A stretch of DNA of 64,000 bases, taken from an uncultured delta proteobacterium. GTDB taxonomy: Bacteria > Myxococcota > Myxococcia > Myxococcales > Anaeromyxobacteraceae. Both the position numbers and the translations under genes were made by a program. Under the pieces are notes generated by a model that was given only the letters and a program-made list of their open reading frames with translations, did not search any database and had not been told where the DNA came from. Of this stretch, positions 1-64,000 are shown piece by piece. Each line of letters begins with the position of its first letter. The first letter of the stretch is position 1. The DNA lies in the NCBI GenBank assembly GCA_963814585.1, contig CAWFDF010000014.1:224001-288000 (forward strand), read 5' to 3'.

Positions 1-698
1 TCGTGGCGGCCCTGGCCGGGCAGGTGAAGTTCGACGCCGTGGCCTCGGCCGGCGTCTTCGCCGTCCCGCACTTCGTGCTGCCCCGCTTCGACCTCGGGGC
101 CATCATCCTGCTCGCCCCCATCTCGCTGGTGGTGATCACCGAGCACATCGGCCACCTCATCGTCACCAACAACGTGGTGGGACGCGACCTGGTCAAGGAC
201 CCGGGCCTGCACCGCTCGCTGGCCGGCGACGGCGTGGCCACCATGTTCTCCGGCCTGCTGGGCGGCCCGCCCAACACCACCTACGGCGAGAACATCGGCG
301 TCATGGCGGTGACCCGGGTCTTCTCGGTCTGGGTCATCGGGGGCGCGGCCGTCATGGCCATCGCCATGTCCTTCCTCCCCAAGGTGGGCGCCCTCATCGG
401 CTCGATCCCGGTCCACGTCATGGGCGGCATCTGCATCCTGCTCTTCGGGATCATCGCCTCGGCCGGCGTCCGCATGATGGTCGAGGACAAGACCGACTTC
501 TCGCAGAAGCGGAACCTGATCATCGCCTCGGTCATCCTGGTGATCGGCATCGGCGGCGCCAAGATCCACATCGGCGGTACCGAGATCGGCGAGATGTCGC
601 TGGCCACCTACGTGGGCGTGCTGCTCAACCTGATCCTGCCCAGGCACGCCCCGGCCGACGGCACCGCGGTGGTGGCGGCGACGCAGCCGGACGCTTGA
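1..698 (+). CDS. uraA: Uracil/xanthine permease, NCS2 family (5' end outside the window)
   Basis: Hydrophobic protein with NCS2 signature region 'GGPPNTTYGENIGVMAVTRVFS' and 'EHIGH'; adjacent to a UPRTase-like gene. Confidence 0.88.
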   Translation, partial: VAALAGQVKFDAVASAGVFAVPHFVLPRFDLGAIILLAPISLVVITEHIGHLIVTNNVVGRDLVKDPGLHRSLAGDGVATMFSGLLGGPPNTTYGENIGVMAVTRVFSVWVIGGAAVMAIAMSFLPKVGALIGSIPVHVMGGICILLFGIIASAGVRMMVEDKTDFSQKRNLIIASVILVIGIGGAKIHIGGTEIGEMSLATYVGVLLNLILPRHAPADGTAVVAATQPDA

Positions 699-709
699 TC
701 GTGCTGGCG

Positions 710-739
710 CCACCAGAAGCCGTCGCCGTCGCGATCAGA
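710..739 (-). repeat. Short 3'-intergenic motif, copy 1 (CCACCAGAAGCCG...GCCGTCGCGATCAGA)
   Basis: 13-nt and 15-nt blocks recur exactly at 60111-60123 and 60141-60155; both copies overlap a minus-strand TGA stop. Confidence 0.5.
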
Positions 740-1550
740 CGAATGCGTTGTTCATGATCTCCCCGAAGCCGCCGCCGCCGGGGACGATGTACTGGTGGTC
801 GTCGAGGCCGCGCTCCTCGGCCCAGCGGGACCCAGGGACGGTGTCGAGGACGTCGGGGGCGGAGAGGCCCCGGTCGACGCGCAGGGCGTAGACCAGCACG
901 TCCGGGTGGGCGGTGGTCATGGTCTTCAGGTACTCCGGCGTGACGATCAGGTGGATGTTGATGATCCGCCTGGGCGTTCCCGGAACCTTCCTCTTGTAGG
1001 TGTCGATGGCGGTGGCCAGCGAGCCGCCGGTGGCGCCCATGGGGTCGGGGAAGAGCAGGTAGGCGTGGTCGACGTCGCCACCGATCTTCATGCCGCCGAT
1101 GCCGGCGCCGACCACCTGGTCGTGGTCGCCCAGCATGCGGCTCATGATGATGTGGTCCTGCCGGACCAGGATGGGGTCGAGCGTCTCGTTGAGGAGGTCG
1201 TAGGCCACCTGCGACGGCACGGCGCCGGCGCGGGCGATGTTGACCGTGACCACCCGGACCTGCCGATCCACCACCTCCCCCTCGAAGATGGCGCGGGGCG
1301 ACGAGTCGATCATGCGCGTCGGCACCGAGACGCGGCGGCGCGGGAACTCGGCGGCGATGACGGTCCGCACCAGGTCCTCGTAGAGGATCCGGACCAGCCG
1401 GTTGATGTTCGGCTGCACCGTCTCCTTGGCGCACAGGGTGGCGAGGTGGCCGAGCAGGAACGGGTTGGCCAGGATGCGGACGTTGGGGCCGTACCGGTGC
1501 TCGATCTGGCTCGGACGATACGGGCTGGTGACGTAGGCGCAGTCTCGCAT
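735..1550 (-). CDS. upp: Uracil phosphoribosyltransferase-like protein (divergent, 271 aa)
   Basis: PRPP-binding motif 'LLFPDPMGATGGS', 'NIARAG', C-terminal 'YIVPGGGGFGE'. Start placed at ATG 1550 (TATGCT 6 nt upstream) rather than 1652. Confidence 0.75.
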   Translation of the reverse strand: MRDCAYVTSPYRPSQIEHRYGPNVRILANPFLLGHLATLCAKETVQPNINRLVRILYEDLVRTVIAAEFPRRRVSVPTRMIDSSPRAIFEGEVVDRQVRVVTVNIARAGAVPSQVAYDLLNETLDPILVRQDHIIMSRMLGDHDQVVGAGIGGMKIGGDVDHAYLLFPDPMGATGGSLATAIDTYKRKVPGTPRRIINIHLIVTPEYLKTMTTAHPDVLVYALRVDRGLSAPDVLDTVPGSRWAEERGLDDHQYIVPGGGGFGEIMNNAFV

Positions 1551-1794
1551 GGCCGGAGCATACCCCCGGGACGGCCGACCTGGCCCTTCCGGGACGGCCG
1601 ACCTTCCCCGCCACGATCGCTCCGGGTGCCGTACAGTTGGCCCGGACAACAACCCGGGGCCCGCTCACGGGCCCGTGGAGCTTCGGATGACCGAGTCGGC
1701 CCGGCAGGCGCCGGTGGGGGAGCGGGCCACGCCCCCCATGCGGCGGCACGTCCACCCGCTGCCGGCGGCGGTCCTCGGCCTCACCCGCTGGACC

Positions 1795-1973
1795 AGTGCC
1801 GCGCCCCAGGCAAGGTGACGTGACGAGAGAGCCGAGACCGAAGCGAGGCTGGCGCCCGAGGAGGGAGCAGCGGAAGCGTAGCAGCGCTACACTGAGCAGC
1901 GGACCGACGAGGCCGCCTGCCGCAGCGAGAGGATCGGCTCTCGCAGTAGGCATCTTGCCTGGGGCGCGGCACT
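1795..1973 (+). mobile_element. 179-bp MITE-like element, copy 1
   Basis: Terminal inverted repeats AGTGCCGCGCCCCAGGCAAG / CTTGCCTGGGGCGCGGCACT; 177/179 identical to the reverse complement of 59419-59597; no transposase. Confidence 0.85.
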
Positions 1974-1984
1974 AGGAGCGAACC

Positions 1985-2407
1985 ATGGCCAACGACTGCC
2001 CCTTCTGCCTGATCATCGCCGGGAAGATCCCGGCCGCGTCCGTCCACGAGAGCGCCGGCACCATCGCCATCCTCGACATCATGCAGGCCTCGCGCGGCCA
2101 CACGCTGGTGATCCCGAAGCTCCACGCGCCGACGCTGCAGGACCTCCCGGACGAGGCCGCCGCCGAGCTCTTCCGGACCGTGAAGGTGGTCATGGGCAAG
2201 CTCGACCGGGCCCTCTCGCCGCAGGGCTTCAACGTCGGCTGGAACCATGGCCTGGCGGCCGGCCAGCACGTCTTCCACCTCCACGTCCACGTCCTGCCGC
2301 GCTTCGAGCCGGGGGGCGCGGGGGTGCAGGCGCTCGGCATCAGCGATGGCGACGGCGGCGATCGGACGCGCCTGGCGGCGCTGGCCGAGACCATCCGGGG
2401 CGCCTGA
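1985..2407 (+). CDS. HIT family protein
   Basis: N-terminal CPFC, histidine triad 'HLHVH', 'AGQHVFH'; AGGAG RBS. Confidence 0.92.
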   Translation: MANDCPFCLIIAGKIPAASVHESAGTIAILDIMQASRGHTLVIPKLHAPTLQDLPDEAAAELFRTVKVVMGKLDRALSPQGFNVGWNHGLAAGQHVFHLHVHVLPRFEPGGAGVQALGISDGDGGDRTRLAALAETIRGA

Positions 2408-2424
2408 GGCGGGGTGGCCTGGGG

Positions 2425-3597
2425 TCACCGCGCCCGGACGCGGACGCCGTCCGCCACCCGGTCGCCAGGGTGGGACACCACCCGCACCCCTGGCTCCAGG
2501 CCGCTGGCCAGCGCCGCCAGGCCCCCGGAACGACCGGCCACCTCCACCCGGGCGAGCCGGGCCCGTCCGCCTTCCATCAGGAACAGGGCGTCGCCGGCGG
2601 CGGTGCGGAACAGGGCGCTGGCCGGCACCCGGACCGCGTCGGCGTGCTCGCGCACCACCACCGCCACGTCGGCGGCGTAGCCGTCGCCGAGCGCCTCCCA
2701 CCCCGGCCCGCGCGGGTCGAGCAGGACCTTCACGCGCTGCTCCTCGACGCCGAGCGGGGAGACCTTGGTGAAGGCCCCGGGCTCGACCAGCCGGACCCGG
2801 GCCTCCAGCACCGCGCCCTGCCCCCAGCCGGTGAGGCGCGCCACCTGGCCCGGGCGGACCCGGACCGCGTCGGCGGTGGGCAGCTCCACCACCACCTCCA
2901 GGGCCGTGAGGTCACCCACCTCGAGGAGCGGCGTCCCCGCCGCCACCGGGCCACCGCTCTCGCGCGGCACCCGCAGCACCGTCCCACCGCCCGGGGACCG
3001 GACCAGGACCGTGCCTCCTCCCGGACCTCCAGGCTCCAGGGCCGCCCGCGCCGCCGCCACCTCGGCGCCGGCCCGTCGCAGGGCAGCCTCGCCCATCCGC
3101 GTCTCCTCGGCGCGGGCCCGGGCCGCCGCCTCCGCCGACTCCACCTCCGCCGCCGCGATCAATCCCTCCCGGGCCACCTCCCGGGCGCGCGCCAGGTCGC
3201 GCTCCGCCTGGCCCGCCGCCACCCGGGCCCGCGACAGCGCCGCCGCCGACTCGGCCTCGGCCCCCTGCGCTGCCGCCAGCCGAGCCGTCGCCTCGCTCCG
3301 GGTCCGCGGATCGAGCGGCGGTGCGGCCGGCGCCGCCACCCGGGCCACCACCTGCCCGGCCCGCACCTGGTCTCCGGGGTGGACGGTCACGCGCAGCAGC
3401 TCGCCGGCCACGGGCGCGGCCACCTCGAGCCGCTCGCGCACCCGCGTGGTGCCGGTCCCCTCCACCACCTCGGAGAGCGGTCCGCGGTCAGACACCGCCG
3501 TCTCCACCTCCACCGGGGCCGGACGCAGCGCCAGCGCGGCCAGGAGGGCGACGACGATGACGATGGCGGCGATGACGAGGCGGCGGATCATGGTCAC
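2425..3597 (-). CDS. Efflux periplasmic adaptor subunit (HlyD/MFP family)
   Basis: N-terminal TM, lipoyl-like halves, coiled coil, 'FTKVSPLGVEEQRV' motif; overlaps permease stop. Start could be ATG 3591. Confidence 0.88.
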   Translation of the reverse strand: MTMIRRLVIAAIVIVVALLAALALRPAPVEVETAVSDRGPLSEVVEGTGTTRVRERLEVAAPVAGELLRVTVHPGDQVRAGQVVARVAAPAAPPLDPRTRSEATARLAAAQGAEAESAAALSRARVAAGQAERDLARAREVAREGLIAAAEVESAEAAARARAEETRMGEAALRRAGAEVAAARAALEPGGPGGGTVLVRSPGGGTVLRVPRESGGPVAAGTPLLEVGDLTALEVVVELPTADAVRVRPGQVARLTGWGQGAVLEARVRLVEPGAFTKVSPLGVEEQRVKVLLDPRGPGWEALGDGYAADVAVVVREHADAVRVPASALFRTAAGDALFLMEGGRARLARVEVAGRSGGLAALASGLEPGVRVVSHPGDRVADGVRVRAR

Positions 3598-5940
3598 TCT
3601 CCTGGGGCCAGGGCGCGGGGCAGGTCGAGGCGGGCCAGCCAGCGGCGGGCGAGCAGCGAGGTGGCCAGCGCGGTCGACAGGATCACGCCGGCGGCGAAGA
3701 CCCAGGTGGAGTGCTCCACCACCACCGGGAGCCGGAACAGGTCGGAGGAGAAGGTCACCGCCGAGAGGACCGCCAGGCCAAGCCCGCCCAGGGCGCCGAG
3801 CGGCAGCGCGACCACCACCTGCGCCGCGACCTCACCGAGCAGCACCCGCCAGGTCTCGCCGCGGGTGAAGCCGATGACCCGCAGGGTGGCCAGCTCCCGC
3901 TCCCGCTCGGCGTAGCTGGTCCGGATGGCGCTGTAGACCACGCCGCCGGCGATGGCCGAGGCGAAGAGGACCAGCACGGCGGCGTAGCCGGTGATGACGT
4001 CGCCGAACGAGGTGCGGAAGCTCTCCACGGCGTCGGCCCGCCAGGAGGCGGCCACCACCAGCGGGCGGGCCGCCAGGGCCCGCGCCACCGCCGGCCTGGC
4101 CTGGGGATCGACGGCGAGGTTGGCGCCGGCCACCAGCCCGGTGTCGCCGGCCAGGCGGGCCAGCGTGGCCAGCGAGCAGGTGGCGGTGAGCCCGAGCATG
4201 TCGTCCACGGTCCCCGCCACGCGCAGCGCCCCGCGACGACGCAGGCCGTCGAGCAGCTCCACCTGCACCTCGTCGCCGGCCCGAACCTCGAGGAGGTCGG
4301 CCAGCCGCCGGGAGAGCAGCACCCCGTGCTCGGGGACGGCGGTAGGCCGCCCGTCGGCGGCGACGACCCGGAGCAGCTCGCCACCCGGAGGCGTCCCGGT
4401 GAGCGCCAGCGTCTGCCGGCGCGAGCCGTGACGCAGGACGGCCGGGGCGCCTCGCCAGGGCTCGGTGGCGGTGACGCCCGGCAGCCGGGCCAGCTCGGCC
4501 ACCGCACCCGGGACCACCGGGCGCGCGAAGGCCACGGTGGCGTCGGCGCGCAGCGCCCGCTCAAAGGTGACGTGCATCATCAGGTCGATGGCGTCGTCGA
4601 AGTAGGCGCCGGTGACCAGGACGGCGGTGGCGGCGGCCAGGCCGAAGGTGCCGAGCACGGCCCGCACCGGGCGGCGCTCCAGGTTGCGCAGGGCCATGCG
4701 GCCGGCCGGCGAGATGGCCCGGCCCAGGCCGGCCCTCTCCAGCAGCGTCCGGCGGAAGTGGCCGGGAGCGGGCGGGCGCATGGCCTCGGCGGGCGGCAGC
4801 CGTACCACCTGCTGGACCGCCCCGGCGGCACCGAGGAGTGCCGCGCCCAGCGCGAGGCCGGCGCCCCTCAACACCGAGCCGGCGTCGGTGGCGTAGGCCA
4901 GGACCGGGAAGCGGTAGAAGTCGGCGTAGGTGCGGGCCATGGAGCGGCCGAAGAGGTCGCCCAGCCCCACCCCCACCACCACCCCGGCCCCGGTCACGAC
5001 CAGCGCGAAGGCCGCGTAGTGGAGCGCCAGCGTCCGGTTGCTGTAGCCCAGCGCCTTGAGCGTGCCGATCTGGAGCCGCTGGGCCTGGACCAGCCGGGAC
5101 AGGGTCACCGAGACCAGGAAGGCGGCCACCCCGAGGAAGATGGCGGGCAGCACGGTGGCCATGGCGTCGAGCTGCCGGATCTCGTCGGTGAGGAAGCGGT
5201 GGGAGACCAGCCGGTCGCGCGCCTGGGCGCCCAGCGCCCCGTACCGCCCCAGCACGCGGTCCAGCCCGTCGACGGCGTCCCCGGGCGAGGCCCCCGGGGC
5301 GAGCCGCACCGAGACCGAGTTGAACGCCCCTTGCAGGTCGAGCGCGGCCGCCAGCTCGGCGCGTGGCAGCCAGAGGACGCCGTAGGCGCGGTCGTCGGGG
5401 AAGAGGCTGCCCGGCGCCATGGCGTAGATGAACTCAGGCGAGAGGGCCAGCCCGGAGATGGTCACCGGCTCGCGGCGACCGTTCACGGTGAGCGTGAGGC
5501 GGTCGCCGGGCACCAGCCGGTTGGCCTCGGCGAAGGCCTCGGAGACGGCCACCTCGCCGGGGCCGGGCAGCCGCCCGGACCGCAGGTGGAGCCGGTTGAG
5601 CCGGCCCCCACCCGGTCCCAGCGAGAGCAGCCGGGCCCGCGCCGTGCCGCGGACGTGCTCCACCCGGGCGTCCCCCACCACCCGCGTCTCGACCTCGGCC
5701 ACGCCGGGCAGCGCCGCCAGCCGCGAGGCCACCAGCTCGGGCGCCCGCACCGCCTCGGCGAAGACGTCGGCCAGCGCCTCGGCCACGTAGTAGTCGTCGC
5801 GGCTGGCCAGCAGCGTCCCCTGGGTGGCCGTGGCCGAGACCGAGGCAGCCACCGAGCAGGCCACCACCACCGCCACCGCCACCGCCTGGCCGCGGGCGTG
5901 CCAGGAGATCGCGCCGCAGCTTGGTGCCGAGGGCGCTCAC
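3594..5940 (-). CDS. ABC transporter permease, duplicated FtsX/MacB type (apparent +1 frameshift near 5904)
   Basis: Two FtsX-like halves ('[11 protein letters not shown]', '[11 protein letters not shown]'). GTG 5940 overlaps the ATPase stop and reads [12 protein letters not shown]; removing one base joins it to [16 protein letters not shown]. Confidence 0.85.
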
Positions 5941-6653
5941 CAGGAGACCTCCTCCGGCGAGGCCCGCCGGGCGTTGCTGGTCACCTGGGCAATGCGGCCG
6001 TCGAGGAAGCGGATGACCCGGTCGGCCATGGCGGCGATGCCGGCGTTGTGGGTGATGAGGACGGTGGTGGTGCCGAGCCCGGTGTTGACGCCCAGCAGCG
6101 CCGCCAGCACCTTGCGGCCGGTGGCGGCGTCGAGGGCGCCGGTGGGCTCGTCGCAGAGCAGGATGTCGGGCCGCTTGACCACGGCGCGGGCGATGGCCAC
6201 CCGCTGCTGCTCGCCACCCGACATCTGCGATGGGAAGTGGTCGAGCCGGCCCGAGAGCTCCACCAGCGCCAGGGCCTCCTCCGGCCTCATGGGGTCCCTG
6301 GCGATCTCGGCGGCCAGCGCCACGTTCTCGCGTGCGGTGAGGCTGGGGACCAGGTTGTAGAACTGGAAGACGAAGCCGACGTGGTCGCGGCGGTACTCGG
6401 TGAGCAGGGCGTCGTCGGCGACGGCCAGATCGTGGTCGCGCCAGCGGACCTGGCCGGCGCTGGGGGCGTCGAGACCGCCCAGCAGGTTGAGGAGCGTCGA
6501 CTTCCCGGAGCCCGACGGCCCGAGCACGACCACCAGCTCCCCCTGGAAGAGGTCGAGATCCACGCCGCGCAGCGCCGGAACGTCCACCTCGCCCATCCGG
6601 TAGACCTTGGTGACGCCGCGCGCCTCGAAGACCGGCGCCCGCGTATCGCCCAC
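5937..6653 (-). CDS. ABC transporter ATP-binding protein (LolD/MacB type)
   Basis: Walker [10 protein letters not shown], signature MSGGEQQRV, Walker B LLCDEPT. Confidence 0.95.
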
Positions 6654-6825
6654 GGCACCCCCTCGCGGACCAGGCGATCGAGCGCCCGCCTGATCCGTCA
6701 GCTGAGCCTACTCCCCGACGGTCCCGCGCCGCCGCGCCATCGCGCCACACCCCGGCTTGTCCTGGCCGCCTTGGCCGGAGCGGATGAGCCGGCCGGCCGA
6801 GGCCTGATCTGGTAAGACCGACGCC

Positions 6826-8094
6826 ATGTTGGCCCCGCTCCTCGCGCTCGCCCTGGCGGCCACCTCCCGCATCGCCGTCCTCCCGGTCCCCGCCGGTGAG
6901 GGGGTCCCGGCCGGCACGGCCGCGGCCATCGCCGAGGCGGTGGCCGGCGAGATCCGGCGGAACGCCGGCTTCGAGGTGATCACGCACCGGGAGATCTCGG
7001 CCATCCTGACGCTGGAGCGGCAGCAGGAGATGCTGGGCTGCCAGACCAGCACCTGCATGGCCGAGCTGGGCGGCGCCCTCGGCTGTGACCGGCTGGTGGT
7101 GGGTGACCTGGCCCGGCTCGGCGAGAGCTGGCTCTTCAGCCTCAGGTTGGTGGAGGTCGGCAAGGCCCGGGTCGCGGCTCGCGCCGACCGGCGGCTGCGC
7201 GGCGGCACCATCGACGACGTCCTCGACCAGCTGCCGGCCATGGTGAGCGAGCTCCTGGCCCGGGCCGCCAAGGCCACCCCGGCGCGCCGGCCCGCGGTCT
7301 CCCCTCCCCCGGCGCGAACCCCCGACCTCGGGCTTGCCACCACGGCGGCCCCGGTTCCCTGGGTCGAGGAGCACGTCGAGGTGGACGCCGGGGTCCGCTC
7401 GCGCCTGGTGGGCTACGCCGACGAGGCCGGCCGCCTCATCGTCACCGTCCCCTTCTCCGGGATGGAGGCGCCGTTCTTCTGGGGCGACGGCAACCGCCTC
7501 TTCCAGCTGCGCCTGCTGGGCGGCGGCCAGGAGGGGAAGGTGGGCTTCGACCGGACCTTCTGGGACCCGCGAGCCCGCCTCCCCGCCGAGGCCAGCCTGG
7601 AGGTCCGCGACGGACGGGCCCGGCTCACCTGCGGCGAGCGTTCCATCCCCCTGCGGACCATCCCGTCGAAGGAGCTGGCCCCGCTGATCAAGGGCAGCCG
7701 CTTCCTGGCTCCGCGCTGGCGCCGGATCCCGCTGGCGCTGGCTCGCGACGACGGCGGGACCTACTACTACGTCGACGGAGCGCGCGGCGCCGACGGGGCG
7801 GCGGTGCCCGCCAGGCCGGGCTACCAGCTCTACGTGGGGCGCAAGGGGAAGCTGGCCCGGCTGGAGCTGGCGGAGACGCTCACCGACGTCGGCGGCCAGC
7901 TCTTCATCAGCCCGGCCGGCCGCCTGCAGGTGAAGCGGAGCGGGACCGGGACGGTGGAGGCGGCCTGGCTGGTCGGCAAGGCGCGCACGCCGCTCACCTG
8001 GCTGGAGCCCTCCGACCACGGCCGGCTCATCCACTCCGAGCTGGGCGTCTACGGCGAGCAGCCCTTCGGGACGCCGTGCGACGGAAGGTTGTAG
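6826..8094 (+). CDS. Secreted hypothetical protein
   Basis: Signal-peptide-like N terminus, then an alpha/beta segment 'RIAVLPV...LGCQTSTCMAELGGALG' resembling a domain common in myxobacterial exported proteins, a Pro/Ala linker and a C-terminal domain. Confidence 0.7.
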   Translation: MLAPLLALALAATSRIAVLPVPAGEGVPAGTAAAIAEAVAGEIRRNAGFEVITHREISAILTLERQQEMLGCQTSTCMAELGGALGCDRLVVGDLARLGESWLFSLRLVEVGKARVAARADRRLRGGTIDDVLDQLPAMVSELLARAAKATPARRPAVSPPPARTPDLGLATTAAPVPWVEEHVEVDAGVRSRLVGYADEAGRLIVTVPFSGMEAPFFWGDGNRLFQLRLLGGGQEGKVGFDRTFWDPRARLPAEASLEVRDGRARLTCGERSIPLRTIPSKELAPLIKGSRFLAPRWRRIPLALARDDGGTYYYVDGARGADGAAVPARPGYQLYVGRKGKLARLELAETLTDVGGQLFISPAGRLQVKRSGTGTVEAAWLVGKARTPLTWLEPSDHGRLIHSELGVYGEQPFGTPCDGRL

Positions 8095-8121
8095 GTCGGG
8101 CCGGCCACCTCCCGGGCCCGG

Positions 8122-11100
8122 TCACTTCTTGCAGTTCTGCCCGACGTGGCACAGGTTGCAGGTGGCGGGATTGGTCATCCTCGACCTGGTGTGCGGGAAG
8201 TACCAGGCCTTGGTGTAGGCCGTTCCCGAGGTCGCCGCGGCGATCCCGGTGGGCGGCACGTGGCACTGCCCGCACTGGACCGGGTAGAAGTGCCTGGCCA
8301 CGGTCAGGTTGCACGAGTCGCCGCCCGGACCGCCCTTGTGGGCCACGAGGCTGGTGAGCGTGAAGGGGCGGGTGTTGCCGGCGCCCGAGGCCTGCGCCGT
8401 CGCGCCGTTCCAGACCGTCCCCACCAGGTTGCTCCCGGCCTCGTGGCAGGCCGTGCAGGCCGAGTTGATGAGGGCCGAGGCGTGGTCGTAGCCCCTGGCC
8501 TGCCTCCCACCCACGCCCCCGGCATGGCAGGTGGCGCAGGTGGTGCCGCTGCCCAGGGCGGGATGTGGCAGGTTGGCGATGCCGGCCTGCATGGTGGCGG
8601 TGGTGGCCGGGGGCAGCGGGATGGCGAAGCCGCCCACGGCGATGAAGGGCGGGAAGTTGCTGGCGCCCAGCCAGTTGGGCGCGCTGGCCGTGCCCGTGCC
8701 CGGCCAGGAGTGGCAGGCGCTGCAGTCCTGCGTGCCCGCCGCGCTGGTGAAGGGCCCGTGATCCTGGGCGGTGTAGCCGGCGCCCGGCTTCACGTTCATG
8801 TGGCAGTTGCTGCAGCGCCCGGTGGTGCCGTCGAGCAGGAGCGGCGTGGCCGCGGTGAAGCTGGCGTGGAAGCGGGCCTGGGCCCACTCGGCCCCCTGGA
8901 TCCCGGCCACGGTGGAGCGGCCGGCCTGCGTGTGGCAGAAGCCGCAGTCATGGCCGGTGACGTTGGCGTCGGCATGGGTGATCTGGTCGCGGGTGCCGGC
9001 CGGGACGCCGGTGAGCGCGTTGGCCGAGGCGGTGGTCAGCGTGAGCGTGCTGGTGAGCCCGGCCGGCAGGTTGTTGTTGGTGCCCGCCACCGTCCCTCCG
9101 CCGTTGGCGAGCCCGTGGCAGGTCTGGCAGGTCCCCGGCTTGGCCACGGCCGGGTGGAACTGCGTGGCCTTGCTCCAGGCGCTGCCGGAGCTCCTGGCGT
9201 CGGCGCCGTGGCAGGTGCTGCAGTCGACGCCGGCGACGGGCGCGGCGCCGTGGTTCATCCACTGACCGGCGTTGCTGCCGGTGCCCCCGGCGGTCAGCGG
9301 GTAGGTCCAGCTGCTCTGGGTGGACCTGCTGGGCGCGGGCTCCGAGACGGCGTGGCAGTCGAGGCAGGCGGTGGGCTGCGACGCCACGCTGGCGTGGTAG
9401 TCGCCGGTCCTCCAGGCGGTGGCCAGGTACGGCGTCGCGGTGCTCCCGGCCAGGGCGGCGGCGTGACAGGTGGCGCAGGCCTGGGAGTTGAGCTGGCGGG
9501 ACCGGTGGGACATGGCGTAGCGCGTGCCGCTGGTGAGGTCGGCTCGCGCGCCGTCGGCCATCAGCGGGTAGTGGCAGACCACGCAGTCGGCAGGGCTGGC
9601 CGACCCGATCCGGGCGTGGAAGACCCCGTCACGCCAGGTGGTGCCGGGGCTCCGATGGCAGGTCGAGCAGTCGAGGCCGGCGACGCCGCTCACGGCCTGC
9701 CCGTCGATGGTGACGGTCCCGGTGAAGAGGGCGGCGTGGTCCATGGGCTGCAGGTTGGAGCCGGCCGGCTCGACGATCCCGGCCGGTCGCATCTGGGCGT
9801 GGCAGTCGGCGCAGCCCGAGGTCGGCTGCGGCAGCGGCGTCACCGCCCCGCCGACCGATGCGGTGTACCCGCTGAGCGCCGCGTGGAACCGCCCGTCGGC
9901 GAAGGTGGTGACCGCGCCGGCCGGGTCATGGGTGTGGCAGTGCCGGCAGCTGGCCTGGTCCGGCGCGCCAGCCGGGCCCGGGCTCACCTCCACCGGGACC
10001 CGCGCCGAGGTGTGGAGCATGGCGTTGTAGAGGGTGTCCTGGACGGAGGTCATGCCGGTGACCAGGCCGCCGGCCGCGGCGCGGACCAGCGAGATCTCGG
10101 TGACGGTCACGAACTGGAGGGGGGCGCTGACCAGGGTGGCGCCGGGGTAGGCCGCGCCGCCCTTCCAGTCGCCGCCGGGGAAGGCCCCTCCAGGACCGAA
10201 GTAGCTGGCGTAGGACCCGGCGGCCACGGTGGCCTGGTGGCAGCCGATGCAGTCGCCCGGCTGCACCGAGTGGTCGAACTGGCCGGGGAGCAGCGAGGCG
10301 ACGTGGGCGGCCCCACCGGCCACGGCCAGGTCGGGCCGCTGCGACATGTGGCAGGCGATGCAGGTGGCGCTGGCGACCGTGGCCGGCCCGTGCGTGAACG
10401 CGCCGCCGACGAAGGACTGGCGGCCTCCCCAGGTCCCACCGGCGCCGGGGCCGGCGTGGCAGGTGGCGCAGTCCTGCCCATCACCGTGGGTGATGCCAGC
10501 GGAGTTGGTGCCGTAGTCGAAGGGGGCGGTGACATAGCTGGTGCTGGTCCAGCCGGCGGTCGAGGTCGGCCGCTGGCCGTCGTGGCAGGGCAGGCAGGTG
10601 GCGGGGTCGCTGCTGCCAGCCCGGTGGAAGCGCCCACCGGACCAGGCGGGGCTGGAGGCGTCGTGGCAGGCGGCGCAGTCGCCGCTCGCCTCCGCGCTGC
10701 CATGGTCGAAGGTCAGCCCGGCCTGGAGGGCTGCCGTCGCCGCGCTCAGGATGCCAGCCGGCCGGCTGTTGGCGTGGCAGTCGAGGCACGAGCCCGGCTG
10801 GGACAGGGTGGCCGCCGTGAGCGAGGCGTGGTACCGGGCCGGGGAGGTCCCGGCCCTGCCGGTGGCCCAGGTCGCGGCCAGGTTCTCGGTGGGACTGAGG
10901 TGACAGGCGCCGCAGTCGGCCGTGACCAGGCGGGCGGTGGTGGGAGCGCCGCCGGCCGACCAGGCCACGGCATCGTGCTTCATCCCGCCGGAGGGCGGCG
11001 TGCGCGGCGGTGTGTCGGTGACCGGGCCGACCAGCCCGGCGGGGGCTGACCCGGCGTGGCAGCCGCCGCAGGTGAGCGGCGCCGGCTGCGCCAGGTTGGC

Positions 11101-11829
11101 CAGCGAGGAGTGGAGGAGACCCGGGTAGTAGACGCCCACCCTGGCATCGGCGTGGCAGGCCGAGCAGGCCAGGCCCGCCATGTTGACGGCGGTGGAGGCG
11201 TGGTCCATCGCCATGGGAAGGAGCTCGAGCTGCGGTGAGAGCGCGGCGACGGAGGTGCCGGAGTAGCGCGCCACCAGCCCGGTCACGGCGACGGCCGCGG
11301 CCGGATCCGAGACCAGCCCGACCGGCACCTTGACGTCGAGCCAGGTGGCGGGGGTGTGGCAGCGGCTGCAGTCCTGGGCGAGGCTGGTGGCGGGGTCGGT
11401 GGGGATGACCAGGTGGGTGACGCCGGCGACGGGCAGCGCCGCGTAGAAGGCGCCGGCGTCGTGGCAGCTGGCGCAGGTGGTCACGCCCAGGTGGTCGTAC
11501 GGGTGCGTGGTCGGGTCCCGGTGGCATTCCAGGCAGGACGGGTTGTCGTAGGCATAGCCGGTGGTGGTGGTGTGGACGGCCGCGGTGGGAGGCTGGACGT
11601 GGCAGCCCAGGCAGTCGAACTGCTTGAAGGAGTCGAAGGTCCCGTGGCAGGCAGCGCAGTCCACCGCGTGGACCCCGGTGGCGATGGGGAAGGCGCGGTG
11701 GGTCAACGGCGTGAGGGCCGTGTACGCGTAGGTCCCGGGGCTCTCGGGCGTCTTCCCGCAGGCCGTGAGCGAGGCCACCGCCAGCAGCGCGGCCAGCGCC
11801 TGGGGTCGGGAAGTGAAGGACGTGGTCAT
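8122..11829 (-). CDS. Giant multiheme c-type cytochrome lipoprotein (29 CXXCH, ~1235 aa)
   Basis: 29 CXXCH motifs counted by hand; lipobox-like 'SLTAC' after a hydrophobic stretch from ATG 11829. Confidence 0.92.
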   Translation of the reverse strand: MTTSFTSRPQALAALLAVASLTACGKTPESPGTYAYTALTPLTHRAFPIATGVHAVDCAACHGTFDSFKQFDCLGCHVQPPTAAVHTTTTGYAYDNPSCLECHRDPTTHPYDHLGVTTCASCHDAGAFYAALPVAGVTHLVIPTDPATSLAQDCSRCHTPATWLDVKVPVGLVSDPAAAVAVTGLVARYSGTSVAALSPQLELLPMAMDHASTAVNMAGLACSACHADARVGVYYPGLLHSSLANLAQPAPLTCGGCHAGSAPAGLVGPVTDTPPRTPPSGGMKHDAVAWSAGGAPTTARLVTADCGACHLSPTENLAATWATGRAGTSPARYHASLTAATLSQPGSCLDCHANSRPAGILSAATAALQAGLTFDHGSAEASGDCAACHDASSPAWSGGRFHRAGSSDPATCLPCHDGQRPTSTAGWTSTSYVTAPFDYGTNSAGITHGDGQDCATCHAGPGAGGTWGGRQSFVGGAFTHGPATVASATCIACHMSQRPDLAVAGGAAHVASLLPGQFDHSVQPGDCIGCHQATVAAGSYASYFGPGGAFPGGDWKGGAAYPGATLVSAPLQFVTVTEISLVRAAAGGLVTGMTSVQDTLYNAMLHTSARVPVEVSPGPAGAPDQASCRHCHTHDPAGAVTTFADGRFHAALSGYTASVGGAVTPLPQPTSGCADCHAQMRPAGIVEPAGSNLQPMDHAALFTGTVTIDGQAVSGVAGLDCSTCHRSPGTTWRDGVFHARIGSASPADCVVCHYPLMADGARADLTSGTRYAMSHRSRQLNSQACATCHAAALAGSTATPYLATAWRTGDYHASVASQPTACLDCHAVSEPAPSRSTQSSWTYPLTAGGTGSNAGQWMNHGAAPVAGVDCSTCHGADARSSGSAWSKATQFHPAVAKPGTCQTCHGLANGGGTVAGTNNNLPAGLTSTLTLTTASANALTGVPAGTRDQITHADANVTGHDCGFCHTQAGRSTVAGIQGAEWAQARFHASFTAATPLLLDGTTGRCSNCHMNVKPGAGYTAQDHGPFTSAAGTQDCSACHSWPGTGTASAPNWLGASNFPPFIAVGGFAIPLPPATTATMQAGIANLPHPALGSGTTCATCHAGGVGGRQARGYDHASALINSACTACHEAGSNLVGTVWNGATAQASGAGNTRPFTLTSLVAHKGGPGGDSCNLTVARHFYPVQCGQCHVPPTGIAAATSGTAYTKAWYFPHTRSRMTNPATCNLCHVGQNCKK

Positions 11830-11936
11830 CTCGGCACCCGGGGTGGCAGGCGACCAGACCGCGGCGGGGATGCCGTTGAACCCCGGAGCGAGCCTGTACC
11901 TTGATGAAGTGACACTATCCTGTCGCAGGTCAGCTT

Positions 11937-11975
11937 GCACATCTAACTGACTGATTACATTGTAGTTTTATGTGC
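11937..11975 (-). promoter_or_regulatory. AT-rich regulatory region: IHF-like site and imperfect inverted repeat
   Basis: Minus strand AATCAGTCAGTTA (11956-11944) matches WATCAR-N4-TTR with an upstream A-tract; arms GCACATCTAACT / AGTTTTATGTGC pair 10/12 with a 15-bp spacer. Confidence 0.5.
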
Positions 11976-12103
11976 GCAGCCAGGGATTCCGTGGACTTGC
12001 GTAAGGCCTGGGGCCGTCGCGAAGCCACCTTCCGCCCCTTCCCTGGGGCAGCGAATGGCTCAACCCGTCGAGGGGGCCTGGAGGCGCCGGCCAGGGGCCG
12101 ATT

Positions 12104-12188
12104 CGCCGGGCTCCTCGGCGCGCCGGGCTCCTCAGCTTGCCGATCTCCTCAGCTCGCCGGGCTCCTCAGCTCGCCGGGCTCCTCAGCG
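12104..12188. repeat. Tandem repeat, 5 x 17 bp (CGCCGGGCTCCTCAGCT)
   Basis: Units start at 12104, 12121, 12138, 12155, 12172; overlaps the stop of the ABC-F gene. Confidence 0.9.
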
Positions 12189-14190
12189 CCTCCAGCTCCT
12201 GCCACCGCGCGTACAGCCGCTCCACCACGGCACTCGCCTCCTCCAGCTCGGCCCGCAGCGCGGCCACCGCCGCGCCACCCTGCTGGTAGGTGGCCGGGTC
12301 GGCCAGCGCCCCCTCGGCCGCGCCCTTCCGGTGCTCGGCCGCCAGGATGGCGGCCTCCATCCCTTCGAGCTCACGCTGCTCCTTGAAGCCGAGCCGCGCC
12401 ACCTTGCGGGGCCTGCCGGCGTCCTGCGGCCTCGGGCCATTCGAGGCGGGGCCCCCGCCACGCGCCGGCCGCGAGAGCTCGACCACCGCCTCGGCCGCCG
12501 CCCGCTCGGCCTGCTCCTTCAGCCGCCGGTACATGGCGTAGTTGCCCGCGTACCTCACCGCCTTCCCGCCGCCCTCGAAGGCCAGGATCGACGTGGCCAC
12601 CTTGTCGAGGAAGTACCGGTCGTGGGTCACCAGCAGCACGCTGCCGTCGAAGTCGAGCAGCAGCCGCTCCAGCACGTTGAGGGTGACCAGATCGAGGTCG
12701 TTGGTCGGCTCGTCCAGCACCAGCACGTTGGCCCCTTCCAGGAACAGCCGCGCCAGCAGGAGCCGGTTGCGCTCGCCGCCGGAGAGCGCCTTCACCTTCA
12801 TCTGCTGCGTCGATGGCGGGAAGAGCAGGTCGGCGAGGTAATCCCGTAGCGCCACCTTCCTGCCCGACAGGTCGATGAAGTCCTCGCCCATCGAGGCGCT
12901 TCGGCGCGGCGCGGCCCCATCCGCGCCCCGCCCCCCTGGGGGGCGCCAGCCCGAGGCGCCGCCGCCGGCCGCCTCGTAGACCGTCTGCTCGCCGTCCAGC
13001 GAGGCCCGCTGCTGGTCGTAGTAGGCGACCCGGGTCCGCTTCCCGGTCACCACCACGCCCTCGTCGGGAGGCTCCTCGCCCAGCACCACCCTGAGGAAGG
13101 TGGTCTTGCCCACGCCGTTCGGCCCCACCAGCCCCACCCGCTCGCCCGCCTGGAGCCGGAAGTCGATCCCGTCGAGCACGGTGTTGGACCCGTACCGCTT
13201 CACCAGCCCCTCGGCCTCGATCACCACCGCCGAGAGCCGGGGCGGCGGCGCCACCTGGAACTCGGCCACCTGGGGGCGGACGTGCCCCTGCTCGGCCATG
13301 AGGCGCCGGGCCCGCTCGATGCGCGACTTCGACTTGGTTCGCCGGGCCTCGGGCCCGCGCCGCAGCCAGGCCACCTCCTGCTCGATCCAGCGATCCCGCT
13401 TGTGCTGGGCCAGGCCGGCCTGCTCCTCCGCCTCCAGCTTCTGCTCGAGGTAGGTCTCGTAGTTGCCCGGGAAGGACCTCACGCCCCCGCCCGGGACGAT
13501 CTCGACGATGCGGTCGACCAGGTCGTCGAGGAAGTACCGGTCGTGCGTCACCAGCAGGAGCGCGCCCGCATGCTGGTCGAGCTCGTCCTCCAGCCAGTCG
13601 ACGGTGTCGGCGTCCAGGTGGTTGGTCGGCTCGTCGAGCAGGAGCAGATCGGCGCGGGACAGCAGCGCCCGGGCCAGCGCCACCCGCTTGCGGGTGCCGC
13701 CGGAGAGGTCGGCCACCGGCTGATCCCACGCCTTCACGCCCAGGCGGTCGAGCAGCCGTCGCGCCTCGTGCGCCGTGTCCCAGCCACCCAGGTGCTCCAC
13801 CCGATCCGACAGGGCCGCCAGGTCGCCCATGAGCCTCGGGTGCAGCGCCTCGTCGTGCGGTCCGGCCAGCCGCTCGGCCAGCGCCGCGTGGGCGTCGATG
13901 GCCGCCTTGAGCGGCGCGCGCGCCACCTCCAGCTCGGAGGCGACGGTGGCGCCTGGCGCGAACTCGGGCTCCTGCGGCAGGTAGGTGACGGTGGCGCCGC
14001 GCCTCAGCTGCAGCTCACCACGATCAGGCTCGGTGGCGCGGGCCAGCAGCTTCATGAGCGACGACTTGCCCGAGCCGTTGACGCCGACCAGCCCGACCCG
14101 CTCCCCCTCCTCGATGGTCATGGTGAGGCCGTCGAAGACGGTGCGGCTGCCGAAGGTGAGCCGGAGCCCGGCGGCGTGGAGGAGCGTCAC
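12166..14190 (-). CDS. uup: ABC-F family ATPase (Uup-like)
   Basis: Two ABC domains (GVNGSGKS, GPNGVGKT, two LSGG, DEPTNHLD/DEPTNDLD), no TM, C-terminal coiled coil 'YARWQELE'. Confidence 0.9.
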   Translation of the reverse strand: MTLLHAAGLRLTFGSRTVFDGLTMTIEEGERVGLVGVNGSGKSSLMKLLARATEPDRGELQLRRGATVTYLPQEPEFAPGATVASELEVARAPLKAAIDAHAALAERLAGPHDEALHPRLMGDLAALSDRVEHLGGWDTAHEARRLLDRLGVKAWDQPVADLSGGTRKRVALARALLSRADLLLLDEPTNHLDADTVDWLEDELDQHAGALLLVTHDRYFLDDLVDRIVEIVPGGGVRSFPGNYETYLEQKLEAEEQAGLAQHKRDRWIEQEVAWLRRGPEARRTKSKSRIERARRLMAEQGHVRPQVAEFQVAPPPRLSAVVIEAEGLVKRYGSNTVLDGIDFRLQAGERVGLVGPNGVGKTTFLRVVLGEEPPDEGVVVTGKRTRVAYYDQQRASLDGEQTVYEAAGGGASGWRPPGGRGADGAAPRRSASMGEDFIDLSGRKVALRDYLADLLFPPSTQQMKVKALSGGERNRLLLARLFLEGANVLVLDEPTNDLDLVTLNVLERLLLDFDGSVLLVTHDRYFLDKVATSILAFEGGGKAVRYAGNYAMYRRLKEQAERAAAEAVVELSRPARGGGPASNGPRPQDAGRPRKVARLGFKEQRELEGMEAAILAAEHRKGAAEGALADPATYQQGGAAVAALRAELEEASAVVERLYARWQELEALRSPAS

Positions 14191-14332
14191 GGGGGCCCTC
14201 CGTGGGCCAGTCCGCGCAACCCGTCGAGCGACGGCATGGCCCGGCGCCGGGCCCCGGCGATGCAGGCTTCGTCGCGGGACGCCAGGACTTCGAACGGCAC
14301 GGCGGCGTGGCGGTCGAGCGGCGGCGGGACCG

Positions 14333-14545
14333 CTAGGCGGCGGTCCCGGCCCGCCCCAGTGCCTCGGCCTTGTCGAGCGAGCGGAGGATCTCCGGGCTCG
14401 GCTCGCGAGAGCGATCCCCCTTCTTCACCAGCCGGTGCACCATCGAGACCGCCTGGGCCAGGTCGCGGTTGCTGTTGCCTCCGCGGGTCAGCACGGTGTC
14501 GAGGGTGCGGAGCCGATCCTTCACCTGCTTGTAGGTGTCGTTCAC
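14333..14545 (-). CDS. Small hypothetical protein (70 aa)
   Basis: AGGAG 8 nt upstream of GTG; GC3-rich codons; charged, helical-looking composition; fills an intergenic gap. Confidence 0.55.
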   Translation of the reverse strand: MNDTYKQVKDRLRTLDTVLTRGGNSNRDLAQAVSMVHRLVKKGDRSREPSPEILRSLDKAEALGRAGTAA

Positions 14546-14717
14546 GGTGGGCGCTCCTGGTTCGGGTGGATGGAGAGCAGCATTCCGTGGGGGCGATGCT
14601 CCTGGGGAAGGTGTACCCCGGAGGGGGCCGGAACGCCTAGACCCGGTCGAAGATGGCGCCCCATGCCCCCCGGACGGGCCACGCCCCTCCGGGCGACCCG
14701 CGCGGCGCCGCGACGGC

Positions 14718-15995
14718 TCACGGGCGCCCGAGCGCCACCAGCAGCTGGGCTCGCGCCGTGGAGAGCTCGTACTGGGCCCCCACCTTCTGCGCCGAGGTCA
14801 GCGTCACCTGGAGCTGGGCGTCCGACTGCTCCAGCGCGTTGCCCGAGCCGGCGAAGTAGCGCCCCTCGGCGAGCCGCAGCCGCTCCCGCGCGCTGGTGAC
14901 GGCCTCATCGGTGGCCACCAGCCTGGCCCGCGCCGAGGCCACGGCGAAGCGCGCCTGCTCCAGGTCGAGCCGGACCTGGAGCCGGAGCGAGGCCAGCTGC
15001 GCCCGCACCGACTCCACTCCGGCCTCGGCCTCGCGCACCAGCGAGCGGGTCATCCCGCCCTCGAAGAGGTTCCAGCTGAGCGAGGCGCCGGCGCTCCAGT
15101 TCCAGGTCGCCTCGGGGCCGCTCAGCCCCGGGCCGACGTCGCTCATCCCGGCCGAGACGCCCAGCGAGGGGAACCAACCGCCACGGGCCGCGGTCACGGT
15201 CGCCTCCTGCGCGCGCAGCTGGGCTTCCAGCGCCGCCACCTCGGGCCGCGCCTGGAGCGCCTCCTCCACGAGCTGCTCGAGGGAGGCGTCCTCCCCGGCC
15301 ACGGCCGGGAGCTGGTCGTCGGCCACGTCGAACTCGGTGGTGGCCTCGATGCCCATGGCCTGGTTGAGCTGGGCCTTGGCGGTCTGGTAGTTGGCCACCG
15401 CGCCGATGCGCGTGACCTCGGCGTTGGCCCGATCGGTGCGAGCCTGGGCGAGGTCGATCTCCGGACGCGTTCCGACCGAGACGAATCCCTGCACCTGGTC
15501 CAGGTGGGCCTGCTGGTTGGCCAGCGTCTCCTCGGCCACCGTCACCAGGTCCTTGCGAGCCCGCGCCGCGAAGAACGCCGTCCGCACGTTGAGCAGGACC
15601 TGCGCCGTGGTGGCCCGCTCGCTGGCCTGCTGTGACGCCGCCAGGGCGCTGGCCGACTGGTACCGCCCCAGCGTGGTCCCGAAGTCCCAGACCACCATCG
15701 ACGCGGTGGCCGAGGCGGTCCAGCGACCGGTCGAGTCCCAGCTCTCGGGGGTGGCCGGGGCCCCCGCCGCGCCCGGCAGGTTGCTGGAGAAGCGCAGGTA
15801 ACCCAGGCCGGCGTCGAGCCGCGGCATGAAGCCGGCCAGGGCCTCCCCGCGACGAGCCTCGGCCACGGCCGTGGCGGCGCGGGCCTGGCGCAGGGCGGGC
15901 TGACCCTGCCTCGCCAGCCTGACCGCCTCGTCGAGCGCGAGGATCGGCCCCGGGCCGGCGGCGAGCAGGAGGACGGCGGCGAGCGCGGCGGTCAT
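14718..15995 (-). CDS. TolC family outer membrane efflux protein
   Basis: Signal peptide, two OEP-like helical repeats, last gene of a MacAB-type operon. Confidence 0.88.
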   Translation of the reverse strand: MTAALAAVLLLAAGPGPILALDEAVRLARQGQPALRQARAATAVAEARRGEALAGFMPRLDAGLGYLRFSSNLPGAAGAPATPESWDSTGRWTASATASMVVWDFGTTLGRYQSASALAASQQASERATTAQVLLNVRTAFFAARARKDLVTVAEETLANQQAHLDQVQGFVSVGTRPEIDLAQARTDRANAEVTRIGAVANYQTAKAQLNQAMGIEATTEFDVADDQLPAVAGEDASLEQLVEEALQARPEVAALEAQLRAQEATVTAARGGWFPSLGVSAGMSDVGPGLSGPEATWNWSAGASLSWNLFEGGMTRSLVREAEAGVESVRAQLASLRLQVRLDLEQARFAVASARARLVATDEAVTSARERLRLAEGRYFAGSGNALEQSDAQLQVTLTSAQKVGAQYELSTARAQLLVALGRP

Positions 15996-17217
15996 TCGAA
16001 CCTCAGGGCCGTGATGGGGTCGAGACGCGAGGCCTTGAGGGCCGGGTAGAACCCGAAGCCGACGCCCACCAGGCCGGAGAAGCCGACGGCGATGAGGATC
16101 ACGTCGGGCCTGATGAGCATCGACCAGCCGAAGGCGCTGGCCAGCCAGCCGGCGATGCCGAGGCCGGCGGCCACGCCGATGAGGCCACCGCTCATCGAGA
16201 GGGCGAGCGCCTCGACCAGGAACTGGAGCTGGATGTCCCGGGCCCGGGCCCCCACCGCCATGCGGACGCCGATCTCCCGCGTCCGCTCCGTGACCGAGAC
16301 CAGCATGATGTTCATGATGCCAATGCCGCCCACGAGCAGTGAGACGGCGGCGATGGCCATGAGCAGCGTGGTGAGGGTCTTGGTCCCCTCCTGCTGGGCG
16401 CTGGCGATCTCGGAGGGGTTGCGGATCTGGAAGTCGTCGTCGGCGTTGAGCGAGAGCCGGTGGCGGTCGCGCAGCAGGCCGCGCACCTGCTGCTGGGCCC
16501 GGGCGTTGCCGTCCTCGCCCCGGCTGCTGACCACGATCTGCCCGGCGATGAAGTTCTTCAGGCCGCCGGAGATCTTCTGCTGGAAGGTGGTGACCGGCAC
16601 CAGCACCACGTCGTCGAAGTCATGCCCGAAGGGCGACTGCCCCTTCCTGGCGAGCACCCCCACCACCATGAACGGGATGTTCTTGACCCGGACCACCTGG
16701 CCGACCGGGTTGGCGTTCGGGCCGTAGAGCTTGTCCACCACCGTCTGGCCCAGGACCGCCACCTTCATGCCGCCGTCCACGTCGGTCTGGGTGAACTCGG
16801 CCCCCAGCGCCACCGGCCAGCTGCGCACCCGCAGGAAGTCGGGCGTGGTCCCCTGGATGGAGGTGTTCCAGTTGGCGTCCTCGGACATCACCTGCGAGCT
16901 GGCGCGGAGCACGGGCGCGGCCTCCCGGACCGCCGAGAGCTCGTTCTGGATGGCCTTCAGGTCGTCCCAGGTCAGCGAGGGGAGCGTGCCGGCGCCGCCC
17001 ATGGCCCCGCCGCCCTGGGAGGAGCCGTTGAGGACGATGAGCATGTTGGAGCCGATGGAGGCGAAGGTCTGCTCGACCCGGGCCTTGGCCCCGTCCCCGA
17101 TGGCCACCATGGCGATGACCGCGGCCACGCCGATGACCACGCCCAGCCCGGTGAGGACGGAGCGCAGCTTGTTCCGCCCCAGGGCGCGCAGCGCCACCCG
17201 CAGCGTCATCAGCCAGT

Positions 17218-17221
<4 letters not shown>
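15992..17221 (-). CDS. macB: MacB-type ABC permease
   Basis: 'RNKLRSVLTGLGVVIGV', 'VGGIGIMNIMLVSVTERTREIGVRMAVGA', 'ASRLDPITALRFE'. Confidence 0.93.
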
Positions 17222-17949
<728 letters not shown>

Positions 17950-17958
17950 GGGCGGCTC

Positions 17959-19239
17959 CTAGAAGGGCCGGCGCATGGCGGCGGCGAACCCGGACGGCGG
18001 GCCGGCGGCGTCCATGACCACCTCGGTGCCGGCCTCCACCTCGCCCTCCACCACCTCGGTGAAGCTCCCGTCGGAGATGCCGGTGCGGACCCGCACCGGC
18101 GCCGGCTGGCCTTCCTTCAGCACCCAGATGGTGCGGCGATCCAGCGCCTCGGGCCCCCGCGCCGCGGGACGGCCACCGGCGCCGCCGGCACCGCCCGCCC
18201 CACCCTCCGCCCGGGCCACCGGGCCGCCGGCGCGCGGCCCGGTGCCCCCGGCCGGGGCCGTCTCGGCCAGCAGCCCCGCCGGCGGCTTGAAGCGGAGCGC
18301 CGCGTTGGGGACCTTCAGCACGTCACCCTTCTCGGCGTAGATGAAGGTGACGTTGGCGGTCATCCCCGGCTTGAGCTTCAGGTCGGGGTTGGCCACGTCG
18401 ATGACGGCGTCGTAGGTGACCACGTTCTGCACGGTCTGTGGCGCGTTCCGGACCTGGCGGACCTTCCCCTTGAAGATCTCCGCCGGGTAGGCGTCCACGG
18501 TGAAGGTGGCGTCCATCCCGGCGCGGAGCCGCCCCACGTCGGCCTCGGCCACGCTGGTGTCCACCTGCATCTGGGCGAGGTCCTCGGCGATGACGAAGAG
18601 GGTCGGCGCCTGCAGCGACGCCGCCACGGTCTGCCCCACGTCGACGTTGCGGGAGATGACCACGCCGTTGGTCGGCGAGCGGATGTCGGTGTAGGCCAGG
18701 TTCACCTCGGCCGAGTGGAGCGCCGCCCGGGTCTGGGCGACCTGCCCCTCGGCGGCCTGCACGCCCGCCGCCAGGGCGTCGGCGTTGGAGACGGCGGTGT
18801 CGGCGTCGGCCTGGGCGATGAGCTTCTTGGCCGCCAGCGCCAGCGCCCGATCGGCCTGGCGCTGGGCGTCGACCGCCTGGGCCCTGGCCTTGGCCAGGTT
18901 GCCCTGGGCCGCCACCAGGTTGGCCCGCTGCTGCTCCACGGTGGCCTGGAAGAGCTGCGGGTCGATCTTGGCGATGAGCTGCCCCTTCTTGACCTGCGAG
19001 TTGAAGTCGGCGTGCAGCTCGGCGATCCGGCCCGAGACCTGGCTGCCGACCTGCACGGTGACGATGGCCGAGAGGGTGCCGCTGGCCGTCACCTTGGCGA
19101 CGATCCGGCCGCGCTCCAGCCGGGTGGTCTCCATCTGCGTCTTGGGCTTCTTGCTCCCCGCGTTCCAGCGCCAGATCCCCATGGCGGCGACGAGCACCGC
19201 GGCGGCGGCGACGAGGGCGTAACGCAGGCGCTTCGACAT
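17959..19239 (-). CDS. macA: MacA-like periplasmic adaptor subunit
   Basis: 'VQVGSQVSGRI', 'VDVGQTVAASLQAPTLF', 'LKPGMTANV'. Confidence 0.9.
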   Translation of the reverse strand: MSKRLRYALVAAAAVLVAAMGIWRWNAGSKKPKTQMETTRLERGRIVAKVTASGTLSAIVTVQVGSQVSGRIAELHADFNSQVKKGQLIAKIDPQLFQATVEQQRANLVAAQGNLAKARAQAVDAQRQADRALALAAKKLIAQADADTAVSNADALAAGVQAAEGQVAQTRAALHSAEVNLAYTDIRSPTNGVVISRNVDVGQTVAASLQAPTLFVIAEDLAQMQVDTSVAEADVGRLRAGMDATFTVDAYPAEIFKGKVRQVRNAPQTVQNVVTYDAVIDVANPDLKLKPGMTANVTFIYAEKGDVLKVPNAALRFKPPAGLLAETAPAGGTGPRAGGPVARAEGGAGGAGGAGGRPAARGPEALDRRTIWVLKEGQPAPVRVRTGISDGSFTEVVEGEVEAGTEVVMDAAGPPSGFAAAMRRPF

Positions 19240-19342
19240 GGGTGATCTCCGGCGGGCTGGACGTGCGCCGGCTTCATAACACCCGGCCGGGGGATAAGTG
19301 TTCCCCTTCGGCTCGTGCCGCGCCCCAGGAAGGGGCGCGGCC

Positions 19343-20965
19343 CTACACCCCGAGCTTCTTGAAGAAGTCGGTCCCCTTGTCGTCGACCAGGATGAAGGCC
19401 GGGAAGTTCACCACCTCGATCTTCCAGACGGCCTCCATGCCCAGCTCGGCGAAGTCGAGGACCTCCACCTTCTTGATGTTCTCCTCGGCCAGCACCGCCG
19501 CCGGGCCGCCGATGGAGCCGAGGTAGAACCCGCCGTGCTTCTTGCAGGCGTCGGTGACCTGCTGCGACCGGTTGCCCTTGGCGATCATCACCATCGAGGC
19601 GCCGTGCGACTGCAGCAGCTCGACGTAGGAGTCCATGCGGCCGGCGGTGGTCGGGCCGAAGGAGCCCGAGGGCTTGCCGGGCGGCGTCTTGGCCGGGCCG
19701 GCGTAGTAGACCGGGTGGTCCTTCAGGTACTGCGGCACGCCCTTGCCGGCGTCGATCAGCTCCTTGAACTTGGCGTGGGCGATGTCGCGGGCCACCACCA
19801 GCGTGCCGTTGAGGAGCAGCGGCGTCGAGACCGGGTGCCTGGTCAGCTCGGCCAGGATCTCCTTCATGGGCCGGTTGAGGTCGATCGCGACGCCGTGCCC
19901 GTGCTGGCCGGTCTTGTAGGCGGCCGGGATGAGGCGACCCGGGTCGTGGTCCAGGTCCTCCAGCCAGACGCCGTCCTTGTCGATCTTGGCCTTGATGTTC
20001 CGGTCGGCCGAGCAGGAGACGCCCATGCCCACCGGGCAGGAGGCGCCGTGGCGAGGCAGGCGGACCACCCGGACGTCATGGGCGAAGTACTTGCCGCCGA
20101 ACTGGGCGCCGATGCCGAGCTTGTTGGCGGCCTCCTGCAGCTTCTCCTCCAGCGCCACGTCGCGGAAGGCCTGGCCGGTGGCCCCGCCCTGGGTGGGCAG
20201 GCCGTCGTAGTACTTGGTCGAGGCCAGCTTCACCGTCTTCAGGCAGGCCTCGGCCGAGGTGCCGCCGATGGCGATGGCGATGTGGTAGGGCGGGCAGGCG
20301 GCGGTGCCGAGGTACTTCATCTTGTCGACCAGGAACTTCTCCAGCGTGGCCGGGTTGAGCAGCGCCTTGGTCTCCTGCCAGAGCATGGTCTTGTTGGCGG
20401 AGCCGCCGCCCTTGGCGACGAAGAGGAACTTGTACTCGGCGCCGGGCGTCGCGTAGAGATCGATCTGGGCCGGCAGGTTGTCGCCGGTGTTCTTCTCCTC
20501 GTACAGCGTCAGCGCGCTGGTCTGGGAGTAGCGCAGGTTGTTCTGCTGGTAGGTCTCCCAGATCCCCTGGCTGATGAACTCCTCGTCCTTGACGCCGGTC
20601 CAGACCCCCTGGCCCTTCTTCCCCATCACCGTGGCGGTGCCGGTGTCCTGGCAGATGGGCAGCTCGCCGCGAGCCGCGATCTCGGCGTTGCGCAGGAAGG
20701 CCAGCGCCACGCCCTTGTCGTTCTGCGAGGCCTCCGGGTCGGAGAGGATCTTGGCGACCTGCTCGTTGTGCGCCTTGCGCAGGAAGAACTGGCACTCGCG
20801 CATGGCCTCGCGGGCCACCGTGGTGAGCGCCGCCGGCGCCACCTTGAGGATCGGCTGCCCGTCGAAGGACGCGACCTGGACGCCCTCCTTGCTGATGAGC
20901 CGGTACGGGGTCTCGTCGTGCGCGAGCGGGAACGGATCGGCGTACTTGAACGCGGGCGTCGCCAT
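19343..20965 (-). CDS. fumA: Class I (Fe-S) fumarate hydratase
   Basis: 'PICQDTG', 'AKGGGSANK', 'GTAACPPYH', 'PRHGASCPV', 'GPTTAGRMD'; start at MATPAF with AGGAG RBS. Confidence 0.95.
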
Positions 20966-21209
20966 GGCGGGCGTCTCCTGTGGGGTGGAAGAGGTCCCGG
21001 CTGCAGCAGCGGGAGCGCGATGAAAGCACGCCGGCGCGCCATCCGTCCACGCATCCCTGCATCGAGAAACCGGAGTGCTCAGGTCCACGCTCCGGCGCCG
21101 TGGCCTGGCCTCCGCGCTCGTCGGCCGCGTCGAGCAGGACACCCTGCGGCGACGTGCCGCGCCCGGTGGACCAGCGCCCCGACCCAGGCAAGGTGCCTGG
21201 CGAAGGGAA

Positions 21210-21581
21210 CTAGGGCGGGGCCACCACGGCGTAGTAGGTCCCCTTGTCGCTCTGGACCGCCCTCAGCCAGTTCGGCCCGCACACGAAGTAGCTGATCCCG
21301 GACGACGCCACCTTGGTGCAGCCTGAGGGCAGGGTCCACATGGTGGTGTTGACCGGGAGCTTCTCGGTGAGGGCCGGCGGAGGCGCCGGGGCCGGGGCGA
21401 CGTAGACCGGCGCGGGCGCCACGTAGACAGGCGCCGGGGCCACGTAGACCGGCACCGGGGCCACGGCGACCACGGCCACGGGACGGTAGACCGGATGACG
21501 GACGACCACGACGGCGCTGGCGGCGCTCGGCGCGATGAGGGCGGCCAGGGCGAGTGCGGCGACCACGGGGCTGGTGCGCAT
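21210..21581 (-). CDS. Small secreted Pro/Val-rich protein (DUF6515-like)
   Basis: GGGAG RBS, signal peptide, three PVYVAPA repeats, C-terminal 'LPSGC...YFVCG...YAVVAPP'. Confidence 0.7.
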
Positions 21582-21592
21582 GTGCAGTCTCC

Positions 21593-22399
21593 CTAGCGAA
21601 ACGCGCCTGCGGCGGCGCGGAACGGCACCTGGGTGGCGCCCGCCGGCCTGGGCAAGGCGAAGGTGGAGGCCGGCAGCTCCGGATCCAGCTTCCAGTCGGA
21701 GTAGTCGGCCGCGAAGTGGGGTCGGAGCGGGTGATCGGCGTAGACCACGACCGCCCGGGCCGGGAGCCCGGTGGCGGGGTCGACCCAGAGCTGCAGCTCC
21801 ATCGACGGACTGGCCAGCACCACGTGGTCGGTCCTCGTCCCCCCCACGGTGGACTGGCCGACCAGGCTGGCCTGGGTGAGATTCCTGGTGATGACGGCGA
21901 AGGGGTCGGCGACCAGCAGCTCGTCGAAGGGGAAGGAGAGGTCGCCCTGCTCCCCCGCCGCGACGAGCATGGCGTCGATCGTCGGCGGGGCCGCCGTGGT
22001 CCCCCACAGCCCCTTCCCCGGGTCGACGACGGTCATGGACTTGCCGTCGTAGGCGAAGCGGAACTCGGGCAGGTCGCCGGCCCGGCTGGCGGCCAGCTTG
22101 CCCGGGCGCTGCAGCGCCACGGAGGCGTCGTTGACGAAGGTCGCCAGCGCTCCGCCCCCGACCGGCAGCTCCAGGGAGACGCGCGCCTTGAGCGTGAAGG
22201 CCTTCGCCCCCTGCAGCCGCTCGCTCATCTTCTTGACCAGCGCCAGCGCCCGGGCGTCCTTCTCGGGCGGCGGAGGCGCCGGCACGGCGATGACGGCCAC
22301 CGCCTGGTTCGGCGCGGCGGCCGGCGATGACGGCGAGGCCTTCGGGGCGTCGGCCCCGGCGACGAGCAGCAGGGCGGTGGCCCAGGTGGCAAGCGTCAT
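21593..22399 (-). CDS. DUF2092-like periplasmic protein
   Basis: Signal peptide; 'LVKKMSERL', 'RPGKL', 'FAYDGKS', 'APPTID', 'QLWVD'. Confidence 0.75.
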   Translation of the reverse strand: MTLATWATALLLVAGADAPKASPSSPAAAPNQAVAVIAVPAPPPPEKDARALALVKKMSERLQGAKAFTLKARVSLELPVGGGALATFVNDASVALQRPGKLAASRAGDLPEFRFAYDGKSMTVVDPGKGLWGTTAAPPTIDAMLVAAGEQGDLSFPFDELLVADPFAVITRNLTQASLVGQSTVGGTRTDHVVLASPSMELQLWVDPATGLPARAVVVYADHPLRPHFAADYSDWKLDPELPASTFALPRPAGATQVPFRAAAGAFR

Positions 22400-22589
22400 T
22401 CCGTGTCCCCTTCGCGGCCCATGGCCGGCGGCCGGGAAACATACACCACGCCCGCTCGGTGCGGAGGTCACGGACGGGATCGGCGATCCCGTCTCCACTC
22501 GCCCGGCCCCGCTCCCGCGACCGGGGCCACGCTCGACTCCGCCACCCCGGGGCGGCTAACCTCCGCCGCGAACCCGACCCGGAGGGCGC

Positions 22590-22913
22590 ATGGCCAAGCC
22601 GAAGATCGATGACCTGGTGAAGGGCAAGGGACCGGAGGCCGTCCGCGGCAAGACCGTGGAGGTCCACTACACCGGCTGGCTCACCGACGGGACGAAGTTC
22701 GACTCCTCGGTGGGCGGCGCCCCGTTCTCGTTCTCGCTGGGTGCCGGCGAGGTGATCGAGGGCTGGGACCGAGGCGTGGCTGGCATGAAGGTGGGCGGCA
22801 AGCGCAAGCTCACGCTGCCGCCCGAGCTGGGCTACGGCGCGGCCGGCGCCCCGCCGGACATCCCGCCCGGCGCCACGCTGGTGTTCGAGGTCGAGCTGCT
22901 GGCGGTCTACTGA
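22590..22913 (+). CDS. FKBP-type peptidyl-prolyl cis-trans isomerase
   Basis: '[16 protein letters not shown]', 'VIEGWDRGV', '[14 protein letters not shown]'. Confidence 0.96.
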
Positions 22914-22969
22914 ACGCTCTGAGGTGCTGCACCGGGCGCGCCCCGGCGCCGGCGCTGTCGCGCTCGCGC

Positions 22970-24419
22970 CTACACCTTCTCGAGGATGGCCCTGAGCAGC
23001 TTCCAGAAATTGGCCACCGAGGGAACGGAGACGTGCTCGTCGGGCGTGTGGACGTCCCACATGCTCGGCCCGATCGAGGCCATCTCCACCGTCCCGTAGT
23101 TCTCGCGGATCAGGCCGCACTCCAGCCCGGCGTGGATGGCCTTGACCTCCATCGCCTTGCCGAACACCTCGGTGTGGACCTGCTGGATCAGCTTCACCAC
23201 GCCGGAGCCCGGCTCCGGCTTCCAGCCCGGGTAGCCGTTGGAGTCGCGCGCCTCGAAGCCGCAGATGGCGGCGATGGCGCCGATGCGGGCGGCCAGCGCG
23301 TACTTGGAGGCGTCGATCGAGCTCCGCGACAGGAAGTTCACCTCCACCTCGCCGGCCCGCGTCTCGACCAGCCCCATGTTGGTGGAGGTCTGGACCAGCC
23401 CCTTGATGTCGGGGCTCATGGCCTCGACGCCGTGCGGCCCGGCCAGCAGCAGCCCGACCACGGCGCGGGCGTCGGCGGCCGACATGGCCCACTCGCCGGT
23501 CCCCGGCTCCAGCCCGATGGCTCACGTTGGGGTCGAAGGCACCGAAGCCGGCCTTCCACTCGGCCTCCAGCCTCGCCACGTCGGCCTTCAGGCCCGCCTC
23601 GTCGCGCGGGTCGGCGAAGATCACGGCCGAGGCCTCGCGGGCGATGGCGTTGCGCTTGTTGCCGCCGGCCACCGAGGCGAGCCCGAGCGGGTAGCGGGCC
23701 ATGAGACGATCGAGCGCCTGGGCCAGGAGGCGCAGCGAGTTGCCCCGCCCGGCGGCGATGTCGATGCCGGAGTGGCCGCCCTTGAGCCCGGAGACCTTGA
23801 GTCGCAGCGCGACGGTGCCGGCGCGAGGCGCGGCCGGAGAGAGCCGGCGCGTGCAGGTGGTGTCGATGCCGCCGGCGCAGCCGATGGTCAGCTCCCCCTC
23901 CTCCTCGCTGTCGAGGTTGAGCATCATCGAGGCCTTGAGCCAGCCGCCGGCGAGCGCCTTGGCGCCCGTCATGCCGGTCTCCTCGTCGGTGGTGATGAGC
24001 ACCTCGAGCGGGCCGTGCTTCAGCTCCGGATCGGCCAGCACCGCCAGCGCCGAGGCCACGCCGATGCCGTTGTCGGCCCCCAGCGTGGTGCCGGTGGCGC
24101 GCAGCACGTCGCCGTCGCGGCGGACCTGGATGGGATCCTTGGCGAAGTCGTGGACCGTCCCCTCGTTCTTCTCGCAGACCATGTCGACGTGGGCCTGCAT
24201 GGCCACCACCGGCCGCCCCTCCCGTCCGGGCGAGGCCGCCTTGCGGACGAGGATGTTGCCGGCCCCGTCCTGCTCCACCTGGCAGCCGATGGCCCTGGCC
24301 TGCGCGACCACCCAGGCCGCGGCGGCCGCCTCCTGCTTGGAGGCGCGGGGAATCCTCGAGAGCTCGAGGAAGTAACGCCAGAGGGGCTTGGGCTCGAGGT
24401 CGGCGAGGAGATCGGTCAC
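22970..24419 (-). pseudogene. pepD: Aminoacyl-histidine dipeptidase (M20C), split by an apparent +1 frameshift near 23519; probably a sequence error
   Basis: 'QAHVDMV', 'TTLGADNGIG', 'TDEETGMTGA', 'NLDSEEEG' in one frame; 'IHAGLECG', 'VHTPDE' in another; one extra base restores the frame. Confidence 0.85.
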
Positions 24420-24459
24420 GTGCAGCCTCCGGCAGCGGGTCGGAAACGGGCGCAGGCTA

Positions 24460-25874
24460 TCAGGTCCGGCGCCGGCGGGTGGAGATGGCGCTGCCCGGCG
24501 GACGGGCCGGGGCGGCGCGGGATCGCGTTCGAGGGCGCTTACCGGGCGGGCGCCGGGACCGGGGCGGGCGCCGGAGCACGTTGGCCGCCGCGGGGGTCCA
24601 GGGGGCCGTGGGCACCGGGACCACCACGGGGGCCAGCGTCGCGCCGGCGCCGTCGCTCTTCACCGCCAGCAGCAGGAACGTGTCGTCCGGACGGCGGTAG
24701 CCGATCATGAACGGCAGTGGCCTCGCCGGCATCGCCTTGCAGGCCTTGTCCAGGTCATCCTGGAAGTAGTTCCCGAACGGCTTCCGCGGCGCCAGGTACC
24801 TGCCGAAGCAGGTGTGCACCCACTCGCCCTTCACGAAGGCCCGGTACGGGATGCCCGAGTCGTCCTCGACCACGGCGGCGCTGGTCTCGAGCAGCAGCGC
24901 CCGCGTCCTGGAGAAGTTGTTGTCGTGGAGGATGAAGGAGGCGGCCTTGAGGAAGCTGTTGGCCGGGCCGAACGACCGGGCCCAGGGCAGGAAGCCGGGC
25001 TGCTTCGCCAGGTCGTCGTTGTAGAGGTTGACGCGCACGTAGACCATCTCCTGCGGCGCCCTGCCCGCGAGGTGGAACTTCACCTTCACCCCGGGAACGC
25101 CCGGCCCCCACTTCTGGCCGGCCGGCCTCTCGCTGGCGACGCCCCGGGCGTCCACCTCGAAGTAGGCGACCTCGTCGATGGTGGCGCCGGACCGGGAGAG
25201 CATCAGGGCGAGGACGGGCAGGATGCCCTTGATGCCGTGCCCCTGGAAGTCGCTCCCCATCTCCGTGGTCCGGAAGAAGCTCCGCTCCACGAAGGTGACC
25301 AGGCTGCTGGAGAGCCGGTCGATCGCCCTGTGGACCTGGCTGAACTTCATCCTCTCCGGGGCCTCGATCTCGCCGACCGGCTCGAGCCCGGCCAGCAGGT
25401 AGACCGGGGCCCGGGGGAAGAGCTTCACGACGTGCGCGGCGTCCGGGCCGCCGAAGAAGTAGATGACGTTGCGGTCGCCCTGGATGCGCGGGGCCAGCTC
25501 GTCCTGCTGCCAGGCGGTGGCCTTCTCGAGCCGGTCGGCGAGGAGCCTCCACTGCTTGTCCATGGTGGCGGCGTGGTCGCGGTAGTCGGGGGTCGCCTGC
25601 CAGGCGGCCAGCGGGGAGCCGGCCGGGACCGGGAGGCCGGCGAGGAACCTGGCCTGGTCGTCGAGCGTCGACGCCGTGGCCGGAGCGGCGGCCATGGAAG
25701 GCGCCGCCGCCACGGCGGGCGGCGGGACGGCCGCCGCGGGGGTGGCGACCGGCGAGGACGGCGGCGCGGGGGCGGCGGCCGGAGCCGGCTCGTTGGCCGA
25801 GGCCGCCAGGGCCGTCAGGGCGGCGAGGAGCGCGCCGAGTCAGGCGCGCGGAGACTGGTGACCCGCAGTGACAT
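24460..25874 (-). CDS. Exported hypothetical protein with Pro/Ala linkers (likely frameshifts near 25840 and possibly 24580)
   Basis: Globular core 'YFFGGPD', 'LAGLEPVG', 'KAASFILH', 'VEDDSGIPY'; GGAG RBS and ATG at 25874 lie out of frame with a signal-like LGALLAALTALAASA. Confidence 0.65.
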
Positions 25875-25984
25875 GGGCTGGATTCTCCGGGGCGCCGCCG
25901 GGGGGAGCGGTCGCGGTGGTCTTCGAGGCGGCGCACCATACAACATCCGGCGACCAGGGCGCCTCCGCGAAGGAGGGAGAGGGC

Positions 25985-27394
25985 TCAGCGCCCCGCGGCC
26001 GAGGCCCGTGCCGCCCAGGCGTCGATCGCCGCCCCGAGCCGGGCCAGCCGCTGGCTGGCGCAGATCGAACGACTCCTCGCAGGGGTGGCGCGGCGCCGCG
26101 GCCCGCTCCGGGTCGACCCAGCGCGTCCCCGCGCTGGAGATCATGGCCACCACGTAACGCCGGGAGGGCTTGCCTGGCAGCGGCTCGACCAGCCCGGCGT
26201 CGGCGGCGAAGTTCCAGGTCAGGCCGGTCTTGTGGAGGAAGCGCACCTCGGCGGCGGCGTTGCAGGGGCGCACGTCGCGGCCGTAGTCGAGCTCCCCCAC
26301 CACCTCCTCGCCGGTCTCGACGTCGAGGAAGTGCGCCGGGACGGCCGCCGGGATCCCGGCCGCCCCGGCGCCGCACTTCGAGCCGGTGGAGAGGATCTCG
26401 TGGCGCGCCTGGTACGCCAGCACCCGCTTCAACCTGGCGCGGGCCGGCTCGGGCAGCGTCTCCCGCACCACCGCCCGGCCCGCCGGCGTCTGCCAGAGCA
26501 CCCCGGGACCGCCGGACACCAGCCAGAGCAGCCGCGCCATGTCCATGGCGGTGGCCTGGATCTCCCCGGGCGCCCAGCGCGAGCCGTCGGCCGGCAGCGT
26601 CCCGTCGATCCGGAGCGTGTGGAGGCCCAGCCCGGCCAGCTCCGCGTTCATCGGCTCCACCTCGCCGCGCACGTGCAGGAAGCGGAGCAGCGCCCGGGTG
26701 GCGCGGTTGTCCGACTCGGTGACCATCAGCTCCAGCCACTCGTCGACGGTGCGCCACTCCGCCCCCGGGGCCGTCCCCTCGGGCACCTCGGCCGAGAGCG
26801 CGATGGCGCCCTGCGCCGCCCGCCGCTCGACGTGGAAGGCGATCAGGAGCTTGAAGAGGCTGGCCGGATAGGGCGCCATGAAGTCGCGGCCCGCGGTCCC
26901 CCGCTCGGGCGCCAGGTCGTCGCCGGCCGTGAAGGGCGGTGCGCGTGGGCCCAGGTCCGCCCGCTCGGCGCTCCAGCGGCGGAACCGGACGTCGGTGGCG
27001 GCGAGGTTGGAGTCGAGCAGCACGACGCGGCCGCGCGGCGCGCTCCAGTCCACCTGCACGTTGGCCGCCTCGACGGCGCGCCCTCGCTCGTCGAGCCGGA
27101 TCACCGCCAGGTCGAGCCACGGTGGGAAGGCGGCACGCCGCAGCGGGATGGGGCAGCCTCGGCCGCCCGGACAGTGACCCTCCTCCGGACCGGCGTCCAC
27201 CAGGTCGTCGAGCCCCGCCTCGTCGAGCGTGAGCAGCAGCGCCTCGGCCAGCGAGGCCGGCTCGGTCCGGACCACCGCCCTGGCGGGCCGGGCGGCTTCC
27301 CCGGCGGCGGGGGCCTGGCCGGGGCCGGCGTGACGGGTGCGGCCAGCAGCAACGCGAGCGCGAGGCCGAGGCTGGCGCCCACGGGATCGCTCAT
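25985..27394 (-). CDS. Serine hydrolase, class A beta-lactamase/PBP fold (apparent frameshifts near 27320 and 26068)
   Basis: SxxK 'ASLFK', SDN 'ESDNRA', KTG 'HKTGL'; ATG 27394 overlaps the peroxidase stop (ATGA); better C terminus ICASQRLARLGAAIDAW in another frame. Confidence 0.75.
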
Positions 27395-27876
27395 CCCTTC
27401 AGCAGCTTCACGATGTCCGCCTCGAGCTTCTCGGGCGGGGTGGCCGGGGCGAACCGCTCCACCACCCGACCCTCCCGATCGAGGAGGAACTTGGTGAAGT
27501 TCCACTTGATGGCCTGGCCGAGCAGGCCCGGCGCCGATCGCTTGAGGAAGTCGAAGACCGGGTGCGCCCCGGCCCCGTTCACCTCGATCTTCCTGAAGAG
27601 CGGGAAGGTGACGCCGAAGTTCCGCTCGCAGAAGGCCGCGATCTCGGCGTCGCTGCCCGGCTCCTGGTGGCCGAACTGGTCGCAGGGGAAGCCGAGGATC
27701 TCCAGCCCCGCGGCCCGGTGGCGCTCATAGAGGGCCTGCAGCCCCTGGTACTGGGGCGTGAAGCCGCACTTGCTGGCGGTGTTGACCACCAGCAGCACCT
27801 TGCCCCGGTAGTCGGAGAGCGGCTGCTCCTTCCCGTCGTTCCGGGTGGCAGCCAGATCGTGGATGGTGTCGGACAT
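27391..27876 (-). CDS. Glutathione peroxidase family protein (Cys type)
   Basis: 'VVNTASKCGFTPQY', 'GFPCDQFGHQEPG', 'IKWNFTKFL'. Confidence 0.96.
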   Translation of the reverse strand: MSDTIHDLAATRNDGKEQPLSDYRGKVLLVVNTASKCGFTPQYQGLQALYERHRAAGLEILGFPCDQFGHQEPGSDAEIAAFCERNFGVTFPLFRKIEVNGAGAHPVFDFLKRSAPGLLGQAIKWNFTKFLLDREGRVVERFAPATPPEKLEADIVKLLKG

Positions 27877-27903
27877 GATGGATCTCCCTGGTTCGCCGCG
27901 TCC

Positions 27904-29272
27904 TCATAACCGACGGCCGGGCCCGGCGCCGCCCTGGATGCCCAGCGCCATCCCCTGCTTTCGCACCACCTCGCGGCGGAACAGCCCGTTGTATCCCCAG
28001 TAGAGGGCCATGCGAAGCGGCGTGCGCAGGTTGGTGCGCGGCTCGAGGAAGCGGCGCACCCGGGAGCCCAGGCCGTTGAAGCGGGACCGCGCCTCCCAGG
28101 CAGACCTCGGTCAGCTGCTGCGGCGTCATGCGGGCCGGCACGAAGGTGGCGTGGTTGAAGCGGAAGTCGGGGTGGAGCCACCAGCGGCCGCCGAAGAGGA
28201 GCCGCCCTTCCTCCGCCAGCCGCCGGTAGAGGGGCGTCCCGGGGTACGGGACGAGGGTGTTGAAGGCGGCGAAGGTGAACTTCTGCGCCAGGGCGAAGTC
28301 CACCAGCTCGCGCACCGAGTCCACCGTGTCCTCGTCGTGACCGATGGTGAAAGCAGCCCAGGTCTGCAGGCCGTGGTGGCGCAGCACCTCCACGGCCTCG
28401 CGGTAGCCGTGGCCGCCGGCGGCCAGGTTGACCGGCTTCCCCATGCCGCGCAGGGTCTGCGGGGCCAGGCTCTCGAAGCCGATGACGTGGCCCAGGCACC
28501 CGCTGCGGGCCATCAGGTCCATCAGCTCCTGGTCCTCGGTCATGTCGACGCTGCCCTGGCTCACCCAGCGCAGCTTGAGCGGGATGAGGGCGCGGAAGAG
28601 CTCCTTGGCGGCGGCCCGGTCGCCCACCACGTTGTCGTCGACGAAGAAGACCATCCTGGCGCGCGCCGCCTGGAGCTCGGCGACGACGTCGGCCACCGGC
28701 CTGGTGTGGACCCGCTGGTGGAAGTAGGCCCCCACCGCGCAGTAGGTGCAGCCGTGCGGACAGCCGCGGGCGAACTGCGCCAGCGTCACCGGCAGGTAGT
28801 CCTTGCCATGGAAGAGGTCGCGGCGCGGCAGCACGCCGCGCTGACCGGCCCCGGCGGGGAAGTCGTAGCGCGGGCGGAGCCGGCCGGCGGCCGCGTCGGC
28901 CACCACCTCGGCCCACCCCCCCTCGGCGTCGCCGGTGTACACCGCGTCGGCGTGCTCGGCCACCTCCTCCGGCGCCAGGGTGGCGTGGAAGCCCCCCATC
29001 ACCACCTTGACGCCGCGGCGCCGGTACTCCGCGGCGATCTGGTAGGCGCGCCGGGCGGTGAAGGTCTCCACCGTGAGGGCCGCCAGGTCGGTGGGCCGGC
29101 CGTAGGGGACCTGCTCCACGCGGTCGTCCACCAGCGCCACCTCCACGCCGGGTGGGGTCAGCGCCGCCAGCACGCCGAGCTGGAGCGGCTCCATGCGGCT
29201 CTCGTCGACGCCGACGCGGTCCGCGGGGTGGCCCAGGTCGGGGCGGATCAACGTGACGTGCATCGGTCTCAT
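27904..29272 (-). CDS. Cobalamin-binding radical SAM protein B (apparent +1 frameshift near 28099)
   Basis: CX3CX2C 'RGCPHGCTYC', N-terminal B12-binding-like domain ('VVMGGFHAT'), 'FFVDDN', 'PYPGTPL'; corrected C terminus 'FRREVVRKQGMALG' parallels protein A. Confidence 0.85.
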
Positions 29273-30573
29273 CCCCCCAGCGCCCGCCCCTGCTTGCGGC
29301 GGATCTCCCGGCGCGACACCAGGTTGGCCCCCAGGTAGAGGGCGGCGCTGGCCAGCGTCCGGGTGTTGGCCTGGCGATCCAGGGCGCGCCAGGCGATGGA
29401 GCGCCAGCCGGAGAAGCGGCGGCGAGCGCGGTAGATCCCCTCGGCCAGCTGAACCGGCGTCATGCGAGCCGGCACGAACTGGGCCGAGCCGTAACGGTAG
29501 GCCTCGTCGAGCCACCAGGGGTCGCCGAGCAGGCGTCCCTCGGCCTGGAGCCGCTGGTAGAGCGGGGTCCCCGGCGTGGGGGTGAGCGGGTTGAAGTTGG
29601 CCACGAAGAGCCGGTGCTCCAGCGCGAAGGCCAGGGCCGCCTCGATCGCCTCCGGCCCGTCGTGGTCGTAGCCGAACACGAAGGTGCCGTAGACCATGAT
29701 GCCGCGGGCCCGCAACCGGGCGATGCACTCCGCGTAGGAGGGGCCCAGCCGGTTCCAGGACTTGCGCATCTCCCGAAGGCTCTCCGGGTCGAGCGACTCG
29801 AAGCCGAGCAGGACCGTCCCGCAGCCGGCGGCGGCCAGCAGGTCGGCGCTGGACTCGTCGGCCAGGGCGTCGATGGAGATCTGCGCGCCCCAGCGCTTGC
29901 CGGCCGCGGGCAGCGCGGCGAGCAGCGCCAGCGCCGCCGCCGGGTCGGCGAAGAGGTTGTCGTCGACGAAGAAGGCGAACCGCCCCGGCAGCGCCGCCAC
30001 CTCGGCCACCGTCTCCTCCACCGGCCGGTGACGATAGGTGGTGCCGGAGAGGGCGTGGATGGAGCAGAAGTCGCAAGCGTGACGACAGCCTCGCCCGAAC
30101 TGGACCAGCGGCCAGCGCAGGTACCCCTTGCCCGCGAAGAGGGCCCGGTCGACCCGCACCCCCTGCAGCCCGGGCGGCGCCTCGGCCCGGTAGCGCTGCC
30201 GGAGCCTGCCGGCCGCGGCGTCGGCGACCACCTGCGGCCAGAGCGCCTCGGCGTCGCCGATCACCACCGCGTCGGCGTGGCCCGCCGCCTCGTCCGGCAC
30301 CAGGCTGGCGTGGTGGCCGCCCATCACCACCGGCAGGCCGCGCCGGCGGAAGGCGTCGGCCAGCTGGTAGGCGCGCCGGGCCGTGTAGGTCTGGACCGTG
30401 ATGCCGACCAGGTCGGCGTCCGGCGCCGCCGGCAGCGGCTCCACCCGCTCGTCGAGCAGCGTCACCCGGTGGCCGGCCGGGGTCAGCGCCGAGACGATCC
30501 CCAGCGCCAGCGGCGCCATGGCGTCGCCGGCGCGGACGGCCCCGGCATTGGGCTGGACCAGGGCGATCCTCAT
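29269..30573 (-). CDS. Cobalamin-binding radical SAM protein A
   Basis: 'RGCRHACDFC', 'VVMGGHHAS', 'FFVDDN', 'TPTPGTPL'; ATGA-coupled to both neighbours. Confidence 0.9.
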   Translation of the reverse strand: MRIALVQPNAGAVRAGDAMAPLALGIVSALTPAGHRVTLLDERVEPLPAAPDADLVGITVQTYTARRAYQLADAFRRRGLPVVMGGHHASLVPDEAAGHADAVVIGDAEALWPQVVADAAAGRLRQRYRAEAPPGLQGVRVDRALFAGKGYLRWPLVQFGRGCRHACDFCSIHALSGTTYRHRPVEETVAEVAALPGRFAFFVDDNLFADPAAALALLAALPAAGKRWGAQISIDALADESSADLLAAAGCGTVLLGFESLDPESLREMRKSWNRLGPSYAECIARLRARGIMVYGTFVFGYDHDGPEAIEAALAFALEHRLFVANFNPLTPTPGTPLYQRLQAEGRLLGDPWWLDEAYRYGSAQFVPARMTPVQLAEGIYRARRRFSGWRSIAWRALDRQANTRTLASAALYLGANLVSRREIRRKQGRALGG

Positions 30574-32765
30574 CGACTCGGCTCCGCACCCGCTGGGGCC
30601 CGCCCCAGCAGCGCCCCGAAGATCCAGACGTCGCCCACCACCGCCGCCAGGAGGCCTCCGGCCAGGAGGAGCCCCAGCTGCCGCGGCGGCACGAAGCTGG
30701 AGCCCAGGAAGACCAGGGCCCCCAGCGCCATCACCACCGCCACCAGGAGGGAGGCCCCGCCGCGTCGCTCGATCCCCTGGCTGGCCCCGCCGCCGGTGCA
30801 GGCGAACTGCACCGCGTTGTCACCGGTCAGCCCCACCAGCACGCTGGCGAAGGCCACGCTGAGGAAGTTGACGGGGAACCGCGCCACCCACATGGCCAGC
30901 AGCGTCACCGCCGGACCCCAGGCCGAGGCGAGTGCTGCCCGCACTCCCCAGCCCAGCCCCAGCCCCCGGTAGACCAGCACGATCACCAGCGCCACCAGCG
31001 CCAGGCAGGTGAGCAGGCTGTCCATCAAGGTCCTGGGCACGATGTCGCCGACGTCGGCATAGGTGATCAGCTCCCCGGCCGGGTAGCCGTCGCCGTCCGG
31101 CCAGCGGGTGGTGGCCCACCCGCGCAGGCGCAGCAGCGTGGGGAGCCCGACGTCGCCGACCAGCACGCTGGCCCGCAGCCGCCCGCCTGGCGCCTGCAGC
31201 GCACCGCTCCCGGCCGCCAGCTTGCCACGCTCCGCCGCCAGCTCGAAGAGCGCCAGGGCGTCTCCTCCGGTCAAGTCGGCCAGCACCGTGGCCGGATCGA
31301 GCACCTGGACCACCCCGGACTGCCGGCGAAGGTCGGCGACCGCCGCCGCCACCTCGGCCATGGAGGCGTCCTCGGGGAAGACCACGTAGAGCTGCCCGAT
31401 CCAGCCACGGGTCCGCGCCGAGTAGTCGAGCGCCTGGCGGAATGGGTGGCCGGCGTCGAACATGGCCACCGGGGTGTCGGCGTACTCCAGGTCGCCCGCG
31501 GCCAGCCCGCCGGCGACGAGGAGGAGCAGGAGCGCCCAGGCGGCCCGCCGCGGCATCCGCCGGGTGAGGAGGCGGGCCGGCAGCCGCGTCCCCAGGGCCT
31601 GCGCCGGCGCGGTCCAGGTGCGCAGCCGCGGCCACAGCTGCAGCAGCGCCGGCAGCACCAGGAAGGTGGCGGCCCACTCCAGGAGCGCCCCCAGCCCGCC
31701 CCACAGCCCGAAGCGGCGGACCACCGCCAGCTCCGAGACCCCCAGGCTGGCGAAGCCGATCACGGTGGTCAGCGACGTGAGGAAGCCAGGGAGGAGGAGC
31801 CGGCGGAACGCCCTTCGCCAGGAGGCCCCTCGAGCCAGCTGCTCCCAGGAGATGAAGACGAAGTCCTCCACCGCCGCCACCGAGAGCATGAGGAAGAGGC
31901 CGATCGAGAGCAGGTCGAGCGGCGCGCCGCTGGCCGCCATGCCGCCGTAGACGGCCGCCCCGGCCCAACCCACCACCAGCACCAGCAGCAGGCCGCCCCG
32001 CCAGGTGCCGAGGAGCACCCGCAGCGCCAGCAGCAGCAGCAGCGTCACCACGCCGTTGAGCACCTGGAACCGCTGCAGCCCGAGCTGGGCGAAGTGCTCG
32101 AAGGCGGCGTTCCCGGAGACCAGCAGCTGCACGCCGGGCTGGGCCTCGATCAGCTCGGCCCGGCAGCGCCGCTCCAGCGCGCCGATGGGGCGTGGGTCGA
32201 AGCGGCCGAAGCGCGAGCCGCCCGGTGTGTCGCGGAAGACCAGCTCCACCAGCACGTCGCGCCCCGCTCGGTCGGTGAGGATCCCGGCCCAGGGGCTGGC
32301 CGCCACGGCCCGCAACGCCTCCGGGGTGGCCGCCGGCATGATGGGGACGAGCCGCAGCCGGTCGTCGACCCGTGAGGGACGCAGCGCCTCGAAGGGCGAG
32401 GTGATCCGCACCAGCTCGCTGTTGCGGCCCCGCTCCAGCTCGATCCAGGCCCGGATGGCCTCCAGCTCGGCGGCGGTGAAGGACGCCGCCCTCGGCGTGA
32501 AGAAGAGCACCACGCCGTGGCCCGGGCCGAAGTCCCGCTCCATCTCCGCCTGCCAGCGGCTGGCGGGAAGATGGGCGTCGGCCATCTCCCGGATGGAGAG
32601 GTGGACCTGGGTGCGCGACGCCTGGGTGGCCAGCGCCACCAGCAGGCCGGCGGCCAGGGCCAGCGTGAGGCGAGGCCGATGCAGGGCCGCCCGGTGCAGC
32701 CGAAGCAGCGACCACGCCAGCGGGCGGAGCAGGCGGCGGCCGAGGATGGTGGCTCCGCTGCGCAC
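30570..32765 (-). CDS. MMPL/RND family transporter
   Basis: Two repeats of one TM + extracytoplasmic loop + TM bundle; 'VAAVEDFVFI', 'LTSLTTVIGFASL', 'GLTGDNAVQF'. Confidence 0.8.
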   Translation of the reverse strand: MRSGATILGRRLLRPLAWSLLRLHRAALHRPRLTLALAAGLLVALATQASRTQVHLSIREMADAHLPASRWQAEMERDFGPGHGVVLFFTPRAASFTAAELEAIRAWIELERGRNSELVRITSPFEALRPSRVDDRLRLVPIMPAATPEALRAVAASPWAGILTDRAGRDVLVELVFRDTPGGSRFGRFDPRPIGALERRCRAELIEAQPGVQLLVSGNAAFEHFAQLGLQRFQVLNGVVTLLLLLALRVLLGTWRGGLLLVLVVGWAGAAVYGGMAASGAPLDLLSIGLFLMLSVAAVEDFVFISWEQLARGASWRRAFRRLLLPGFLTSLTTVIGFASLGVSELAVVRRFGLWGGLGALLEWAATFLVLPALLQLWPRLRTWTAPAQALGTRLPARLLTRRMPRRAAWALLLLLVAGGLAAGDLEYADTPVAMFDAGHPFRQALDYSARTRGWIGQLYVVFPEDASMAEVAAAVADLRRQSGVVQVLDPATVLADLTGGDALALFELAAERGKLAAGSGALQAPGGRLRASVLVGDVGLPTLLRLRGWATTRWPDGDGYPAGELITYADVGDIVPRTLMDSLLTCLALVALVIVLVYRGLGLGWGVRAALASAWGPAVTLLAMWVARFPVNFLSVAFASVLVGLTGDNAVQFACTGGGASQGIERRGGASLLVAVVMALGALVFLGSSFVPPRQLGLLLAGGLLAAVVGDVWIFGALLGRAPAGAEPSR

Positions 32766-32774
32766 GCCTGCTCC

Positions 32775-33605
32775 TCACGCGCCGCGGCGCCGGGTCCCGG
32801 CCAGCGACCCCCGATCGGCCACGGACGCGGGAGCGCTGCCGGGGGCCGATCCAGTGGACCGGCCGGGTCGTCGCCTCGTCAGGAACGCCGCCACCGCGTG
32901 CCGGGCGAAGTCGCGCCAGCGGATCTCGGCGATGCAGGCCAGCTCCTGCCCGTCGCGCCAGCCGGGGTTGCGATCGAGGAAGAAGCGCACCCCCGGGTCG
33001 GCCAGCGCCTGCGCCGATGGCTCGGCCAGGCGGCCGCGCACCGCCCCGTGGCTCTCGCCGAAGTCGATGATGCCGCGGGCCGGGTCGAAGGCGCCGGGGT
33101 AGCGGGACGTGTAGTAGGCCTCCAGGACCCGCTGCAGGGACGGCGGCGTGGGGGCGTCGTGGCGCGGGAAGCCGCGCGGGAAGTGGTGGCTCAGGAGCAG
33201 GTAGGTCTTGAACCCCTTGCTGATGAGCATCCAGTACACGGGACCCAGCGGGTGGCGGAGCCGGGTGCGGAGCATGAGGAGGAAGAAGGCCCGCTGCAGC
33301 ACCCCCTTCCCCTGCCAGGACGCGTCCACCACGGTGTCACCGGAGAAGAGGCAGGTGGCTCCCGGGACCCCCGGCACCGGGCCGCGCCCGGCCGTGCTGA
33401 AGCCGACCAGCCGTCCCGGCCAGCGGCGTGGCCGGCCGGGCTCGGGCGCGAAGAAGAGCAGCGCGTGCGTCTTCTCCCGCAGGTCGGCGAGGAAGCGCTC
33501 GATCGTGACGTCGACGTAGGAGCGCTCGAAGAGGTCGAACATGCGCCGCGCGTCCAGCTCGTCGAGAGCCGGGACCGGCATCGTCCTGGAGACGACGTGG
33601 GGCAT
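32775..33605 (-). CDS. Hypothetical protein, putative GNAT-like fold
   Basis: 'LVGFS', 'FSGDTVVDASWQGKG' resembles GNAT motif A; GGAG RBS before ATG 33605. Confidence 0.6.
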   Translation of the reverse strand: MPHVVSRTMPVPALDELDARRMFDLFERSYVDVTIERFLADLREKTHALLFFAPEPGRPRRWPGRLVGFSTAGRGPVPGVPGATCLFSGDTVVDASWQGKGVLQRAFFLLMLRTRLRHPLGPVYWMLISKGFKTYLLLSHHFPRGFPRHDAPTPPSLQRVLEAYYTSRYPGAFDPARGIIDFGESHGAVRGRLAEPSAQALADPGVRFFLDRNPGWRDGQELACIAEIRWRDFARHAVAAFLTRRRPGRSTGSAPGSAPASVADRGSLAGTRRRGA

Positions 33606-33703
33606 CCTGCTCCCCCGCCAGGGCCTCACCGCTCTCTGGCGACCGGGGGCATGATAGCCCGACCCGGGCTGGAGGTGGGGCGGGGTCCGGGAAAGGGGAG
33701 CCG

Positions 33704-35278
33704 GTGCAGGGCCTGTTCGCTCGGATCGCCGTGGCCAGCCAGCGCCCGGCCTGGCGCCGCTTCCGGCGCGCCCTCGACGACGTCGAGGGCGCGCAGCGCC
33801 GCTGCCTGGCCCGGCTGCTCCCCTCGGCGCTGGCCTTGAACCCCGGCGCCGCGGCGCGCCTCGGACCTGGGGCCTCCTGGGAGGAGGTGGGACGAAGGCT
33901 TCCGCTCACCACCTGGGAGGACCACGCCGGCTGGATCGGGGCGCTCCGGGCGGCGCCCCCCGGCCCGGCCGGACCACTTCGCTTCGAGCCCACCAGCGGC
34001 TCCACCGCGGCCCGAAAGTGGATCCCCTGCCCGCCCACCTTCCTCGCCGAGCTCGACGAGGCCGCCTCGGCCTGGATGGCCGGCGCCGCCGATGACCACC
34101 CGGGGATCCTGGGTGGACCGCACTACTGGTCGCTCTCCTGGCTTCCCGACGACCTGCGCGCCGCGGGCCAGGGGAGCGATGATCTCGCCCTGCTCCCGCC
34201 GCTGGCCCGGCTGGTGCTGCGGCGGCTCATGGCGGTGCCCGGCGCCATCGCCCGCCTGCCCAGCTCCGAGGAGGCGCTGGCGGCCACCCTGGTCCACCTG
34301 GCGGCGCGCCCCGACCTGGCGCTGGCCTCGGTCTGGAGCCCGACCTTCCTGCTGCGGCTGGTCGAGGCGCTGGCGGCGCGGCGCGAGCAGGTCGCGGCGG
34401 TGCTGGCGTCCGGGCGCTGGGAGGCCGGCGGGCTCACCATCCCCTGGGCGGCGCCGCGTGCTCCCTCGGCGGCGCGACGGCTGCGCGAGGCGGGCCGCCA
34501 GCCCGGCCCATCCCTGACCCGGGCGCTCTGGCCGCGGCTGGCGCTGATCAGCGCCTGGGACTCGGCCTCCTCCCGCCCTTACGCCGCGGCGCTCCGCGCC
34601 CTCGTCCCCCACGCCGCCTTCCAGCCCAAGGGGCTGTGGGCCACCGAGGGGGTGGTCTCCATCCCCTTCGCCGGCGAGCACCCGCTCGCCCTCACCAGCC
34701 ACGCGCTGGAGTTCCGCTGCCTGGCCAGCGGCGCGGTGCTGCCGCCCTGGAGGCTGGAGGCCGGGCAGGAGGTGCAGCCGGTGGTGAGTGGCGCCCACGG
34801 GTTGCTCCGCTACCAGCTGCCGGACCGGCTGCGGGTGTCCGGCTTCCTGCATCGCGCCCCCTGCGTGGAGTTCCTCGGGCGGCTCGGCGGCGTCGACCTG
34901 GTGGGCGAGAAGGTGGACGCCGTCCTGGCCCAGCAGGTGCTGGAGCTCCTGGCTGCCGAGGGGCTGGCCCGCCCCATCGCGCTGCTGGCCGGGCCGGTGG
35001 GCCAGGGTCTCCCCTGCTACCGGCTGCTGGCAGCCCCCGGGGAGCGCGGCGCGGCGCCGGAGGCGGTGGCCGGGCGGGCCGAGGCCCTGCTGCTGCGCCT
35101 GCACCACTACCGGCTGGCGCGCGAGCTGGGCCAGCTCGGTCCGGCCCGGGCCGAGGTGCGAGCCGACGCGCTCGAGGAGTACCATCGCCTGGTGGGCCGC
35201 CCGGCCGGAGCCGACGGGCAGGTGAAGGTCGAGCCGGTGGTGGCGCTGCCGGCGGCGAGGGGGGACGCGTGCGGTTGA
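33704..35278 (+). CDS. GH3 family acyl-adenylating enzyme (acyl acid amido synthetase-like)
   Basis: 'FEPTSGSTAARKWIP' (GH3 motif I), 'KGLWATEG', 'GLLRYQLPD', 'FLGR...DLVGEKV'; AGGGGAG RBS. Confidence 0.8.
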   Translation: MQGLFARIAVASQRPAWRRFRRALDDVEGAQRRCLARLLPSALALNPGAAARLGPGASWEEVGRRLPLTTWEDHAGWIGALRAAPPGPAGPLRFEPTSGSTAARKWIPCPPTFLAELDEAASAWMAGAADDHPGILGGPHYWSLSWLPDDLRAAGQGSDDLALLPPLARLVLRRLMAVPGAIARLPSSEEALAATLVHLAARPDLALASVWSPTFLLRLVEALAARREQVAAVLASGRWEAGGLTIPWAAPRAPSAARRLREAGRQPGPSLTRALWPRLALISAWDSASSRPYAAALRALVPHAAFQPKGLWATEGVVSIPFAGEHPLALTSHALEFRCLASGAVLPPWRLEAGQEVQPVVSGAHGLLRYQLPDRLRVSGFLHRAPCVEFLGRLGGVDLVGEKVDAVLAQQVLELLAAEGLARPIALLAGPVGQGLPCYRLLAAPGERGAAPEAVAGRAEALLLRLHHYRLARELGQLGPARAEVRADALEEYHRLVGRPAGADGQVKVEPVVALPAARGDACG

Positions 35279-36639
35279 CCCTGATCCACCCCTGCATCGG
35301 CCGGATCCCGGGACGCCGCTACATCCGCAGCTGGCAGATGGAGCCGCTGCCGGCCGCTCACCTGGCCGGGCTGACGCCGCCGGACGTGGCGATCTCCTTC
35401 TGGGACGACCGGATGGAGGCCATCCCCTACGACGCGCCCACCGACCTGGTGGCCGTGAGCGTCGAGACCTACACGGCGCGGCGCGCCTACGAGATCGCCA
35501 GCGAGTACCGGCGGCGAGGGGTGCCGGTGGTGATGGGCGGCTTCCACGCCACGCTGCAGCCCGGGGAGGTGGCCAGCTACGCCGAGGCGGTGGTGGTCGG
35601 CGAGGCCGAGGAGACCTGGCCGCGGCTGCTCGAGGACGCCCGCGCCGGGCGGCTGCAGCGCGAGTACCGGGCCGGCGCGCGGCCGGACATCTCACGCACC
35701 CTGCCCGACCGCCGCCTCTTCCGCGGCAAGCGCTACCTGCCGGTGGCGCTGGTCGAGGCGGGGCGCGGCTGCACGTTCCGCTGCGAGTTCTGCGCCATCC
35801 AGAGCGCCTTCGGCGCCACCCAGACCCGGCGTGGCGTCGAGACCATCGTCCGCGAGATCGCCGACATGCCCGATCGACGGCGACTCTTCTTCTTCGTCGA
35901 CGACAACGTGGTGGCCCACCCGCGCGAGGCCAAGGAGCTGTTCCAGGCGCTCATCCCGCTGCGCATCCGCTGGGTGGGCCAGGCCACCGTCACCATGGCC
36001 CAGGACGAGGAGCTGCTCGACCTGATGCGGCGCAGCGGTTGCCAGGGCGTGCTCATCGGCCTGGAGAGCCTCGACGCCCGCAACCTGGCCGACATGAACA
36101 AGTCCTTCAACGCCGATCGGCTGCCGCCGGCCCAGGTGGTGCGCCGGCTGCACGCCCATGGGCTGCGGGTCTACGCCACCTTCGTCTTCGGCTACGACCA
36201 CGACACCGCCGAGAGCTTCGAGGAGGCGATCGACTTCGCGGTGGGCGAGCGGATCTTCATGGTGGCCTTCAACCACCTGACGCCGTTCCCGGGCACGCCG
36301 CTCCACGACCGGCTGGAGCGCGAGGGGCGGCTGATCTACCCGCGCTGGTGGCTCGACCCCCGCTACCGCTATGGCCAGGTCCCCTTCCACACCGCCGTGC
36401 CGCCGGAGGAGATCGACCGCCGCTGCGTGGCGCTGCGCAAGCGCTTCTACTCGCCCGGCTCCATCCTGCGCCGGATGGGCAACCTGACCAACGTGGCCAG
36501 CGGGAAGATGCTGCACCACTACCTCTTCATCAACCTGCTGCTCCGCCGCGAGGCGGCGGAGCGCGAGCAGTACCCGCTGGGCGATCGGTCCTTCCGGGGA
36601 TCGCTCCTCCCGGTGGCCGGCGCCCCGGCCCTGGACTGA
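35269..36639 (+). CDS. Cobalamin-binding radical SAM protein C
   Basis: GTG start overlapping the GH3 end; 'RGCTFRCEFC', 'VVMGGFHAT', 'FFVDDN', 'TPFPGTPL'. Confidence 0.9.
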   Translation: MRLTLIHPCIGRIPGRRYIRSWQMEPLPAAHLAGLTPPDVAISFWDDRMEAIPYDAPTDLVAVSVETYTARRAYEIASEYRRRGVPVVMGGFHATLQPGEVASYAEAVVVGEAEETWPRLLEDARAGRLQREYRAGARPDISRTLPDRRLFRGKRYLPVALVEAGRGCTFRCEFCAIQSAFGATQTRRGVETIVREIADMPDRRRLFFFVDDNVVAHPREAKELFQALIPLRIRWVGQATVTMAQDEELLDLMRRSGCQGVLIGLESLDARNLADMNKSFNADRLPPAQVVRRLHAHGLRVYATFVFGYDHDTAESFEEAIDFAVGERIFMVAFNHLTPFPGTPLHDRLEREGRLIYPRWWLDPRYRYGQVPFHTAVPPEEIDRRCVALRKRFYSPGSILRRMGNLTNVASGKMLHHYLFINLLLRREAAEREQYPLGDRSFRGSLLPVAGAPALD

Positions 36640-36643
36640 TCGG

Positions 36644-37759
36644 GTGGCCGGGGTCGAGCTCTACCTGGCGGGACCCGCCGACGACGCCGGCCTGCGGGCG
36701 CTGCTGCGGGAGCTCTCCAGCGGCGGCGCCCTGCGCCTGGCGCTCTGGCACGAGCCGGACTACTTCGCGGCCATCGAGGTGGAGGGGCGCGATCCGGTCG
36801 TCGTCACCGGGCGCGGGCCGGACGGCCGCATCGTCGTGGTGGGGGTCACCACGTGGAGGGACGTCTACGTCAACGGCGCGCCGGCCACCGTCGGCTACCT
36901 GAGCGGCCTCCGGTTCCACCCGCGGCACCGAGGCCGCGGGATCATCCAGCGCGGCTTCGCCCTGGCCCACGGCGAGCACGCCAGGCGGCCGGCCCTGCTC
37001 TTCCTCTCCACCATCATCGAGGGCAACGCCCCGGGCCGGCGCGCCCTGGGCGGGCGGCGCCCCGGCCTGCCCCACTTCGCGCCGCGCGGTACGTACCTCA
37101 CGTTCACCTACGCGCCGCGCGGCGATCCCTGGCGGGCCCGTGCCGCCCGGGGCGTGGAGGTGGCGGCGGCGGACGGCGCCGACCTGGAGCCGCTGGCCGC
37201 CCTGTGGCGGGCCGAGGGGCCGCGGCGGCAGTTCTTCCCCGTCTACCGGGCCGACGACCTGCGCCGGGCCGACGGCCTGCTGCGCGGCCTCGCCCCCCGA
37301 GACGTGCTGGTGGCCCGGGAGGGCGGTCGGGTCGTCGGCACGCTCGGGCTCTGGGACCAGCGGCCGTTCCGGCAGTGGGTGGTGGCCGGCTACTCGCGCC
37401 CCCTGGCCGTGTCGAGGCCCTTCTACAACGCCTTCGCCGCCGTCACCCGGCGGCCGCCGCTCCCGCCCCCTGGCGGGATCCTCGACCTGCGGCTCGGGGC
37501 GCTCCTCTGCACCGAACGGGACCGACCGGAGGTGCTGGCTTCCCTGCTCTCGGCCGCCTGGCGAGCCCTGCAGGCGAGGGCCCCGGGAGCGCTCCTCTCC
37601 ATCGGCGTGCACGAGCGCGACCCGCTGCGCCCACTGCTCGGCGCAGCGCCGCACCGGCTGCTGCGCAGCCGGCTCTACGTCCCCCACTGGCCGGAGGGGA
37701 CCGCGGCCCACGCCGCGCTCGACGATCGCTGCCCCTTCCTCGAGCTGGGCTCGCTCTGA
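36644..37759 (+). CDS. GNAT-like protein (probably tandem GNAT folds)
   Basis: 'GYLSGLRFHPRHRGRG' GNAT motif A; second half 'DVLVAREGGRVVGTLGLWD' looks like a second GNAT-type unit. Confidence 0.65.
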   Translation: MAGVELYLAGPADDAGLRALLRELSSGGALRLALWHEPDYFAAIEVEGRDPVVVTGRGPDGRIVVVGVTTWRDVYVNGAPATVGYLSGLRFHPRHRGRGIIQRGFALAHGEHARRPALLFLSTIIEGNAPGRRALGGRRPGLPHFAPRGTYLTFTYAPRGDPWRARAARGVEVAAADGADLEPLAALWRAEGPRRQFFPVYRADDLRRADGLLRGLAPRDVLVAREGGRVVGTLGLWDQRPFRQWVVAGYSRPLAVSRPFYNAFAAVTRRPPLPPPGGILDLRLGALLCTERDRPEVLASLLSAAWRALQARAPGALLSIGVHERDPLRPLLGAAPHRLLRSRLYVPHWPEGTAAHAALDDRCPFLELGSL

Positions 37760-37801
37760 CTTGACAATCGTTGCCCCTTCCTCGAGCTGGGCTCTCTCCG
37801 A
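37718..37801 (+). repeat. Tandem 42-bp duplication of a gene 3' end
   Basis: 37718-37759 versus 37760-37801: 37/42 identical. Confidence 0.9.
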
Positions 37802-37819
37802 GCCTGGCGGGCCGGCGCC

Positions 37820-39271
37820 CTACCCGCAGGACGCGCCGCGCCCGGCCGGCGCGTCCGCGCCGACGAGGTGGACCCCGGCCGGAAGCACCTCGCCTGGCTC
37901 GGGCAGCGCGGGCGCCTCCTGCCCGGCGCCCACCGCCGCCGTCGGCCCCCCATCGCCGAGGAACCAGTCGCAGGTGTAGAAGCGCTGCAGGTTGCGGGCG
38001 TAGAAACGGTAGCCGAGGTTGGCAGCCAGCGAGACCTGGGGGGCCACCCGGGCCCGCCAAAGGCGCGAGGCGATGGCCGAGAGCGAGTAGGTGTGCCTCC
38101 AGGCCCACTCGTGACCCCGCTGCAGCGCCTCCGGCGTCATGTGGCGCGGGCGGAAGACCACGTGCTGCGCGTCGTAGAGCTCCCAGTTCCGGTGGAGGAT
38201 GCGCCCCTCGGCGTCCAGCCGGCGGTGCAGCGGCGTCCCCGGGAACGGCGTCACGATGGCGAAGCGCGGCAGGTCGATGGCCGCATCGACGGCGAAGCGG
38301 GCGGTCCTCTCGAAGACGTCGGGGGTGTCGCCGTCGAGGCCGAAGGCGAAGCAGCCCATCAACGAGATGCCGTGGCGGTGCAGATCGGCCACCATGGCCT
38401 TGTAGCGCTCCGGATCGTTGAACCCCTTCCGGGTCTGCCCCAGCGAGGCCTCGCAGAGCGACTCCAGCCCCATCAGCAGCCCGGCGCAGCCGCTGCGCGC
38501 AGCCAGCTCGAGCAGCTCGCGCTCCAGGGCGATGAGCGTGGTGGCCAGGCCGTACCAGCGGACCTTCAGCGGGATCAGCCCCTCGAAGAGGCGGGCCGCA
38601 TAGCGCGGATCGGACACGAGGTTGAGGTCGACGAAGAGCACCCGGCGGGCCCCGACCTGCCGGATGTCGGCGATCACGTCCTCGACCGGCTTCTGGTACT
38701 GCTTCCGCCCCCAGGCCGCCGGGGCCACGCAGAACTCGCAGTCATGGGCGCAGGAGCGGGTGGCCTCGAAGACCGCGCTGGTCAGGTAGCGGCCAGGATC
38801 GAGCAGCTCGCGCCGCGCGAAGGGCAGCCCGGCCAGGGAGAGGTCGACCCCCTGGAGGTAACGCCGCCGCAGCCGCCCGGCGCGGAAGTCGCGCAGCAGC
38901 TCCGGCCAGGTCTGCTCGGCGTAGCCCACCACCACGGCGTCGGCGTGGCCGGCCGCCTCGTCGGGGAGGAGCGTCGGGTGCGGCCCGCCCAGCACCGTCG
39001 TGACGCCGCGGGCCCGCAGCCGGTCGGCCAGCTGGTAGGCGCGCGGGGCGTTGCCGGTGATCAGGGTGATGCCCACCAGGTCGGCCTCGAGGCGATCCGG
39101 ATCGACCTCGGCGATCCCCTCGTCGACGATCTCCACCGAGGCCCGCAGCTCGGCCGGGACGTAGGCGGCCAGGGTGGTCAGGGTCAGCGGCGCGTAGCGC
39201 AGCGATCGCGGGAAGATGCCGCCGCGGTGGCGGTAGAGCGGCCCCTTGGGCGAGATCAGCGCGATGCGCAC
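37820..39271 (-). CDS. Cobalamin-binding radical SAM protein D
   Basis: 'RSCAHDCEFC', 'VLGGPHPT', 'LFVDLN', 'TPFPGTPL'; GGAGGG RBS before GTG 39271. Confidence 0.9.
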   Translation of the reverse strand: MRIALISPKGPLYRHRGGIFPRSLRYAPLTLTTLAAYVPAELRASVEIVDEGIAEVDPDRLEADLVGITLITGNAPRAYQLADRLRARGVTTVLGGPHPTLLPDEAAGHADAVVVGYAEQTWPELLRDFRAGRLRRRYLQGVDLSLAGLPFARRELLDPGRYLTSAVFEATRSCAHDCEFCVAPAAWGRKQYQKPVEDVIADIRQVGARRVLFVDLNLVSDPRYAARLFEGLIPLKVRWYGLATTLIALERELLELAARSGCAGLLMGLESLCEASLGQTRKGFNDPERYKAMVADLHRHGISLMGCFAFGLDGDTPDVFERTARFAVDAAIDLPRFAIVTPFPGTPLHRRLDAEGRILHRNWELYDAQHVVFRPRHMTPEALQRGHEWAWRHTYSLSAIASRLWRARVAPQVSLAANLGYRFYARNLQRFYTCDWFLGDGGPTAAVGAGQEAPALPEPGEVLPAGVHLVGADAPAGRGASCG

Positions 39272-39419
39272 GGGCCCCTCCCTCCCGGACTCCACGCCCA
39301 GCATGGCACGGCCCGCGGCCGGGAGCGCCCCCTCGTCCGGGCTGCTCCCATCTGCCGCAGAGGCGGACGCCTGCGCCAGGCCCGTGGTGGTGGACCGGTC
39401 CGTCCGGGCCCTGGACGCC

Positions 39420-39872
39420 CTAGGTGTCCAGGCTCGCCAGCAGCACCTTGCGCATGCGGACGTGGGGGACGCCCTCCTCGAGGAAGGTCTCCCCCTCCTG
39501 CGTGTACCCGCGCCGCTCGAAGAACCTCACCGACGGGAGCTGGGCGTGCAGCACCACCTCGGCGATGCCGCGCAGCACCGCCATCCGCTCCAGGGCGTCC
39601 ATCACCAGCGCGCCGACGCCATGGCGACGGTGCTCGGCGGCGACCGCCATCCGGCCGATCTGGACCACGCGGTTGTCGCGCCGGACGAAGCGGCCCGTTC
39701 CGACGCAGCGCCCCTTCTCGTCGAAGGCCACCACGTGGTTGGCCTGGTGGTCGAGCGCGTCGCGGTCGAGGGGGCGCGGGACGTTCTGCTCGACCTCGAA
39801 GACCTGCTGCCGGAGGGCGTAGGCGGCCTCGCGATCGGCCTCGGTGGATGCGTAGCGGACGGAGTAGGTCAT
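39420..39872 (-). CDS. GNAT N-acetyltransferase (ElaA/YjcF-like)
   Basis: 'LRQQVFEVEQNV', 'IGRMAV...HRRHGVG', 'LHAQ', 'FLEEGVPHVRM'. Confidence 0.9.
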   Translation of the reverse strand: MTYSVRYASTEADREAAYALRQQVFEVEQNVPRPLDRDALDHQANHVVAFDEKGRCVGTGRFVRRDNRVVQIGRMAVAAEHRRHGVGALVMDALERMAVLRGIAEVVLHAQLPSVRFFERRGYTQEGETFLEEGVPHVRMRKVLLASLDT

Positions 39873-39981
39873 GCCCCATTCCTAACCGAACCGGGGCCGG
39901 CTCCGCCACCCGGCCATCGCCGGCGGGGTCGCCGCGGCCGGGAGGTTGCCTGCGGGCGGCCGCTGGGCTACCACCGCGGTC

Positions 39982-42288
<2,307 letters not shown>

Positions 42289-42314
42289 CGGCCGCCGTGG
42301 TCAGGGATCGGAGG

Positions 42315-42749
42315 ATGCTCGCCGTGAGACGAATCGCCTGCGTCGCCCTGCTCCTCGCCGCCGCTTGCGCCGGCCCGCGCGACGGAGTCCACGACCAGGA
42401 CCCGGGATCACCGCCGCCCCCGGTGGCCTACGAGGGCGACATCATCCGGCTGGGCGCCGGCAACCCGGGGTACCAGCGCCCGCGGCTGGAAGAGGACGAC
42501 TGCCTGCCCGGCGCGCTGCGCCGGGCCACCGGCGCCGCCGGCGTCGACAACAAGGTCAGGTTCGCGGTGCTGCGGGACGGCAGCCTGGTCCGGTTCTCGT
42601 ACCTGGCGCCGGTCACCCCGGAGCAGGCCCGCTCCATCGAGGCGGCCTTCGCGTCGTGCCGCTGGATCCCCGGCCTCGATCCGAAGGGTCAGCCGGTGGC
42701 GGTGTGGGTGATCCAGCCCATCAAGGTGGTGGGCGCCTCGAGCCCCTGA
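42315..42749 (+). CDS. Lipoprotein with TonB C-terminal-like domain
   Basis: Lipobox-like 'LAAAC'; 'VRFAVLRDGS...RWIPG...GQPVAVWVIQPI'. Confidence 0.6.
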   Translation: MLAVRRIACVALLLAAACAGPRDGVHDQDPGSPPPPVAYEGDIIRLGAGNPGYQRPRLEEDDCLPGALRRATGAAGVDNKVRFAVLRDGSLVRFSYLAPVTPEQARSIEAAFASCRWIPGLDPKGQPVAVWVIQPIKVVGASSP

Positions 42750-42810
42750 CCGGCCCGGAGCGCCGGCGAGGTCGCGGCCCGCCCCCCCTTCCCGGCCAGG
42801 GCCACCCTCC

Positions 42811-44627
42811 TCAGGCGGGCCTGGCCTGGCCGCCGGCCGGAGGCGCCTCGGCGCGCCTCCAGAAGCGCCGCGGCGCCAGGGCCAAGGCCATCAGGGCCAG
42901 CTGCGAGGCGCAGAAGGCCGCGAGCGACCAGAAGGCCTTGTCCATGAAGCCGTAGGAGTGGAGCCCAACGCCCAGCATGTTGACGCCGAACCAGGAGAAG
43001 CGCGGTGATGACGTTGCCGAAGATGGCCATGGTCATGATGCCGCGGTCTGGCGCACGTAGCCGCCCCAGCGGGCGTGCAGGATGACGGCGTTCCAGAGCA
43101 CGATGAGCAGGGCGCCGTTCTCCTTGGGATCCCAGCCCCAGAACCGGCCCCACGACTGGTCGGCCCAGATGCCGCCGAGCACGGTGCCGACGAAGCTGAA
43201 GAAGAGCGCGAAGCAGATGACCCCGTAGACCATCGACACCAGCGCCTTGTCGGTGGCCGGCAGGAGCCTCGGCGCCAGGTGCTTGCGCAGCGCCCAGCCG
43301 ATGGCGATGGCCGCCGGCCAGGAAGGTCGCCGGAGTAGCCGATGGTGATGATGGTCACGTGGGTCGCCAGCCAGAAGTTGGAGTCGAGCACCGCCCGCAT
43401 CATCTCCATGGTGTCGCCGTCACCGGTCAGGTGGTGCGCCACGATCAGCGAGGCGAAGCCGACCGAGGCGGCCACCGCGGTGCCGAAGCCCTTGCGGTAC
43501 ATGCGCTCGAGGATCACGCCGAGCACCACCGCGCCCCAGCCGACGAAGACCGCGGACGAGTAGAGGTTGGTGACCGGCGGGCGTCCCTGCAGGATGACCC
43601 GCGAGACCAGCCCGCCGGTGTGGACGATGGTGCCGGCGAGGAGCAGCGCGAAGGCCGAGGACTGCAGCAGCTCCGGTCGCCAGAGCCAGGAGGCGAAGAC
43701 CAGCAGCAGGGCCGCCACGTAGATGACCATGCCGGAGTAGAAGGGATCGACGCGGTTGAAGGCGATCTCGTGGTCGCCCTGCGCCACCGCCTCGGGCTTG
43801 GCCGCCACGCCAAAGGCCCGCAGCTCGGCCACGGCGGCGTTGAAGCCGGCCACGTCGCCGGCGCTCCAGGCCGCGCCGACCCTGGCCAGGGTGGCCAGCC
43901 CGGCGTCGGCCCGGCCCCCCCCGGCGGCGTCCCGCAGCGCCTCGCCGACGCTGCGCCAGCCGGCCTGCAGGTCGCCCTGCGGCGGCAGCGGCCGGAAGAA
44001 GGCGGCGCCGGCGAGGAGCGCGTGGCGCTGGCTCGCCGTGGGCTCGGTCACCGCCGCCAGCTCCGCGGCCAGCGGCCGGTTGCCCGGCACCTGCACGGTG
44101 TTCTGCAGCCGCAGGTAGAGGTCGATCCGCTGGTAGAGGTTGACCACCGCCCCCTGGAAGCGGCTCCGCTGCTTCGGGTCGATGGGCTCGGCCACCGCGG
44201 CCTGGTTCTGGATCTCGCCGAGGTACGGGCGGATGTCCCGGAAGGCGAAGTAGCGGTTGGACTGGGAGAGCTTCTGCCCGATCAGCGAGAGCACGTCCGG
44301 ATCGTTGATGACGAAGGCCGGCTGGGCGTCCGCCACCTCGGGCCGGAAGAGGACGTCGAGGATCCACTCGTCGGCCCCCACGGTGTGGGCCCTCTTCTGC
44401 CCGCCGGCCTCCTCCTCGAAGCGGAAGCTCATCTGGCTGCGGATCATCAGCAGCGAGTTGCGGGCCACCGAGTCGATGGGCTTGATGCGCCCGCCCTCCA
44501 GCACCGGCAGCCGCCCGAAGGCGTCCACGTCCATCCCGCGCACCGGCGGGGCCGGCCGCAGCCCGGAGGCGACCCACGCCAGCGCCAGCGCCCCCACCAC
44601 CCACGGCCCGTACTTGGCGAGCTTCAT
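42811..44627 (-). pseudogene. ccsA: Cytochrome c biogenesis protein CcsA (system II); about four small frameshifts between 43000 and 43335, probably sequence errors
   Basis: 'GRPPVTNLYSS', 'VLDSNFWLATHV', WWD 'GGIWADQSWGRFWGWDPKE', 'FSWFGVNMLGVGLHSYG' in successive frames. Confidence 0.88.
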
Positions 44628-44628
44628 G

Positions 44629-45801
44629 TCATGCCTCCGCGGCGGCACGCCGCCTGAGCGCCCTGCGCAGGGAGATGCCGAAGTGGACCATCAGCCCGAT
44701 CCCGACCAGCACGCAGGAGATGTAGGGGAGCAGCCAGCCCGGGTTCTCCACCACCTGGAGGATGGAGAGCGTGTCGTTCTTGCCGAAGCTGGACTGGTAG
44801 AAGGCCTTGCCGCCGTAGCGCAGCGGCTGGTTCATGTAGATGAGGACGTCGCGGGACTCGCCCTCCCTCGGGTTGGAGAGGTGCACCAGGCTGGAGAAGT
44901 TCTTGGGGATGGTGGTCCCCTCGTAGACGTCGTGGCTGAAGTTCTTCAGCGTCATCGAGTAGGGGAGGTACTGGCGCCGGGGGCGCATCGCCATCGAATA
45001 GGTGCGCCCCTCGTGGATGAACCCCTGCGGCGCGCCGAGCTGGCCGGAGACCAGCCAGGCGCCGTAGCTGCGCCCGCCCGCCACCGGCTCCACCACCGCC
45101 GCCGGGACGTTGATGCGGTCGTCGGCGACCACCGCCCGGAGCGGCTGGACCGCCACGCCGGCGCCGACCCCCATGTTGGCGACCGGCTGGAACCCCGGGG
45201 CCGCCATGGAGAGCTGCGCGTTCTCCCAGTAGCGGCGGACCCGGAGGACCAGCGGCGTGCCCGGGACCTGCACCAGCCCGCCGTCGGCCAGCAGGCCCTC
45301 GGGGATGGAGTGGACCACGTCCCAGGCCGGATCGGTGGCGTCGACGACCACCAGCTCCTGCTCGCGCGTGTGCTCGACGTAGTTGACCGTCTGCCCCTCC
45401 TCGATGGCCAGCTGGGTCTCGACCTGGAAGACGCCGGTGACGAACTCGCCGACGAAGAGCAGGATCAGGCCGGCGTGCACGATCCAGATGCCGGCCTTCT
45501 TCCAGGAACGCTCCAGCCGCTGGCCCTGGGCCGCGGCCAGGTTCACCATCAGCACCAGGCCCACCAGCGCCCCGCCGGGGAAGACCGCGAGCGACCAGCC
45601 GGTGCCGGGGACCTGCCACCAGACCAGGAAGCTGCGCATGTAGAGGTTGACGGCGCCGAGGACGCCGAGCTGGACCTGCGCCAGCGTGCAGGCCACCACC
45701 AGCGCCATGAGGAGCGCCAGGCAGACGATGGTGAGCTTGAGGGACGTCAGCACGTCCCAGAGCCGGTGCGCGGCGAAGCTGGCGGAGTTGGACTCAGTCA
45801 C
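44629..45801 (-). CDS. resB: ResB/CcsB family cytochrome c biogenesis protein
   Basis: 'LTSLKLTIVCL', 'IVHAGLILL', 'YEGTTIPKNFSS', 'IYMNQPLRYGG..FYQSSF'. Confidence 0.85.
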   Translation of the reverse strand: MTESNSASFAAHRLWDVLTSLKLTIVCLALLMALVVACTLAQVQLGVLGAVNLYMRSFLVWWQVPGTGWSLAVFPGGALVGLVLMVNLAAAQGQRLERSWKKAGIWIVHAGLILLFVGEFVTGVFQVETQLAIEEGQTVNYVEHTREQELVVVDATDPAWDVVHSIPEGLLADGGLVQVPGTPLVLRVRRYWENAQLSMAAPGFQPVANMGVGAGVAVQPLRAVVADDRINVPAAVVEPVAGGRSYGAWLVSGQLGAPQGFIHEGRTYSMAMRPRRQYLPYSMTLKNFSHDVYEGTTIPKNFSSLVHLSNPREGESRDVLIYMNQPLRYGGKAFYQSSFGKNDTLSILQVVENPGWLLPYISCVLVGIGLMVHFGISLRRALRRRAAAEA

Positions 45802-46477
45802 GGTGGAGGCTCTCCAGCAGCTTGAGGAAGGCGGGGCGGGCGGCGGCGACCGGCTCGGCGTCACCGGTCAGCTTGAAGAACCAGGAGCTGCCGTCGACCA
45901 TGAGGATGGCGGCGATGAGGCGGCTCTTCCTGGTCCCCTCGCTGGTGAAGTCGTAGACGTTGGCCGGGCCGACCCTCGTCCTGAGCGAGGTGCGGGCCGC
46001 GGCGAGCCCGGCCGCGTCGGTGGGGCCGAGGCCAATCTGGCCGCGCCACCGGTTCACGTTGGCCAGCTCGCCGCCGGCGTCTCCGGGCAGCGTCACCACC
46101 GAGCCGTCGATGGTCCCGGCGCCCGGGACCTTGAAGGTGGCGAAGCGCATGCCGCCCGGGAAGCTCTGGCCCCAGCCACCCGGCAGCGACCACTTGAGCG
46201 CGTCGGCGCCGCTCGGCGTCGGTGGCATGGGGACGTCCCCGGCCATGCCGGGGGGAGGGGCCTGGGGCGGTGCCGGACGGTGGGACGTGCCAACCGGGTC
46301 ACCGCCGGCGGCCTGGGCGGCCGGCGGAACGGCCTTGGCGACGCGGTAGCTGGTCACCTCGTCGCGCCGGCAGCCGCCCACGACGAGGAGCATGGCGCCG
46401 GCCACCAGCCAGGCACCCCGCCCGGGCGAGCGGGGTGCGTCGAGCCGAGGCTGGAAGGCGTGGTCATCCGGGTGCAT
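45794..46477 (-). CDS. Hypothetical lipoprotein leading the ccs operon
   Basis: AGGAG RBS, lipobox-like 'VGGC', 'WSLPGGW...MRFATF', 'GGELANVNRWRGQIGL', 'WFFKLTG'; stop overlaps the resB start. Confidence 0.75.
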   Translation of the reverse strand: MHPDDHAFQPRLDAPRSPGRGAWLVAGAMLLVVGGCRRDEVTSYRVAKAVPPAAQAAGGDPVGTSHRPAPPQAPPPGMAGDVPMPPTPSGADALKWSLPGGWGQSFPGGMRFATFKVPGAGTIDGSVVTLPGDAGGELANVNRWRGQIGLGPTDAAGLAAARTSLRTRVGPANVYDFTSEGTRKSRLIAAILMVDGSSWFFKLTGDAEPVAAARPAFLKLLESLHRD

Positions 46478-46532
46478 CGAAGCTCCTGGTGGAGGATTTT
46501 CCGGTTCGGGCGGCGGGACATTACGCTGGAGC

Positions 46533-46546
46533 CTGATCCTGATCAA
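46533..46546 (-). promoter_or_regulatory. FNR/CRP-family box candidate
   Basis: Minus strand TTGAT-CAGG-ATCAG, 9/10 to TTGAT-N4-ATCAA, ~55 bp upstream of the ccs operon start. Confidence 0.55.
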
Positions 46547-46647
46547 CCGGCCCGGCCTGGTTCTAATCCCACGGCCCAAGGGTGCAATACGACTTGGGAT
46601 CGGCTATGCCAGAACAGGATTCGATCCCCCCCCCGGAGTGCGTCCAG

Positions 46648-47724
46648 ATGCAGCAGACCGAGAACCTCAACGTAGCGGCGTTCGACCTCATGCCCTCCCC
46701 GGACGAGGTCCACGCCCGGGTGCCGCTCTCCGAGCAGGCGGCGGCCACCGTGGTCGCCGGCCGCCGGGCCGTGGAGGCCATCCTCGACGGCCGCGACCCG
46801 CGCCTCTTCGCGGTGGTCGGTCCCTGCTCGATCCACGATCCGGTCGCGGGCCTCGACTACGCCCGCCGCCTCCGCGGGCTGGCCGACGAGCTGGCCGACA
46901 CCCTGGTGCTGGTGATGCGCGTCTACTTCGAGAAGCCGCGGACCTCGCTGGGCTGGAAGGGGTTCATCAACGACCCCAATCTCGACGACTCCTTCCGGGT
47001 CGACGAGGGCATGGAGAAGGCCCGCAAGTTCCTGCTCGACGTCAACGAGCTGGGGCTGCCGGCCGGCACCGAGGCGCTCGACCCCATCGCCCCCCAGTAC
47101 TACATGGACCTGGTCAGCTGGACCGCCATCGGGGCCCGGACCTCGGAGTCGCAGACCCACCGCGAGATGTCGTCGGGCCTCTCCACCCCGGTCGGCTTCA
47201 AGAACGGCACCGACGGCGACGTCGACGCCGCGGTCAACGCCATCCTCTCCGCCAGCGGCGCCCACGCCTTCCTCGGCGTCAACGGCCAGGGGAGGACCGC
47301 CATCATCCGCACCCGCGGCAACCGCTACGGTCACGTGGTGCTCCGCGGCGGCGGCGGCCGCTCCAACTACGACTCGCTGTCCATCTCGCTCGCCGAGCAG
47401 GCGCTCACCAAGGCCAGGCTGCCGCGCAACCTGGTGGTCGACTGCTCGCACGCCAACTCGCTCAAGAAGCCCGAGCTCCAGCCGCTGGTGCTGCGCGACG
47501 TGGTGCACCAGATCCGCGACGGCAACCGCTCCATCGTCGGCGTGATGGTGGAGAGCTTCATCGAGGCGGGGAACCAGCCCATCCCCGCCGACCTCACCCA
47601 GCTCCGCTATGGCTGCTCGGTGACCGACGGCTGCGTCGGCTGGGACACCACGGTCGAGATGCTGCGCGAGGCCCGCGCGGTGCTCAAGGACCTGCTGCCG
47701 AGGCGCCGGAGGTTCGACGGATGA
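46648..47724 (+). CDS. 3-deoxy-7-phosphoheptulonate (DAHP) synthase, type I-alpha (AroF/G/H group)
   Basis: 'VGPCSIHD', 'RVYFEKPRT', 'IGARTSESQTHRE', 'VDCSHANS', 'YGCSVTDGC'. Confidence 0.95.
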   Translation: MQQTENLNVAAFDLMPSPDEVHARVPLSEQAAATVVAGRRAVEAILDGRDPRLFAVVGPCSIHDPVAGLDYARRLRGLADELADTLVLVMRVYFEKPRTSLGWKGFINDPNLDDSFRVDEGMEKARKFLLDVNELGLPAGTEALDPIAPQYYMDLVSWTAIGARTSESQTHREMSSGLSTPVGFKNGTDGDVDAAVNAILSASGAHAFLGVNGQGRTAIIRTRGNRYGHVVLRGGGGRSNYDSLSISLAEQALTKARLPRNLVVDCSHANSLKKPELQPLVLRDVVHQIRDGNRSIVGVMVESFIEAGNQPIPADLTQLRYGCSVTDGCVGWDTTVEMLREARAVLKDLLPRRRRFDG

Positions 47725-49476
47725 GCCACGGCGGCGTGGAGGAGCCGATGCCGGAGACGAAGCCCCCTGGCGCCGAGCCGGTCGAGGTGCTGGTCAACCC
47801 CTGCGCCGAGGCCGTCGCCCGCACCATGTTCGAGGGGATGCCGATGGGCATCTCCGTCATCGACCGCGACTTCCGCATCCGGCAGGTCAACGAGTACACC
47901 GCCAGGTGGCTGAAGCGCACCCCGGAGGAGATGAGCGGGAAGCAGTGCTTCGGCCTCATCCACGACGCCGACCAGCCGTGTGCCGACTGTCCGTGCATCA
48001 CCACCTTCCGCACCGGCGAGTCGGCCACCACCGTCCACACCGGCCTCGACGCCCGGGGGGAGATCACCTACGCCGAGATCGTCTCGCTCCCGGTGCGCGA
48101 CGCCACCGGCCAGGTCACCCACGCCCTGGAGGCCATCCGGGACGTGTCCGAGCGCGAGCGCCATCTCGCCCAGCTCGGCAAGCTGGTGGACGACCTGAAG
48201 GCCTCCGACGAGCAGCTGCGGCGCCGCAACGAGGAGCTGGAGATCCTCAACGGCCTCATGCTCCGCGCCGGCGGTCCGCTGCGGATGACCGACCTGCTCG
48301 ACGCCCTGCTCTCGGCCGCGCTGCGCGTCGCCGGCCCGGCCGCCACCGGCGGGATCTTCCTGCTCGACGAGGCCCGGCGCGAGCTGCGGTTGGCCGCCAC
48401 CCGCGGGCTGGACGCCGACTTCGTGGCCCGGGAGCGCTCGGTGAGGCTGGGCGAGTGCCTCTGCGGCGAGGCCGCCCTCTCCGGCGACCTGGTCATCACC
48501 GGGCCGGGCCAGGACGCGCACCACACCCGGCCGGTCCACGGCGCCCACGGCCACGTCGTCATCCCCCTCACCTCCCATGAGCAGGTGCTGGGGGTGCTCT
48601 TCATCCACCTGCCGCAGGGCCAGGCCGCGCCGCCCCAGGAGCGGGAGCGGCTCTTCCGGCTGATGGGGCGACAGAATCGGCATCTCCATCGAGAACGCCC
48701 AGCTCTACCAGCGCACCGACGCCCAGCTCCACCAGAAGGTGGGGGAGCTGACCCGGGCCCTCTCCACGGTGGAGCGGGAGCGGGCCCGCGCCGAGCAGAG
48801 CGAGCGGATCAAGGAGGAGTTCGTCTCCATGGTCTCGCACGACCTGCGCTCGCCGCTCACCGTGATCCTCGCCGACTCGGGCGACTACGCCTCGGCCTGC
48901 CGGGATCCCGCCTGCGTCGAGTCCCGGGCCTCGGTCCGGCAGTCGGCGCGCCGCATGGCGGTGATGCTCAACGAGCTGGTCGACTCGGCGCGGCTGGAGT
49001 CCGGGACGCTCGAGCTGCACCGGGAGGCCATCGCCCTCCCCGACCTGCTGCGCGGACTGGCCCTCCAGAGCTTCGCGGTCCACGAGCGGTCCCGGCTGCG
49101 GCTCGCCGATCCCCTCCCGGAGGCGCAGGTGGCGGGCGATCGCTCCTGGCTGGAGCGCGCCCTGGTCAACGTCATCGGCAACGCCATCAAGTACGCCCCC
49201 GACGACAGCCCGATCCGGATCGCGCTGGCCGTCGAGGGCGAGTGCGCCGTGGTGACGGTGACCGACCAGGGGCCCGGCATCCCCCCTGACGAGCTGCCCA
49301 TGGTCTTCCAGCGCTTCTACCGGGCCTCCAACACCCGGCGGCGCGTCGACGGCTCCGGGCTGGGCCTCTTCATCGCCCGGAAGGTGGTGGAGGCCCACGG
49401 CGGCGAGGCCTCGGTCCATGGCGCCGAGGGCGGCGGCACCACCATCCGCTTCAGGCTGCCGCTGCACGCCGGCTGA
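47721..49476 (+). pseudogene. PAS-GAF sensor histidine kinase, split by an apparent +1 frameshift near 48675; probably a sequence error
   Basis: PAS with C-X9-C-X2-CPC, GAF with 'GECLCG'; removing one A gives IGISIENAQLY joining H-box 'SHDLRSPL', 'NAIKY', 'DQGPGIP', 'GSGLGL'. Confidence 0.85.
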
Positions 49477-49554
49477 ACGGCGGACGGAGGCGTCCGCCCG
49501 GCGAAGCCAGGCAGCGTGCGCCGCAGCAGGGCTCGGGCCAGGTGAGTGGCGCCA

Positions 49555-51183
49555 TCACGCGGCCCGGACCACCACGCCGCTGGCGGTCTCGGCGAAGGCG
49601 AGCTCGGGGTGGAACTTCTCGGCGGTGCGGAGCGCCCAGTCGCGATCGAAGAGGACCACCAGCCGATCGCGGACGTCGAGCACCACCTGGCCCTCCACCG
49701 CCGCGGCCAGCTCGTCGGGGGTCAGCGGCGCGCCGTCGACGCGGCTGGCCCAGCGGGCCAGCTGCCAGGGCACGGCCTCGACGCGCACCTCGACGCCGTA
49801 CTCGGCCTCGAGCCGGTACTTCACGACCTCGAACTGGAGCTGCCCGAGGGCGCCCAGCACCAGGTCGCCGTAGCGGCCGGCCGGCGGCCGGTAGAGCTGC
49901 ACCGTCCCCTCCTGGGCCAGCTGCTCGATGCCGGTGCTGAACTGCTTCCGCCGCATCGGGTCGACCAGCGCCAGCCGCCGGAAGTGCTCGGGCGCGAAGC
50001 TGGGGATGCCCTCGAAGGCGAAGCCGGAGCCGCCGGTGAGCGTGTCCCCGATCTCGAAGGTGCCGGTGTCGTGGAGCCCCACCACGTCGCCGGCGTAGGA
50101 CTCCTCCACCGTGGCCCGATCGCGGGCCAGGAACTGGGTCGGGTTGGCGAGCCGGACGTCCCGGCCGCTGCGGACGTGGTGGACCTTCATCCCCTTCACC
50201 AGCTTCCCCGAGCAGATCCGCACGAAGGCCACCCGGTCGCGGTGGGCCTTGTCCATGTTCGCCTGGATCTTGAAGACGAAGCCGGAGAACTCGCCGCTGG
50301 CCGGATCCACCAGCCCCTGATCCGAGCGGCGCGGGCTGGGGGAGGGCATCAGCTCGCAGAAGGTCTCGAGGAAGGCCTCCAGCCCGAAGTTGTTGACGGC
50401 CGAGCCGAAGAACATGGGCGAGAGCTCGCCGGCCAGGAACTTCTCCTCGTGGAAGCCGTCGCCGGCGGCGTCGAGCAGCTCGGCGTCGTGGCGGAGCTGG
50501 TCGTAGCCGCGCTGGTCGAGCGCCTCGCGCACGAGGGGATCGTCGATGCCGGTCACCTCCACCGGCGGGCGCTCCGCGCCGCTGGTGGAGGAGGAGTTGG
50601 CGCGGTCCGACTCGAACAGGTACACGCGCCGGCGGAGGCGGTGGTAGACGCCGCGGAAGGTGCCGGCGCGGAAGATGGGCCAGGTGACCGGGTAGACGCC
50701 GATGCCGAGGACGCTCTCCACCTCGCCCACCAGCTCGAAGGCGTCCCGGCCGGGCCGATCCAGCTTGTTGACGAAGGTGAAGATGGGGATCGACCGCTGC
50801 CGGCAGACGCGGAAGAGCTTGCGGGTCTGGGACTCGACGCCCTTGGCGCAGTCGAGCAGCATCACCGCGCCGTCGACGGCGTGGAGCGTCCGGTAGGTAT
50901 CCTCGGAGAAGTCGGCGTGGCCCGGGGTGTCGAGCAGGTTGAGCTGGAGCCCGCGGTAGGGGAAGGCCAGCACCGAGGTGGTGATGGAGATGCCCCGCTC
51001 CCGCTCCATCTCCATCCAGTCGGAGACCGCGTTGGCGCGCCCGCGCTTGGCCTTGACGGCGCCGGCCAGCTGGATGACGCCGCCGTAGAGCAGCAGCTTC
51101 TCGGTCAGCGTGGTCTTGCCGGCGTCGGGGTGCGAGATGATCGCGAAGGTCCGGCGTCGGCCGACCTCGTGCTGGGCGCTCAT
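49555..51183 (-). CDS. prfC: Peptide chain release factor 3
   Basis: 'RRTFAIISHPDAGKTTLTEK', 'SDWMEMERERGISI', 'DTPGHADFSEDTYR', 'FKIQANMD..HRDR'. Confidence 0.97.
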   Translation of the reverse strand: MSAQHEVGRRRTFAIISHPDAGKTTLTEKLLLYGGVIQLAGAVKAKRGRANAVSDWMEMERERGISITTSVLAFPYRGLQLNLLDTPGHADFSEDTYRTLHAVDGAVMLLDCAKGVESQTRKLFRVCRQRSIPIFTFVNKLDRPGRDAFELVGEVESVLGIGVYPVTWPIFRAGTFRGVYHRLRRRVYLFESDRANSSSTSGAERPPVEVTGIDDPLVREALDQRGYDQLRHDAELLDAAGDGFHEEKFLAGELSPMFFGSAVNNFGLEAFLETFCELMPSPSPRRSDQGLVDPASGEFSGFVFKIQANMDKAHRDRVAFVRICSGKLVKGMKVHHVRSGRDVRLANPTQFLARDRATVEESYAGDVVGLHDTGTFEIGDTLTGGSGFAFEGIPSFAPEHFRRLALVDPMRRKQFSTGIEQLAQEGTVQLYRPPAGRYGDLVLGALGQLQFEVVKYRLEAEYGVEVRVEAVPWQLARWASRVDGAPLTPDELAAAVEGQVVLDVRDRLVVLFDRDWALRTAEKFHPELAFAETASGVVVRAA

Positions 51184-51290
51184 GGACTCCTCGTGGAAAA
51201 TGCGGGCCCCCGGACCGCGTGGGCGGCCGGGGGCGACGGTCCTCTAGCACATCCCGGCCGGGGCCGTCAGGCCCGGGCCCCCGGGGTCGC

Positions 51291-53759
51291 TCAGGGAACC
51301 AGCCCGTGCGAACCAGGGACGGAGAGCGAGCCGGTCGCGCCGCCGTGGCAGGTGGCGCAGGCCTCCACCCCACCGACGGTGTAGGCGGCGGCGTGGGAAC
51401 GCCCCGGCCCGGTGTCGTGGCAGCTCATGCAGGCCGACTGGAGCGGGCCGATGCGCGCCTCGCTGGAGGGGTGCAGGGCCGAGGCCGAGTGGACGATCGT
51501 GGCGGACTCGTTGGCCACCGTGGACCCGGCGGTGGCCGGCACCGCCTCGAGCCGGTAGCTCTCCTCGACGTGGCAGAGCCGGCAGTCGGCGAGCCGGCCC
51601 GGGAAGCGGACGTCGTCGAGGAAGATCGGGGAGCCCCCGTAGACGACGTGCGGGGCGGCCGCCTGCAACCCGGCCACGCCGGTCGACTCGCCGGTGTGGA
51701 TGCGGTGGACCATCACCGTGAAGTGGATGGACCGCTCCTCCCGGCCGTCGTAGGTCCCGAGGACGTTGCCGGAGGGGATGGCGAGGTTGACGTTCCCGTT
51801 CACCTTGGGCCGCCGGCTCCAGTCGGTCCGATCCGGGGCGTGGCACAGCACGCAGTACTCCGGGTCGTGGCGGGCGCCGTGCAGGGCGAGCCGGCCGTGG
51901 CACTGGTTGCACCGGTCCGCCGCCACCACCCTGCGGCGCGGGGCTGGGCTCCCGGTCCACATGCTGCCGGTGGCGGTGTCGACGTACTGGACCCGGTTCT
52001 CGGCGGTCTCGCTGATCGACTCGCCGGTGTAGGGCCAGGGGAAGGCGTCGTTGGGGGCATCGTAGTGGACGGTGGCCAGCGTCCGGCGGCCCTCCATGCC
52101 CACGGCCCAGGTGCCGCCGGCATCGGCCGGGAGCGCATTGCCGAAGGCGTAGCTGTACTGCCCGCTGGCGTCGGCCGCCAGGGTGAGCGGCACCGGCTCG
52201 ATGGCCGGCAGCACGTTGCCCACCGCGAAGTTCCGGGTGACCGCGTCGGTGGCCGGGCCCGAGATGATGACGCTGAGCCGGGTGAAGCCGCGTGGCACCG
52301 GGCTGACCCCCGCCAGCGTGTTGCCGTTGAGCGGTGAGATGTCGCCGTTCCGGTCCCGGGCCCTGAAGACCACCGTCGGGCGCTGCCCCGGCCTCAGGTC
52401 CTGCACCTGCACCACGTCGAGCTGGGGCTTCTCGTACCTGGCGCTCAGGTAGATGGGAACGTGGACGTCACGGGTGTCGGCGTAGAGCTTGAACGGGGCC
52501 GCCCCGCCCGGGCTGACGTGGCACTTGGCGCAGTCGCCGTCGTCGGGCTGCGGGCCGCCGAGGTGCGCGAAGTGGAACTGGTCGGTGCTCCCCTGGCCGA
52601 ACCAGACGTCGGGGTGGCAGCTGCCACAGGTGCGGCGCGAAATGGCGTTGACCTGCTCGTCGGCCTGCGGCGCATCACCGTGGCAGACCTCACAGTCACG
52701 GAGGTTTCGCGGGAAGCCGATCCCCTCGGCCACCACCCTGGCCGGCTGGTCGTTCTCGGCCCGGCTGACCACCTTGCCGACCACCAGCTCCTCGCTCCGA
52801 TACCCGATGATGGAGTAGCGCCGGCCCGCCACCGGGGCGTTGCGGCCCGGGAGGAACGGGAGCGGCATGAGGCTGTTGGACGCCAGCGGCGGCGCCGGCA
52901 GCGTGTTGCTGCTGGCGAGGTAGAGCGTGGGCATGTTCTTGCCGCGGTGGATGCGGTGGACCAACCGCCCCAGGTCGAGGGGGTTGGGATTGCTGGCGGC
53001 GGTGGCCCCGGCCATGGCGGCCGGGTCGATGGTGTCGGGGTCGGCGTTCTGGACGGTGTGGCAGGTGAGGCAGAGCCGCACCCCGTGGCGGACGCCGTGG
53101 GCCACGACCTGGCCGTGGCAGGTGTTGCAGCTGGCGTCGAGGACGGTGTCCCGGACCCGGGCCGTCCCACCCGCCGGCACGAAGTCGAAGGTGGTCGCCG
53201 ACCGGTCCGAGACCGGCGCGCCGTTCAGCCAGGCCCCGATCCGCATGGTCTCGGTGGGGACGTAGTCGAACGGCGGCGTGGCGGGAAGCGCGTTGAGGAA
53301 GGTGTACCGGAAGGTGCCGCCCCCCAGGTCCTCGACCGAGCCGGTCCTCTCGGAGCCGGGCTGCTTGCCGCTGTCGAGGAACTCCGGCGGCGTCCCCGGC
53401 CCTGCGATGGGGTTGCTGGTGAGCGTGGCGCTGCCGGTGCGGAGCAGGCTCTTCCAGGCGGCCAGCCCGTTCACCGGATCGGTGGAGAGGGCGGCCACCG
53501 TCCAGTTCGGCATCACCGTGGCGGCGGTGAGCTGGTTCAAGGAGGCGGGCGAGCCGTCGGCGGTCACGGCGTAGTCGACCACCACCACGTTCCCGGCGGC
53601 CGCCGCCGTGACCGTCGCCCCGGTGATCTCGATCGAGTAGACGCTGGCCGCGGGCGCCGGCACGACCGGCACCTCGTCCCACGTCACCGGCGTGCAGGCA
53701 GCCGACGCCATCGCCGCACCGAGCGCCGCCACCCTCCACCTTGCCGAACGGCTCTGCAT
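51291..53759 (-). CDS. OmcA/MtrC-like decaheme c-type cytochrome lipoprotein
   Basis: 10 CXXCH in two 5-heme blocks, each preceded by a beta-rich domain; 'VHRIH' twice; lipobox-like 'ASAAC'. Confidence 0.88.
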   Translation of the reverse strand: MQSRSARWRVAALGAAMASAACTPVTWDEVPVVPAPAASVYSIEITGATVTAAAAGNVVVVDYAVTADGSPASLNQLTAATVMPNWTVAALSTDPVNGLAAWKSLLRTGSATLTSNPIAGPGTPPEFLDSGKQPGSERTGSVEDLGGGTFRYTFLNALPATPPFDYVPTETMRIGAWLNGAPVSDRSATTFDFVPAGGTARVRDTVLDASCNTCHGQVVAHGVRHGVRLCLTCHTVQNADPDTIDPAAMAGATAASNPNPLDLGRLVHRIHRGKNMPTLYLASSNTLPAPPLASNSLMPLPFLPGRNAPVAGRRYSIIGYRSEELVVGKVVSRAENDQPARVVAEGIGFPRNLRDCEVCHGDAPQADEQVNAISRRTCGSCHPDVWFGQGSTDQFHFAHLGGPQPDDGDCAKCHVSPGGAAPFKLYADTRDVHVPIYLSARYEKPQLDVVQVQDLRPGQRPTVVFRARDRNGDISPLNGNTLAGVSPVPRGFTRLSVIISGPATDAVTRNFAVGNVLPAIEPVPLTLAADASGQYSYAFGNALPADAGGTWAVGMEGRRTLATVHYDAPNDAFPWPYTGESISETAENRVQYVDTATGSMWTGSPAPRRRVVAADRCNQCHGRLALHGARHDPEYCVLCHAPDRTDWSRRPKVNGNVNLAIPSGNVLGTYDGREERSIHFTVMVHRIHTGESTGVAGLQAAAPHVVYGGSPIFLDDVRFPGRLADCRLCHVEESYRLEAVPATAGSTVANESATIVHSASALHPSSEARIGPLQSACMSCHDTGPGRSHAAAYTVGGVEACATCHGGATGSLSVPGSHGLVP

Positions 53760-53854
53760 CCTCGCCCCTCCGCGGAATGGCGGCATGCTATCCCAATCCG
53801 CTCCCCAGCACGCCTTTCCGGCCGCCCCCGGTCGCCGCCAGGTGGGAGCCTCCC

Positions 53855-54352
53855 CTACCCCACCAGCTCCTCGAAGACGCCGCTCTCCCGGTTCTTCCGG
53901 ACCTGGTCGCCCCGGAAGACGCGCCCGTTCATGGCGACGTAGACGCCGGCGGGGAGCACCTGCGCGAAGGAGAGCGCGCTGCCGAGGTTGAAGAGCCCGT
54001 CCGAGCTGCCGAAGGCGTAGGGGACCATGGCCCCGGTGAGCACCACCGTCTTGCCGAGACCGGCCACCTGCAGCGCGCGAGCGGTCTCGGCCATGGTGTC
54101 GGTGCCGTGGGTGACCACCAGCCGGCCCTCGGCGCTGCTCCGGCAGCGCTCCACCACGCGCGCCCGATCTTCCCCGGTCATGTCGAGGCTGTCGATCATC
54201 ATCAGGGTCTCGACCTGCACCGGGATGCGGCAGCGGGCCAGGCGGAGCATCTCGGGGAGGTGGGTGTCCTTGAAGAAGAGCCGCCCGCCCAGCTCGTCGT
54301 ACTCCTTGTCGAAGGTGCCGCCGGTGACCAGGACTCGGATGGTGGGGTTCAT
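53855..54352 (-). CDS. Short asparaginase-domain protein
   Basis: 'VTGGTFDK', 'DSLDM', 'THGTDTM', 'VLTGAM'; 165 aa. Confidence 0.88.
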   Translation of the reverse strand: MNPTIRVLVTGGTFDKEYDELGGRLFFKDTHLPEMLRLARCRIPVQVETLMMIDSLDMTGEDRARVVERCRSSAEGRLVVTHGTDTMAETARALQVAGLGKTVVLTGAMVPYAFGSSDGLFNLGSALSFAQVLPAGVYVAMNGRVFRGDQVRKNRESGVFEELVG

Positions 54353-54451
54353 GGGGTGGCTCCCTGGCTTCCCGGCCGGCGGTGGGGGCCCGGGCCGGCG
54401 CCGATGATACGGCCCGGCGAGGCGCGCCGGAAGCGCGGTATGTTCCGGGGC

Positions 54452-54892
54452 GTGCCCCTCTTCTCCAGCCGCCTGCCCGCCGTCGTCACCCGCGCCGACC
54501 TGGCGTGGCTCGTCACCCCCACCTACGCCGAGGCGCTCTCGGTCGAGGACGACGAGGCCCACGAGCGGCTGGAGCGGGCCCTCGCCCACCCCGACCTGGT
54601 CGACGACCTGCTGTGGGGGATCTCCGAGGCGCTGCCCGCCAAGCAGGGGGCCCGCACCAGCGACGACCAGCTGGTCGACCGGCTCTCCAGGGCGCTCCAC
54701 GCCCGCCGCGGCAAGGTGACGGCGGCGCCGGCCGGGCCGGCGGTCTCCGCGGTGCTGGTGAGGATCAACGTCGAGCTGGGGCTGGCGCCCGAGCCGATGC
54801 GCGCGACGCTCCAGACCGACAAGGGACGGAAGCTGCTCGACGAGGGGCTCCGCACGCTCGGCGCCCATCTGGTGAACGAACTCCTGAGGTGA
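54452..54892 (+). CDS. Hypothetical protein
   Basis: GC3-rich helical-looking ORF filling the gap; TATGTT 7 nt upstream of GTG 54452 (ATG 54440 is an alternative start). Confidence 0.65.
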   Translation: MPLFSSRLPAVVTRADLAWLVTPTYAEALSVEDDEAHERLERALAHPDLVDDLLWGISEALPAKQGARTSDDQLVDRLSRALHARRGKVTAAPAGPAVSAVLVRINVELGLAPEPMRATLQTDKGRKLLDEGLRTLGAHLVNELLR

Positions 54893-54915
54893 ACCCGCGC
54901 CTGGGAAGGACCGCC

Positions 54916-55959
54916 ATGCCGAAGACCAAGGCCTACGCCGCGCTCTCCCCCACCACCCCGCTGGTGCCGTTCGAGGTCGAGCGGCGCGAGCCGGGCCCCG
55001 CCGACGTGGTCATCGACGTGGCCTGGTGCGGGGTCTGCCACTCCGACATCCACCAGGCCCGCAACGAGTGGGGCGGCTCGCTCTTCCCCATGGTGCCGGG
55101 CCACGAGATCGTCGGCACGGTGGTGCGCGTGGGGGACGCGGTGAAGCGGTTCGCGGTGGGAGACCGGGCTGGCGTCGGCTGCATGGTCGACTCCTGCCGC
55201 ACCTGCGACAGCTGCCGGCACGACCTCGAGCAGTTCTGCTGGAAGGGCGCGGCCTTCACCTACAACGGCACCGAGATGGACCGGAAGACGCCCACCTTCG
55301 GCGGCTACTCGAAGCAGGTGGTGGTGACCGAGGCCTTCGCGCTCCGGGTCTCCCCGGAGCTCGATCTGGCCGCCGCCGCGCCGCTGCTCTGCGCCGGCAT
55401 CACCACCTGGTCGCCGCTGCGCCACTGGAAGGCCGGCCCGGGCCAGCGAGTCGGCGTGGTCGGCCTGGGCGGGCTGGGCCACATGGCGGTCAAGCTGGCC
55501 ACCTCGCTGGGCTGCGAGGTGACCATGCTCTCCACCTCGCAGGGCAAGGAGGCCGACGCCCGCCGCCTCGGGGCCACCGAGTTCGGCCTCACCACCGAGA
55601 AGGCCACCTTCAAGCGGCTGTCGAGGCGCTTCGACCTGATCCTCGACACCATCTCGGCGCCGCACGACTACAACGCCTACCTCGGCCTGCTCAAGGTGGA
55701 CGGGACCATGGTGCTGCTGGGGGTCCCGCCCCAGCCGGCGCCGGTGGCGGCCTTCGCCCTCATCGGCGGGCGGCGCAGCCTGGCCGGCTCCTCCATCGGC
55801 GGCATCGCCGAGACGCAGGAGATGCTCGACCACTGCGCCCGGCACGGCATCACCTCCGACGTCGAGGTGATCCCGGTGGCCCAGGTGAACCAGGCCTACG
55901 AGCGGATGCTGAGGAACGACGTCCGCTACCGGTTCGTCCTCGACCTGGCGACGCTGTAG
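54916..55959 (+). CDS. Zn-dependent NAD(P) alcohol dehydrogenase (CAD/AdhC/YahK-like)
   Basis: 'CGVCHSD', 'GHEIVG', structural Zn cysteines, 'APLLCAGIT', 'GLGGLGHM', 'VRYRFVLD'. Confidence 0.95.
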   Translation: MPKTKAYAALSPTTPLVPFEVERREPGPADVVIDVAWCGVCHSDIHQARNEWGGSLFPMVPGHEIVGTVVRVGDAVKRFAVGDRAGVGCMVDSCRTCDSCRHDLEQFCWKGAAFTYNGTEMDRKTPTFGGYSKQVVVTEAFALRVSPELDLAAAAPLLCAGITTWSPLRHWKAGPGQRVGVVGLGGLGHMAVKLATSLGCEVTMLSTSQGKEADARRLGATEFGLTTEKATFKRLSRRFDLILDTISAPHDYNAYLGLLKVDGTMVLLGVPPQPAPVAAFALIGGRRSLAGSSIGGIAETQEMLDHCARHGITSDVEVIPVAQVNQAYERMLRNDVRYRFVLDLATL

Positions 55960-55968
55960 CCGCCGCGA

Positions 55969-56322
55969 CTACCGCGGCATGTCGCCCAGGCCGCCGGCGT
56001 TCACCACCTGCGCGAAGCCGGCCTGCTTCAGCATGCGGGCCGCCATGCCGCTGCGGGCGCCCGAGGCGCAGTAGAGCACCACGGCCTGGTCCTTCTTGAC
56101 CTCGCCCATGCGCCGGGCCAGCTCTCCCACCGGGATGTTCACCGCGCCCGGGTAGAAGCCGTCCCGGAACTCCTCCGGTGAGCGGACGTCCACGATCTGT
56201 GCACCGGCCTTGACCAGCTCGACCACCACGTTCTGAGCCACCTTGCCTCCTTTGAGGAACCTTCTGCCGACGAGCCACACCGCCACGGCGACCACCGCCG
56301 CGGTCACTGGATCGATGTTCAC
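55969..56322 (-). CDS. Membrane-anchored rhodanese-like protein
   Basis: GTGA overlap with upstream stop; N-terminal TM; 'DVRSPEEF', 'GAVNIP', 'YCASGARS'. Confidence 0.88.
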   Translation of the reverse strand: MNIDPVTAAVVAVAVWLVGRRFLKGGKVAQNVVVELVKAGAQIVDVRSPEEFRDGFYPGAVNIPVGELARRMGEVKKDQAVVLYCASGARSGMAARMLKQAGFAQVVNAGGLGDMPR

Positions 56323-57980
56323 GCGCCCTCCACGTCGAAGCCGCCCTCGAGCTCCATGCTCACCCAGCCGCCGGTCACGTTGGCGACGTCGCGGTATCCA
56401 TTCTCCGCCATGGCCCGGAGCGCCAGGTGGGCGCGGAAGCCGGTGCGGCAGTGGAGGACGATGCGCCGGTCGCGCGGCAGCTGGGCCAGCTCCCAGCGGA
56501 CGTCGTCGACCGGCAGGTGCTGCGCCCCGGCCAGGTGGCCCCGGGACCACTCCCCCAGCGTCCGGACGTCGACCACCAGCGGCGGCTTCGGCCCGGCCAG
56601 CTCCGCCTTGAGCTGAGCGGCGGTGACCAGCGGAGAGAAGCCGGAGAGGTCGTTGCCGGCGATGAAGGCCGCCAGGTTGACCGGATCGTTGGCCGAGGAG
56701 TAGGGCGGCGCGTAGGCGAGATCGAGCTCGGCGAGATCGTGCACCGTCAGCTTCCCGTGCAGCGCCGTGGCCAGCACGTCGATCCGCTTCTCGACGCCGG
56801 CGTGCCCGAAGGCCTGGGCCCCGAGCAGGCGGGCCGTCTTCCGGTCGTGGACCAGCTTGAGCGAGAGCTCCCGGCCGCCCGGGTAGTAGCCGGCGTGGTG
56901 GTCCTTGTGGATCACCGCCACGCCCACCTCGAAGCCGGCCTCACGCGCGGCCCGCTCGGTCAATCCAGTGGAAGCCGCGGTGGCCTCGAAGATCTTCACC
57001 ACGCTGGTGCCGCTGGCGCCACCGTAGCGCATCGACCCGCCGAGCGCGTTGGTGGCGGCGATCCGACCCTGGCGGTTGGCCGGTCCGGCCAGGGGGATGC
57101 GGACCTTCCTGCCGGAGACCCGGTGGAGGATCTCGACCATGTCGCCGGCGGCGTAGATGTCCGGATCCGAGGTCTGGAGGCGATCGTCCACCAGCAGCCC
57201 GCCGGCCGGTCCGAGGGTGAGGCCGGCCGACTTCACCAGCGTCAGCTCGGGCCGCACCCCCACCGAGAAGAGCACCAGGTCGGCGGGGAGCCGCCGGCCG
57301 TCGGAGAGCTCCACCGTCCGGTCCCCCCCGACCGACTTGACGCCGGCGCCGGTCAGCACCTGGACGCCGTGGGCGGCCAGCTCGCCGGCCACCTGCACGC
57401 CGAACTCCCGGTCCATCACCCCCATCACCGTGGGCAGCAGCTCGACCACGGTGGTCTCGAGGCCGCGCTGGCGGAAGGCCTCGGCCATCTCCAGCCCGAT
57501 GAAGCCGCCGCCCACCACCACGGCGTGGCGCGGCTTCTCGGTCTCGATGAAGCCGTCGAGCCGGTCCATGTCGGGCACGGTCCAGAGCTTGAAGACGTGG
57601 GACGCATCGGCACCCGGGAGCGGCGGCATGATGGGGTTGCCACCCTGGGCCAGGACCAGCTTGTCGTAGGCGAACCAGCGCTCGCCCTCGGGGCCGATGG
57701 CGCGAACCCGCTTGCCGGCGCGGTCGATCTCCAGCGCCTCGGTGCGCAGCTCGACCTGGACCCGGTAGCGGGCGTCGAAGCCCTCCGGCGTCTGCAGCAG
57801 CAGGTCGGAGCGCTTCTGGATGTCGCGCGAGATGAAGTAGGGCAGGCCGCAGTTGGCGTAGGAGACGTACGGCCCCCGCTCCAGCACCGTGATCTCGGCG
57901 GTCTCGCTGAGCCGCCGGGCCCGGGCCGCGGCGGTGGCGCCACCGGCGACGCCTCCGATGATGAGCAGTCTCGTCGTCAT
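56319..57980 (-). CDS. CoA-disulfide reductase-rhodanese fusion (CoADR-RHD/Npsr-like)
   Basis: 'IIGGVAGG', 'SYANCGLPY', 'VGGGFIGLE', 'LAYAPPYS', C-terminal rhodanese 'HCRTGFRA'. Confidence 0.92.
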   Translation of the reverse strand: MTTRLLIIGGVAGGATAAARARRLSETAEITVLERGPYVSYANCGLPYFISRDIQKRSDLLLQTPEGFDARYRVQVELRTEALEIDRAGKRVRAIGPEGERWFAYDKLVLAQGGNPIMPPLPGADASHVFKLWTVPDMDRLDGFIETEKPRHAVVVGGGFIGLEMAEAFRQRGLETTVVELLPTVMGVMDREFGVQVAGELAAHGVQVLTGAGVKSVGGDRTVELSDGRRLPADLVLFSVGVRPELTLVKSAGLTLGPAGGLLVDDRLQTSDPDIYAAGDMVEILHRVSGRKVRIPLAGPANRQGRIAATNALGGSMRYGGASGTSVVKIFEATAASTGLTERAAREAGFEVGVAVIHKDHHAGYYPGGRELSLKLVHDRKTARLLGAQAFGHAGVEKRIDVLATALHGKLTVHDLAELDLAYAPPYSSANDPVNLAAFIAGNDLSGFSPLVTAAQLKAELAGPKPPLVVDVRTLGEWSRGHLAGAQHLPVDDVRWELAQLPRDRRIVLHCRTGFRAHLALRAMAENGYRDVANVTGGWVSMELEGGFDVEGA

Positions 57981-58070
57981 GGCGGGTGGGAGCCCCCGGC
58001 TCCCCGAAGGATTCGGCGGGGCGGCCACTTGACCGCCCGCCCGCCCTCCAATACGACGGGGGCGCACCGC

Positions 58071-59420
58071 ATGGTCAACTCCCTGGAACCCCTGCTCGCC
58101 GATGGCGTCATCGACGAGGTCCTCTCCCGGCTCAAGAGCGGCAAGGAGGCGGACCTCTGGCTGGTCCGCCACGGCGAGGAGATCGTCGCCGCCAAGGTCT
58201 ACAAGGCCCGCGAGGCCCGCTCGTTCAAGAACAACTCGGCCTACCTGGAGGGTCGGCGCGTCCGGAACAGCCGGACCCAGCGGGCCATGGACCGGGGCAG
58301 CCGCTTCGGCCAGGCGGCCTCCGAGGAGGCCTGGAAGACCAAGGAGGCCGACGCCCTCCACGCGCTGCACGCCGCCGGGGTCCGGGTGCCCCGCCCCGTC
58401 CTCTTCTACGAGGGGGTGCTGCTGATGGAGGTGGTGGTGGACGCGGCCGGCCGCCCGGCGCCCCGGCTCATCGAGGCCCAGGTGGGCCGTGACCAGGCCG
58501 CCGGCCTCTACGCCGGCCTCCGCTCCCAGGTGGTGCGGATGCTGTGCTGCGACCTGGTCCACGGCGACCTCTCCCCCTACAACGTGCTGCTGGCCTGGGA
58601 CGGGCCGGTGATCATCGACTTCCCGCAGGTGGTGGGGGCGGCCCACAACAGCCAGGCCGAGGGGTTCTTCTTCCGCGACCTCGCCAACCTGCGCCACCAC
58701 TTCGAGGCCATCGATCCGGCGCTCCGGGCCGCGGCCGGCGACGGGCGGGAGATCTGGCGGGCCTACGTGAAGCGGGAGCTGACGCCCGACTTCGTGCCCC
58801 CGCCGCCGCGCCCGGGCGCGCCACCGCCGGTCGAGCCGCGCCTGCAGCAGCCGCGGCGCCCCCAGCAGCAGCCGGCCCAGCCGCAGCGGTCCGGCGGGGC
58901 GGGACGCCCGGCCCACCAGGAGCGACCGCTGCAGCATCACCGCGCTCACCAGACGACCCGCCCACCACACCAGCAGGCGCAGCGCCCGGCCAGGCCGCCG
59001 CAGCAGCCGCAGCGTCCCGCTCAGCCCGGGCGGCAGCCCCAGCCGCAGCGTCCGGCCCATCCAGCTCACCAGCCAGCGCGTCAGCCACAGCGCCCGCCGC
59101 AGCAGCAGCCGCAGGACTCCGGCCAGCCGGGGCGTCAGCCGCAGCAGCAGCGACCGGCCCAGCCTGTGCGCCAACCCCAGTCCCAGCCGGAGCGATCGCC
59201 CGCCCAGGGTCGCCAGCAGCAGCCGCGGCGCCAGGGTGGTCCCGGTCAACCGCCACGGGGCCCGATCGTGGAGAGGCGGCCGGTGCTCGGGGTACAGGCG
59301 GCGCCGCCAGCCCCTTCGGCTCCGGAGGCCGTGGGAGTGGCACCCTCCTCCCCTGGCCAGGGACGGAAACGGGGAAGACGGCGCAGGGGTGGGCGCGGCG
59401 GTGGACCTGGCGGTCCTTAG
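58071..59420 (+). CDS. RIO1-family kinase with long Gln/Pro/Arg-rich tail
   Basis: 'LKSGKEA', 'AKVY', 'VHGDLSPYNVL', 'IIDFPQ'; low-complexity tail from about 58795. Confidence 0.9.
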   Translation: MVNSLEPLLADGVIDEVLSRLKSGKEADLWLVRHGEEIVAAKVYKAREARSFKNNSAYLEGRRVRNSRTQRAMDRGSRFGQAASEEAWKTKEADALHALHAAGVRVPRPVLFYEGVLLMEVVVDAAGRPAPRLIEAQVGRDQAAGLYAGLRSQVVRMLCCDLVHGDLSPYNVLLAWDGPVIIDFPQVVGAAHNSQAEGFFFRDLANLRHHFEAIDPALRAAAGDGREIWRAYVKRELTPDFVPPPPRPGAPPPVEPRLQQPRRPQQQPAQPQRSGGAGRPAHQERPLQHHRAHQTTRPPHQQAQRPARPPQQPQRPAQPGRQPQPQRPAHPAHQPARQPQRPPQQQPQDSGQPGRQPQQQRPAQPVRQPQSQPERSPAQGRQQQPRRQGGPGQPPRGPIVERRPVLGVQAAPPAPSAPEAVGVAPSSPGQGRKRGRRRRGGRGGGPGGP

Positions 59421-59597
59421 TGCCGCGCCCCAGGCAAGATGCCTACTGCGAGAGCCGATCCTCTCGCTGCGGCAGGCGGCCTCGTCGGTCCGCTGCTCAG
59501 CGTAGCGCTGCTACGCTTCCGCTGCTCCCTCCTCGGGCGCCAGCCTCGCTTCGGTCTCGGCTCTCTCGTCACGTCATCTTGCCTGGGGCGCGGCACT
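59419..59597 (-). mobile_element. 179-bp MITE-like element, copy 2 (inverted relative to copy 1)
   Basis: Perfect 24-bp inverted repeat TAGTGCCGCGCCCCAGGCAAGATG (59418-59441 / 59575-59598) including the terminal TA. Confidence 0.85.
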
Positions 59598-59961
59598 AGC
59601 GAAGCCCGACCACGTTGTCCCCGCCCTCCCACTCGGCCAGCCGCCCCACCTGGCGGGCCAGCTCGGGCCAGGTCTCGCCGGTGCAGCGCTCCACCTCGCG
59701 GGCCAGGAAGGCCCTGAGCCTGGGGTAGTCCCACTCGAAGACCAGCAGCAGGCCTCGACCCGGCACCGCGCCCTGCCTGCCGTGGCGCCGCTCCAGCCAG
59801 CTCGGCGTCGCCACCAGCAGCTCGAACCGCTCGCGCCCGCGCAGGCCGAGCACGCCGACCTCCAGCACCAGCGGGATGGCGAACTCGCCGGGGGCGGGCG
59901 GCCGCCAGCCCTCCAGGTCGGAGATCTCGTCGCAGCGGAGGCTCTTGAGGCGGGCGCGCAT
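59596..59961 (-). CDS. Imm8-like immunity protein
   Basis: 'MRARLKSL', 'G.E.F.LLVATPSWL', 'GRGLLLV.EWDY', 'CTGETWPELA...LAEWE' match my recollection of the Imm8 pattern. Confidence 0.7.
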   Translation of the reverse strand: MRARLKSLRCDEISDLEGWRPPAPGEFAIPLVLEVGVLGLRGRERFELLVATPSWLERRHGRQGAVPGRGLLLVFEWDYPRLRAFLAREVERCTGETWPELARQVGRLAEWEGGDNVVGLR

Positions 59962-60101
59962 CCGGACAATGTAACGCGCGGGGACCACCCCGGCCGCCCG
60001 AGCCATCGTGGAATGGCGCGTGGGGCGCCCGGTCAGGGACGGAAGCGGCGCATGCGGCGCGGTGGGAGCGGTGACGGGGTCGGAGACGATGCTCTTGGCT
60101 T

Positions 60102-60133
60102 GGGACGGCTCCACCAGAAGCCGGAGCCGTCCC
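60102..60133 (-). terminator. GC-rich hairpin downstream of the fad operon (no U-tract)
   Basis: GGGACGGCTCC (60102-60112) pairs perfectly with GGAGCCGTCCC (60123-60133). Confidence 0.5.
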
Positions 60134-60150
60134 GATTGGAGCCGTCGCGA

Positions 60151-61929
60151 TCAGAGCGGGTACTTGTCGGCCGCCACCGCCGCCGCCCCCAGCAGCTTCT
60201 TGGCCTCCAGCAGCCCGGAGGCGTCGTACTTGGTGAAGCGCCGGACGCCGCCCAGCATCATGGTGGCCGTGTCGCCGTCGGCGACGAAGAAGACCGCCCG
60301 CTTGGCCGCCGAGGTCACCTTCTCGACCGCGCCGAAGGTGAAGACCTTGGCCGCGGCGTTGACCAGCGCGCGCCGCTCCTCGGACAGCCTGGGCCCGATC
60401 TTCTCGGCCCGCAGCACGGTGCTCTCGATGGCGAAGATCTGGATGGCCACGTCGGCCAGGGCCAGCAGCACCTCCTGCTCGTCCTTGATCCTGTCCTGGA
60501 ACCTCTGGACCGCGGCGCCCGAGACCACCAGGAAGGCCCTCTTCAGGTTGGCCAGCGTGGCCTTCTCGGCGGCGAACGGGACCGAGGGGTCGATCTCGTC
60601 GAGGGAAGGCGTCATCATCGCCTCCATCGCCTTCATCGCCTCCTTGGTCAGCGGGATCTCGCCCTTCATGGCCCGGCGAAGGATGGTGCCGGGGATGAGC
60701 AGGCGGTTGATCTCGTTGGTGCCCTCGAAGAGCCGGTTGATGCGCTCGTCCCGGTAGAACCGCTCCGCCGGGTACTCCTGCGTGAACCCGTAGCCGCCGT
60801 GCATCTGCACCACGTCGTCCACCACGTCGGCCAGCATCTCCGAGCAGTAGACCTTGGCGATGGCGCACTCGATCGAGTACTCCTCGATGGCCGCCTGGTA
60901 GGCCTCGTAGTAGCTGGGGGCCTCCCTGGAGAGCGTCGCGAGGCGGTCGTCGATCATGCCGGCCAGCCGGTAGATGAGCGCCTCCGAGGCGAAGAGGTCG
61001 GCGCTCCGATCGGCCATCTTCTCGCGCATGGCGCCGAAGCTGGAGATGGGCACGCCGAACTGCTTGCGGACGTTGGTGTAGGCGACGCCCACGCCGAGGG
61101 CGACGCGAGCCGCGCCGGTCACCGCCGCGCCCAGCTTGAAGCGGCCGACGTTGAGCACGTTGAAGGCGATCTTGTGCCCCTTGCCGATCTCGCCCAGCAG
61201 GTTCTCCACCGGCACCTTGGCGTTCTCCAGGATCACCGTGGTGGTCGAGGAGCCCTTGATCCCCATCTTCTTCTCCTCGGGACCGATGGTGACGCCCGGG
61301 AAGTCACGCTCCACCAGGAAGGCGGTGAAGTGCTTGCGGTCGATCTTGGCGAAGACCGTGAAGAGCGTGGCCCAGCCCCCGTTGGTGATGAACTGCTTGG
61401 TCCCCTCCAGCAGGTAGTGCTTCCCGTCGGGGGAGAGGGTGGCGAAGGTGGTGCCGCTCATGGCGTCGGAGCCGGCGCCCGGCTCGGTCAGGCAGTAGGC
61501 CGCCCCCCACTCCCCGCTGATGATCTTCGGCAGGTACTTCTCCTTCTGCGCCCTGGTCCCGTAGTAGATGAGCGGCAGCGTGCCGATGCCGGCGTGGGCA
61601 GAGTAGGAGACCGAGAAGGCGCCGGCGGCGCCCATCCGGTCGGCGCTGATGACGCTGGTGACCTTGTCGAGGTCGAGGCCCCCGAACTCGACCGGCGCGT
61701 CGATCATGAGCAGCCCGGCCTCGCCGGCCTTCCCCAGGAGCTTCATGGGCAGCCCCGGCTCCTGGTGCTCGAGCCTCTCGTAGACCGGCCAGACCTCGTC
61801 GCGCACGAACTTGTCGGCGGTGTCGGCGATGGCCTTCTGCTCCTCGGTGAAGTCCTCGGGGACGAAGACCTCGTCCTTGCTGGCCTCGCTGACGAGGTAC
61901 TCCGCGCCCTTGAAGAGCCTGGCTGCCAT
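60151..61929 (-). CDS. fadE: Acyl-CoA dehydrogenase
   Basis: 'AYCLTEPGAGSD', 'GTKQFITNG', 'EEKKMGIKGSST', 'QMHGGYGF', 'INRLFEGTNEIN'. Confidence 0.93.
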   Translation of the reverse strand: MAARLFKGAEYLVSEASKDEVFVPEDFTEEQKAIADTADKFVRDEVWPVYERLEHQEPGLPMKLLGKAGEAGLLMIDAPVEFGGLDLDKVTSVISADRMGAAGAFSVSYSAHAGIGTLPLIYYGTRAQKEKYLPKIISGEWGAAYCLTEPGAGSDAMSGTTFATLSPDGKHYLLEGTKQFITNGGWATLFTVFAKIDRKHFTAFLVERDFPGVTIGPEEKKMGIKGSSTTTVILENAKVPVENLLGEIGKGHKIAFNVLNVGRFKLGAAVTGAARVALGVGVAYTNVRKQFGVPISSFGAMREKMADRSADLFASEALIYRLAGMIDDRLATLSREAPSYYEAYQAAIEEYSIECAIAKVYCSEMLADVVDDVVQMHGGYGFTQEYPAERFYRDERINRLFEGTNEINRLLIPGTILRRAMKGEIPLTKEAMKAMEAMMTPSLDEIDPSVPFAAEKATLANLKRAFLVVSGAAVQRFQDRIKDEQEVLLALADVAIQIFAIESTVLRAEKIGPRLSEERRALVNAAAKVFTFGAVEKVTSAAKRAVFFVADGDTATMMLGGVRRFTKYDASGLLEAKKLLGAAAVAADKYPL

Positions 61930-61985
61930 GTGGTCCTCCCTTTCGAAGCTGGTGACGTCGTCGTCGCTGCGTGGATGGGCGGGCC

Positions 61986-63158
61986 CTAGGCCCGCTCGAA
62001 GATGCCGGCGGCGCCCATGCCGCCGCCGATGCACATGGAGACGGCGCCGTAGCGAGCGCCGGCCCGCTTCAGCTCATTGAGCAGCGTGGCCGTCAGCTTG
62101 GCGCCGGTGCAGCCGAGCGGGTGGCCCAGCGCGATGGCGCCGCCGTTGACGTTGACGCGCGCGGGATCGAGGCCGAGCGCCCGCACGCAGGCCAGCGACT
62201 GGGCGGCGAAGGCCTCGTTCAGCTCGATGACCGCGAGGTCCTCCACCTTCAGCCCGGTCTTCTTGAGGACCGCCGGGATGGCCTCCACCGGGCCGATGCC
62301 CATCAGCTCGGGCGGCACGCCGCGGACGGCGAAGCCGACGAAGCGGGCCAGCGGCCGGGCCCCGGACTGCTTCAGGAAGGCCTCCGAGACCACCAGCACC
62401 GCGGCGGCGCCGTCGGTCATCTGCGAGGCGTTCCCGGCGGTGACGGTGCCGCCCAGCTTGAAGGCGGGCTTGAGCTTGCCCAGCCCCTCGGCCGTGGTGT
62501 CGCGGCGGATCCCCTCGTCGGCGGCGAACCGCTCGGTGCGGCGCTGGACCTTGCCCTTCACCAGGCCGACGGTCTCCACCTCCACCGGCACCAGCTCGTC
62601 CTGGAACTTGCCGGCGTCCTGGGCGGCGGCGGCGCGGCGGTGGCTCTCGGCCGCGAACGCATCCTGGTCGGCGCGGGAGATGGCGTACTTCTCGGCCACC
62701 AGCTCGGCGGTGATGCCCATGGAGGCGTAGGACTCCGGCCAGGTCCCCACCAGCCCCGGGTTGGCGCTGAACTTCCCGCCGCCCATGGGCACCAGGCTCA
62801 TGCTCTCCACCCCGCCGGCGATGATGCAGTCGGCCCCCCCGGTGAGGATCCGCTCGGCGGCGGTGGCGATCGCCTGCAGGCCGGAGGCGCAGAACCGGTT
62901 CACGGTCTGGGCCGGCACCTGGTAGGGCAGCCCGGCCTTGAAGGAGGCGACCCGGGCCACGTTCATCCCCTGCTCCCCCTCGGGGAAGGCGCAGCCGAGG
63001 ATGACGTCCTCGACCAGCATGGGGTCGATCCCGGTCCGCTCCAGCAGCGCCTTGATGGCGACGGCGGCGAGATCGTCGGGGCGGACGTCCTTCAGCTTCC
63101 CCTTCTTGGCCTTGCCGCCTGGGGTGCGGACCGCGGCGAGGACGTAGGCAGCGCTCAT
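61986..63158 (-). CDS. fadA: Acetyl-CoA C-acyltransferase (thiolase)
   Basis: 'VNRFCASG', 'ELNEAFA', '[14 protein letters not shown]', 'MCIGGGMG'. Confidence 0.95.
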
Positions 63159-63209
63159 CGGGATTCTCCGTTCCTTCGAGTCGAGGGCATGGCGTGGTCT
63201 CGAGGCCGC

Positions 63210-64000
63210 TCAGTTGCGGAGCGGCTTCCCCTTCTTGAGCATGTGCTGGATGCGCTCGAGGGTCTTCTTCTGGGTGCAGAGCTTGAGGAAGGCCTCGCGC
63301 TCCAGGTCGAGGAACCACTGCTCGGTGACCACCGTCCCGGCCGGCACGTCGCCGCCGGTGATGACGCCGGCGATGGTCTTGCCGAGCTGCTCCTCGTACT
63401 CGGTGATGAAGCCGCCCATGCGCATGTTCCAGAGCTGCGTGGCGAGGCTGCCGGCCACGCTGCGCCCCGGCGCCTTGAGGTCCATGGCCGGCTGGGCGGG
63501 GCGGTAGTTGGCCGCCAGGGCCAGGACCCGCAGCTTGGCGTCCTGGATGAGCTGGTCGGCGCCCATGGTGATGGTGTCGCCCTGGCGCAGCAGCCCGGTG
63601 CCGAAGAGCTCGGCGGCCGAGCTGCTCACCTTGGCCATGGCGATGGCGCTGAAGCTCTTGAAGAGGAAGGGCGAGACGTCGGTCTCCCACTGGTCGGCCA
63701 GCCGGATGGCGCGCAGCGCCAGCTCCTTGGTGCCGCCGCCGGCCGGCAGCAGGCCAACCCCGATCTCGACCAGCCCCATGTAGGTCTCGGCGTTGGCGAC
63801 CACGGCGTCGGCGTGGAGGCAGACCTCGCAGCCGCCCCCCAGCGCCATGCCGTGCGGCGCGGCCACCACCGGTACGCGGGCGTACTTCACCGCCATCATG
63901 GCCTTCTGGAAGGCGCTCACCGTGAGGGTGACCTCGTCGTAGGCCCCCTCGGCGATGGCCATCACCAGCAGGGCGAGGTTGGCGCCGACCGAGAAGTTGG
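63210..64000 (-). CDS. fadN: 3-hydroxyacyl-CoA dehydrogenase/enoyl-CoA hydratase, FadN-like (5' part outside the window)
   Basis: 'NFSVGANL', 'ALGGGCE', 'GLVEIGVGLLPAGGG', C-terminal 'LEREAFL...GKPLRN'. Confidence 0.88.
   Translation of the reverse strand, partial: NFSVGANLALLVMAIAEGAYDEVTLTVSAFQKAMMAVKYARVPVVAAPHGMALGGGCEVCLHADAVVANAETYMGLVEIGVGLLPAGGGTKELALRAIRLADQWETDVSPFLFKSFSAIAMAKVSSSAAELFGTGLLRQGDTITMGADQLIQDAKLRVLALAANYRPAQPAMDLKAPGRSVAGSLATQLWNMRMGGFITEYEEQLGKTIAGVITGGDVPAGTVVTEQWFLDLEREAFLKLCTQKKTLERIQHMLKKGKPLRN

Follow-up and report, generated by a model that had tools for sequence, protein, structure and literature searches.

The eight genes at positions 27,904 to 39,271 of the window, by which we mean the whole 64,000-nucleotide stretch analysed, form a discrete ~11.5-kb block that is gained or lost as one. 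From the observed gene content, boundaries, co-conservation, folds, motifs and gene fusions, we infer with reasonable though not high confidence that this block makes an amide-linked lipid, which is tailored by oxygen-independent, cobalamin-dependent radical chemistry and exported by an MMPL transporter. The system is built in layers: a GH3 protein and two GNAT-fold proteins (GNAT1 and GNAT2) form the core, which is extended by a first pair of radical SAM enzymes (rSAM D and C), and then by either a second pair (rSAM A and B) or a Rieske oxygenase.

Organization and boundaries of the gene block

All eight genes listed in a preliminary description of this region proved to be real when judged by coordinates, Pfam matches and folds (Table 1). 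The tight coupling that it had noted within each of the two divergent units is borne out by junctions that overlap or span at most 9 bp, and the shared intergenic region, put at ~100 bp, measures 98 bp. No sigma-70 consensus was matched in this region and no Rfam RNA element in the window, while the one candidate terminator is at chance level. A divergent GNAT1-GH3 layout is found in 7 of 134 adjacent pairs.

Table 1. Features of the gene block and its flanks, in window coordinates
Feature	Positions	Strand	Assignment and basis
Glutathione-peroxidase gene	27391..27876		Flanking, outside the block; adjacency in cluster-less congeners
rSAM B	27904..29272	-	Cobalamin-domain radical SAM enzyme, A+B pair; Pfam, tree
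rSAM A	29269..30573	-	Cobalamin-domain radical SAM enzyme, A+B pair; Pfam, tree
MMPL	30570..32765	-	MMPL/HAE3-type RND transporter; Pfam MMPL at cut-off, hydrophobic segments
GNAT1	32775..33605	-	Single GNAT-fold acyltransferase, core gene; AlphaFold and structure search
Divergent intergenic region	33606..33703	.	98 bp, presumed two-way promoter; sequence
GH3	33704..35278	+	Predicted GH3-family ATP-dependent acid-amine ligase, core gene; Pfam, motifs
rSAM C	35269..36639	+	DUF4070-tailed cobalamin-domain radical SAM enzyme, fixed partner of rSAM D; Pfam, tree, D-anchored loci
GNAT2	36644..37759	+	Tandem GNAT with N-myristoyltransferase/Eis-like fold, core gene; predicted structure
Tandem duplication	37718..37801	+	42 nt of the GNAT2 3' end, 88% alike; sequence
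rSAM D	37820..39271	-	Cobalamin-domain radical SAM enzyme, D/E type, differing cobalamin-pocket motif; Pfam, tree
Small GNAT gene	39420..39872		Flanking, outside the block; adjacency in cluster-less congeners

The edges drawn in the preliminary description match the empty site in congeners: in 4 of 5 genomes of the genus that lack the cluster, 13-113 bp separate the flanking glutathione-peroxidase and small GNAT genes. The upstream small GNAT and the downstream glutathione peroxidase, being present and mostly adjacent in these genomes, were rejected as members. The cluster itself is patchy, occurring in 3 of 12 congeners. The tandem duplication at the end of GNAT2 is likely the scar of an insertion or excision; in relatives, the gap after GNAT2 holds unrelated small modules.

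The reading frame of rSAM B shifts in this assembly through one additional base near 28099. This base is probably an assembly error, because it is absent from two near-identical contigs (X3 and X4, from short-read runs of one study, ~99% alike), which also disfavours a true pseudogene; the contigs compared at this position were those two, as run X5 does not reach it and run X1 contributed none. The gene is intact in a relative that is 87% identical (L015).

The GNAT1-GH3-GNAT2 core

The genes had been proposed as one system, and co-conservation is strong for part of it: GNAT1, GH3 and GNAT2 are all present in 50 of 52 well-flanked GH3 loci and, over the full set of GH3-anchored loci, in 71 of 80, whereas any of the four radical SAM enzymes is found in just 7 of the 80, as two optional pairs. 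Carriers of the core include Gamma- and Betaproteobacteria, Bdellovibrionota, Nitrospirota, Acidobacteriota and Myxococcota. GNAT1 adjoins GH3 in 134 of 140 loci, and GNAT2 stands apart from GH3 in several large myxobacterial genomes (L179, L181, L182, L194-L196). The GNAT1 family comprises 857 clusters at 50% identity (E up to 1e-30), and 121 of the 401 genomes in the host phylum contain GNAT2.

The GH3 protein scores above the cut-off for PF03321 (54 bits vs 23.6) and GH3_M (39.9 vs 23.6), and its matches in the PDB are plant GH3 enzymes. Its nucleotide-binding motifs (T97-S-G-S-T..K105, W312-A-T-E315 and G366..R-Y..D374), as well as K508, are conserved in an alignment of 36 sequences. The preliminary description had called the pathway carrier-independent; this is possible for the GH3 step, to which we limit it because GNAT-fold enzymes normally use CoA- or ACP-bound acyl groups.

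The nucleotide-binding motifs are those described in PMC12493201, which also describes the closest known system, the OlsH/OlsI/OlsG ornithine-lipid pathway of Singulisphaera acidiphila. OlsH is a bacterial GH3 enzyme that makes N-acyl ornithine from a free fatty acid. Compared by description and motifs, it resembles the window GH3 in its length of ~525 aa and its three nucleotide-binding motifs, and its amide formation is ATP-dependent without ACP or CoA and gives an amino lipid. In that pathway, the GH3 gene shares an operon with OlsI (and OlsG). In contrast, no domains of the OlsI alpha/beta-hydrolase or OlsG N-methyltransferase kind occur by Pfam among the eight proteins; the partners of GH3 here are a pair of GNATs, the four B12 radical SAM enzymes and the MMPL transporter. 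Homologues of OlsH are ~90% from Bacteroidota (PMC12493201), whereas the window GH3 subfamily is mostly from Proteobacteria and Myxococcota.

GNAT1 has no Pfam match, and its GNAT fold is assigned from an AlphaFold model (pLDDT 91.6) and a structure search. The nearest folds are the protein N-terminal acetyltransferases NatD, the best match (Z 13.0, rmsd 2.6, 154 aligned), and NatC; LasI (Z 11.8) and FeeM (Z 10.7) do not stand out, and a score of 0.82 against NodA in the Atlas gives no more than a lead. Natural fusions join GNAT1 to GH3 (P0167), to PAP2 and a desaturase (P0197), to a desaturase (P0234), to MMPL (P0239 and P0307) and, in one case, to Lnb_N.

GNAT2 matches Acetyltransf_1 weakly in Pfam, and its model (pLDDT 94.2) shows a tandem GNAT fold spanning the entire protein. 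It matches MAB_4324 (Z 22.1) and yeast N-myristoyltransferase (NMT; 2p6e, Z 21.2, rmsd 3.5, 300 aligned, residues 1..371 on 76..455), with other tandem GNATs level with NMT (7q3a, 22.1; 4zm6, 21.2; 8fbt, 21.1). A PDB sequence search with GNAT1 and GNAT2 gave nothing significant, GNAT2 having no match under E 0.04. The fold is shared over its whole length with NMT and Eis (2p6e, 3sxn, 9mva), at just 11-17% identity. In NMT and Eis, the C-terminal carboxylate is the base; the last residue of GNAT2 aligns with that of yeast NMT and Eis and falls in one alignment column in 59 of 60 sequences.

That the folds nearest to GNAT1 are not lipid enzymes is a point against a lipid product. Together with the NMT-like GNAT2, the Lnb_N fusion and the presence among the top radical SAM matches of PDB 9ccb, which we take to be a protein glutamine methyltransferase, it would fit acylation and methylation of a protein, lipoprotein or other macromolecule instead of a small molecule. 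We regard this as unlikely: no conserved substrate or precursor gene was found in any neighbourhood family, GH3 enzymes act on small acids, and the exporters, desaturases and PAP2 would be left unexplained.

Radical SAM enzymes

All four radical SAM enzymes had been described as having CX3CX2C and a cobalamin-binding-like domain, and the motif is confirmed in each. Radical_SAM is over the cut-off in all four and B12-binding in A, C and D, while rSAM B falls slightly short for the latter (26.2 vs 32.1); because clade members were selected for CX3CX2C, retention of the motif throughout follows. Each enzyme falls in a coherent clade of its own, with supports of 99 for B and 92 for A (both SH-aLRT), 99 for C and 99 for D. 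In a Citrobacter plasmid cluster, every one of the window enzymes has its best match in the corresponding gene, the rSAM A orthologue being 52% identical. DUF4070 passes the cut-off in C alone (24 vs 22); its signal is weak in A and D, and it is not seen in the frameshifted B.

With cobalamin-domain motifs defined as in PMC9204698 (downstream, GG, GE), GG is invariant, GE or GD occurs in C, A and B, and GY in D, where TxIxG and GY are found in 63-65 of 65 sequences. The downstream, GG and GE/GD motifs, of the base-off, His-off cobalamin kind, are shared with TokK/ThnK and OxsB, whose pathways likewise use several paralogous B12 enzymes (PMC9204698, PMC13331322), and sequence likeness to these is confined to the radical SAM core. 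At the place of OxsB Asn186 and TsrM Arg69, rSAM C, A and B have a near-invariant Glu, whereas rSAM D differs, with Ile, Gly and GY. An aromatic residue occupies the place of TokK Trp76 in C, A and B, in a cobalamin-domain alignment with TokK that is below significance; in TokK itself, replacing Trp76 made little difference (PMC9204698). For both C and D, the top sequence match in the PDB is AprD4, an enzyme that binds no cobalamin (PMC12931638). The named B12 radical SAM equivalogs (BchE, HpnJ, HpnR, PhpK, TIGR04072, AprD4, MgmA) were rejected, all scoring under their NCBIfam cut-offs, the top score being 87.7 bits (PhpK, cut-off 600) and the ladderane model TIGR04072 reaching at most 74.6 vs 360. 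MetH is over the cut-off in the genome, which thus uses cobalamin; the cofactor is probably scavenged, because CobS was not found in the genome.

HpnN is the MMPL-type transporter of the hopanoid pathway, and the window MMPL weakly resembles it. HpnP and HpnP-like proteins show a B12-binding, radical SAM and DUF4070 layout, seen here over the cut-offs in rSAM C, and have a lipid substrate (PMC10697835, bioRxiv 10.1101/2025.07.29.667474). A locus of the hopanoid type, with HpnP for methylation and HpnN for transport, is nevertheless largely refuted and highly improbable: the domain triple also catches non-HpnP proteins, the C-terminal domain of squalene-hopene cyclase (PF13243) was not found in the 91.7% complete genome, and the curated models all score far under cut-off (HpnN TIGR03480, 24.7 vs 751.85; HpnJ, no higher than 80 vs 577.6; HpnR, no higher than 50 vs 650).

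All 26 well-flanked loci anchored on rSAM D hold GH3, both GNATs and rSAM C, accompanied by a fatty-acid desaturase in 22, PAP2 in 18 and A+B in 18; among rSAM D loci with room downstream, 3 of 45 lack C and GNAT2. None of 17 A+B loci has a Rieske oxygenase, vs 4 of 21 D/E+C loci in which A+B is missing, with 2 further cases in short loci (Fisher p 0.03 for a similar table, whose related loci are not independent), and two separate swaps are seen on the GH3 tree. The A+B pair may take the place of the Rieske oxygenase that sister clusters carry. A role of B12 enzymes as desaturase substitutes in anaerobes was rejected, as a desaturase is found in 22 of 26 D-anchored and 12 of 17 well-flanked A+B loci. 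The window version may be reduced, because it has none of four genes that A+B clusters usually contain: the desaturase, PAP2, the NTF2-like gene and the gene for a 225-aa membrane protein.

Transporters near the core

The MMPL protein is at the Pfam threshold (20.7 vs 20.5), has 9 hydrophobic segments in a crude scan and shares its distribution among congeners with GH3 (the same 3 of 12). It is likely the product exporter. Its role as a conserved core member was rejected, as it is found in 0 of 26 rSAM-D-anchored loci and has strong matches solely in its own family (Anaeromyxobacteraceae). The MMPL gene and its GNAT1 fusions fit the export role given in the preliminary description, with the transporter as an accessory of one family and RND, ABC or EmrAB-TolC systems used in other lineages. 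RND+MFP genes lie near the core in 29 of 80 GH3-anchored loci, ABC+HlyD in Aquabacterium and EmrAB in Pseudomonas, and the order in Acinetobacter baumannii is EmrA-EmrB-GNAT1-GH3-TolC-GNAT2.

By gene numbering, not sequence, the EmrAB-type pump AmfAB (A1S_1772/1773; PMC10812440, PMC11784087) of A. baumannii maps directly upstream of this core, and the TolC-like A1S_1769, mapped likewise, fits the MFP-MFS-GNAT1-GH3-TolC order in L094. This locus lacks radical SAM genes, and the main texts of the Acinetobacter papers searched make no mention of its GH3 and GNAT genes (A1S_1770, 1771, 1768).

Such flanking tripartite exporters, together with the patchy presence, would fit a secreted small N-acyl amide (a signal, surfactant or antibiotic) made by the same enzymology, rather than a resident membrane lipid. 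Most core loci lack radical SAM enzymes and many lie beside tripartite pumps, which fits a secreted molecule equally well. We find a secreted product doubtful, as the PAP2, desaturase and MMPL partners and fusions suggest membrane-bound intermediates, and loss of AmfAB, which is probably the pump next to the core in Acinetobacter, changes acid survival and envelope permeability but not drug efflux (PMC10812440).

The pumps adjoining the core, and the induction of amfA by bile salts (PMC10812440), could also reflect conjugate-and-export detoxification, in which GH3 and the GNATs would conjugate fatty or aromatic acids that are toxic, much as auxin is masked by plant GH3 enzymes, and the radical SAM enzymes would have a purpose of their own. 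Many carriers (Thalassolituus, Oleispira, Alcanivorax) belong to hydrocarbon-degrader genera, which fits this reading. Against it, in most D loci D and C lie between GH3 and GNAT2 inside the operon, and the two enzymes occur in both main GH3 lineages; four conserved paralogues also imply dedicated steps. On balance, detoxification seems unlikely.

A proposed pathway

Many links to lipids (the desaturase, PAP2 and MMPL fusions of GNAT1, and the OlsH precedent) favour the acyl-amide or amino-lipid reading of the preliminary description over the points against it given above. In such a pathway, GNAT1 would acylate an amino acid, with acyl-ACP or acyl-CoA of the host as the source of the fatty acyl group. 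GH3 would then adenylate a free carboxylate, that of the N-acyl amino acid or of a free fatty acid as in OlsH, and join a second amine, after which the NMT/Eis-like GNAT2 would acylate the remaining primary amine from acyl-CoA to give a two-tailed amide lipid. rSAM C, A and B, with a cobalamin pocket like that of TokK, would most likely C-methylate this lipid, and rSAM D, with its different pocket, would likely perform another radical step before the product leaves the inner membrane via MMPL. The order of the first three steps is a guess; our commitment, itself tentative, is to the product class.

More broadly, it is possible, though we would not presume it, that the core (GH3, an NMT-like protein and a new GNAT family) defines a class of bacterial amide lipids that is widespread but has gone unrecognised, in Acinetobacter, marine oil degraders and myxobacteria. 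In this class, the paired cobalamin radical enzymes would carry out new chemistry on the lipid: D+C would be a fixed two-enzyme step and A+B an oxygen-free substitute for the Rieske enzyme (in hydroxylation, desaturation or ring closure), the window holding the fully oxygen-independent form with MMPL.

Implications

As the preliminary description had stated, KS, ACP, NRPS and cyclase domains are absent by Pfam from the eight proteins, and no characterised pathway of this composition was found in the literature searched (main texts of openly accessible papers). The amide-linked lipid that this block likely makes is not described there. The core is common, including in easily cultured bacteria, yet its product is absent from that literature. 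The HpnP-like clades are uncharacterised, with myxobacterial homologues in genomes lacking the cyclase (PMC10697835, bioRxiv 10.1101/2025.07.29.667474). If correct, the proposed pathway would add a further route to amino lipids and give a task to these B12 enzymes. The layered build, from the core alone to the core with D/C and then with A/B or Rieske, offers natural comparisons for the role of each radical enzyme, and methylated amide lipids of anoxic sediments could serve as biomarkers.

Gene content and boundaries of the block

The eight genes at 27904..39271 belong to a gene set that is real, discrete and widespread. Their positions in the preliminary description were confirmed, and its four B12-radical SAM (rSAM) enzymes stand: Pfam finds Radical_SAM and cobalamin-binding domains, the latter over the cut-off in rSAM A, C and D only and under it in rSAM B (26.2 vs 32.1). 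GH3 was likewise identified by Pfam, while the MMPL match is borderline, and of the two proteins described as GNAT-like, the 371-aa GNAT2 has a weak GNAT match but the 276-aa GNAT1 has no Pfam match. None of the eight proteins comes near the cut-off of an NCBIfam model.

The frame of rSAM B shifts near 28099, for which the sequences compared point to an assembly error as the likeliest cause. The orthologue in the close relative L015 (87% identical) has an intact frame, and in a single freshwater-sediment study, two runs gave contigs about 99% alike that have one base fewer at 28099 (four sequencing runs were compared, two of which cover the site). The nearest named relatives among the matches listed are one Anaeromyxobacter MAG and one Myxococcales MAG.

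The flanking genes, encoding a glutathione peroxidase and a small GNAT, are both kept in all five congeners tested that have no block, and are 13-113 bp apart in four of them; because they sit so close together there, we place the span of the block at ~27877-39419. GH3, MMPL and GNAT2 are all found in the same 3 of 12 congeners. The GC content of the block is 0.75 and that of the genome 0.73, so the block is not a recent import. At the empty site of one cluster-less congener (L221, genome G002), a match to the final 27 bases of rSAM B is retained in comparison with window 27388-27930, a hint that the block was once present in this genome and was lost. Between GNAT2 and rSAM D lies an insertion hot spot, with a 42-nt duplication at window 37718-37801 and, in relatives (L015:14090-14700 and L009:6485-9396), small toxin-antitoxin-like or HNH genes, labels assigned partly by eye.

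Other genes in the window, with their positions
Feature	Position	Strand	Source or remark
MtrC-like multihaem cytochrome, large	8122-11940	-	
M20 peptidase gene	22970-24419	-	split over two frames, probably another assembly frameshift
Glutaminyl-tRNA synthetase with C-terminal GatB/Yqey domain	39982-42288	+	Pfam
ResB-like and cytochrome c assembly pair	42891-45864		
MtrC-like multihaem cytochrome, large	51291-53786	-	
Imm8 immunity-protein gene	59596-60114	-	

Distribution of the core and its accessory genes

Co-conservation, raised earlier for the block, holds for the core, to which the radical enzymes are optional additions: in the best 80 of 274 GH3 loci of a species-genome collection, GNAT1, GH3 and GNAT2 adjoin in at least 71, whereas a cluster-type rSAM occurs in at least 7 only. 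Both GNATs adjoin GH3 in at least 50 of the 52 of these loci with 5 kb on each side, and among the 80 an MMPL gene is present in at least 3 and an RND pump in at least 29. The neighbor counts are lower bounds because neighbors were typed by profiles from the survey's own loci, which overlook distant members; the desaturases of locus L074, for example, were found by Pfam and overlooked by the own-locus profile. Core carriers include Thalassolituus, Oleispira, Alcanivorax, Moritella, Pseudomonas, Aquabacterium, Bdellovibrio and Nitrospirae; rSAM-free operons occur in Thalassolituus, Alcanivorax and Aquabacterium.

We also surveyed the best 80 of 213 metagenome rSAM D loci, of which 26 are well flanked (2.3 kb or more on the upstream side, 5.5 kb or more on the downstream side). 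GH3, both GNATs and rSAM C are present in all 26, accompanied by a desaturase (22), an NTF2-like gene (20), the rSAM pair A+B (18), PAP2 (18), a 225-aa membrane protein (17), an AurF-like gene (10) or a Rieske oxygenase (3), and by MMPL in none. Among the 45 loci of this survey with downstream room, rSAM C and GNAT2 are absent from three. The D+C pair is present in both main GH3 lineages, and the complete set is also found on a Citrobacter plasmid.

Across 401 genomes sampled from the phylum, GNAT2 occurs in 121, MMPL in nine (seven strong matches, all within the window's own family) and rSAM D in seven at a strict cut, which missed two genomes with a split D gene. Several large myxobacterial genomes have GNAT2 away from GH3. 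The three core proteins have correlated tree distances (rho 0.81-0.89, 114 loci), which shows shared inheritance rather than co-evolution.

Three close relatives have a fifth, E-type rSAM divergent from rSAM D (L009:12112-14083, L016:15674-17652, L015:16237-17538), and in two of them the next gene encodes a membrane protein of 227 aa, which at other loci accompanies A+B (20/21 loci). Both genes are absent from the window genome, where the corresponding site is 39272-39419. In genome G220, an MMPL of the same clade (60%) lies directly behind a lone D/E-like rSAM (L207:7516-11055), with the core cluster on a different contig.

A Rieske oxygenase is found in none of 17 well-flanked loci with A+B and in 4 of 21 loci without that pair, and the GH3 tree has two separate swaps between them; that they are alternatives is a weak lead. 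Loci L139, L160 and L173 are clusters that combine D+C with the oxygenase. A general replacement of oxygen-dependent enzymes by B12 enzymes fails for desaturases, given their 22/26 occurrence beside rSAM D. Desaturase, Rieske, AurF-like, NTF2-like and PAP2 genes are all absent from the window block, and these five profiles matched nothing in the rest of the genome except one PAP2-like gene outside the block; a different contig carries an unrelated desaturase.

Radical SAM enzymes

The four rSAMs are mutually 38-48% alike and form four clades (SH-aLRT 92, 99, 99 and 99 for A, B, C and D) in a quick tree built from a subsample of 42 of 177 rows. Compared with the Citrobacter cluster, each matches its own counterpart best, and the four roles have therefore long been kept. 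Using cobalamin-pocket motifs as defined in the available part of PMC9204698, we find S/T-x-E-x-Y/F plus GE or GD in rSAM C, A and B, with an aromatic residue in all and the Glu in 58/58, 18/20 and 19/19 sequences, respectively. This resembles the S-x-Y-x-W motif of the carbapenem B12 methylase TokK, unlike the T-x-I-x-G plus GY of rSAM D (63-65 of 65), although the alignment with TokK in this region is below significance; TokK Trp76 tolerates change (PMC9204698). The pocket difference suggests two chemistries, neither proven, and it is conceivable, if doubtful, that the paired radical enzymes do new chemistry.

The best PDB match of rSAM C and D is AprD4, which binds no cobalamin (PMC12931638). 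A DUF4070 tail, over its cut-off in rSAM C only (24 vs 22), weak in A and D and not seen in the frameshifted B, would group the window rSAMs with HpnP-like proteins, described as uncharacterised in the available part of PMC10697835. That the block modifies hopanoids is scarcely credible, as a hopanoid cyclase was not found in the window genome (91.7% complete). MetH is present in this genome and CobS was not found.

Core enzymes

The window GH3 keeps three nucleotide-binding motifs (reference motifs from the available part of PMC12493201), and its PDB matches are plant GH3 structures. GNAT2 is modeled as a tandem GNAT (pLDDT 94.2) that matches MAB_4324 (Z 22.1) and yeast N-myristoyltransferase (NMT; Z 21.2, rmsd 3.5, ~300 residues). 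Its C-terminus falls in a single end column in 59 of 60 homologues, and in the model its last residue superposes on that of NMT and of Eis, enzymes in which the C-terminal carboxylate serves as base.

GNAT1 is modeled as a single GNAT (pLDDT 91.6), for which a structure search gave no close match (best Z 13.0). Its family comprises 857 clusters (50% identity, E up to 1e-30), and it adjoins GH3 in 134 of 140 loci holding both. Fifteen long forms were scanned, 14 from the best 150 family matches plus the protein P0167. Two are fused to MMPL and one each to a desaturase, PAP2+desaturase, GH3, RnfD/ASPIC, Lnb_N, a cupin, an MFS transporter and a gyrase fragment, the last probably a chimera; five have no Pfam partner domain. 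Of the evidence gathered, these fusions speak most strongly for a core that acts on lipid and for MMPL as its partner. Cores without rSAM genes repeatedly have as a neighbor (L023, L178, L190, L191), often along with a Rieske oxygenase, a protein that joins an RnfD-like membrane domain to an ASPIC/UnbV propeller; in two proteins (P0166, P0206) this pair of domains is fused to GNAT1.

Proposed pathway and relation to known systems

The product is probably an amide-linked lipid, with all chemical steps inferred. In a tentative order, GNAT1 would N-acylate an amino acid, GH3 would activate a carboxylate and join a second amine, GNAT2 would attach a second acyl chain, the rSAMs would tailor the product and MMPL would export it. 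It is rather unlikely that the block instead makes a secreted amide; modification of a macromolecule is improbable, and a conjugation serving detoxification slightly more so. The amide-linked lipid invites comparison with OlsH (AGA25978.1), the GH3 of the Singulisphaera acidiphila ornithine-lipid pathway, which uses ATP and free fatty acid to produce N-acyl ornithine (available part of PMC12493201). The block would work alike, but the operon test for that pathway was negative. No description of the gene set or of its product was found in the main texts of the freely accessible papers searched.

In Acinetobacter baumannii and close species, the core is found in the order EmrA-EmrB-GNAT1-GH3-TolC-GNAT2 (L094:6320-13996), its proteins falling in clusters of 2,200-3,500 members. 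By gene numbering, the adjacent pump is probably AmfAB, whose loss alters acid survival and envelope permeability, and the outer channel taken as missing in the paper on this pump may be the TolC-like gene of this locus (available part of PMC10812440); A1S_1769 is called TolC-like in the accessible portion of PMC11784087. The window block is probably a variant of amino-lipid or N-acyl-amide biosynthesis.
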